Below, piece by piece: positions 1 to 43,646 of a DNA stretch of 43,646 nt. A model generated the notes under the pieces. That model had not been told where the DNA came from. It searched no databases and saw nothing but the letters and a program-made list of their open reading frames with translations. A program made the position numbers and the translations under genes. The DNA lies in assembly GCA_050743385.1 (NCBI GenBank), contig JBOGFJ010000079.1, positions 1-43,646 of the forward strand. The letters run 5' to 3'. Source of the DNA: Acidimicrobiia bacterium (lineage in GTDB: Bacteria > Actinomycetota > Acidimicrobiia > IMCC26256 > JACDBD01). Numbering within the stretch: position 1 is the stretch's first letter; each line of letters begins with the position of its first letter.

Positions 1-429
1 CCCACGGAGGCGGCGCCCAGCGCGGCCGCGCCGACCGAACCGGTCCCGACGACCGCCGCCGCCGGTGGCGAGCCGCCCCAGACCGGCGAACGCTTCTTCC
101 TCGACGAGGGCGACGACGGACGGCCGCCCCACGACGACGGCGGGCCGAGCCGGCGCCTGGCGGTGATCCTGGGCCTGGTGATCGTGGCCGCGATCGTGCT
201 CGGCGGTGGGGCGCTCCTGCTCGCCAGCGGCGGCGGCGGCGGCGGCGACGGCGACGGCAACGCCACCACGACGACGGAGCCGGCTCCGACAACGGAGGAG
301 ACCACGCCGGCGACGCAAGGCACGACGCCGACGACGAATGCGCCGCCGACCACGAACGCGCCGACCACCACCACGGCGACGACGACCACCACGCCGCCGA
401 CGACGACCACCACACCGCCGACGACGTAA
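1..429 (+). CDS. 3' part of a membrane-anchored Pro/Thr-rich protein (5' end lies outside the window)
   Basis: Frame 1 is open from base 1 to TAA 427-429. It has one hydrophobic helix (VILGLVIVAAIVLGGGALLLA), a Gly run, then a T/P/A low-complexity tail. No catalytic motif recognised. Confidence 0.5.
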   Translation, partial: PTEAAPSAAAPTEPVPTTAAAGGEPPQTGERFFLDEGDDGRPPHDDGGPSRRLAVILGLVIVAAIVLGGGALLLASGGGGGGDGDGNATTTTEPAPTTEETTPATQGTTPTTNAPPTTNAPTTTTATTTTTPPTTTTTPPTT

Positions 430-448
430 CGCCGCCGACGACGTAACG
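415..448. repeat. Perfect 17-bp tandem duplication (ccgccgacgacgtaacg x2) that includes the stop codon of the upstream gene
   Basis: Read directly: 415-431 is identical to 432-448. TAA occurs at 427-429 and again at 444-446. Confidence 0.9.
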
Positions 449-454
449 CCGCGG

Positions 455-2758
455 CTACCCGGCGGGCGCGACCGCGCCCAGTGCCCGCGGGATCGCGTCG
501 CGCCAGGCGGTGGCGGCGGCGGCGAGGGCGACCTCGAACGCGCCCGCGGCGACGAGTCGATCGCCGCCGGTCTCGCCGAGCTCCTCGGCGGGAACGCCGG
601 CTTCACGCGCGGCGGCGGTGACGACGGCCGCCTGATCGGGCGTCACCGTCACGATCACCCGTGACGCCGACTCCGCGAAGCAGCCCGCCGCCGCCGCGAC
701 CGACGCCGGGAGGGTGACGCGGAACCCGGTCTCCCCCGCGATCGCCATCTCCGCCAGCGCCACCGCCAGGCCGCCGTCGGCGCAGTCGTGCACACCGGTG
801 ACCAGGCGCCGTGCCACCAGGTCGCACACGAACCCATGGAGCGCGGCGGCCGCGGTCACGTCGGCGACGGGTGGCGCACCGCCGTCGAGTCCGTGCACCA
901 CCGCGGCCCACTCCGACCCGCCCAGCTCGGCTCGGGTGTCGCCGAGCAGCACGACGCGGTCGCCCGGCGCCAGGCGGGCCCCGGGCGGCAGGTCGGCGAG
1001 CTCGTCGATGAGCCCGAGGACGCCGATCACCGGTGTGGGATCGATATCGGCGCCGCGCGACTCGTTGTAGAAGCTCACATTGCCGCCGATGACGGGGAGG
1101 CCCAGCGCGGTGCAGGCGTCGGCCATCCCGTCGACGACCTCGGAGAACTGCCACATCACGTCGGGATGTTCGGGATTGCCGAAGTTGAGACAGTTGACGA
1201 GCGCGAGCGGGTGCGCCCCGGCGCAGGCGACGTTGCGAGCAGCCTCGAGCACCGCCAGGCGGGCGCCGGCTCGCGGGTCGAGGCGACAGAACCGGCCCTT
1301 GCCGTCGGTGGCGAGCGCGAGGGCGCGCTGGGTGCCCTTGAGCCGGAGCACCGCGGCGTCGCCGCCCGGGCCCACCACGGTGTTGAGGTAGAGCTGGTGG
1401 TCGTACTGGCGCCACACCCACGACTTGTCGGCGATCGTCGGGGTCGCGAGCAACTGCAGGAGCTCGCCGGAGAGGTCGGTGCCGCGCGGGAACTGCCGGG
1501 CGAGCACGGGCCAGGGATCGGCGGCAGCGAGCACGTCCTGCCCGGCCGGCCGGCGCCGCTCGCGCTCGTAGACGGGACCGTCGCCGAGGCTCTCGACCGG
1601 CACGTCGGCGACCGGCTCCCGGTCGGACGACCCCAGGGTCGGCGCATCGCCCCGCGGCGGCTCGGGATTGGCGCCCGGAACACCCACCGCGTCGAAGAGG
1701 CCGTCGTAGACGCGGAAGCGCCCGGTGCCCGTGACCCGACCGACGACGGCGGCGCGGATCTCCCAGCGCTCGCAGAGCGCCAGCACCTCGTCGAGGTGGT
1801 GCGGCGCGACGATCGCGAGCATGCGCTCCTGGCTCTCCGATGTGAGTACCTCGACCGGGTTCATGCCGGGTTCGCGCTTGTGGACACGGGCGGCGTCGAC
1901 GTCCATTCCCGCGCCCGCCTTGGCCGCGGTCTCGGACGCAGCGCAGGAGAGACCGGCGGCGCCGAGGTCTTGGACGCCGACGGCGAGACCGGCGTCGAGC
2001 AGCGCCAGGCAGGTCTCGATCAGCTTCTTCTCCTCGAGCGGATCGCCGACCTGCACCGACGGGCGCTTGTCTTCGTCACCCTCGGCGAAGCCGGCTGACG
2101 CGAGCACGCTCGCACCGCCGATGCCATCGCGGCCGGTCGACGATCCGAGCAGCACCGCGAGATTTCCCTCGCCCGACGCGCGGGCGAGCACGAGCCGGTC
2201 GTGCGGGAGCAACCCGAGGCAGAACACGTTGACGAGTGGGTTGTCGCGATAGCAGTCGTCGAACACGACCTCGCCACCGACCGTCGGGACGCCGACCGCA
2301 TTGCCGTAGCCGCTGATTCCCGAGACCACGCCTTCGAACAGGTAGCGGGTGCGGGCATCGTCGAGCGGACCGAAGCGGAGCGGGTCCATGAGCGCGATCG
2401 GGCGAGCGCCCATCGAGAACACGTCGCGGATGATGCCGCCGACACCCGTGGCGGCGCCCTGGTAAGGCTCGACCGCGGAGGGATGGTTGTGGCTCTCGAT
2501 CCGCACGGCCACGGCCAAGCCGTCGCCGACGTCGACGACGCCTGCGCCCTCACCGGGGCCGACGAGCACCCACGGCGCCTCCGTCGGCAGCCGCCGGAGG
2601 TGGACCCGCGACGACTTGTACGAGCAGTGCTCCGACCACATCACCGCGTACATCGCGAGCTCCAGCGCGGTCGGATCGCGCCCGAGCAGGCCGACGACCG
2701 CGTCGAGCTCGTCGTCGGTGAGCCCGAGCTGGCGGTGCAGCGGTTGGTTGGTCGCCAC
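455..2758 (-). CDS. purL: Phosphoribosylformylglycinamidine (FGAM) synthase subunit II
   Basis: 767 aa. N-terminus LGLTDDELD...[20 protein letters not shown], with duplicated AIR-synthase-like domains typical of small PurL. GTG start at 2758. Confidence 0.95.
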
Positions 2759-2797
2759 TCCCGGAGGCTAACGCCGCACCTGCGAGGCGACGCGCTC

Positions 2798-3022
2798 TCA
2801 GGTACGTGGATCGCGCTCGTCGTCGAAGAGATCTCCGACGACCTCGGCCACCCTCTCGAGCAGGTCGGGGTGCTCGTCGGGGTCGCGCTCGGCCGGGCGC
2901 CCATCCTCGGCCGGTCTCGGTTCAGTCGGCGCGGGAACGACCTGGGCCCCCTCTTCCGGCGCACCAGGCTTCCCCGGCCCGTCCGCACTCCTCGGAGCCG
3001 GCTTCCTCCCCGTCAACTCCAC
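2798..3022 (-). CDS. Possible small acidic hypothetical protein; start uncertain (GTG 3022 or TTG 3016)
   Basis: The minus frame has G/C-rich third positions and an acidic, protein-like C-terminus (DPDEHPDLLERVAEVVGDLFDDERDPRT). AAGGGAG lies just upstream of TTG 3016. No recognisable domain. Confidence 0.2.
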   Translation of the reverse strand: MELTGRKPAPRSADGPGKPGAPEEGAQVVPAPTEPRPAEDGRPAERDPDEHPDLLERVAEVVGDLFDDERDPRT

Positions 3023-3091
3023 TCCCTTCGGAAAGGCGCGTTCCTGACCGAGCAGACCGTCGAGAGCACGGTGAACGAATGCCGAGCAGCG

Positions 3092-3114
3092 GTCATCGGT
3101 GAACTCACCTAGAT
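3092..3114. repeat. Left copy of a perfect 23-bp inverted repeat (gtcatcggtgaactcacctagat) with palindromic core GGTGA-N2-TCACC
   Basis: Its exact reverse complement is at 6059-6081. It lies 19 nt upstream of the LAL regulator ATG, in the purL/LAL divergent intergenic region. Confidence 0.9.
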
Positions 3115-3132
3115 GGGAAATACGATCGGCGG

Positions 3133-5991
3133 ATGCTCGTAGGCCGAGAAGGGCAGCTCGCACTCCTGAGGGCCCTGGGCAGGGAGGCGCGCGCGGGGGC
3201 GGGGCAGGTGCTCCTCCTCGAAGGCGAGGCCGGTATCGGGAAGTCGGCGCTCCTCGACGCGTGCGTGGCGCAGTGCGAGCGCGACGGAGTCGTGGTGCTC
3301 CGCGGTCAGGGCGACGAGCTGGGCGCGACGAGGCCATTCGCCCCCCTCCTCGATGCCCTTGCTCACGGTCCCCACGGTGAGCAGACGCAGCGCGCGGTCC
3401 GCGAACGGATCGGGCGGGAGCGAAGTTCGCCGCACACCCTGCTCGAGACCGAGCCCGGCCTCCAGTCGGTGCTGGTCGACGACCTCGTGAACCGGATCGA
3501 GGAGCTGTGTGTCGACCAGCCGGTCGCGCTGTGCGTCGACGACCTGCACTGGGCCGACGGCGCGACGCTCACTGCACTGGCGTCGTTGGTACGCCGCGCC
3601 GTCGACCTGCCGCTCCTCGTTGCGCTGGCAATGCGCCCGATACCGCGCAGCGGTGACCTCGCCGCGTTCGTGGACATGCTCGATGACCGGCCTCCCGGCG
3701 TGCGCGCGACCCGCGCCGAGGTCGACCCTCTGGGACCCGACGACGTGAACGTGCTCGCGACCGGGGTGCTCGGAGCCCGGCCGGGACCGGGTCTCGACAG
3801 CCTCCTCGGTGCCTGCGCGGGGAACCCGCTCCTCGTCGTCGAGATGCTTGCGTCTCTGCGCGACGCCGGGCTGCTGGCGCGGAACGCCGGGACGGTCGAC
3901 ACGGCCACCGACCCGGCCGACCTGCACCTGCCGACGACGCTCACCCAGACGGTGCGGCGGCGGATGGCCCGCCTCGACGAAGAGCTGAAAGCCGTCGCCA
4001 CCGTCGCCGCGCTGCTGGGGACCCGCTTCACCCTCGGTGACCTCGCGTCGGTGACGGCACGGCCGGCGACCGAGCTGTTCCCGCTCGTCCAGACCCTGAT
4101 CGAGGCTCGGCTGTTCACCGACGACGGCACCGCACTCTCGTACCGGCATGACCTCGTGCGCGAGGCGGTCGTCTCGGCCCTGCCAGAGAGCGTCCGCGCC
4201 GAGCTGCACCGTGGGATCGCCCGCGCTCTCCAGGACGCGGGTGCACCGACCATGCGCGTGGCCGAGCAGCTCGCGCTGGGCGCGACCCCCGGTTCGGTCG
4301 AGGCCGTCTCGGTGTTGCGGAGCGCAGCCGAGGAGATCGCCCAGCAGGACCCGGGAGGCGCGGCGTCGCTGCTCCGACGGGCGCTCGAGCTCAGCGCACC
4401 CACCGACAGCCAGCGCGACCTCGTGCACGCGCAGCTCGTCGATGCCCTTTCGTGGAGCGGCCAGGTGACCGAGGCGCAGGCGATGGCCGACGAGGTCTTG
4501 TCGCGACCGGTCAGCCCGGACGCGGAGATCGGGCTGCGATCCGCGCTCAGCCGGTCGCTCTTGCTGCTGGCGCGACCGCACGACGCCATCCCCCACGAGG
4601 AGCGGCTCATCGAGTTGCGGCGAGGTGAGGGACGGTCGACAGCGTCGGCGCTGTCAGAGTGCGCGGCCTGCCGGGTATTCGGCCTCGACCTCGACGGCGC
4701 GCTCCACGACGCGGCCGAGGGGGTCCGGCTCGGTGAGCAAGACGGCGACGCCATGGCGGTGATCCTCGGGCTGTCGATCCAGGCGTTCGCCCAGACGGCG
4801 CTGGGTCACAGTGCCGTGGCCGTGGATCTCGCGACCCGGGCAGCCACCCTCGCGGATGCGACACCGGGTGGGGAGGGCCACCGCTTGCACCCCAACCTGT
4901 ACCGCGGCGTCGCGCTCCAGTCGCTCGGCCGGCACACGGAGGCGGCGCACGCGCTCGAGCGCGGCCGGACCCTCGGCGAGGCGCTCGGCGCGGCCTGGGC
5001 GCTGCCCATCTACCACCTCACCACCGCCCTCGCCCACTGGGACAGCGGCCGCTGGGACGACCTCCTGACCGAGATCGACGCCGGCACCGTTCACAGCGAA
5101 GAGCGGGCGCTCTCGATCGGGCAGGCATGGGCTTGTGCCGTCGCCGGCCGGGTCCACGTGCACCGAGGTGAGCTCGATCAGGCGGGGGTGATGCTCGACG
5201 CCGGCGACCGCATCGTGCAGGAACGGGGCATGCAGTTCGGGGGTGACTGGCTCGCGCTCTCGCGGGCGCTCCTGCTCGAAGCGCAGGGCAGACGGGCGGA
5301 CGGTCTCGACCTCCTGCGGCTGGTCTGGGAGACCGCCGCCGGGTTGCACGCGTCGGCATCGCTCGTGCTCGTCGGCGGTGACCTCGCCCGTCTGGCCGTG
5401 GAGGCGGGTGACGACGAGGGCGCACACCGGGTCGCGTCCGAGCTCGCCCGGCTCGTCGACCTCTCGCCGGACGATCTCGTCGTGCGAGGGCGCGAGCGGC
5501 GCGCCCGCGGGCTCGCGGACCGCGACGCCGGCGCCCTCCGTGCATCCGTCGAAGCCTTCGACCGGCTCGGTCACCGGTTCGAGACCGCGCTCGTACGAGC
5601 CGAGCTCGCCGAGCTGCTTCTCGCGCACGGTCGAGCCGACGACGCGTCGGGGCTGTTCGAAGAGTCTCTTGCCGGCTTCGACGCGATCGGCGCCGCGCCG
5701 GATGCCGACCGCGTGCGCGCCCGCCTGGCTCGCCTGGCGCCGTCGAAGGACCGCGTCCCCGCGCCCCGACGGGCGGTGTCGGGGTGGGATGCCCTGACCC
5801 CGACCGAGCTCGAGGTCGTCGACGAGGTTTGTGGCGGGCGGTCGAACCCGCAGGTGGCCGAGCGCCTGGGCATCAGCCGCCGGACGGTCGAGGCCCATCT
5901 GCGCAGCATCTACTCCAAGCTCGGCGTGTCGACGCGACTGGCGCTCGCGATCGCCCAGCGCGAACGCGCGGTCGCACCCACGCCGGATTGA
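3133..5991 (+). CDS. Large ATP-binding LuxR-family (LAL/MalT-like STAND) transcriptional regulator
   Basis: 952 aa. N-terminal P-loop LLLEGEAGIGKSALLDA and Walker B-like LCVDDLHWAD. Long helical/TPR-like middle region. C-terminal LuxR HTH LTPTELEVVDEVCGGRSNPQVAERLGISRRTVEAHLRSIYSKLGV. Confidence 0.9.
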   Translation: MLVGREGQLALLRALGREARAGAGQVLLLEGEAGIGKSALLDACVAQCERDGVVVLRGQGDELGATRPFAPLLDALAHGPHGEQTQRAVRERIGRERSSPHTLLETEPGLQSVLVDDLVNRIEELCVDQPVALCVDDLHWADGATLTALASLVRRAVDLPLLVALAMRPIPRSGDLAAFVDMLDDRPPGVRATRAEVDPLGPDDVNVLATGVLGARPGPGLDSLLGACAGNPLLVVEMLASLRDAGLLARNAGTVDTATDPADLHLPTTLTQTVRRRMARLDEELKAVATVAALLGTRFTLGDLASVTARPATELFPLVQTLIEARLFTDDGTALSYRHDLVREAVVSALPESVRAELHRGIARALQDAGAPTMRVAEQLALGATPGSVEAVSVLRSAAEEIAQQDPGGAASLLRRALELSAPTDSQRDLVHAQLVDALSWSGQVTEAQAMADEVLSRPVSPDAEIGLRSALSRSLLLLARPHDAIPHEERLIELRRGEGRSTASALSECAACRVFGLDLDGALHDAAEGVRLGEQDGDAMAVILGLSIQAFAQTALGHSAVAVDLATRAATLADATPGGEGHRLHPNLYRGVALQSLGRHTEAAHALERGRTLGEALGAAWALPIYHLTTALAHWDSGRWDDLLTEIDAGTVHSEERALSIGQAWACAVAGRVHVHRGELDQAGVMLDAGDRIVQERGMQFGGDWLALSRALLLEAQGRRADGLDLLRLVWETAAGLHASASLVLVGGDLARLAVEAGDDEGAHRVASELARLVDLSPDDLVVRGRERRARGLADRDAGALRASVEAFDRLGHRFETALVRAELAELLLAHGRADDASGLFEESLAGFDAIGAAPDADRVRARLARLAPSKDRVPAPRRAVSGWDALTPTELEVVDEVCGGRSNPQVAERLGISRRTVEAHLRSIYSKLGVSTRLALAIAQRERAVAPTPD

Positions 5992-6058
5992 GGTCAAACC
6001 ACCCGTTTCGCTCGCCTGGACCCGGGAGAAGCGAAAGCAGCACGCGCTCGAACCAGGG

Positions 6059-6081
6059 ATCTAGGTGAGTTCACCGATGAC
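6059..6081. repeat. Right copy of the 23-bp inverted repeat (atctaggtgagttcaccgatgac)
   Basis: Exact reverse complement of 3092-3114. Lies about 80 nt upstream of the preferred MMPL start. Confidence 0.9.
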
Positions 6082-6159
6082 GACGGGGCTCGCCGACCGT
6101 ACGGTCCGTCGCGATGCGCGCGATGTTCGATGTCCTACCGGGCAGCTGAGGGGAAGCGG

Positions 6160-8373
6160 ATGCGATCCCTCGCGCGCTTCGTCCTTCGGCGACGGCGGTG
6201 GATCCTCGGCGGCACCCTCGTCTTCCTGCTCGCTGCCGGGGCCTTCGGCAGTTCCGTAGCCTCTCATCTCTCGGTCGGCGGATTCGAGGATCCCGAGTCG
6301 GAGTCGGCGAAGACCGAGCGCAGCCTTCGGGAGCAGTTCGGGGCGGGCGACCCGGACTTCATTCTCCTCGTCACCTCGATCGACGGCGACGTGGACATGC
6401 CGACCGCGGTGCGCGCCGGCCGGGCGCTGACAGACGAGCTGTCGAGCGAGAGGCACGTCGCCGACGCGGTCTCGTACTGGAGCCCGAACAACGCGCCGCC
6501 ACTCCGCAGCGCCGACGGATCCCAGGCGCTCGTGCTCGCGCGACTCGTTGGCGACGACGACGAGGTGCGGGCGGTGGCCGAGGAGCTCTCGCCGCGGTAC
6601 ACGCGCCGCGGCGACGGGATCACGATCACGGTCGGCGGCGCGGGTGAGGTGTTCCGGCAAGTCACCGCCCAGGCGGAGGACGACCTCCGCCGCGCCGAGC
6701 TCCTGACTGCTCCCCTCGTCGCGATCGCGTTGCTCGTGGTGTTCGGGAGCATCGTCGCCGCGACACTGCCGTTCGCCGTCGCCGTGCTCGCGGTGCTCGG
6801 AACATTCCTGACGCTCACGGTCCTGGGCGAGCTGACGCAGGTCTCGATCTTCTCCTTGAACCTCACGACGGCGCTCGGCCTCGGGCTCGCCGTCGACTAC
6901 AGCCTGTTCGTCGTCTCTCGTTACCGCGAGGAGCTCGCCGCCGGGCGGCCGACGGAGGCGGCCATCTCGCGGACGATGCAGACCGCCGGCCGCACGGTCG
7001 CGTTCAGCGCGGCCACGGTGGCGGTGTCGCTGGCCGCCCTGCTCGTGTTCCCCGTCGCCTACCTGCGGTCGTTCGCGTACGCGGGCGTCGCGGTCGTCCT
7101 GCTCGCCGGCATCGGAGCCGTGGTCGTGCTCCCGGCGCTCCTCGCAGTGCTCGGGCCTCGCGTCGAGCGAGGGCAACTCTGGAAGCGGGCCGCGCGCGCC
7201 GGCAGCGGCTTCTGGCACGACCAGGCGACGCGGGTCATGCGTCGCCCGGTGCCCTACGCGGTCTTCGTCGTCGCGGTGCTCCTCCTTCTCGGGGCCCCGT
7301 TCCTGCGCCTCGAGGTGGGGCTCACCGACGACCGCGTGATCCCGGCCGGCCTGAGCAGCCGGGCGACCAACGACGCCATCAGGGAGAACTTCACGACGCG
7401 AGAAGCCGGTGCCCTCTCCGTCGTCGCCGACGCGGGCGACGGCACGATCGCGACCGCCGACATCGATTCGTACGCGACCCGGCTCTCCCGACTCGACAGC
7501 GTCGCGCGCGTGGATGCGCGTTCCGGGTACTACCTCGATGGGCAGCGACTCGCGCCCGACGAGCTCTCGGAGCGCTTTCGCGGCACGGGCTCGACGTGGC
7601 TGTCGGTCGTCCCCGACGTCGAGCCGTTCTCACCCGAAGGGGAGCAACTCGTGAGCGCGGTCCGCGAGCTCCCGAGCCCCTTCGAGGTCGCGGTGACCGG
7701 GCCTTCGGCGCGACTCGTCGACACGAAGGATTCGATCACGAGCCGGCTCCCGGCTGCGCTCGGCGTCGTCGCGCTGACAACCTTCGTTCTGCTGTTCCTG
7801 ATGGTCGGGAGCGTGGTCGTTCCCCTCAAGGCACTCGTGCTCAACGTGCTGAGCCTGACCGCCACGTTCGGCGCAATGGTGTGGGTATTCCAGGACGGGC
7901 ACTTGGCCGGCGCGCTCGACTTCACGCCAACCGGCTTCATCGACGTGTTCACCCCGATGCTCATGTTCTGCATCGCCTTCGGGCTCTCGATGGACTACGA
8001 GGTCTTCCTCCTGAGTCGCATCAAGGAGGAGTACGACCTCACCGGCGACAACCGCAACGCGGTGGCGCTCGGCCTGCAGCGCACGGGACGGATCGTGACG
8101 GCGGCAGCGGTGCTGCTCGCACTGGTGTTCGTGGCCTTCGCCACCTCCCAGGTCGCGATCGTGAAGCTGTTCGGAATTGGCCTCGCGCTCGCAGTACTCA
8201 TCGACGCGTTCCTGATCCGCGCCACCCTGCTGCCGGCGTTCATGCAGCTGGCCGGCCGCGCGAACTGGTGGGCGCCGCGGTCCATGCGGCGATGGCACCT
8301 CCGTTGGGGACTGTGGGAAGCGGAGCCGGTCGCGATCCTCGACGACGCTGTCCCGACCGGCGAGAGGGGCTGA
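6160..8373 (+). CDS. MMPL-family (RND superfamily) membrane transporter
   Basis: N-terminus MRSLARFVLRRRRWILGGTLVFLLAAGAFG. Two blocks of multiple TM helices separated by soluble loops, and length typical of MMPL. ATG 6160 is preceded by GAGGGGAAG; the track start 6130 is an alternative. Confidence 0.85.
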   Translation: MRSLARFVLRRRRWILGGTLVFLLAAGAFGSSVASHLSVGGFEDPESESAKTERSLREQFGAGDPDFILLVTSIDGDVDMPTAVRAGRALTDELSSERHVADAVSYWSPNNAPPLRSADGSQALVLARLVGDDDEVRAVAEELSPRYTRRGDGITITVGGAGEVFRQVTAQAEDDLRRAELLTAPLVAIALLVVFGSIVAATLPFAVAVLAVLGTFLTLTVLGELTQVSIFSLNLTTALGLGLAVDYSLFVVSRYREELAAGRPTEAAISRTMQTAGRTVAFSAATVAVSLAALLVFPVAYLRSFAYAGVAVVLLAGIGAVVVLPALLAVLGPRVERGQLWKRAARAGSGFWHDQATRVMRRPVPYAVFVVAVLLLLGAPFLRLEVGLTDDRVIPAGLSSRATNDAIRENFTTREAGALSVVADAGDGTIATADIDSYATRLSRLDSVARVDARSGYYLDGQRLAPDELSERFRGTGSTWLSVVPDVEPFSPEGEQLVSAVRELPSPFEVAVTGPSARLVDTKDSITSRLPAALGVVALTTFVLLFLMVGSVVVPLKALVLNVLSLTATFGAMVWVFQDGHLAGALDFTPTGFIDVFTPMLMFCIAFGLSMDYEVFLLSRIKEEYDLTGDNRNAVALGLQRTGRIVTAAAVLLALVFVAFATSQVAIVKLFGIGLALAVLIDAFLIRATLLPAFMQLAGRANWWAPRSMRRWHLRWGLWEAEPVAILDDAVPTGERG

Positions 8374-8376
8374 GGA

Positions 8377-8793
8377 ATGGCGAAGAAGCGCGAGCTCGTC
8401 GAGCGTCTCGCCACGGTCCCGCTGTTCTCGCGTTGCTCACGCCGCGAGCTCCAGATCGTCGCGCGGCACATCGACACCATCAGATTTCCTCCGGACACGG
8501 TGATCGTGACCGAGAACGAAGAAGGCGACGCATTCTTCGTCGTGCTCGACGGGCGGGCGCGCGTCAACCGCGACGGCGGCGCCGTGGGCAGGCTCGAGCC
8601 CGGCGCGTACTTCGGCGAGCTCGCCTTGCTCGACCCCGCGCCCCGGAGCGCCACTGTCGAGGCCGAGACCCCCGTGGAGGTCGGCGTGCTCGGAACCCGC
8701 ATGTTCCGCACGCTGCTGCGGGAGCTGCCCGCCATCAGTGAGCGGCTTCTCGCCGGGTTGGCACGCGAGCTCCGGGAGGCGACGCGCCGATGA
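8377..8793 (+). CDS. Stand-alone cyclic-nucleotide-binding (CAP/CNB-type) domain protein with no output domain
   Basis: 138 aa. Intact phosphate-binding cassette FGELALLDPAPRSATV. Starts 3 nt after the MMPL stop, and its stop overlaps the next start (ATGA 8790-8793). Confidence 0.85.
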   Translation: MAKKRELVERLATVPLFSRCSRRELQIVARHIDTIRFPPDTVIVTENEEGDAFFVVLDGRARVNRDGGAVGRLEPGAYFGELALLDPAPRSATVEAETPVEVGVLGTRMFRTLLRELPAISERLLAGLARELREATRR

Positions 8794-11700
8794 GCCCGCG
8801 AGCGAGCGGCACGTGGACGATCCTCTTCACCGATCTCGTCGGCTCGACCGAGCTGCGCGCCCGACTCGGTGACGACGAGGCCGACCGGCTGCGAGCCGCT
8901 CACGACCAGCTGCTGGGCGAGGCGGTCGAGACGCAGGGCGGCGACGTCGTCAAGGGGCTCGGCGACGGCATCATGGCGGCGTTCTCGGGTGCCGCCGACG
9001 CGGTCACGTGCGCCGTCGCGATGCAACAGGCGATCGATCGCCACAATCGCAGCTCCGCCGAACCGATCGACGTCCGTATCGGGATCAGCCTCGGCGACGC
9101 CCGCGCCGAGGAGAACGACCTCTTCGGCACCCCGGTCGTGGAAGCGGCTCGCTTGTGCGGCCGCGCCCAGGGCGGCCAGATCCTCTGCTCCGACCTCGTA
9201 CGCGCCGTCGCCGGCACCCGCGCTGCCCACGGCTTCAACCGCGTCGGCGAGCTCGAGCTCAAGGGCCTCCCCGAGCCGCTGGCGGTCTCGGAGGTGCTGT
9301 GGGAGCCGCTGCCGGTCGAGAGCCCGGCGTCGCCCATCCCGCTCCCCGGCGGCCTCGGCGTCGCCACGGACCGGTTCGCGTTCGTCGGCCGGGAAGACGA
9401 GCTCGAGAGCCTGCGGACGGCGGCGAAGCTGGCCGCCGAGGGAGATCGAGCGACGCTGCTGCTCGCGGGTGAGCCGGGCATCGGCAAGACGCGTCTCGCG
9501 TACGAGGTCGCACACGCACTGCACCACGATGGCGGCACCGTGCTCTACGGACGGTGTGACGACGAGGTCGGCGTTCCGTACCAACCCTTCGTCGAGGCGC
9601 TCGAGCACTTCGCCACGCACTGCCCGCCCGAAGAGATCTCGCGTCGCATGGGTCGGTACCCCGGTGAGCTCGCCCGCCTCGTGCCCTGGCTCACGGAGCA
9701 GATGCCCGACCTCCCTCCCCCGGTCGAGTCCGACCCGGAGACCGAGCGCTACCGCCTGTTCGAGGCCGTCGCCGGCTGGCTGGCCGCGACCTCCGATACC
9801 GAGCCGACGATCCTGATCCTCGACGACCTGCACTGGGCGGCAAAGCCCACCCTGTTGCTGTTCCGGCACATCGCGCAGTCGCAGGACGCGGCGCGCCTGC
9901 TCGTCATCGCCACCTACCGGGACACCGACCTCGAGCGCACCAGCGCGCTCCCGGAGGTGCTCGGCGACCTCCGGCGCACCGCCGGCGTCGAACGCGTCGC
10001 GCTCCGCGGCCTCGACGAGACCGGCGTCGTCGACTTCCTCGAGCACTCGGCCGGCCACACGATGGACGCCGCCGGGCTCGCCCTCGCCACCGCGATCCAT
10101 CACGAGACCGAGGGCAACCCGTTCTTCATCGGTGAGGTCCTCCGCCATCTGCGCGACACCGGCGCCATCTACGAGCAGGACGGCCGGTGGACCACCCATC
10201 TCCAGGTGAGCGAGCTCGGGATCCCCGAAGGTGTTCGGGAAGTGATCGGCCGCCGGCTGACGCGCCTCTCCGACGAGGCCAACCAGACGCTGACCCTGGC
10301 CGCGGTCGTGGGCCGGGGCTTCGAGCTCGAGGTCGTCGAGCGCGTGAGCGACCTCGACGAGGAGGAGCTGCTCGGCGCGCTCGACGAGGCCGTCGACGCC
10401 CGTCTCGTCCACGATACCGGCGTCGGTCGGTACCGCTTCGCGCACGCGCTCGTGCGGTCGACGCTCTACGACGAGGTTCGCCCGACTCGCAGGGCACGGC
10501 TCCACCAGCGCGTCGGCGCCGCCATCGAGGCCGCGCACGCCGCCGACCTCGACGACCACCTGGGCGAGCTCGCTCATCACTACGCCCGCTCGGCCGGGGG
10601 CGGCGAGGCCGCCAAGGCGGTCGAGTTCGCACGGCGGGCCGGCGAATACGCGCTCGCGCAGTTGGCCCACGACGACGCGGTCTCGTTGTTCGAACAGGCC
10701 GCCGACCTCCTCGACGACGGCAACGAGACCGAGCGCGGCGCGGTGCTGCTCGGGCTCGGCGTGGCCCGGCGGCGCGCCGGCGATCCCAGGTACCGGGAGA
10801 CGCTCCTCGAGGCGGCGCAGCTGGCCGACGAGCTCGGGGACGCCGACCTGCTCTGCCGAGCGGCGTTGGCCAACAACCGGGGCTTCTTCAGCGCGACCGG
10901 TGCCACCGACACCGGGCGCATCGCGGTGCTCGAGCGTGCGCTCGAGAAGATCGGGTCCGACGACAGCGCGACCCGGGCGCGTCTGCTCGCGAACCTCGCC
11001 CTCGAGGAGATCTTCGCCGGCGACCTGACGGATCGGCTCGCCCGGAGTGACGAGGCGCTCGCGGTAGCGCGCCGAGTGGGCGACGACGCGACGCTGGCGC
11101 ACGTGCTGACGACCCGGTCGGCGAGCATCTGGGATCCGAGCACGCTCGACGAGCGGCTCGCGAACACCGCCGACGTGGTCGAGCTGGCCGAGCGACTCGG
11201 CGATCCCTCCGCGCTCTTCTTCGCCACTTGGTACCGGATGGCCACGTGCCTGGAAGCAGGACGGGTCGACGAGTACGAGGGGTCGCTCGCGGACGTGAAG
11301 CAGTGGGCGGGCGAGCTGGGCCAGTCGACGCCGATCTGGATGGCGGAGTTCACCACCGCCAGCCACGAGTTCCTCCGCGGCCGATTCGACCGCGCCGAGG
11401 AACGCGCGCTGGCGTCACTCGACCTCGGTCAGCGCGCCAGCGAGCCCGACGCGGTGTTCTTCTTCGGCGTCCTGCTGTTCGGGATCCGGCGCGAGCAAGG
11501 ACGGCTCGTCGAGATCCGGGACCTCGTGCGGGTCGCGACCGAGGAGAACCAAGGCATCGCCGGCATCAGTGCGATGTTCGCCGACACGTGCACGCAGCTC
11601 GGCGAGCTCGACGAGGCTCGCGCACTCCTCGACCGGCTGGCGGAGTCGGGCTTCGGGAATCGACCGCGCGACCAGATCTGGTCCAGCTTCATGTGGATCT

Positions 11701-12089
11701 GCGCCGAGACTGCGGCCAGGCTCGGTGACACCGAGCGGGCACGCGCGCTCACCGACCTCCTCGAGCCCTACGAGACCCAGCTCGTCTACAACGGCCTGGT
11801 CCCGTTCGGTTCCGTCGGCTGCACCCTCGGCCGGCTCGCGCTCGCTCGGGGGCGCCTCGAAGACGCCGAGCGGCACTTCAGCCGCTCGCTCGAGACGGAA
11901 GAGCGCATGCGGGCGCCGGTGCTCGCGGCCCGGAGCCGCCTCGGCCTCGCTCGCGTGTTCCTCGCCCGTGGCACTGATGGTGACGGCGAACGCGCCCGGG
12001 CACTGCTCGACGAGGTCCTCGACGTCGCCCGCGAGTGCGGCGCCGCGGCCCTGGAGGCGGAAGCGCTGGCGACGACGGAGGGTGCCTGA
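8790..12089 (+). CDS. Class III adenylate/guanylate cyclase domain fused to a STAND/AAA_16 P-loop NTPase and a TPR-like helical region
   Basis: 1099 aa. Cyclase motifs ILFTDLVGST, VKGLGDGIMAAF and RIGISLGDA...LFGTPVVEAARL. P-loop LLLAGEPGIGKTRLA and Walker B ILILDDLHWA. About 600 aa of helical repeats. No HTH at the C-terminus. Confidence 0.9.
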   Translation: MSPRASGTWTILFTDLVGSTELRARLGDDEADRLRAAHDQLLGEAVETQGGDVVKGLGDGIMAAFSGAADAVTCAVAMQQAIDRHNRSSAEPIDVRIGISLGDARAEENDLFGTPVVEAARLCGRAQGGQILCSDLVRAVAGTRAAHGFNRVGELELKGLPEPLAVSEVLWEPLPVESPASPIPLPGGLGVATDRFAFVGREDELESLRTAAKLAAEGDRATLLLAGEPGIGKTRLAYEVAHALHHDGGTVLYGRCDDEVGVPYQPFVEALEHFATHCPPEEISRRMGRYPGELARLVPWLTEQMPDLPPPVESDPETERYRLFEAVAGWLAATSDTEPTILILDDLHWAAKPTLLLFRHIAQSQDAARLLVIATYRDTDLERTSALPEVLGDLRRTAGVERVALRGLDETGVVDFLEHSAGHTMDAAGLALATAIHHETEGNPFFIGEVLRHLRDTGAIYEQDGRWTTHLQVSELGIPEGVREVIGRRLTRLSDEANQTLTLAAVVGRGFELEVVERVSDLDEEELLGALDEAVDARLVHDTGVGRYRFAHALVRSTLYDEVRPTRRARLHQRVGAAIEAAHAADLDDHLGELAHHYARSAGGGEAAKAVEFARRAGEYALAQLAHDDAVSLFEQAADLLDDGNETERGAVLLGLGVARRRAGDPRYRETLLEAAQLADELGDADLLCRAALANNRGFFSATGATDTGRIAVLERALEKIGSDDSATRARLLANLALEEIFAGDLTDRLARSDEALAVARRVGDDATLAHVLTTRSASIWDPSTLDERLANTADVVELAERLGDPSALFFATWYRMATCLEAGRVDEYEGSLADVKQWAGELGQSTPIWMAEFTTASHEFLRGRFDRAEERALASLDLGQRASEPDAVFFFGVLLFGIRREQGRLVEIRDLVRVATEENQGIAGISAMFADTCTQLGELDEARALLDRLAESGFGNRPRDQIWSSFMWICAETAARLGDTERARALTDLLEPYETQLVYNGLVPFGSVGCTLGRLALARGRLEDAERHFSRSLETEERMRAPVLAARSRLGLARVFLARGTDGDGERARALLDEVLDVARECGAAALEAEALATTEGA

Positions 12090-13873
12090 TGCTGCGAGCC
12101 ACCGAGCTGCCACCGCGGACGTTCCTCGGTCAGCTCTCTCCCGACGAACGCGACCAGCTCCTCGCTCGCTGGCCCCGTCGCCGCTTCCCGGCAGGCTCGA
12201 TCGTGATCGAGCGGGGCGAGCTCGGGGCGGGCGTGTACGTGGTCTTGACCGGATCGGCCGAGGTCCTCGCCCCCGAACCGTCGGGGGAGGCCCGGCGGCT
12301 CGCGCTCGTCGGCGAGGGTGACCTGCTCGGCGAGCTGGGCTTGTTCAGTGGACAGGCGGCCTCCAGCACCGTGCGCGCGGTCACAGATGTCGAGGCGCTC
12401 GCGGTGGAGGCCGACGATGCACTGGACGCGGCGCGGGAGTTGCCCTGGCTGTACCCCGCCCTCGGCAGCGTCGTCGCCGAACGCCTCGTGCGCACGCAAC
12501 GCCAGTTGCTGGCGACGCGGACGGGACGCGTCATCGTGCTGCGCGACCAGGACGCTCCGCCGATGCTCCCCTTCGCCGTCGGTGCGAGCATCGCCTGGCA
12601 CACACGCGAGCGCGTCCTTCTCGTTCTCTCCGGCGCGCCGGTGGGTGACCTCCCGGTGCCCGTGCACGACTGTGCCGACGCCGACGACCTGCTCGCGCTC
12701 GCCGGCGAGGTCGGCGCGGACCCCGCGTGCCGCGTGGCACGTGTCACGAGGGCGTGGGACTCGGTCGAGCTCGCCGCGGCGGTGCGGCGGGCGGCCGAGC
12801 TCGCGCCCACGGTCGTTGTCTGCAGTCCTGCGTCGCTGGGCGTAGACGTCGGAGCTGACATCGAGGCGCAGATCACCGCGCCGGCGAGGCCCCGTCCGGC
12901 GGAGGGATCGCTCACGATCGTGGGGTGGGCGACCGGGGCGCGACCCGGCGAGCTCCCGGTGCGCGAGCCGCGCGGGCAGGAGCTCACCGACCTCACCGCC
13001 GGGCGCATCGGCCTCGCCGGGCCCGCGGGCCGCGATCTCGGGCGCGCGGCGCGTTCGTTGATCCGCCATCGCGTCGGTCTCGCACTCGGGTCGGGCAGCG
13101 CGCGTGGCTTCGCCCACGTCGGGGTGTTGCGAGCCTTCGCGCAATACGGCATACCGGTGGACGCCATCGCCGGGACCAGCATCGGCGCCGCCGTCGCCGC
13201 TCTCCATGCGGGTGGCGAGACGCCGGAGCAGATCTTCGCCACGCTCACCCAGGCCGGGCGGCTGGCGGTGCGGCCGTTCGGAACCGGGCGATCGCTGCTG
13301 TCGATCGCGGGGCTCCGCACGCTGATCGAGCACCGGGCGGCCGGCCGCCGCATCGAGGAGCTCCCGATCCCGCTCGCGGTCGTCGCCGCCGACCTCGACA
13401 CCGGACAGGAGATCGTGCTGCACCGGGGTGCGCTGGCCGCCGCCGTCCTGGCCAGCCTGGCGATCCCCGGGGTCTACCCACCGCAACACGTCGCCGGCCG
13501 TCGCCTCATCGACGGGGCCTACGTCGATCCGGTACCGGTGCAGGTGACCGCGTCGCTGGGCGTCGACAAGGTCGTCGCGGTCAGGCTCGCGACCCGGCCG
13601 CCGACCGGCCTCGTCGAGACCGAGTCCGCCGTGACGAAGGGCGAGTCCCTCTGGGCACCGCAGGTCATCCTGCGCTCGCTCGACGTGATGGCGGGCGCGA
13701 TCGCCGCGTCCGCGGCCACCGCCGCGGACGTTCTCGTCGAGCCCTCGTTCCACGGCCTCGGCGGCGGCCTGCGCGACTTTCGCCGGGGACGCGAGTACGA
13801 GCGCGTGGGCGAGGCAGCCACCCGGGCGGTGCTCCCCGCCCTGGCCGACGCGCTGCCGTGGGTCGACGCGTGA
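12089..13873 (+). CDS. cNMP-binding-domain / patatin-like phospholipase fusion (NTE-like)
   Basis: ATG 12089 overlaps the upstream TGA by 1 nt (TGATG). N-terminal CNB fold (GELGLFSGQAASSTVRA). Patatin motifs LALGSGSARGFAHVGVL, GTSIGA (GxSxG) and DGAYVDPVP (DGA). Confidence 0.9.
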   Translation: MLRATELPPRTFLGQLSPDERDQLLARWPRRRFPAGSIVIERGELGAGVYVVLTGSAEVLAPEPSGEARRLALVGEGDLLGELGLFSGQAASSTVRAVTDVEALAVEADDALDAARELPWLYPALGSVVAERLVRTQRQLLATRTGRVIVLRDQDAPPMLPFAVGASIAWHTRERVLLVLSGAPVGDLPVPVHDCADADDLLALAGEVGADPACRVARVTRAWDSVELAAAVRRAAELAPTVVVCSPASLGVDVGADIEAQITAPARPRPAEGSLTIVGWATGARPGELPVREPRGQELTDLTAGRIGLAGPAGRDLGRAARSLIRHRVGLALGSGSARGFAHVGVLRAFAQYGIPVDAIAGTSIGAAVAALHAGGETPEQIFATLTQAGRLAVRPFGTGRSLLSIAGLRTLIEHRAAGRRIEELPIPLAVVAADLDTGQEIVLHRGALAAAVLASLAIPGVYPPQHVAGRRLIDGAYVDPVPVQVTASLGVDKVVAVRLATRPPTGLVETESAVTKGESLWAPQVILRSLDVMAGAIAASAATAADVLVEPSFHGLGGGLRDFRRGREYERVGEAATRAVLPALADALPWVDA

Positions 13874-13912
13874 CGTGAACGTTCGCAAACGACGAGTCCG
13901 AGGAGGACTGTG

Positions 13913-14803
13913 ATGCCGACCGCGACCGAACCAGCCGCTGCGATCTCCGACGACGAGCTCTTCGCTCGCATCGAGGTGCGCCCGCCGTACTTCTCGCTCA
14001 CCGACCTCCGGCGGGGCCACGACAACGCCATGTCGGCGCGGGTACAGACCCGGCAGTCGCTCGGAGGTGAAGCCGGCCCGGTGAGCGCGGCCGAGACCGG
14101 CCGGCACCTCGCCATCCTCGGGTCGTGCTCGGCGGCGTTCGCCAACCCGGCGGCCGCCCGGCACTTCTACCTCGCCTACGACGCCGAGCTGCGCCGGTCG
14201 CGTACCCGGATCGAGCCCGACTACGCAGGTGAGCTCGTCGCCCGCGGCCGCGCCGATTTCATCGATCCGTCGACCGCGATCGCGGTCACCGAGCTCCGGA
14301 CCGAGGACGGCCGCACGATCTACAGCCTCATCGTGTACTACCTGGTCGTCCCGGAGAACGACTTCCGGACGCTGTTCGCGGCGCACGCGCACCCGGACGC
14401 CGCCCTCGAGGGACGACCCGACCCATTCGAGGACGTCATCGGCTTGGACGACGTGTCGGTGTGGGACACCCGGCTCCACGGCACGCTCGGGCGCATCGAC
14501 CCGTACCGCTGCGCCGGGCACTTTCCGGGGCTGCCGGCGATGCCGGTGGCGTTCCTCATGTCGAACCTCAGCGCGGCGGCCGCTCGCGTTCTGAAGCACG
14601 TTCTCGACCGCGACGAACTCGACTACGTGATCCGCGAGGCCTCGGTACGGGCCGAGAACCTCGCGTTCACCGACGAGCGCGTCGACATCCACGTCGAGTA
14701 CCAGCGGTTCGCGAGCGGTACACACTGGCTGCACTGCGCCGCGATCGCGGAGGGAACGAAGTCCGTCGGGCAGACGCACATCAAGGTTCGCGTCCGCGAC
14801 TGA
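13913..14803 (+). CDS. Hypothetical protein with a FabZ-like hot-dog motif in the C-terminal half; possibly a double hot-dog fold
   Basis: AGGAGG at 13901-13906 lies 6 nt before ATG 13913 (GTG 13910 is also possible). The motif CAGHFPGLPAMPVAFLMSNL resembles FabZ HFPxxPxMPGvlliE, but Ser replaces the Glu. Confidence 0.6.
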   Translation: MPTATEPAAAISDDELFARIEVRPPYFSLTDLRRGHDNAMSARVQTRQSLGGEAGPVSAAETGRHLAILGSCSAAFANPAAARHFYLAYDAELRRSRTRIEPDYAGELVARGRADFIDPSTAIAVTELRTEDGRTIYSLIVYYLVVPENDFRTLFAAHAHPDAALEGRPDPFEDVIGLDDVSVWDTRLHGTLGRIDPYRCAGHFPGLPAMPVAFLMSNLSAAAARVLKHVLDRDELDYVIREASVRAENLAFTDERVDIHVEYQRFASGTHWLHCAAIAEGTKSVGQTHIKVRVRD

Positions 14804-14911
14804 CTCTCTGGTCGCACTCGCTCCGCTCGCCGCTCCGCACGCGCCTGGCGGTCCGGAGGCGGGCGACAGTCGTCTTGCGGTGCGCCGGGCTTCGGTGCTG
14901 AGGTCCGTCTC

Positions 14912-16315
14912 ATGAGCCTTGTTCCACTCGAGCCCGACCGCGTCGAGATGGACCGTATGGGGGCGGCGGCACTGGCGTTCGTCAACGACTTCATCGACGC
15001 GCGGACCGTCGTACCGGCATCCGCCCTCGAGGGCGCCTGGCCGCTCGCCGACGACCTCGTGGCTGCGCGACCGCCGGCGATCGGCCGCCCGCTGGGCGAG
15101 CTCCTCCACGTCGTCGACGCCGCGGCCGCACGCGCGGTCGATACCGCCGGGCCCGGCTACCTGGCCTACGTTCCCGGCGGCGGGCTCTTCGCCGCTGCTC
15201 TGGCCGACTTCGTCGCGTGCGCGATCAACCGGTTCGTCAACCTTGCCGATCTCGCCCCGGCAACGGCCGCGATCGAGGCATCGGTGATCCGCTGGCTCTG
15301 CGAGCTGTTCGCCCTGCCGGCGTCCTCGCAGGGGATCCTCACGTCGGGCGGGTCGATGGCCAACCTGTCGGCGATCGTGACTGCCCGCGCCACGCTGTTG
15401 GGCGACGACTTCGCCGACGGCACGCTCTACGTGTCGCCGCACACGCACCAGTCGGTGGCGAAGGCGGCGATGATCGCGGGCTTTCCGCCGGCTTCGGTGC
15501 GATCCGTCGCCTGCAGCGCCGATCTCGCGCTCGATCCCTCGGCGCTCCGAGAGGCGATCCGAGCCGACCGCGCGTCCGGTCGGCGTCCGTTCTGCGTCGT
15601 CGCCACTGCGGGAACGACCAACACCGGTGCCGTCGACCCCATCGACGACATCGCGACCGTCGCCGCCGAGGAAGAGCTGTGGTGCCACGTCGACGCCGCC
15701 TACGGGGGGTTCTTCCAGCTGACGGAGCGAGGACGTGCTCGCTTCACCGGGATCGAGCGCGCCGACTCGATCACCCTCGACCCCCACAAGGGCATGTTCC
15801 TGCCGTACGGCACGGGCTGCCTGCTCGTGCGCGACGGGGGGCGACTGCGCGCCGCCCACCACGTCGGCAGCGAGCTCTTCCAAGATCTCGGCGCGGCCGG
15901 CGGCATTCCGAACTACGCCGAGTACTCGCCCGAGCTGTCGCGCGACTTCCGCGGCTTGCGTGTCTGGCTGCCGCTCCATCTTCACGGGGTCGACGCCTTC
16001 GGGGCCGCGCTCGACGAGAAGCTCGACCTCACCCGGACCGTCTTCGACGGCCTGCGGGCCACGGCCGAGATCGAGATTTCCTGGGACCCGCCGCTCAGCA
16101 TCGTGGCGTTCCGTCTCGCCGGCCGCGACGACGCCGCTAACCGGCAGCTCCTCGACCGGATCAATGCGTCGAGGCGGATCGCGCTCTCCAGCACGATGGT
16201 CGGCGGCCGTTACACCCTGCGGGTGTGCGTGCTCTCGCACCGGACGCACCGCGACCGGATCGAAGAAGCCGTGGCGATCATTCGCGAGTCGGCGCTCGCC
16301 GAAATTGGCAAATAG
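14912..16315 (+). CDS. PLP-dependent group II amino-acid decarboxylase family protein
   Basis: 467 aa. ILTSGGSMANLSAIVTAR, and the PLP-lysine motif SITLDPHKGMFLPYGTGCLLVRD, which resembles tyrosine/aromatic decarboxylases. Confidence 0.85.
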   Translation: MSLVPLEPDRVEMDRMGAAALAFVNDFIDARTVVPASALEGAWPLADDLVAARPPAIGRPLGELLHVVDAAAARAVDTAGPGYLAYVPGGGLFAAALADFVACAINRFVNLADLAPATAAIEASVIRWLCELFALPASSQGILTSGGSMANLSAIVTARATLLGDDFADGTLYVSPHTHQSVAKAAMIAGFPPASVRSVACSADLALDPSALREAIRADRASGRRPFCVVATAGTTNTGAVDPIDDIATVAAEEELWCHVDAAYGGFFQLTERGRARFTGIERADSITLDPHKGMFLPYGTGCLLVRDGGRLRAAHHVGSELFQDLGAAGGIPNYAEYSPELSRDFRGLRVWLPLHLHGVDAFGAALDEKLDLTRTVFDGLRATAEIEISWDPPLSIVAFRLAGRDDAANRQLLDRINASRRIALSSTMVGGRYTLRVCVLSHRTHRDRIEEAVAIIRESALAEIGK

Positions 16316-16353
16316 AATGGCGCGCCAATAGATCAATAGCAGGGAGACGATCG

Positions 16354-16770
16354 ATGGCCGCAGCCCGAAAGAAGACGACCATGACCACCGCCCACAAGCG
16401 GGCGCTGGCCGAGGGTCGCGAGCTCGGCCGGGCGGTGCGCCGCTACCTCGACGCCCTTGATCAGAACCGCCCGCGGCGGGGCCGGAAGCGCACGCCGGAG
16501 TCGATCGAGCGCCGCCTCGACGCGATCTCCGCGCAGCTCGACTCCGCGACCCCGCTCCAGCGACTCCAACTCGTGCAGGAGCGCCTGGATCTGACGGCCG
16601 AGCTCGACCAGCTCGACGCCAAGATCGACCTCTCGGCCCTCGAGCGCGACTTCGCCAAGGTGGCGAAGGACTATGCGCAGCGCAAGGGCATCTCGTATGC
16701 GGCCTGGCGCGAGCTCGGCGTCCCCCCCGACGTGCTCAAGAAAGCCGGCATCGGCCGCGGGAGCGCCTAA
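16354..16770 (+). CDS. Small basic helical protein, hypothetical; has an AT-hook-like RPRRGRKR motif and may bind nucleic acid
   Basis: AGGGAGA at 16341-16347 precedes ATG 16354. 138 aa with a coiled-coil-like sequence. The N-terminal extension in the track (from 16225) overlaps the decarboxylase 3' end and looks spurious. Confidence 0.6.
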   Translation: MAAARKKTTMTTAHKRALAEGRELGRAVRRYLDALDQNRPRRGRKRTPESIERRLDAISAQLDSATPLQRLQLVQERLDLTAELDQLDAKIDLSALERDFAKVAKDYAQRKGISYAAWRELGVPPDVLKKAGIGRGSA

Positions 16771-16780
16771 CCGTCTCGGC

Positions 16781-16827
16781 GCGTTGGGTCGAAAGCGCGG
16801 TTATACGCCGACTTTCTGACCCAACGC
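16781..16827. terminator. Long hairpin between convergent genes; its right arm overlaps the last codons and stop of purQ
   Basis: gcgttgggtc (16781-16790) pairs perfectly with gacccaacgc (16818-16827). The stem extends with gaaag/ctttc. No obvious T-tract. Confidence 0.45.
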
Positions 16828-17508
16828 GGTGGGGGGAGAAGTGCCGCCCGCCGCCGCGAGGAGCGAGCGCAGCAGGACGGTGCCGTCGGTGGAGCCGATG
16901 AGGGCGTCGGAGGCGCGCTCGGGGTGGGGCATGAGCCCGACGACGTTGCGTCCCTCGTTGCACACGCCGGCGATCGAGTCGAGTGACCCGTTGGGATTGC
17001 TCACGTAACGCGCCACCACCCGCTCGTCGGCGCGGAGACGCTCGAGCGTGGCGGTGTCGCACACGTAGTTGCCCTCGAAGTGGTTGATCGGCAGGCGCAG
17101 CACGGCCCCCCGCTCCGCTTGGTTGGTGAGCACCGTGGTGGTCGTCTCCACGCGGCACTCGACCGTCTCGCACAGGAACTTCAGGCCTGCGTTCTTCTGC
17201 AGCGCACCCGGCAGGAGCCCGGCCTCGGTGAGCACCTGGAAGCCGTTGCAGATCCCGACCACCGGCCCGCCTGCGACCGCGAACGCCGCCAGCGCCTCCA
17301 TCACCGGCGAGAAGCGCGCGATCGCGCCGGTGCGGAGGTAGTCGCCGTGGGCGAACCCGCCCGGCACCACGACGGCGTCGACGCCGTGGAGATCGCGCTC
17401 GCCGTGCCACAACAGCTCCGCCGACCCGCCGACGTGCTCGACGGCCCAGGCGACGTCGTGCTCGCAATTCGTCCCGGGAAACAGGACGATCCCGACGCGG
17501 GCGCTCAT
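16801..17508 (-). CDS. purQ: FGAM synthase glutamine amidotransferase subunit (subunit I)
   Basis: [23 protein letters not shown]...[10 protein letters not shown]...ICNGFQVL...PHPER. ATG 17508 overlaps the purS stop (ATGA). The longer track ORF adds an Arg-rich, implausible N-terminus. Confidence 0.93.
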
Positions 17509-17768
17509 GTGCGGCTCAGCTCCGAGAGCTCGATCTCGTAGCCCTCGATCACGGGATTGGCGAGGAGCCGGCGACACATCTCGTCGACCTGCGCTCGGGC
17601 GACGGCCTCGTCGGACGCTTCGACGACCAGACGGATGCTCTTGCCGACGCGCACCTCGGAGACGTTGTCGTAGCCCAGGGCCGGCAGCGCCCGCTCGACC
17701 GTTGCACCCTGCGGATCGAGGATGCCGGGGAGATGTGTGATGTCGACGCGCGCCTCGAACCGGCTCAC
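17505..17768 (-). CDS. purS: FGAM synthase subunit PurS
   Basis: 87 aa. MSRFEARVDITHLPGILDPQGATVERALPALGY is typical of PurS. GTG start. Confidence 0.9.
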   Translation of the reverse strand: MSRFEARVDITHLPGILDPQGATVERALPALGYDNVSEVRVGKSIRLVVEASDEAVARAQVDEMCRRLLANPVIEGYEIELSELSRT

Positions 17769-17786
17769 TTCAACCAGCGTACCGAC

Positions 17787-18674
17787 TCAGTCCTCGACCC
17801 CGTGCCACTCGTCGAAGCTCTCGCCAGTCAGCAGCTCGTAGGCCTCGACGTAGCGAGCGCGGGTGCCGTCGATCACCGCGTCAGGGAGGCGCGGCGCCGG
17901 CGCCACCTGGTTCCACCCCGTCGACAGGTAGTGGTCGCGCACGAACTGCTTGTCGAACGACGGCGGCGACGTGCCGACCTCGTACTCCTCCACCGGCCAG
18001 TAGCGCGACGAGTCAGGCGTCAGCACCTCGTCGATCAGCAGCAGCCTGCCGTCGAACGTGCCGAACTCCAGCTTGGTGTCGGCGAGGATGACGCCGCGCG
18101 ACTCGGCGTGAGCGGCACCGAACCGGTACACGTCGAGGGTCGCCGCGCGAACCTGCTCGAACGTGTCGGCGCCGACGAGCTCGACGGCTTCGGCATCGGT
18201 GAGAGGAAGATCGTGCCCGGTCTCGGCCTTGGTGGTGGAGGTGAAGATCGGCTCGGGGAGACGCTCGGCCTGTCGCAACCCGGGTGGAAGGCGCCGGTCG
18301 TTCACGATGCCGCGCTCGTCGTACTCCGACCAGGCCGATCCGAACAGGTAGCCGCGCGCGATGCACTCGAGCCGGATCGGCTGCGTGGCGCGCACGAGCA
18401 TCGCCCGCCCGGCGACCTCGGGGCCGGCGGTCTCGGGGAAGTCGGTGGGGTCCGACGAGATCAGATGGTTGGGGAAGACCGATTGCGTGCGCTCGAACCA
18501 GAACGTCGCCAACGCCGTGAGAACCCGGCCCTTGTCGGGGATCTCGTCGTCGAGCACCACATCGAAGACGGAGATGCGGTCGGACGCGACAATCAGCATG
18601 CGGTCGTGGTCGACGTCGTAGAGGTCGCGCACCTTGCCCGTGTAGTGGTGCGGCAGGGCAATCGAACGGGTCAC
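17787..18674 (-). CDS. purC: SAICAR synthetase
   Basis: HHYTGKVRDLYDVDHDRMLIVASDRISVFD...ILADTKLEFG. GTG 18674 overlaps the purB stop (GTGA). The upstream part of the track ORF is Arg-rich and spurious. Confidence 0.93.
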   Translation of the reverse strand: MTRSIALPHHYTGKVRDLYDVDHDRMLIVASDRISVFDVVLDDEIPDKGRVLTALATFWFERTQSVFPNHLISSDPTDFPETAGPEVAGRAMLVRATQPIRLECIARGYLFGSAWSEYDERGIVNDRRLPPGLRQAERLPEPIFTSTTKAETGHDLPLTDAEAVELVGADTFEQVRAATLDVYRFGAAHAESRGVILADTKLEFGTFDGRLLLIDEVLTPDSSRYWPVEEYEVGTSPPSFDKQFVRDHYLSTGWNQVAPAPRLPDAVIDGTRARYVEAYELLTGESFDEWHGVED

Positions 18675-19966
18675 TCGCCCACGGCCTCGAATACCCGGTC
18701 GGCGTGCTCGAGGGCGCTCCCGAGGTCGAAGCAGGCCTCGAGCCGATCGGGCGAGAGCGAAGCGGTGACCTCGTCGTCTCCGCGTAGCACGTCGAGGAAC
18801 TGACGGCGCTCTTCCCACGCGCGCGCCGCATTCCGCTGCACGATGCGGTAGGCGTCGTCACGGGAGCGACCCGCCTCTACCAGGGCGAGCATGACCGGTT
18901 GGCTGAACACCAACCCGTGCGACGACTCCAGGTTGGCACGCATGCGCTCGGTACCGACGTGCATGCCCTCGACGATGCCCTCGAAGCGCACGAGCATGTA
19001 GTACGCCAGCTGCGCCGAGTCGGCGAGCACGATCCGCTCGACCGACGAGTGCGAGATGTCGCGCTCGTGCCACAGCGCGACATCTTCGAGGCCGGCCTGG
19101 AGGTTGCCCCGCAGCACCCGGGCGAGCCCGCACAGCTGCTCCGATCGCCACGGGTTGCGCTTGTGGGGCATCGCGCTCGAGCCCTTCTGGCTGCCGGCGT
19201 GGAACGGCTCCTGCACCTCCGACACCTCCGTGGTGGCCAGCAGACGCACCTCCAGCGCGAACGACTCGATCGTCGCTCCCAAGGAGGCGCAGGCATAGAG
19301 GAACTCGGCGTGCCGGTCGCGAGCGAGCACCTGGGTGGCGGGCGCAGGCTCGAGGCCGAGGCGCTCGCACACGAACGCCTCGACGGCGGGGTCGAGATTC
19401 GAGAACGTGCCAACCGCGCCGGAGAGCTTGCCGACCGCTACTGCGGACCGCGCCCGCCGCAGCCGCTCGCGATCGCGCCGCAACTGGAGCGCCCAGAGCG
19501 CGAGCTTGGAGCCGAACGTGGTCGGCTCGGCGTGGATGCCGTGCGTGCGCCCCACCATGGGTGTCGAACGGAACTCGCGCGCCCGGGCGGTGATGACGCT
19601 CTCGAGGTTGGCGCCGGCATCGAGGAGAATGTCGCACGCCCGCACCAGCGTGACCGAGAGCGCGGTGTCGACGACGTCACTGGACGTCAGACCGTGGTGC
19701 ACCCACGCCCCCGCCGGCCGGCCCACGCGCTCCTGCACCACGTCGACGAAAGCGGCGACGTCGTGGTCGGTGACCCGCTCGCGCTCGTCGACCGCGGCGG
19801 CGTCGACGCTCGCCCGCTCCCGGATGGCGGCGGCGTCTGCGGCCGGGACCACGCCGAGCTTCGCCCAGGCGTCGACCGCCAGGAGCTCGACCTCCAGCCA
19901 AGTGGCCAGACGCGCCTCGTCGGTGAACAGCTCGGCCATCTCGGGCAGGGCGTAGCGAGGGATCAA
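18671..19966 (-). CDS. purB: Adenylosuccinate lyase
   Basis: (L)[28 protein letters not shown]...GLTSSDVVDTA...SSAMPHKRNP signature. TTG 19966 is preceded by AGAAGGAG and overlaps the purD stop (TTGA). Confidence 0.92.
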   Translation of the reverse strand: MIPRYALPEMAELFTDEARLATWLEVELLAVDAWAKLGVVPAADAAAIRERASVDAAAVDERERVTDHDVAAFVDVVQERVGRPAGAWVHHGLTSSDVVDTALSVTLVRACDILLDAGANLESVITARAREFRSTPMVGRTHGIHAEPTTFGSKLALWALQLRRDRERLRRARSAVAVGKLSGAVGTFSNLDPAVEAFVCERLGLEPAPATQVLARDRHAEFLYACASLGATIESFALEVRLLATTEVSEVQEPFHAGSQKGSSAMPHKRNPWRSEQLCGLARVLRGNLQAGLEDVALWHERDISHSSVERIVLADSAQLAYYMLVRFEGIVEGMHVGTERMRANLESSHGLVFSQPVMLALVEAGRSRDDAYRIVQRNAARAWEERRQFLDVLRGDDEVTASLSPDRLEACFDLGSALEHADRVFEAVGE

Positions 19967-21261
19967 GGCGCTCCTTCTGAGACCGATTGTACGGCGGCAG
20001 CCGCGGCGATGTCGCGGCGATACTGCATGCCGGGCCACGAGATGCGGTCGCTGGCTTCGTACGCGCGCCGGCGCGCGTCGGCGAGCGTTGGCGCGAGCGC
20101 GGTGACCGCGAGCACGCGCCCACCCGCGGTCACCAGCCGGCTGTCACGTTCGGCGGTTCCGGCGTGGAACACGTTGATGCCGGGGAGGTCTTCGGCCGCG
20201 TCGACGCCCTCGATCTCGTCACCTTCCCTCTTCGTCACCGGATAGCCCTCGGTGGCGAGCACCACGGTGACGCAGGCGTCGTGGCCGAAGGCGACGTCGA
20301 GATCGGAGCGACCGGTTGCGGCGTCGTGGCAGAGCCGGGCGAAGTCGCCCGCGAACCGGGGCAGCACCACCTGGGCTTCGGGGTCGCCGAAGCGCACGTT
20401 GTACTCGAGCATCTTCGGGCCGGCGGGCGTCAGCATCAGGCCGGCGTAGAGCACACCCTTGTAGGCGACGCCGCGACGCGCGAGCTCGTGGAGCGTCGGC
20501 CGCACCGACCGCTCCATGACCTCGTCGAGGAGGCCGGAGCCGGCGGCGGGAACGGGCGAGTACGCGCCCATCCCCCCGGTGTTGGGCCCGGTGTCGCCGT
20601 CGCCAATTCGCTTGAAGTCCTGCGCCGGCGCCAGCGGCCAGCCGTCATCAGTGCCGTTGCACACCACGAGCAGCGACAGCTCGGGCCCGGTGAGGCCCTC
20701 CTCGATCACAACGGTGCGGCCGGCCGCGCCGAAGGCCTCACCGGAGAGGTAGCGGCGCACGGCGTCACGGGCGTCGGCGATCGACTCGGTCACGAGCACG
20801 CCCTTCCCCGCGGCGAGCCCATCGGTCTTCACGACGTAGAGGCCCGGCAGCTGCTCGAGGAACGCGAGCGCCTTGTCCTCCTCCCCCGCGCCGAACGATG
20901 CGTACCGCGCGGTCGGCACGCCGGCGTCGGAGAGCACCTCCTTCATCCATGCCTTGGAGCCCTCGAGGCGGGCCCCGTCGGCGGTGGGACCGAACGCGGC
21001 GAGGCCACGGGCCTCGACCGCGTCGACGACGCCGCGTACGAGCGGCTCCTCCGCGCTCACCACGACGACGTCGACGTCGAGGTCGTCGGCGAGCTGCGCC
21101 ACGGCCCCCGGGTCGTTGGCGTCGACCGAGTGGCAGTCGGCGACCGCGGCGATGCCGGGGTTGCCCGGCGCGCACCAGACCGACTCGACCGACGGGGACG
21201 ACGCGATCCGCCACGTGAGCGCGTGGGCGCGCCCGTCGGACCCGAGAACCAGGACGTTCAC
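19963..21261 (-). CDS. purD: Phosphoribosylamine-glycine ligase
   Basis: [19 protein letters not shown]...[13 protein letters not shown]...[15 protein letters not shown] 21261 overlaps the purA stop (GTGA). Confidence 0.93.
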
Positions 21262-22550
21262 GCGGCGCGGGGAAGCACGACCGTCTGCTCGCGGGACGGG
21301 CCCACGGACACGAACGTCACGGGGACGCCGGCCAGCTCCTCGACGAATCGCACGTAGTCGCGCGCGGCCGACGGCAGGTCGTCGATGCGGGCGGCGCCGT
21401 CGATCTCGCTTCCCCACCCCGGCACGGTCTCGTACACCGGCCGCACCTTGTGCAACACCGACTGGTGGTAGGGCACGTGCTCGTAACGGGTGCCGTCGTC
21501 ACCCTCGTAGGCGACGCACACCTTGATCTCGGGGTACGGCGCCAGCACGTCGAGCTTGGTGATCGCGATCTCGGTGCAGGTGTTGAGGCGCACGGCCTGG
21601 CGCAGCATCACGGCGTCGAGCCAGCCCGGGCGGCGGCGACGGCCGGTGTTGGTGCCGAACTCGCCGCCCCGCTCGACGAGAAGATCGCCGTCAGCGTCAC
21701 CCTCGGCCAGCTCGGTGGGGAACGGGCCCGAGCCCACGCGGGTCACGTACGCCTTGGTGACACCGACGATGCGGTCAATAGCACGCGGGCCGACTCCCGC
21801 GCCCGTGCACACGCCGCCGCTGACGGGGTTGCTCGACGTGACGAACGGATACGTACCGTGGTCGAGGTCGAGGTACGTCGCCTGCGCGCCCTCGAACAGC
21901 ACCCGCTGTCCGGCCTCGAGCGCCTCGTGGAGCATGTGCACGGTGTCGGCGATCAGCGGCTCGAGACGCGGTGTCATCGCAAGGTAGCGGGCGCAGATCT
22001 CCTCGGCGTCGAGTGGGAGCCGGTTGTAGACCTTGGCGAGCACTCCGTTCTTCTCCCGCAATACGAGATCGAGCTTCTGTCGGAAGATCTTGGGATCGAG
22101 CAGGTCTTGCACCCGAAGGCCGACGCGTAGCGCCTTGTCCGCGTACGCGGGCCCGATTCCGCGCTTGGTGGTCCCGAGCTTGTTCTTGCCGAGGTATCGC
22201 TCGGTCACGCGATCGAGCTCCTCGTGGTACGGCATGATCAGGTGGGCGTTGCCCGACACTCGCAGTCGGCTGGTATCGATGCCCTTGCCCTCGAGCATGT
22301 CGAGCTCCTCGACGAGCACGGCCGGGTCGACGACGACGCCGTTGCCGATCACCGGCGTGACGTAGTCGTACAGGACACCGCTCGGCACCAGCTGGAGAGC
22401 GAACACGTCGCCGTCGACAACGATCCGATGGCCTGCGTTGTGACCACCCTGGTACCGCACGACCAGCTCGCTCTCCTTGGCGAGATAGTCGGTGAAACGG
22501 CCCTTGCCCTCGTCACCCCATTGGGTGCCGACGATCACCGTGCCGGGCAC
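21258..22550 (-). CDS. purA: Adenylosuccinate synthetase
   Basis: [24 protein letters not shown]...[11 protein letters not shown]. 430 aa. GTG start with GGGAG upstream. Confidence 0.95.
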
Positions 22551-22596
22551 GCACGCTCCCAGAGCGAGAGGAGAGGGTGAACGGTCGCGACTGCGA

Positions 22597-23775
22597 TCAC
22601 GTTGACGAGATCGTACTCGGAGCGCGGCGCTCGAGCACAGCCAGGTACACCGCCCGAACCGCCAGCGACCGGCGCATCTCTCCCACGATCTCCTCGAGGA
22701 ACTCTTCGCGGTACTTCGTATCGGTGAGCACCGAGATGGCGAAGTAGAACCCGGAGAAGACGGCGAGGAACCCCGCGACGCGCAAGAGCTCCTCGGTCAG
22801 GACCATGTGCCGGCCCCACAGGTCGAGCGTCGCCAGAACGTGCGGCTCGGACCCGACGAACGTCTCGATCGTCGGCTCGGTGACCACCACCATTCCGAAC
22901 CCGACGAGGAAGAGCCCGATCATCACGGTCACGAGGATCACCTGCAGACCCTGGCTGAACAGGACGACGAGGCCGACGTTCCCCCACTGCCGGTTCGACA
23001 ACGCCGGCGCCTCGACAACCGGTCTCGCGACCTCGCTCGCCACCTGTGCGACCGGAGTCTCCTCGACCCTGCCGACGACGACGTCCCACGACTCGAAGTC
23101 GGACAGCTCGTCGATCACCCTCGGCAGGCGGATCACGGCGAACAGGACACCGATGACGACGAACAAGCCCAGCACGATCCAGTAGAAGGGCCCGTCCAAC
23201 TCGTCGCTCACCTGCCACACCTCGGCGGTCAGGAAGAGGAAGGTGACGAAGAGGAGCAGCAACGGCAGGGCTCGAACGAACAGCCCGACGACCGCGTTCA
23301 GCTCGCGCACTGTCTCCGTCGCCCCCCAGCGGGTCATCGGTACCACGCCGTAGCTGGTGACCAGGTAGATGGCGCCGAGCAGACCGAGATTGACCGCTGC
23401 CGTGACAATCGCCGAGCGCCACTGGCCGCCGAACACCAGTGGGATCGCCGGTGGCGCGAGCACGAACACCGCGACCTCGAACACTCCGACGCTGTCGGGA
23501 CGCGCCAACAGCGGGCGGTGACGAAGGACGTTGGCGACCATCCACGCGCCCAGCAGGATCGCGAAGCCGACGGCGACGGCCACGGCATCGAGCCAGAGCG
23601 GGAAGCTGCGTTTGGGCGCGTTGGCCACCTCGACCAGGAAGATCAACGTCAAGACGGGCACGGCACGCGTCAGAACGTCGCGGGTCGCGCTGTAGTCGTC
23701 GATGAAGTGCGGCAGCCCGCGCCGCACGAACCAGTGTTCCGTGTCACGGACCAGCGCAGCATCGGTGACGCTCAC
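22597..23775 (-). CDS. Polytopic integral membrane protein, function unknown
   Basis: 392 aa with about 8 hydrophobic helices. G/C-rich third positions. GTG start. The stop lies 46 nt upstream of purA on the same strand. Confidence 0.75.
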
Positions 23776-23792
23776 GACCCCATTGTCGGTGA

Positions 23793-23835
23793 CTCGAGGC
23801 CTCGGGGTCCGGATTCCGGACTGCAGGGCCTCGAG
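23793..23835. repeat. 43-nt nested palindromic element, copy A (CTCGAGGCC-N5-GTCCGGATTCCGGAC-N5-GGCCTCGAG); probable clpB terminator
   Basis: Read directly. Lies 10 nt downstream of the clpB stop. A second copy with the same architecture is at 35587-35629. Confidence 0.85.
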
Positions 23836-23844
23836 TCTGGGGCT

Positions 23845-26421
<2,577 letters not shown>

Positions 26422-26444
26422 GGGCTCTCCTCAGGTCGGTGTTG

Positions 26445-26469
26445 AAGTTGACAACACTGGTATCAACTT
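26445..26469. promoter_or_regulatory. HAIR-like HspR operator candidate upstream of clpB (AAGTTGA-N11-TCAACTT; core TTGA-N11-TCAA)
   Basis: Perfect 7-bp inverted repeat 24-48 nt upstream of the clpB start. The core spacing is the same as the dnaK HAIR at 35045-35065. Confidence 0.55.
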
Positions 26470-26489
26470 TCCCATTCCCGCGGGCGGCC

Positions 26490-27482
26490 TCATCTCCCTT
26501 CCTCGTCCTCGTGCCAGAGGACCTCGTACACGGTCTGGTCGCCCTCGATGCCCTTGAGGCTCACCTGACGGGGCGCGCCGAAGCGGAAGTCGCCGGTATG
26601 GGCGATCTCCTTGGTGATGCCCGACGCCAGGATCTGGCCGCCGTCGGCCAGGTTGGCGATCCGGGCCGCCACGATGATGTGGCGGCCGAAAAGGTCGCCG
26701 GTGGCGTCGGCGATCGCCTCCCCGGTGTGGATGCCGATCCGGACCCTGATCTCCTCGTCGGGATGCTCGCCGGCGTGAGCGGCGAGCCGGCGCTGGACCT
26801 CGCTCGTGCAACGCACCGCCGCCCGGGCGCTCGGGAAGGTGAGCATGAACCCGTCACCCTGCGACTTGACCTCCTTCCCCCGATAGTCGCGGACCAGACC
26901 GCGCACGATGTCGTTGTGGAGGCCCAGCAGCCTGAACCAGGCGGTGTCGCCGAGCTTCATCGCCGCCTCGGTCGATCCTTCGATATCGGAGAAGACGATC
27001 GTGACCGTGCCCCCCTCGGCCTGGAGCCGGGACGCGTCGAAGGTCTCCTGCTCGGCCGCCGACGCCACCACGTCGATCGACGTCTGGCGGGCAGCGGAGC
27101 TTCCCCCGGCGCGGGCGCGCACGACCGCGGTGTCGCCCGACGCCACCACCGTCCCGCGGGACGGGCCGGCTCCGGGTGCGGCGGCGATCGCCGGCTCCTG
27201 GACCATCCGCAACTCGGTGCTCCCGAGCCGGGCGACGTCGGCCTCGGTCATCTTCGTCGGCCGCTCCAACGGCTGCCCGTTCAGGGTGGTGCCGTTGGTG
27301 CTGCCGAGATCCTCGATCGTCAGCGCGTCGCCATCCAGTCGTACCGCGGCGTGCCGTCTGGAGACCTCGGGATCCATGAGGAGGAGGCCGTCGCAGTCGC
27401 GTCCCAGCTCGAGCGCGTGCTGGATCGCGAGCACGAGCGGCTTGCGGCCCGGTTGGCGCACTTCCAGCAGTGCATAACCCAT
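26490..27482 (-). CDS. FHA-domain-containing class III adenylate cyclase
   Basis: FHA: LELGRDCDGLLLMDPEVSRRHAAV...IEDLGSTNGTTLNG. Cyclase: IVFSDIEGST, VKSQGDGFMLTF and RIGIHTGEA...LFGRHIIVAARI. ATG 27482 is preferred because the track start 27575 would overlap the divergent kinase gene. Confidence 0.85.
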   Translation of the reverse strand: MGYALLEVRQPGRKPLVLAIQHALELGRDCDGLLLMDPEVSRRHAAVRLDGDALTIEDLGSTNGTTLNGQPLERPTKMTEADVARLGSTELRMVQEPAIAAAPGAGPSRGTVVASGDTAVVRARAGGSSAARQTSIDVVASAAEQETFDASRLQAEGGTVTIVFSDIEGSTEAAMKLGDTAWFRLLGLHNDIVRGLVRDYRGKEVKSQGDGFMLTFPSARAAVRCTSEVQRRLAAHAGEHPDEEIRVRIGIHTGEAIADATGDLFGRHIIVAARIANLADGGQILASGITKEIAHTGDFRFGAPRQVSLKGIEGDQTVYEVLWHEDEEGR

Positions 27483-27555
27483 TGCAACGGGAGGATACGC
27501 TCCCCCCCGCCGGGACCTCCCGAACAGCTCGCAGGAGCGATCCGGCTCAGCCGGG

Positions 27556-29475
27556 ATGGCCATCGCCGTGAACATGCAGATCCGGGAGGCGCTACCGAGT
27601 TACGAGCTCGGCGCCGAGCTGGGACGCGGGGCGATGGGTGTCGTGCTCTCGGGGACGCACCGCCAGCTCGAGCGGACGGTGGCGATCAAGCAGTTGCCGG
27701 AGGCGTTCGCAGTCGACCCGGACGTGCGGCGCAGGTTCGGCACCGAGGCGAGGACGCTCGCTGCGCTCAGCCATCCGCACATCGTTCCGGTGTACGACTA
27801 CGTGGAGCGCGAGGGCGTCTGCGTACTCGTGATGGAGGCACTTCCCGGCGGCACGCTGTGGGACCGCTTCACCTCCGAGGGGCTCACCATGCCCACGGCA
27901 TGTGCAGCGGTGCTCGCCGCGTGCTCGGGTCTGCACTTCGCGCACGGCAAGGGCGTGCTCCACCGTGACATCAAGCCCGAGAACCTGATGTTCGCCGCCG
28001 ACCGCACGCTCAAGGTGACCGACTTCGGCATCGCCGAGGTCTTCGCCGGTGAGGAGACGGTGACCACGGTTGCAGGCACGGTCATCGGCACGCCCGCGTA
28101 CATGGCGCCGGAGCAGGCTCGTGGTGCCGGCCTCGGCCCGCCGGCCGACGTGTACGCGGCCGGCACCGTCTTGTACGAGCTGCTGTCGGGAACCTTGCCG
28201 TTCTCGATCGAGGGCGATCCCATTGAGGTCCTCGAACGCCGGGTCGAGGAGGAACCGCTCGCGCTCGCGGACGCGGCGCCGCAGGTTCCCGAGCCGCTCG
28301 TCGCGGTCACGATGAGGGCGCTGCGACGCGAGCCGGCGGAGCGCTACCCCAGCGCGGAGGCGTTCGGGATCGCGCTGGGGCACGGCGCGACCGAAGCATT
28401 CGGGGAAGGGTGGCTCGGTCGCGCGGGCGTCACCCTGCTCGCGAGCGGCTCGATCGCCGCCGCCGCCGGCCCCGCGGCTGCACCGCACGACCCGGCCACG
28501 GAAGGAGAGGCCACCACCGCGATCGCCGGGCGAACCGGGGCGGGCACCGTCGTCACCGGGAGCGCTCCGACCGACGGACCCGCGGTGAAGGTACGGGGGA
28601 CGTCGGTCCACCGCCGGGCCGACGAGGCGCTCGCCGACCTCCGGCCCGAAGACCTCGTTCGGGTCGACGACCTGATCGCCCCGCCCGCCCGGCCGGTCCC
28701 GGCGCTCGTCGGCACCGTGCTGCTGCTGGCCGCGATGCTCGTCGTGGCGGTGATCGGCCTCGGCGAGCCGGGCCGCTCGGATTCGCTCCTCCCGGGGGTG
28801 GTGACCGTGGCCGGCACCGATCTCGGGTCCAGCGACGCGGTCGCGGCCGACCTCGCCGATCCGATCCCGGTGAGCGTGGAGGAGCTCCCGCGGCGCGCCG
28901 GCGCCGCGCGCTTCGCGCAGATCGGCTTCTCGGCAGCCGGGGTCGGCCTCGGCTCCTCGCGGTCGGGCCCACTCGACCCGGCCGGTGGCGGCGCGTTCAC
29001 GGCCGATGTCGACGCCGAACGAGTGCGCATCCTCTCGAGCGGGGACCTTACGGCCGAGTTCCGCCTCCTCGACGAGAACAAGCGGATCCTCCTCCGCCAC
29101 GAGTTCGCCCTCGACCCCGAGCAACCCTTCTTCCTGGCGGCCAACGGCGTGGCGGCATTGCTCCTCGCCCTCTTCGTCGTCGCCTACGGCCTCGCGATCA
29201 CCCAGCCACTGCGACGCGGCTACACCCGCCGGTCCGCGTACCCGGGAATGGCGATCCTCGGCGGTGCCGCGGGGTTCACCACCGTGTTGGGGGTGTGGTC
29301 CCTCGGTGCCCCCGAGCCGTCGTTCGTCACCTTCGTGATCGCCGCCGCCCTGGGCGCGGCCGCGTTCGGCTTCCTGGCGCGGGTGATGATCGTGACCGGA
29401 CGACGGCGGCGGCTCCGGCGGGCGGAGCTCCGTGCGGGTGGGGCGCACGACGAGCCTGTTAGCGTTCCCGCCTGA
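27556..29475 (+). CDS. Hanks-type Ser/Thr protein kinase with a C-terminal extracytoplasmic and multi-TM region
   Basis: GRGAMGVV, AIKQL, HRDIKPENLM, DFGIA and GTPAYMAPEQ, with several C-terminal hydrophobic helices. ATG 27574 is an alternative start. Confidence 0.9.
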   Translation: MAIAVNMQIREALPSYELGAELGRGAMGVVLSGTHRQLERTVAIKQLPEAFAVDPDVRRRFGTEARTLAALSHPHIVPVYDYVEREGVCVLVMEALPGGTLWDRFTSEGLTMPTACAAVLAACSGLHFAHGKGVLHRDIKPENLMFAADRTLKVTDFGIAEVFAGEETVTTVAGTVIGTPAYMAPEQARGAGLGPPADVYAAGTVLYELLSGTLPFSIEGDPIEVLERRVEEEPLALADAAPQVPEPLVAVTMRALRREPAERYPSAEAFGIALGHGATEAFGEGWLGRAGVTLLASGSIAAAAGPAAAPHDPATEGEATTAIAGRTGAGTVVTGSAPTDGPAVKVRGTSVHRRADEALADLRPEDLVRVDDLIAPPARPVPALVGTVLLLAAMLVVAVIGLGEPGRSDSLLPGVVTVAGTDLGSSDAVAADLADPIPVSVEELPRRAGAARFAQIGFSAAGVGLGSSRSGPLDPAGGGAFTADVDAERVRILSSGDLTAEFRLLDENKRILLRHEFALDPEQPFFLAANGVAALLLALFVVAYGLAITQPLRRGYTRRSAYPGMAILGGAAGFTTVLGVWSLGAPEPSFVTFVIAAALGAAAFGFLARVMIVTGRRRRLRRAELRAGGAHDEPVSVPA

Positions 29476-29489
29476 CTGGGAGCAACGGG

Positions 29490-30380
29490 GTGAGGGCAGG
29501 CACAGTGAGGGCAGGGTGGGGGATCCCGGCGCGTCCTCTGGTCGTCGCGATGGTCGCCGGCTCGGCCTACGCCGTGGCCGGCCTGTCGATCGGCAGCGGC
29601 CTCGCGCTCGGCCAGCCTCCGGGCCACGACCCGGTCACCGTCTGCCACCGCGGACAGGCAATCACCGTCGACAGCAGCGGGGTCCCGGCCCACACCGCCC
29701 ACGGCGACGCGGTGGGCGGGTGCCCGGCGCCGCCTCCACCACCTCCTCCTCCGCCGCCACCACCACCTCCACCTCCACCTCCACCTCCACCTCCTGCTCC
29801 GCCGCCGCCTCCGGGACCGCCGGCACCGCCACCGCCGTCACCGCCGGGCCCACCCGCGCCGCCGCCCCCACCCGGACCGCCCTCGTTCAACCCCGCCGCG
29901 CCCGACGTGCCGACGGTCGTCCTGGGGGTGGCCGCCGAGATCCCGACCGCGGACGCCCCCGCGAGCCCGGGCGCCGTGACCACCGACCGCACCGTGACCG
30001 TGCTGCCCAGCGGGCTCACCCTGACCAACTACCAGCTGCGCCGGGCGTTCGTCCCGGGCCAACCCGTCCGCATCGACGGGACCGCTCCGGCCGGCTGTGA
30101 CCCGGTGCTCCACGTCGACGACCAGCCCGCGGGGAAGATCGACACCAACGGGGCGGGTGACTTCTCGCTCGACGTCGACACGAGTGGGCTCGGTCCGGGG
30201 CAGCACCGCGCCGAGGTCGTCTGCAGCGACGGCACGATCCTGCAAGCCGGCTTCTGGGTCGCGGCACCCCAGACGAGCTCGAGCACACTGAGCGTGGTAC
30301 TCGTCGCGCTCCTCGTCATGGGCGCGCTCGGTTGGGTCAGCGTGCGCGGCATGGTGAACAGCGCATTCACGCGCACGTGA
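29490..30380 (+). CDS. Secreted/membrane-anchored protein with an extreme polyproline linker
   Basis: Signal-like N-terminus (PLVVAMVAGSAYAVAGLSIGSGLALG). VTVCHRGQAITVDSSGVPAHTAHGD motif. A run of 22 consecutive Pro followed by more P-rich sequence. C-terminal TM helix VVLVALLVMGALGWV. GGGAG lies upstream of GTG 29490. Confidence 0.75.
   Translation: MRAGTVRAGWGIPARPLVVAMVAGSAYAVAGLSIGSGLALGQPPGHDPVTVCHRGQAITVDSSGVPAHTAHGDAVGGCPAPPPPPPPPPPPPPPPPPPPPPPAPPPPPGPPAPPPPSPPGPPAPPPPPGPPSFNPAAPDVPTVVLGVAAEIPTADAPASPGAVTTDRTVTVLPSGLTLTNYQLRRAFVPGQPVRIDGTAPAGCDPVLHVDDQPAGKIDTNGAGDFSLDVDTSGLGPGQHRAEVVCSDGTILQAGFWVAAPQTSSSTLSVVLVALLVMGALGWVSVRGMVNSAFTRT
29730..29795 (+). repeat. Polyproline-coding microsatellite: 22 consecutive CCN codons including (CCACCT)x5 at 29763-29792
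   Basis: Codons read directly. They are mostly CCT/CCA, although neighbouring genes favour G/C-ending codons. Confidence 0.9.
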
Positions 30381-31171
30381 CGCGGGTCGGGGCACTCCTC
30401 GCCCTCGTCGTCGCCTCCCTCGCGGGAACGATCCCGTCGGCCGCCGCGGGATCCGAGGGCGGGTTCTCCTTCAGGGCGAGCCTCGACGATCAACGCCTCG
30501 ATCTCTCGAGCAGCAGCGACCCGGTCCTCATCGACCCCGGGCGCGAGTCGACGCTGACACTCGAGCTTCGCAACGCCACCGATGCTCCGGTGGTGGTTCG
30601 TCAGGTGCAGCTGCGCGGGAGGGCATTCGACGTCACCCTCGTGTCGTACGACGTCCTGATCCAAGCCCGCGTGCCGGCGCGCCGCGACCTCGTCGTGGAC
30701 GTTCCGATCGACTTCGGCGACCTCGACGACCAGGTGACGGGACTGTTCCCGGCGTCATTGATCCTGGTCGATCCCGATCGGCAGAGTCTCGCGAGCCAGG
30801 AGTTCACCCTCGACGTCCGAGGGAAGGCGCTCTCGCTGATGGGCATGTTCACGTTGCTGGTCGCGGTCGCCACCGGGCTCAGCATCCTCGCGATCTGGCT
30901 GGCGCTCCTCCGGCGCCGCCTGCCCCCGAGCCGGTGGCGGCGCGCCCTGCGGATCGGTGTCACCGGCGCGGGCGTCGGCGTCGTGCTCACATTGCTGCTC
31001 GCGGAGCTGCGGCTGGTCGCGCCGAGCGGAGCCGTGTGGATCCCCGTCGTGCTCGTTCCGACGCTGGCGGCGTTCGCCCTCGGCTACCTGTCCCCGGGTC
31101 CGCTCGCCATCGAGGAGGAGCACGAGCTCGAGGACTGGATGCGACGCGCCACGACGGCCAGCCCGGTCTGA
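30377..31171 (+). CDS. Membrane protein: signal peptide, extracytoplasmic beta-rich domain and three C-terminal TM helices; function unknown
   Basis: GTG 30377 overlaps the upstream stop (GTGA). VTRVGALLALVVASLAGTIPSAAAG looks like a signal peptide. Hydrophobic C-terminal third. Confidence 0.7.
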   Translation: MTRVGALLALVVASLAGTIPSAAAGSEGGFSFRASLDDQRLDLSSSSDPVLIDPGRESTLTLELRNATDAPVVVRQVQLRGRAFDVTLVSYDVLIQARVPARRDLVVDVPIDFGDLDDQVTGLFPASLILVDPDRQSLASQEFTLDVRGKALSLMGMFTLLVAVATGLSILAIWLALLRRRLPPSRWRRALRIGVTGAGVGVVLTLLLAELRLVAPSGAVWIPVVLVPTLAAFALGYLSPGPLAIEEEHELEDWMRRATTASPV

Positions 31172-31182
31172 CGGCCGTGCGG

Positions 31183-31581
31183 TCAGCTGCGCCTGACGCG
31201 AACGACGGTCTTCGCCACCGGCACCAGGTCTCCACCCGCGGGACGGGCGCGCCTGGCCGCCTCGAGCTCACGGAGGGCGGCGGCCAGCTCCCCTTCGAGA
31301 CGATCGATCTCGGCCTCGGCGTCGGCCAACTCGGCCTCGAGGTCGAGGATGCGCCGCACACCCGCGAGGCCGACACCCTCGTTGGTGAGTTCCTGGATGC
31401 GCTGGAGGAGCTCGATGTCGCGCTCGGAGTAGCGCCGGCTCCCGCCCTCGGTGCGGGCGGGCTCGATCAGCCCCTTGCGCTCGTAGATGCGCAGCGTCTG
31501 CGCGTGCACCCCGGCCAGCTCGGCCGCCACCGAGATGATGTAGAGCGCTCGTTGGCGCTCGGAAGGCTTACGACTCGCCAT
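31183..31581 (-). CDS. hspR: MerR-family heat-shock repressor HspR
   Basis: [46 protein letters not shown]. It is the last gene of the dnaK-grpE-dnaJ-hspR operon. Confidence 0.9.
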
Positions 31582-31592
31582 CGCCTGTCACC

Positions 31593-32543
31593 TCACACTT
31601 CCAGGTGCTCGCGCGGGTTTCCCCCGAGCACGCCGCGCAGCGCCTCGATCTCTTTGCGCTCTTCCGCCGAGAGCTTCTGGGGTACCGCGACCTCGAACGT
31701 CACCAGCAGATCGCCGGGTGACCCCTTGGTGCGCTCGAGCCCGCGCCCGCGCACGCGCACGGTCTTGCCCGACTGCGTGCCGGGAGGGATCTTGACCGTC
31801 ACCGGCTCACCCAGCGTCGGCACGCGCGCCTGGCCGCCGAGCGCGGCCTCGGGGAACGTGACCGGGACCGTGATCGTCAAGTCGTCGTCGCCCTTCCGAC
31901 CGAACAGGGGATGGGGCCGTACGCGCACGACGACGTAGAGATCGCCCGGCGGGCCCCCTTCCGCGCCCGGGCCACCGCGGCCCTTGACCCGGATGCGCTG
32001 CCCGTCGGCGACACCGGCGGGAATGCGCACCTTCACTGTTCGGCTGTCGAAGCTCAGCTCGCGCATCACGCCGTGGGCAGCCTCGAGGAAGTCGAGGCTG
32101 AGCTCGGTCTCGAGGTCGGGCCCGGGGCGCGGTCCGCGCGCGCGGCGACCGCCGGTGCGTCCGAACAGGCCGCCGAAGAGATCGCCGAGGTCACCGACGT
32201 CGCTGAGATCGTCGACGAAGATCGTGCGGCCGCCTTCGAAGCCGGGCCCGAAGCCGCCGGGGCCGAAGCCCGGTCGGCCGTACCCCGGGCCGGCGACCCC
32301 CGCGGCGACCATCTGACGGACCTCGTCGTATTCCTTGCGCCGCTCGGCGTCACCGAGCACGTCGTAGGCCGCGGAGACGTCCTTGAAGCGCTCTTCGGCA
32401 GCGGTGTCACCCGGGTTGGCATCGGGGTGGTACTGCTTGGCGAGCTTCCGATACGCGCGGCTGATGTCCTTCTCGGACGCGCTCTCGGGAACGCCGAGCA
32501 CCTCGTAGTAGTCCTTCTCGAACCACTCCCGCTGCGGGGGCAC
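31593..32543 (-). CDS. dnaJ: J-domain co-chaperone (DnaJ/CbpA-type) without a zinc-finger domain
   Basis: J-domain DYYEVLGVPESASEKDISRAYRKLAKQYHPDANPGD and a G/F-rich region. 316 aa with no cysteine at all. Confidence 0.9.
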   Translation of the reverse strand: MPPQREWFEKDYYEVLGVPESASEKDISRAYRKLAKQYHPDANPGDTAAEERFKDVSAAYDVLGDAERRKEYDEVRQMVAAGVAGPGYGRPGFGPGGFGPGFEGGRTIFVDDLSDVGDLGDLFGGLFGRTGGRRARGPRPGPDLETELSLDFLEAAHGVMRELSFDSRTVKVRIPAGVADGQRIRVKGRGGPGAEGGPPGDLYVVVRVRPHPLFGRKGDDDLTITVPVTFPEAALGGQARVPTLGEPVTVKIPPGTQSGKTVRVRGRGLERTKGSPGDLLVTFEVAVPQKLSAEERKEIEALRGVLGGNPREHLEV

Positions 32544-32552
32544 GGCGGCGGC

Positions 32553-33140
32553 CTACCTCGTGACCTTCACCATGGCCGGGCGCAGCACGCGGCCGCGGAG
32601 CCGGTAGCCGGTACGGAGCACGTCGCTGACGACGGGCTCTCCCTCACCGTCGTCTTGCGCGACCGCTTCGTGCTCGGTGGGGTCGAAGGGCTTCCCGCTC
32701 GCTTCGATGCGCGACAATCCGGCCTTCTCGAGCACGCCGAGCAACTCCGCGTACACGAGCTCGACGCCCTTGCGGACCTTCGACAACTCCTCGCCGTCAT
32801 CCTCCGCGCTCGCGACGGCGAGCTCGAACGAGTCGAGCACGGGAAGGAGCTGCTCGATGAGACCCTCGGTCGCCCGCTCGACGAGCGCGGTCTGCTCGCG
32901 CAGCATCCGCTTGCGGTAGTTCTCGAAGTCGGCCTGCACCCGCCGCAGTGAGTCGAGGTACTCGTCGCGCTCGGCCTGGGCGCGGCCGAGCTCGTCGAGC
33001 TCGTGGACGATCTCCTCGGCTTCTCGCTCGCTCTCTGCGGACGGGGCCATCCCTGAAGGGGTAGGCCCGTCCGCGGGCGTTCGCTCGCTGGCGAGCGGCT
33101 CGCTCGCTCCGCTGCCGCGCGACGCGTCATCGGAAGCCAT
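32553..33140 (-). CDS. grpE: Nucleotide exchange factor GrpE
   Basis: 195 aa. DSLRRVQADFENYRKRMLRE...FDPTEHEAV...GYRLRGRVLRPAMVKV. Its start abuts the dnaK stop. Confidence 0.93.
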   Translation of the reverse strand: MASDDASRGSGASEPLASERTPADGPTPSGMAPSAESEREAEEIVHELDELGRAQAERDEYLDSLRRVQADFENYRKRMLREQTALVERATEGLIEQLLPVLDSFELAVASAEDDGEELSKVRKGVELVYAELLGVLEKAGLSRIEASGKPFDPTEHEAVAQDDGEGEPVVSDVLRTGYRLRGRVLRPAMVKVTR

Positions 33141-34979
<1,839 letters not shown>

Positions 34980-35044
34980 GGGAGTGGGCCTCCTGGATCA
35001 GTCGATTTGGGGATCTCGATCTTGTGAGGACGCCAGGCTAGAAC

Positions 35045-35065
35045 CTTGAGTCCGTCACTATCAAG
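35045..35065. promoter_or_regulatory. HspR-associated inverted repeat (HAIR) upstream of dnaK: CTTGAGT-N7-TATCAAG
   Basis: Matches the actinobacterial HAIR consensus CTTGAGT-N7-ACTCAAG at 12 of 14 positions. Lies 66-86 nt upstream of the dnaK ATG. Confidence 0.7.
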
Positions 35066-35149
35066 TTCTCCCAACGTGGACGCAAGGCTCAGCATTCCCA
35101 ACGAGGGCTCCCCCGAGCATCGGGTTGACAATCTCGCTAGATTCCTGTC

Positions 35150-35578
35150 ATGCCTCGGGCGCGGGACGCCTTCCTCGACCACCTGGCCGCGGTACCGCTG
35201 TTCGCCGCCTGCTCCAGGAAGGATCTCCAGCTCGTGGCCAAGCGGGCGGAAGACGTCAAGGTCGAGGCCGCCAAGGAGCTGGTGACCGAGGGCGACACCG
35301 GTACCGAGTTCTTCGTGATCATCGACGGCAACGCCACCGTCACCCGCCACGGCCAGAAGGTGGCGGAGCTGGGCCCGGGCCAGTTCTTCGGCGACCTCGC
35401 CCTCCTCGACCGGGCCCCCCGCAACGCCACGATCACCGCCGACACCCCGATGGAGCTGGTGGTGCTCGGACAGCGCGAGTTCGCCGGCCTCATCGACGAC
35501 GTCCCCGAGTTCGCGCACAAGCTCCTCGCCGGCCTCGCCCGTCGCCTGCGCGAGTCCGACAGCCAGACGGTCCAGTAG
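35150..35578 (+). CDS. Stand-alone cyclic-nucleotide-binding domain protein, paralogue of 8377-8793
   Basis: 142 aa. FFGDLALLDRAPRNATI cassette. Aligns without gaps with the 8377 protein, including VPLF..CSR..LQ.VA and the C-terminal LLAGLARxLRE. Confidence 0.85.
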   Translation: MPRARDAFLDHLAAVPLFAACSRKDLQLVAKRAEDVKVEAAKELVTEGDTGTEFFVIIDGNATVTRHGQKVAELGPGQFFGDLALLDRAPRNATITADTPMELVVLGQREFAGLIDDVPEFAHKLLAGLARRLRESDSQTVQ

Positions 35579-35586
35579 CTCCGCGA

Positions 35587-35629
35587 CTCGAGGCCCAGTG
35601 GTCCGGAATCCGGACCCGGCGGCCTCGAG
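35587..35629. repeat. 43-nt nested palindromic element, copy B (CTCGAGGCC-N5-GTCCGGAATCCGGAC-N5-GGCCTCGAG); probable terminator
   Basis: Read directly. Lies 9 nt downstream of the stop of the 35150 gene. Arms and spacing match copy A. Confidence 0.85.
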
Positions 35630-35659
35630 AGTGAAGATCTCACGAGACCCGGCACTAGA

Positions 35660-37882
35660 TTGCGGCCCGTGAGCCGGCCGAAGCCGCATCAGGTCGTCAT
35701 CGGCGTCGGGATCGTCGCGGTCGCGGGGACGCTCGCGTCCGGGATCGTGCCCCGGATCACCCAGTGGGAGGAAGACTCGCCGGTCAGCCGGCACGTCTTC
35801 GGCAACATCCCCGACCCGGTCTACTGGGCCTTCTACGCGACGGTCGGCGCGATGCTCATGGTCACGGCCTGGTTCGTGGCCCAGCGGTTCAGCAACTACG
35901 AACGGGGCCAGCCCGACGACCGCCGCACCACCAGGAAGAACCTGCACCGGCGCATGCGCGACTTCCGGGCCGGCGTGTGGATGCGCACGCTGCTGCGTGA
36001 TCCGGCTGCCGGCACGATGCACTCCGCCATCTACTTCGGGTTCCTGGTGCTGTTCATCGCCACCGTGGTCCTCGAGATCGACCACCAGCTCCCGGAGTCG
36101 CTGAAGTTTCTCCATGGCCGCACGTACCAGGCGTACGCGGCCACCGCTGACGTGTTCGGCGTGATCTTCGTGGTCGGCATCACATGGGCGATCGGTCGGC
36201 GCTATGTGCAGCGCCCGTATCGCATCCGGATAAAGACCAAGCCCGAAGACGCGGTGATCCTCGGCACGTTCCTCGTCATCGGGATCAGCGGTTTTCTCAC
36301 CGAAGGGCTGCGCATCGCGCTGGCAGGTCGGCCGCAGTTCGAGGAGTGGTCGCTGGTCGGCTACCCGCTCTCCGGCCTGGTCGACACGTGGTCGGAGGGG
36401 ACACTCAGCGATGCCCACCGCTGGATGTGGGGCCTGCACGCCGTCGCGTTCGTGGCCTTCCTCGTGATCCTGCCGACCACGAAGCTGCGTCACATGATCA
36501 CGTCGCCCATGAACATGTACCTGGGCGCCAAGGACCGGCCCAAGGGGGCGATGAAGCCGCTGCCGAACCTGATGGAGACGGAGCTCGAGACGTTCGGTGC
36601 CAGCACGGTCGAAGACTTCACGTGGAAGCAGCTCTTCGACACCGACGCGTGCACCATCTGCGGTCGGTGCACCTCGGTGTGCCCGGCACACCTGACGGGC
36701 AAGCCGCTCGATCCCCGCGAGATCGTGCTCAAGGTCGGCGAGGTCATGGCGAGCACCGGCGAGCCCAAGGTGTCGACGCCCGTGGGCGTAGACCGTGACA
36801 TCACCATCGGCGCGAACTCGATGTTCGAGCGCGTGACGCCCGAGGAGCTGTGGGCCTGCACGTCGTGCAAGGCGTGTGACGAGATCTGTCCGGTCGACAT
36901 CGAGATCCTCGACAAGATCCTCGACATGCGCCGGTACCTGTCGCTGATGGAGAGCAACTTCCCCGCCGAGCTCGGCAACACGTACCGCTCGATGGAGAAC
37001 TCCCAGAACGTCTACGGGATGAATCAGGGCGACCGGGGCGACTGGGCCGCGAGCCTCGAGGGTGTCGAGATCGTCGACGGCTCCGGATCGCTCGACCGCG
37101 AGTACCTCTACTGGGTGGGATGCGCCGGTTCCTTCGACGATCGCAACAAGAAGACGAGCCGGGCCATGGCCAAGCTCATGCAGCGCGCGGGCATCGACTT
37201 CGCCATACTCGGCCCGAGCGAGCTCTGCACCGGCGACCCCGCCCGTCGATCCGGCAACGAGTACATCTTCCAGATGCTCGCGATGCAGAACATCGAGACG
37301 CTCGACGGCATGGGCGTGAAGAAGATCGTCACGCAGTGCCCTCACTGCTTCAACACGCTCAAGAACGAGTACCCACAGCTCGGCGGCAGCTACGAGGTGC
37401 TCCACCACTCCCAGTTCCTCATGGAGCTGATCGACAGCGGCCGGCTGTCACTCGACGGCGCCTCGCTCGAGGAGCGGGTCACGTTCCACGACTCCTGCTA
37501 CCTCGGCCGCCACAACGACGTGTACCTCGCGCCGCGGAAGGTCGTGGGATCGCTCGGAGGCATCGATCTCGTGGAGATGCCCCGCAACGGCACCCGGGGC
37601 CTCTGCTGCGGCGCCGGCGGCGCCCGCATGTGGATGGAGGAGCACACCGGCAAGAAGGTCAACGTCGAGCGCACCGAAGAGGCGCTGGCGACCGGGTCGG
37701 AGCGCATCGCGGTGGCCTGTCCCTTCTGTTACGTGATGATGGACGACGGGGTAAAAGAGAAGCAGCGCGACGACGACGTCAAGGTGCAGGACATCGCCGA
37801 GGTGCTCGCCGAGGCGGTGGAGCGTGCCGACTCCGATAGCACCGGCACGCCCTCCGCCCCGAACCTCACGCCGGGCGGCTGA
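35660..37882 (+). CDS. Membrane-bound Fe-S oxidoreductase: N-terminal multi-TM domain, 2x[4Fe-4S] ferredoxin motifs and Cys-rich CCG domains (HdrD/GlpC/DsrK-like)
   Basis: CTICGRCTSVCP and CTSCKACDEICP, plus CCG-like motifs WVGCAGSFD and FHDSCYLGRHN...CCGAGG. The start is TTG 35660 or GTG 35669. Confidence 0.85.
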   Translation: MRPVSRPKPHQVVIGVGIVAVAGTLASGIVPRITQWEEDSPVSRHVFGNIPDPVYWAFYATVGAMLMVTAWFVAQRFSNYERGQPDDRRTTRKNLHRRMRDFRAGVWMRTLLRDPAAGTMHSAIYFGFLVLFIATVVLEIDHQLPESLKFLHGRTYQAYAATADVFGVIFVVGITWAIGRRYVQRPYRIRIKTKPEDAVILGTFLVIGISGFLTEGLRIALAGRPQFEEWSLVGYPLSGLVDTWSEGTLSDAHRWMWGLHAVAFVAFLVILPTTKLRHMITSPMNMYLGAKDRPKGAMKPLPNLMETELETFGASTVEDFTWKQLFDTDACTICGRCTSVCPAHLTGKPLDPREIVLKVGEVMASTGEPKVSTPVGVDRDITIGANSMFERVTPEELWACTSCKACDEICPVDIEILDKILDMRRYLSLMESNFPAELGNTYRSMENSQNVYGMNQGDRGDWAASLEGVEIVDGSGSLDREYLYWVGCAGSFDDRNKKTSRAMAKLMQRAGIDFAILGPSELCTGDPARRSGNEYIFQMLAMQNIETLDGMGVKKIVTQCPHCFNTLKNEYPQLGGSYEVLHHSQFLMELIDSGRLSLDGASLEERVTFHDSCYLGRHNDVYLAPRKVVGSLGGIDLVEMPRNGTRGLCCGAGGARMWMEEHTGKKVNVERTEEALATGSERIAVACPFCYVMMDDGVKEKQRDDDVKVQDIAEVLAEAVERADSDSTGTPSAPNLTPGG

Positions 37883-38924
37883 CCCGGGGCCGCGGGCGCA
37901 CGAGGAGCGCGCCGCACGCCAGCGTGAGCACGGCCGCGATTGCGATTGCGGCGGTCCCCTGCCACGGCCACGAGTCGCCTGACCCCTGGCCCAGCACGTC
38001 GAGCGCCGACATCTCGTCGAGGCGGACGAGGCCGGTGTCGACGACGCTCGGCGACTCCTTCCCCACACTGGTCGCGAGGTCGTAATTGAGGTCGCTGACC
38101 GGCGTCTCCAGCTCGAGGTAGGTGAACCACGCGTCCTCCGGCACCCACTCCATGTTCTTGTCCGAGCGAAGGTCGTCGAGGAGCAGGTCGCTCGCAGGTT
38201 CCGAACGCTCGAGCGCGAGCCCGGACCCCGCGAGCAGCTCGGGCTTCTCGTCGGTGAGGAGGAAGACGTCGGCCTGCACGATCTCGTCCGCGGGCTTGCC
38301 CGTCGCGAGGATCCGCAGCGGCACCCACGGCTGTTCGAGCGGGATGGCGAGGTGCACGGGGATGCCGTCGCCACCCTGGAAGCCGTCTTCACCCGCCGCC
38401 TCGGCGTCGAACTTGGCCGCCATGAAGTACGGCGAGCGCTCCGAGTAGAACTCGAGCACCTCGGGTGTGTCGTCGGTGAGCGTGAAGCCCTGCTCGGCGG
38501 CCCACGCGCTGACGTCCGCCCCGCCACCGCGCAGGATGCTGACGTCGAGCGACCCGATGCGGGTCTGTTGCAGCACGTCGACGCCCCCCGCGGTTGCCGG
38601 CACCGCGTCCTCGAATGCCTCCGACTCGCGCAACGGCGGCGCAACCTCCTGCTGGAGCCGCTGGAGGGTCCAGTCGCCGGCCCGCTCCACGGTGGTGGGC
38701 TCCCCCGGCAGGGGGATGATCGACCCGAACGACTCCTGGCTGCCGGCGAACTCGAAGTTGGTGATGTAGTGCTCGACGCCGTCGTGGTGGGCGGCGAGCG
38801 TGCTCGTGCGCAGCAGCTGCACGGCGCCGTTGGGCGCGACCAGGCTGCCGCAGGCCCATGCGGCGGTGGTGCCGGCGAGCGTGACGCCGACGACGAGCGC
38901 GGCCAGGATCGGGAGACGACGCAT
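37866..38924 (-). CDS. Secreted/anchored protein resembling the DUF2330 family
   Basis: ATG 38924 is preceded by GAGAGGGGAA. Signal peptide MRRLPILAALVVGVTLAGTTAAWACG and a C-terminal TM helix AAIAIAAVLTLACGALLV. The longer track ORF runs into the neighbouring gene. Family assignment is from memory only. Confidence 0.65.
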   Translation of the reverse strand: MRRLPILAALVVGVTLAGTTAAWACGSLVAPNGAVQLLRTSTLAAHHDGVEHYITNFEFAGSQESFGSIIPLPGEPTTVERAGDWTLQRLQQEVAPPLRESEAFEDAVPATAGGVDVLQQTRIGSLDVSILRGGGADVSAWAAEQGFTLTDDTPEVLEFYSERSPYFMAAKFDAEAAGEDGFQGGDGIPVHLAIPLEQPWVPLRILATGKPADEIVQADVFLLTDEKPELLAGSGLALERSEPASDLLLDDLRSDKNMEWVPEDAWFTYLELETPVSDLNYDLATSVGKESPSVVDTGLVRLDEMSALDVLGQGSGDSWPWQGTAAIAIAAVLTLACGALLVRPRPRVSRPA

Positions 38925-39009
38925 CCGGTTTCCCCTCTCTTCCGCCGCCCACATCGGGCGGTTGCGGTTCGGGGACTTGGACGATCCGAACGCGTGCTCC
39001 GGTTCCCGG

Positions 39010-39861
39010 TTAGTCGCGCTTCCGTGATCCGTAGTCGCCGAAGGGGTCGTCGCGGTCGCGCACGACCTGGCGGAAGCCGACCTCCTGGGCTCGGGCGACG
39101 AAGTCGAGGCCCTCCTGCGTGTGGCGGGCGATGCCGTCGAAGAGGGTGCCGAGGGTGCGGCTCGAGGCGAGGCCCATGTTCTCGGCCGTCTGGTTGCAGA
39201 GGAGCTTGAGCATGACGAGCTGGGTCGTCGGCACCTGGGCCATCCGCTTCGCGAACGCGAACGCGTGCTCCTGGAGCGCGTCGTCGGGCACCGTCTCGAG
39301 CACCAGCCCGATGCGAGCGGCTTCGGGCGCAGCGATCTCGTCACCGGTGAGGAGGTAGCGCTTCGCCTGCTCGAGACCGAGTCGGTAGACCCACATCGCA
39401 GTGGTAGGCGTGCCCCACACGCGCGAAGGCGGGTAGCCGAAGCTCGCGCCCTCGGCGGCGACAACGAGGTCGGCGCAGAGCACGAGATCGGTGCCGCCCG
39501 CGATGCACCAACCCTGCACCGCCGCGATCGTCGGCTTCGACGCGTACCAGAGCTTGAGATAGGTGGCGACGAAGCGGCTCATCATGCGGTAGTCGGCCAC
39601 CGAGTCCCACACCCGACCCTCGGTGCCCTCCCACGCCTGCGCCGCGGTCGACCAGTCGAGGCCGTAGCCGGAGCAGAACGCCGGCCCTTCGGCGCGCAAC
39701 AGGATCACGCGGACATCGGGGTCGGCATCGTGGGCGTCGATCGCGTCGGCGAGCTCGTCGCGCAGTGCTGGCGTGATGGTGTTGTACTCGTCGGCGCGGG
39801 TGAGCCAGATCGAGCCGACGCCCTCGCTCACCTCGGTGCGCAGCGTCGTGTACTCGGGCAC
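39010..39861 (-). CDS. Enoyl-CoA hydratase/isomerase (crotonase) family protein
   Basis: 283 aa. VGSIWLTRADEYNTITPALRDEL...VILLRAEGPAFCSGYGL...AVQGWCIAGG. Confidence 0.85.
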   Translation of the reverse strand: MPEYTTLRTEVSEGVGSIWLTRADEYNTITPALRDELADAIDAHDADPDVRVILLRAEGPAFCSGYGLDWSTAAQAWEGTEGRVWDSVADYRMMSRFVATYLKLWYASKPTIAAVQGWCIAGGTDLVLCADLVVAAEGASFGYPPSRVWGTPTTAMWVYRLGLEQAKRYLLTGDEIAAPEAARIGLVLETVPDDALQEHAFAFAKRMAQVPTTQLVMLKLLCNQTAENMGLASSRTLGTLFDGIARHTQEGLDFVARAQEVGFRQVVRDRDDPFGDYGSRKRD

Positions 39862-39865
39862 CGCG

Positions 39866-40438
39866 TCAGCCGTCGTCGCGGAAGTTGAGGTAGTAGCGCG
39901 ACGGCGTCGGCCCGCGCTGGCCTTGGTACTTCGACCCGGTTGCGCCGCTCCCGTACGGATGGTCCGCCGGTGTGGTCATCTGGAAGAAGGAGATCTGACC
40001 GATCTTCATGGCCGGGTAGATGGCGATCGGCAGCGTGGCGACGTTTGAGAGCTCAAGTGTGAGGTGCCCGTCCCAACCTGCATCGACGAAACCCGCGGTT
40101 GCGTGCGTGAGCAGGCCGATACGACCGAGGCTCGACTTCCCGTCGAGCCGCGCCGCGAGGTCGTCGGGGAGACGTACGCGTTCGAGCGTCGACGCCAGCG
40201 CGAACTCGCCCGGGTGCAGGATGAACGCCTTGCCGTCGGGGATCTCGACCAGCTCGGTGAGGTCCTCCTGGGGCTCCTTCGGATCGATGAACGGTGTGGT
40301 GTCGTTGCGAAAGACCCGGAAGAAATGGTCGACGTGCATGTCGACGGAGGACGGCTGCACCGCGCTGTCGTCCAAGGGGTCGATGAGGATGCGCCCCGAC
40401 GAGATCGCCTCGCGGATGGAACGGTCGGAGAGAATCAC
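39866..40438 (-). CDS. dcd: dCTP deaminase (probably bifunctional dCTP deaminase/dUTPase, as in mycobacteria)
   Basis: [21 protein letters not shown]...[33 protein letters not shown]...[14 protein letters not shown]. Confidence 0.95.
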
Positions 40439-40482
40439 GCCGGCGAGGTTATCGGCCCGCTTTGGTAGCCTCGCCGGCTCTC

Positions 40483-40553
40483 GCGGGTGTAGTTCAGAGG
40501 CAGAACATCAGCTTCCCAAGCTGAGAACGCGGGTTCGATTCCCGTCACCCGCT
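40483..40553 (+). tRNA. tRNA-Gly (anticodon CCC at 40515-40517); no encoded CCA
   Basis: Manual cloverleaf: acceptor GCGGGTG/CACCCGC, D arm GTTC/GAAC, anticodon arm TCAGC-TTCCCAA-GCTGA, T arm GCGGG-TTCGATT-CCCGT. Confidence 0.9.
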
Positions 40554-40635
40554 CTCGCTTTCCTGGCGCTCGACTGCGCTCGTGCCACGCCCGTGCCACG
40601 ACTCGCCGGGGGTCGCGCGCACTTGGTGGCGGCGA

Positions 40636-42021
40636 ATGACCCGCCGCCCCTGGGGGAGCGTCCGCCGCCTGCCGTCGGGCCGGTACCAGGCCCGGTACCG
40701 GGTCGACGGTGTGGTGCACACCGCGCCGCGCACGTTCCGGACCAAGCGCGACGCCGACGCCTTTCTCGCCCGGACACGCGCCGACCTCGAGCGCGGCGCC
40801 TGGGCCGACCCCGACGCCGGCAAGGTGCCGCTGGCCGAGTACGCCTGGCGCTGGCTCGACGAGCGCCCGAACCTGCGCCCGCGCACCCAGGAGCTCTACG
40901 AGGGCCTGCTGCGGCTCCACGTGCTGCCCGCGCTCGGCGACACGCCCCTGCGGGACCTGCGGCGCCCCGCGATCCGCACCTGGCACGCCGGCCTTCGGAA
41001 GGGCACGAAGCCGGGAGCCTCGACGGCAGCCAAGGCCTACCGGCTGCTGCGCAGCATCCTCGCCACCGCGGTCGAGGACGACCTGCTCACCAAGAACCCG
41101 TGCGCGATCAGAGGCGCCGGCGTCGAGCGGGCCAAAGAGCGGCCCATCGCCACCATCGAGCAGGTCTACGCCATCGCCGACGCGATCGAGCCTCGGTACC
41201 GCGCGCTCGTGCTCACAGCGACGTTCACGGGCCTGCGTCTCGGCGAGCTGCGGGCGCTCACGCGGGGGCGCCTCGACCTGCTGCACGCCACCGTGCACGT
41301 CGTCGAGGGAACGTCCGAGCTCAAGCACGGCGAGCTCGTCGTCGGTCCGCCCAAGTCCGACGACGGCATCCGGAAAGTGGCGATTCCCGCCGCGGTGATA
41401 CCGGAGCTGGAAGCGCACCTCGGCCGCTGGAGCGCACCGGGGCCCGACGGACTCGTGTTCTGCGGCACCAGGGACCAGCCGATCCGCCGAGCGAGCCTGT
41501 ACACGGCGTGGCGGCGAGCTATGCGAGCTGTCGGCTTCGAGGAGCTGCACTTCCACGATCTCAGGCACACGGGCAACACGCTGGCCGCTGCGACGGGTGC
41601 AAGCACCAAGGAGCTCATGGTCCGGATGGGCCACGCGTCTCCGCGTGCGGCGCTGATCTACCAGCACGCCACGCAGGATCGAGACAAGGCGATCGCAGAG
41701 GCGTTGAGCGAGCAGATCGCCCGCGCCGTCGAGAAGGCTGCAGCGACGGTGACCCGCTCGATCCCCCCTCGGGCGGTGCGTGATCTGGCAGACCCATTGG
41801 GTGCACGCGCGCACCAGAACGGGCATTACGTGCGCGTCGACGGCTCCCGCGCTCAGCTGGGCTCACCGGCAAAGCAAGGCGGTCTAGCGGCGACCGAACG
41901 CCGATTCCGTGCGACACAGGTCGACACCCGCGCGCTCGTCCGGTGCGCGCCGGCAGAGGGGCAGCTGGCTCTGGAGCCAGGTCAGCTCGTCTGCGCCCGG
42001 AACGCGACCACGTCGGAGTAG
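40636..42021 (+). CDS. Tyrosine recombinase / phage-type integrase
   Basis: N-terminus MTRRPWGSVRRLPSGRYQARYRVDG (typical SAM-like arm). Catalytic-region motifs TGLRLGELRAL, HFHDLRHTGNTLAA and MGHASPRAALIYQH. ATG 40636. Carries an unusually long C-terminal tail. Confidence 0.88.
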   Translation: MTRRPWGSVRRLPSGRYQARYRVDGVVHTAPRTFRTKRDADAFLARTRADLERGAWADPDAGKVPLAEYAWRWLDERPNLRPRTQELYEGLLRLHVLPALGDTPLRDLRRPAIRTWHAGLRKGTKPGASTAAKAYRLLRSILATAVEDDLLTKNPCAIRGAGVERAKERPIATIEQVYAIADAIEPRYRALVLTATFTGLRLGELRALTRGRLDLLHATVHVVEGTSELKHGELVVGPPKSDDGIRKVAIPAAVIPELEAHLGRWSAPGPDGLVFCGTRDQPIRRASLYTAWRRAMRAVGFEELHFHDLRHTGNTLAAATGASTKELMVRMGHASPRAALIYQHATQDRDKAIAEALSEQIARAVEKAAATVTRSIPPRAVRDLADPLGARAHQNGHYVRVDGSRAQLGSPAKQGGLAATERRFRATQVDTRALVRCAPAEGQLALEPGQLVCARNATTSE

Positions 42022-42398
42022 TCCGTCAAGCGCGAGAGCCTGCCAGCCCGCACCTTCCCAACCATGACGTTGCGCAACGAGAAGGCTCTGCCCGAGGCAT
42101 CTGGCCCGCGGTCGTGGGTCCCCGTCTCGTCGTACTCGACCGCGAACCCCTCCTCGGTGACCACCGCAAATGTCGTCGTCAGCCGGAAGTCGGAGGACAG
42201 CTCCTTGTCATAGCCATCGATCAGCCGAACGATCGCTTCCACGCCGTGAGCCGTCGCCCATGCGTCGCCTGACCAGCAGATGTATTCGGCATCGTCCGTC
42301 ATCAACTCGCCAACGGCGGCGGCGTCGTGAGCATTCAGCGCGGTTATGAGCTCGTCAACCAACTCGCCTGCCCCACGCCTTCCAGCATCCTGATGCAT
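41982..42398 (-). CDS. SnoaL-like / NTF2-fold protein
   Basis: 139 aa from ATG 42398. ELVDELITALNAHDAAAVGELMTDDAEY...FRLTTTFAVVTEEGFAVEYD...RNVMVGKVRAGRLSRLTDYSD. Its 3' end overlaps the integrase 3' end by 40 nt. Confidence 0.6.
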   Translation of the reverse strand: MHQDAGRRGAGELVDELITALNAHDAAAVGELMTDDAEYICWSGDAWATAHGVEAIVRLIDGYDKELSSDFRLTTTFAVVTEEGFAVEYDETGTHDRGPDASGRAFSLRNVMVGKVRAGRLSRLTDYSDVVAFRAQTS

Positions 42399-42740
42399 CC
42401 GCCGATCTTGGCCGATCGAACGCCAATACGCAGATGCGATCATCCACGTGCGCCATATCGACGGTTCCGTCGCGACAAACGGTCGTGTACGTGAGTCTTC
42501 AGCCGGCGAGCTGCGGCGGTACCCGCGTACCAAACTGCCGATCGGCGCACGTAAACCTCGAGCCGTCCCGTCACAAGCTCAACGGCCAGCTCACCCGAGC
42601 CAACAGCTCCGATCACGTCCGAGCCGTCAGACCCGCGTCCACGACGAGGCATTTGCACCTGCCCTGCCAGCCCGCGCGAGCACGGAATCTGCGCGAGACA
42701 CACTTGTACGTGGACGCCAGGCGCCCACGTTGCGGCGCGC

Positions 42741-42831
42741 CGGGAGCGATCAAGTTGCCCGACGGGAGTGATCTCGATGACTCCCGCCGGGGCGCCCTGG
42801 TCACTCCCGCCGGAGACGCTGATCACTCCCG
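42741..42831. repeat. Array of five 11-bp motifs GAT(C/G)(A/G)CTCCCG with 22-23 bp phasing: two in reverse orientation and three forward
   Basis: Reverse copies cgggagcgatc 42741 and cgggagtgatc 42763. Forward copies gatgactcccg 42776, ggtcactcccg 42799 and gatcactcccg 42821. The array ends 54 nt upstream of the RHH gene. Confidence 0.85.
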
Positions 42832-42884
42832 CGCTGCCTCCACGCTCCCCTGGCGCAATCGTGATGTCGCGCTATCGTGAGGGC

Positions 42885-43094
42885 ATGGCAAAGCAGACGA
42901 CCGTGAGGCTGCCCGAAGAGCTCGCTGACCAGGCCGAGGCAGTGGCGCGTGTGAAGGGCACCAGTGTCAACGCGCTGATCGTGGAGTCGCTCGCGGCCGA
43001 GATCCAGCGGGTGCGGGCGAACAAGGACTTCACCGCCCGGGCCCGCGAGCTCCTCCAGCGTGACAAGGAGCTGCTCGACCGCCTCGCTCGGTGA
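42885..43094 (+). CDS. Ribbon-helix-helix (CopG/Arc-type) antitoxin-like protein
   Basis: 69 aa. MAKQTTVRLPEELADQAEAVARVKGTSVNALIVESLAAEI. Its stop overlaps the downstream GTG (GTGA 43091-43094). Confidence 0.75.
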   Translation: MAKQTTVRLPEELADQAEAVARVKGTSVNALIVESLAAEIQRVRANKDFTARARELLQRDKELLDRLAR

Positions 43095-43503
43095 CCCGCT
43101 ACCTCAGCCTGGCGGAGTACTTCTGGCTCGCTGAGCAGGTCACCGGTATCGAAGCGGCCGTGCTGGCCAAGGCATCGAGGGTCGAGCTCGCCGATTCGGC
43201 ACTCCACGCGCCCGCGGCCGGCTTCGGAGACCAGGACTTCTATCCCGACCTCCTCGACAAAGCGGTCGTCCTGACCTGTCGCCTCGCCTGGAACCACCCG
43301 CTGCCCGACGGCAACAAACGAGCTGCCTGGGCCGCGCTGGTGCTGTTCCCGACCTCAACGGCGTGGCGTGGGAGCCGGACCCACCCGACGTCGACGAGGC
43401 CGAAGCGGCGATGCTCGCTGTCGCCGCCCACGAAGTGGACGAAGCCTAGTTCGCCGACTGGCTCCGAACTCGTGTCCGAGTCCGCAATGACGGCGACGAG
43501 TGA
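43091..43503 (+). pseudogene. doc: Doc (death-on-curing, Fic-fold) toxin gene disrupted by a 1-nt frameshift and an in-frame TAG
   Basis: The Doc motif WNHPLPDGNKRAAWAALVLF is intact. After ttc (43346-43348) the homologous reading LDLNGVAWEPD...AAMLAVAAHEVDEA continues in another frame. TAG at 43447-43449 precedes a Doc-like tail FADWLRTRV, which ends at TGA 43501-43503. Confidence 0.65.
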
Positions 43504-43514
43504 ACTCGCCGCCA

Positions 43515-43547
43515 GATGACTCCCGCGCGCGACTCAGATAACTCCCG
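43515..43547. repeat. Two more copies of the 11-bp motif (gatgactcccg 43515, gataactcccg 43537), 22 bp apart, downstream of the Doc remnant
   Basis: Read directly. Motif and phasing match the 42741-42831 array. Confidence 0.8.
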
Positions 43548-43646
43548 CCGCGCCGCCTAGGTAGACGCCTCGCGTCCACCTAGAAGCGTGTCTCGCGTAG
43601 ATCGAGAGTTGGATGGCGCGTTTTGGCGGCGGCGCGTGCGGATTTG

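Follow-up and report, generated by a model that had tools for sequence, protein, structure and literature searches.

Comparison with described systems

STAND NTPases whose sensor arms evolve quickly typically serve as sensors in immunity, and class III cyclases work as dimers. A 2026 preprint has predicted that one clade of cNMP cyclases fused to STAND modules is immune. In the window analyzed here, a 43,646-nt contig from an Acidimicrobiia bacterium, a cyclase-STAND protein is encoded between a free cNMP-binding (CNB) protein and a CNB-patatin lipase (Table 1). The closest solved relative of the cyclase was Ma1120 (E 1e-28), an active adenylyl cyclase with A164 at the Asn position; this position is likewise non-Asn in the cyclase described here (Val), and is V, I or A across the clade. 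For the patatin domain, PlpD was the nearest match (TM 0.81), and CapE and CapV were more distant, with the patatin fold being common to all. We consider the locus to be an accessory lipid-remodeling and export operon with built-in cAMP signaling, a reading to which we assign a probability of about 55%.

Organization and insertion site of the island

The three genes are part of a seven-gene accessory island in the order LAL regulator, MMPL transporter, free CNB, cyclase-STAND, CNB-patatin, double hotdog and PLP decarboxylase. Upon blastn comparison with the closest relative, L144 (~80% nt identity), window positions 362-2775 and 16309-20299 aligned, and the L144 segments matching the two island flanks were only ~37 nt apart. 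The flanks were readable in ~23 MAGs of related Acidimicrobiia, and there the genes ran without interruption as purA-purD-purB-purC-(short conserved segment)-purL, with the block genes absent between them. The preliminary description of this DNA had called the region an inserted block, and this was correct; the insertion is now mapped, and its site is empty in these relatives. The island had the same GC content as its flanks, and a target duplication, a tRNA and an integrase were looked for at the island ends and not seen. The whole block was found in one relative, L309 (~87% nt identity), with amino acid identities of 85-94% and of 68% at the start of the PLP decarboxylase, and parts of it were found on six shorter contigs; the partial copies are those in L012, L013 and L099-L103. 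An accessory island in a variable spot also fits defense islands, which counts against a role in lipid handling.

The three ORFs and both of their overlaps were present exactly where they had been placed before: the free CNB and cyclase-STAND genes share 4 nt (ATGA, 8790-8793), and the cyclase-STAND and CNB-patatin genes share 1 nt (TGATG, 12087-12091). The domain architectures and motifs named for them were all present as well, as judged from Pfam and direct reading. In all three ORFs, GC was distributed over the codon positions as in genuine genes of this 70% GC genome, with a GC3 of 0.87-0.90. The triad order and overlaps are not due to chance because they were found again in L012 and L309, and the order of the region was kept across relatives at 73-100% identity. 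As to synteny in other genomes, the triad thus recurs, and it does so in close relatives only (at least 73% aa identity). The coupled unit is larger than the triad. Upstream, the MMPL stop lies 3 nt before the free CNB ATG; downstream, a 36-nt gap separates CNB-patatin from the double-hotdog gene (hyp297), followed by a 108-nt gap to the PLP decarboxylase. At slightly better than even odds, the triad is the signaling core of an island that handles lipids.

Table 1. Features of the island and related elements in the window.
Feature	Position	Strand	Length	Domains, matches and remarks
Seven-gene accessory island	2776..16308	+	13.5 kb	Between purL and purC-side core genes
23-nt perfect inverted repeat, left copy	3092..3114		23 nt	19 nt upstream of LAL start; core GGTGA-N2-TCACC
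LAL-type regulator	3133..5991	+	952 aa	AAA_16 STAND NTPase (Pfam E 6e-23), TPR, LuxR/GerE HTH (GerE E 2e-13)
23-nt repeat, right copy	6059..6081		23 nt	49 nt upstream of MMPL start
MMPL/RND-type lipid transporter	6130..8373	+	747 aa	Pfam MMPL E 1e-82
Free CNB	8377-8793	+	138 aa	Pfam cNMP_binding E 5e-20
Cyclase-STAND	8790-12089	+	1099 aa	Class III adenylyl cyclase aa 7-159 (Guanylate_cyc E 7e-10); AAA_16 STAND NTPase aa 198-373 (E 4e-27); TPR-like sensor aa ~620-1099 (TPR matches weak)
CNB-patatin, NTE-family lipase	12089-13873	+	594 aa counted from ATG	CNB aa 30-114 (cNMP_binding E 3.5e-18); alpha/beta middle aa ~146-320; patatin aa 331-486 (Patatin E 4e-26; GTSIG, DGA)
Double-hotdog protein (hyp297)	13910..14803	+	297 aa	No Pfam family; FabZ-like GHFPGLPAMP motif
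Group II PLP-dependent decarboxylase	14912..16315	+	467 aa	Last island gene; Pfam Pyridoxal_deC E 4e-57
Free CNB paralogue	35150-35578

Cyclase-STAND protein

The preliminary description had left room for a catalytically dead cyclase, and we found the catalytic set of active Ma1120-type adenylyl cyclases to be kept, with D15, K55, D59, D110 and R121 present in all orthologues. The adenine-specifying Lys/Asp pair was present, and the cyclase grouped with the housekeeping mycobacterial adenylyl cyclases Ma1120 and Rv1900c; therefore, the predicted product would be ordinary cAMP. In the STAND part, the Walker A (GEPGIGKT) and Walker B (ILDDLHWA) motifs were read directly, and no HTH was found in the protein using Pfam, which was consistent with the earlier claim that it has no DNA-binding output. 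Identity was 80% in the TPR arm and 92% in the cyclase and NTPase regions; this divergence and the predicted immune clade of STAND-fused cNMP cyclases both count against a role in lipid handling. At least one further cyclase of the cAMP type is encoded elsewhere in the window, and cyclase-STAND proteins form a greatly expanded family in Acidimicrobiia: 7898 of 8000 scored candidates matched the protein described here, and several paralogues were present on single contigs. With plain cAMP, a further cyclase and an expanded family, the protein would therefore be ill suited to trigger cell suicide.

CNB receptors and the patatin lipase

The free CNB aligned to the CNB domains of PKA and PKG and was 94% identical in L012 and L309. 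Its phosphate-binding cassette, FGELALLDPAPRSATVEA, was canonical upon direct reading and intact, as had been described. In contrast, the cassette of the patatin-fused CNB, GELGLFSGQAASSTVRA, was non-canonical, with Ala in place of Arg. In the cassette survey, this Arg was absent from 49 of 51 patatin-fused CNB family members and was kept in all non-patatin CNB domains (12/12). Because the Arg is missing in nearly the whole family, cNMP binding by the lipase receptor is doubtful, and the link from cAMP to the lipase is indirect and speculative. This weakens the earlier proposal that a cNMP receptor gates the lipase.

The GSGSARG oxyanion motif, GTSIG and DGA were read directly in the patatin protein, confirming the intact GxSxG and DGA dyad motifs reported previously. 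The AF2 model of CNB-patatin (pLDDT 81) revealed a middle domain of alternating beta-alpha elements, and hhalign aligned the protein over its full length to NTE_Ploop-containing relatives.

Transporter, accessory enzymes and a candidate operator

In both L015 and L104, an MMPL orthologue (57-61% identity) stands immediately before CNB-patatin, and no cyclase separates the two; in L015, the genes overlap. The AF2 model of the double-hotdog protein had a pLDDT of 94, and its top Foldseek PDB matches were TesB-type acyl-CoA thioesterases and acyl-ACP thioesterases; FabZ sequence matches were weak. In all close relatives, this gene comes after CNB-patatin, and its linkage with cyclase-STAND was seen in the window, L224 and L228, each with a different gene order. 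P0189, a remote hotdog family member, carries a fused acyl carrier protein domain. The PLP decarboxylase was present in L100 and L309 and was replaced in L013.

The LAL regulator was 92% identical in L309. The 23-nt repeat pair was 100% complementary, and the window contained two copies only, compared with 0.19 expected. L309 keeps the element base for base upstream of MMPL, and the surrounding intergenic DNA has diverged. We regard the repeat as a candidate operator.

Genomic neighborhoods of related proteins

CNB-patatin relatives adjoin An_peroxidase, FA desaturase, CMAS, 4HBT thioesterase, acyltransferase and MMPL genes, and cyclase-STAND relatives adjoin WS/DGAT (twice), patatin, alpha/beta hydrolase, acyl/acetyl-CoA synthetase, desaturase, acyl-CoA dehydrogenase and MMPL genes. 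Defense genes (RM, TA, TIR, nuclease or caspase) were neither recognizable next to relatives of the island parts nor recurrent; across reshuffled arrangements, the partners that came back were MMPL, a TesB-like double hotdog and lipid enzymes. The lipase family and cNMP-signaling genes are statistically linked, and this link is real: in a comparison where the loci were not independent and one control locus was used, cyclases were found near 7/38 CNB-patatin genes versus 1/80 controls, other CNB proteins near 9/38 versus 0/80, and MMPL near 9/38 versus 3/80. Cyclase-STAND relatives at ~40% identity had no CNB-patatin neighbors, and the core conserved elsewhere consisted only of the lipase plus hotdog, or of MMPL plus the lipase.

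Alternative explanations

The preliminary description had favored a Pycsar/CBASS-like defense system. In such an anti-phage abortive infection, the STAND-TPR part would detect a phage protein and switch on the fused cyclase, whose cyclic nucleotide would act via a CNB domain to turn on the patatin for membrane destruction, with the free CNB as a threshold-setting buffer. Insertion of the block into a conserved core locus that lacks it in related genomes, a sensor arm that diverges faster than the enzymatic parts, the predicted immune role of STAND-fused cNMP cyclases and a family with many paralogues, like NLR-like sensors, all agree with this, as does the patatin fold common to CapV and CapE. 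The PADLOC Pycsar models also detected the cyclase and CNB, at the domain level only; the best matches were to PycC (27.8 bits over 97 residues) and a CapV-type phospholipase effector (14 bits), with no membership-level match to any PADLOC family. A lethal effector would moreover be exposed to cross-talk from plain cAMP, a second cyclase and many paralogues, and the key Arg is missing from the effector CNB. The operon shares its translation with an MMPL transporter and continues into a thioesterase-like hotdog and a decarboxylase, its relatives lie in lipid-metabolic neighborhoods without recognizable defense genes, and the patatin domain is nearest to PlpD/RssA-type enzymes, not CapV. A search of 2.9 million viral contigs found no relatives. 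Taken together, a defense function is quite unlikely. The sober alternative in the same description, a housekeeping cAMP-regulated lipase module, fits better than defense, but the module is accessory, not housekeeping.

The island might instead be a small biosynthetic cluster for a specialized lipid or lipo-amine, in which the patatin (as acyl hydrolase or transferase), hotdog and decarboxylase are the enzymes, MMPL is the exporter, and LAL, cyclase-STAND and CNB regulate expression or enzyme activity from within the cluster. Accessory clusters of actinobacteria typically include LAL regulators and MMPL exporters (here with an NCBIfam 'actII' subfamily match), the seven genes of the island move together, a conserved operator sequence lies ahead of regulator and operon, and the acyl carrier protein domain of P0189 points the same way. 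However, the island has no condensing enzyme, ligase or synthase, the decarboxylase is not kept in L013, L224 and L225, and the reduced core seen elsewhere lacks the remaining components; we judge such a cluster unlikely. Very unlikely is the absence of any dedicated signaling link, with one of the numerous Acidimicrobiia cyclase-STAND/CNB pairs having landed by chance in an MMPL-lipase operon and each protein feeding or reading the global cAMP pool. The abundance of the family, the lack of CNB-patatin next to its ~40%-identity members and the direct MMPL-lipase junctions in L015 and L104 would allow for this, but the two overlaps, the 3-nt gap and the kept order, the three independent arrangements with the hotdog, and the enrichment of cyclases and CNB genes around the lipase family argue against it.

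Proposed function

In the accessory lipid-remodeling and export operon that we favor, the LAL regulator would use the conserved 23-nt element to drive the MMPL operon as well as its own promoter. The cyclase-STAND protein may sense an intracellular cue via its TPR arm, and ATP-dependent STAND oligomerization would pair two cyclase domains to produce cAMP, as the Lys/Asp pair and Ma1120-like active site suggest. The free CNB, the sole receptor here with a canonical cassette, would bind cAMP locally, and the Arg-less lipase CNB may either depend on this free protein in trans or respond to a different ligand. As the output, the NTE-type patatin would hydrolyze acyl esters in a regulated manner, with the TesB-like double hotdog probably processing acyl chains and the MMPL pump transporting a lipid or product. 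Overall, the island would provide its host with signal-dependent lipid remodeling or mobilization and export, rather than cell suicide.

Gene organization of the island

A codon-position GC filter applied to the window, which has a GC content of 70%, selected seven consecutive genes on the + strand (3133-16315). Three of these, encoding a stand-alone cNMP-binding protein (free CNB), a cyclase-STAND protein and a CNB-patatin lipase, had been singled out in the preliminary description as a translationally coupled triad. We found the three ORFs and both of their overlaps (ATGA at 8790-8793 and TGATG at 12087-12091) as described, the domains claimed for all three proteins were backed by Pfam profile search, and the motifs GEPGIGKT, ILDDLHWA, GTSIG and DGA, as well as GSGSARG, were found in the translations. 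The coupling within the triad was present, but the coupled unit was larger than the triad, as coupling ran on both sides, to MMPL and LAL upstream and to hyp297 and the PLP decarboxylase downstream.

Features of the island and of the remaining window
Feature	Position	Strand	Length	Remarks
Inserted DNA	2776-16308			blastn against L144
23-nt inverted repeat, copy 1	3092-3114		23 nt	upstream of LAL start
LAL regulator	3133-5991	+		AAA_16-TPR-GerE; GerE E 2e-13
23-nt inverted repeat, copy 2	6059-6081		23 nt	upstream of MMPL start
MMPL transporter	6130-8373	+		stop 3 nt 5' of free CNB start
Free CNB	8377-8793	+	138 aa	cNMP_binding E 5e-20 (Pfam)
Cyclase-STAND	8790-12089	+	1099 aa	Guanylate_cyc 7-159 E 7e-10; AAA_16 198-373 E 3.9e-27 (Pfam)
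CNB-patatin lipase	12089-13873	+	594 aa	cNMP_binding 30-114 E 3.5e-18; Patatin 331-486 E 4e-26 (Pfam)
hyp297 (hotdog)	13910-14803	+	297 aa	no Pfam family; 36-nt gap after CNB-patatin
PLP decarboxylase	14912-16315	+		last island gene
Small ORF	16354-16770	+	138 aa	no Pfam family; GGGAGA before start
hyp243 reading frame	16736-17467	-		rejected as a gene
FHA-domain class III cyclase	26490-27575	-		adjoins clpB
Ser/Thr protein kinase	27556-29475	+		divergent from FHA-cyclase
Second stand-alone CNB	35150-35578			paralogue of free CNB
Membrane CCG/4Fe-4S oxidoreductase	35660-37882			directly downstream of second CNB
tRNA-Gly(CCC)	40483-40554
Tyrosine integrase	40582-42021			directly after tRNA-Gly

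Insertion site and flanking genes

The triad had also been said to lie in an inserted block, and comparison with the closest relative (L144), which does not carry the island, bore this out. In blastn, positions 362-2775 and 16309-20299 of the window were homologous to L144 segments that are only ~37 nt apart; the insert therefore comprises exactly LAL through decarboxylase. We surveyed the 36 closest PurL loci and counted the ~23 with readable flanks. In all ~23, purA-purD-purB-purC was joined to purL by a short conserved segment only, everything on one strand, and the seven island genes were absent between the purC side and purL. The PurL protein (best match 83%) places the organism in Acidimicrobiia, and the remaining core of the window consists of purL, purC, purB, purD, purA, clpB, the FHA-cyclase gene, a Ser/Thr kinase gene, hspR-dnaJ-grpE-dnaK and dcd.

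At neither end of the island did we see terminal repeats (direct or inverted), a target duplication, a tRNA or an integrase, and the GC content of the island was the same as that of its flanks. The only tRNA and integrase genes of the window lie next to each other 24 kb from the island and probably represent the border of an integrated element, unrelated to the island. Upstream of its start codon, purL retains only ~17-20 nt before the island boundary (2758-2776) is reached; its promoter region is therefore island DNA now. A small ORF was observed at the right junction, and its DNA is kept in relatives at 73-82% nucleotide identity. The adjacent hyp243 frame was rejected as a gene: codon-position GC revealed a wrong-frame reading of conserved DNA, and it therefore serves as a synteny marker only.

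Consensus scans for promoters and terminators were uninformative in this 70% GC DNA. Upstream of both the LAL and the MMPL start lies one copy of a perfect 23-nt inverted repeat (sequence GTCATCGGTGAACTCACCTAGAT, with its complement; core GGTGA-N2-TCACC). In L309, a relative with the whole block, the repeat upstream of MMPL (~1983-2005) is identical and the surrounding spacer has diverged. The repeat is probably an operator for control of the island by a regulator, of which LAL is the simplest candidate.

The cyclase-STAND protein

The nearest solved relatives of the cyclase domain were the mycobacterial enzymes Ma1120 (E 1e-28) and Rv1900c/LipJ (E 6e-19). The metal-binding Asp pair (D15 and D59), the Lys/Asp adenine pair (K55 and D110) and the Arg (R121) were kept in 10/10 aligned orthologues, and the position of the transition-state Asn is occupied by Val in the window's cyclase and by Val, Ile or Ala across the clade. 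The same active-site set, including the non-Asn transition-state residue, is present in Ma1120/Rv1120c and in Rv1900c. Ma1120 has Ala at this position (A164) and is an active adenylyl cyclase, and its A164N mutant loses activity (PMC4215837). This argues that the cyclase domain of the window is probably active, and its product is predicted to be cAMP. A dead cyclase was considered and rejected, since the whole clade, like the active enzyme Ma1120, does without the Asn.

The STAND module contained Walker A (GEPGIGKT) and Walker B (ILDDLHWA) motifs and gave weak matches to TPR_12 and TPR_19. In phmmer, its NTPase proved to be a homologue of the NTPase in the LAL regulator, whose gene lies 3 kb upstream (E ~1e-22). 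The AAA_16 domain and the TPR arm are common to the cyclase-STAND protein and LAL/MalT-type STAND regulators, whereas the output differs, being a C-terminal LuxR HTH in LAL and an N-terminal cyclase here. No HTH was detected in the 1099-aa protein with Pfam at E<=0.01, and the adjacent LAL protein scored GerE at 2e-13. Multidomain cyclase-ATPase-TPR proteins are known as the Rv0386 type, and the cyclase-AAA_16-TPR order also matches the NCBIfam family TIGR03903 ('TOMM system kinase/cyclase fusion protein'), for which the window's protein scored 204 bits, below the cut-off. In contrast to both, it has neither a LuxR HTH nor a kinase domain, and its gene is coupled in translation with those of two CNB proteins. 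Because there is no HTH and no kinase, the cyclic nucleotide is its only output. The TPR arm was 80% identical, compared with 92% for the enzymatic parts, and this faster divergence of the arm fits a sensor, immune or otherwise.

The cyclase-STAND family is very large in Acidimicrobiia; 7898 of 8000 candidates scored matched it. Proteins of ~1100 aa with the cyclase-AAA_16-TPR arrangement formed more than 120 clusters with at least 48% identity, and there are several copies per genome, with paralogues on shared contigs (e.g. the protein clusters P0253/P0298, P0294/P0312 and P0261/P0263). An exact look-up of the window's cyclase-STAND returned no record, and the homologue search returned one cluster that is 100% identical to it.

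A second cAMP-type cyclase is encoded in the window, namely the FHA-domain protein, whose active site has the same Lys/Asp pair and is of the non-Asn type. The 5' end of its gene overlaps the start of the divergent kinase gene by ~20 nt. In several relatives (L154, L159 and L174), an MMPL gene is located just past clpB.

The cNMP-binding domains

The phosphate-binding cassette of the free CNB, FGELALLDPAPRSATVEA (PRSAT), has the canonical G-E...R-[ST]-A pattern and aligned with the PKA and PKG cassettes; as judged from these residues, the free CNB is a canonical cNMP-binding domain. The cassette of the lipase CNB, GELGLFSGQAASSTVRA (AASST), has Ala at the Arg position and departs from the canonical pattern. 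This Arg was absent in 49/51 members of the CNB-patatin family, which had Ala (40), Val (5), His (2), Ile (1) or Pro (1) instead, and the two Arg-bearing exceptions (loci L224 and L225) belong to a different subfamily. The Arg was kept in 12/12 neighbouring non-patatin CNB domains.

Elsewhere in the window, a second stand-alone CNB, with the cassette FGDLALLDRAPRNATITA, is a paralogue of the triad CNB (phmmer E 3e-38). Its gene lies directly upstream of the gene for the membrane CCG/4Fe-4S oxidoreductase and beside the dnaK-grpE-dnaJ-hspR genes.

Structure of the lipase and of the hotdog protein

The lipase carries the sequence features that define patatins (oxyanion motif, GxSxG and DG[AG]); GSGSARG, GTSIG and DGA were invariant across 21 family members. 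In Foldseek, the patatin domain was nearest to PlpD (TM 0.81), with CapE and CapV more distant (TM ~0.6); it was also nearer to RssA than to the CapV type. The middle domain showed alternating β-α structure in the AF2 model. This region gave no match to PF24179 (NTE_Ploop) even at E 10, and the L224 and L225 proteins scored 1e-26 to 1e-30 with the same profile. In hhalign, the window lipase family and the NTE_Ploop-bearing family aligned along the full length, over 549 columns, with a probability of 100.

The AF2 model of hyp297 (pLDDT 94) revealed a double hotdog whose fold resembles TesB-type acyl-CoA thioesterases and acyl-ACP thioesterases, and the protein carries the FabZ-like motif HFPGxPxxP. 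Sequence searches of hyp297 against Pfam, NCBIfam and PDB gave marginal FabZ matches only.

Distribution and neighbourhoods in relatives

The whole block was present in L309 at ~87% nucleotide identity, with values of 92% for LAL, 90% for MMPL, 94% for CNB, 86% for cyclase-STAND, 89% for CNB-patatin, 85% for hotdog and 68% for the decarboxylase start. On shorter contigs (L012, L013 and L099-L103; lipase identity 73-90%), the local order was the same as in the window; L013 departs from it downstream of the hotdog gene. A metagenome scan yielded only five further close contigs. The exact triad was not seen outside this lineage, where lipase identity is at most 40%, and the seven cyclase-STAND loci at ~40% identity (L001-L007) contained no triad by tblastn. 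Synteny of the triad was seen in close relatives, up to the whole block in L309, but not beyond the lineage.

Parts of the block recur in other combinations. In L015 and L104, MMPL orthologues (57-61% identity) are encoded immediately upstream of CNB-patatin, with no cyclase between them, and the two genes overlap in L015. The hotdog gene was linked with cyclase-STAND in three different arrangements, those of the window, L224 and L228. L224 comprises cyclase-STAND (55%), desaturases, acyl-CoA dehydrogenase, a paralogous CNB-NTE_Ploop-patatin, hotdog (70%) and MMPL, while the order in L228 is hotdog, cyclase-STAND and LAL, with no patatin. The cyclase-STAND (10726-14215) and LAL (16580-19386) genes of L228, which comes from a long-read MAG, appear split by frameshifts that are probably assembly errors rather than signs of pseudogenes. 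In L225, a canonical CNB-NTE-patatin gene overlaps the hotdog gene, and a free CNB is nearby. Other CNB-patatin loci contained An_peroxidase, Pyr_redox_2-CNB, FA desaturase, CMAS, 4HBT thioesterase, acyltransferases and MMPL, and the ~40% cyclase-STAND homologues adjoin WS/DGAT (twice), patatin, alpha/beta hydrolase, acyl/acetyl-CoA synthetase, MMPL and a tandem-CNB protein.

Gene content was tallied around 38 CNB-patatin loci and, as controls, around 80 purL loci; the comparison is rough, and its loci are non-independent. Cyclases were near the anchor in 7/38 CNB-patatin and 1/80 control loci (p 0.0014), other CNB proteins in 9/38 and 0/80 (p 2e-5), and MMPL in 9/38 and 3/80 (p 0.002). No recognisable defence genes were found in the examined neighbourhoods of the window block or its relatives.

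Two further associations were observed around CNB-patatin. In one actinobacterial MAG (L018/L052) and two metagenome contigs (L014 and L016), the genes flanking CNB-patatin form a conserved cluster with it and encode a Pyr_redox_2-CNB fusion, an FAD_binding_4/ALO oxidase and a member of the animal haem peroxidase family; the pairing of lipase and peroxidase suggests an oxylipin-type pathway in bacteria. In Chloroflexota, CNB-patatin has as direct neighbours ABC transporters with fused FHA and CNB domains (L026, 3667-6891; L048, 5548-8268), a pairing that resembles the Rv2564-Rv2565 pair of M. tuberculosis.

Discussion

Each architecture in the triad is already known, both class III cyclase and CNB signalling and NTE-family lipases. 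With the NTE/PNPLA6 family, the window lipase has in common an N-terminal CNB, a middle domain predicted to be alpha/beta, and a patatin with a Ser-Asp dyad, and JGI annotates its relatives as 'NTE family protein'. CNB-patatin relatives in M. tuberculosis include Rv2565, Rv3239c and Rv3728. The window subfamily differs from the NTE family in having no cassette Arg, a middle domain missed by Pfam NTE_Ploop, and an operon shared with MMPL, cyclase-STAND, free CNB and the double hotdog. In eukaryotes, NTE enzymes serve lipid homeostasis by deacylating the phospholipids of membranes (PMC9025805). The searched literature contained no functional study of a bacterial CNB-patatin member, Rv2565 included, and no description of this operon of patatin, cNMP-binding and cyclase genes.

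An accessory lipid-handling operon fits the island best. The ancestral core would have been an NTE-type lipase together with MMPL, hotdog or both; in this lineage, a local cAMP pair, composed of the free canonical receptor and the sensor-cyclase, may have been placed between the MMPL and lipase genes. A specific hypothesis is that the free CNB senses cAMP in trans for a lipase whose own CNB would have lost sensing.

The preliminary description had seen in the triad the design principle of CBASS and Pycsar, built from different parts. The PADLOC matches were at the level of domains only. Pycsar and Pucsar also lead from a class III-like cyclase through a mononucleotide cNMP to a CNB-fused effector. 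However, the described Pycsar effectors are CNB-TIR and TM proteins, whereas the candidate here is a CNB-patatin with an Arg-less CNB; the window cyclase is joined with a 900-aa STAND-TPR module in one protein, its specificity residues predict ATP rather than CTP, UTP or GTP, and the operon holds lipid transport and processing genes. The best PADLOC match to the PycC clade (27.8 bits, E 3.7e-7) covered residues 10-106 only and fell short of that clade, and the PycTIR models matched the CNB part only, with no TIR or TM effector. CBASS CapV/CapE systems likewise combine a nucleotide second messenger with a patatin phospholipase of related fold (TM ~0.6), but the window lipase has a CNB for sensing in place of the CapV-type ligand domain. 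The CapV-type model PDLC00755 matched residues 331-385 only (14 bits, E 0.0046), short of a CapV assignment, no CD-NTase was found among the seven island proteins with PADLOC or in Pfam scans of the window genes, and no relatives were found in IMG/VR viral contigs.

That the triad is nevertheless a suicide or defence system appears improbable to us. The accessory location of the block and the STAND sensor speak for it, and an immune clade ('immune clade 1') of cNMP cyclases fused to NACHT/AP-ATPase STANDs has been predicted in a 2026 preprint (bioRxiv 10.64898/2026.08.12.744502). Members of that clade would be recognised by the placement of their cyclase domain in the tree and by long branches relative to physiological cyclases; as indirect evidence, the nearest solved relatives of the window's cyclase are physiological enzymes of mycobacteria. 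On the other hand, the predicted signal is plain cAMP, the effector CNB is without the Arg, the triad is co-translated with a transporter, and every component is found in lipid-metabolic company. It is similarly unlikely that the triad represents a new kind of cNMP immune or stress-suicide module, a three-component relay on a mobile island. In such a relay, an NLR-like STAND-TPR sensor would directly drive the fused adenylyl cyclase, and an NTE-type phospholipase, its own CNB having lost nucleotide binding, would depend on the free canonical CNB as an obligatory adaptor in trans or as the component that sets the threshold. If true, the defence reading would contribute a three-component system that is gated by a STAND protein and based on cAMP.

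For the prediction of defence systems, the locus is a boundary case: the grammar that defines CBASS and Pycsar ('sensor, cyclic nucleotide, lipase') is also met in apparent lipid physiology, and domain grammar alone can therefore over-call immunity. Bacterial CNB-bearing NTE-like lipases are widespread in Actinomycetota and Chloroflexota, and this locus gives unusually explicit wiring, with the sensor-cyclase, the canonical free receptor, the lipase, the acyl-processing hotdog and the MMPL exporter all co-translated. It makes the regulation of bacterial NTE lipases, and nucleotide binding by their odd CNBs, directly testable.
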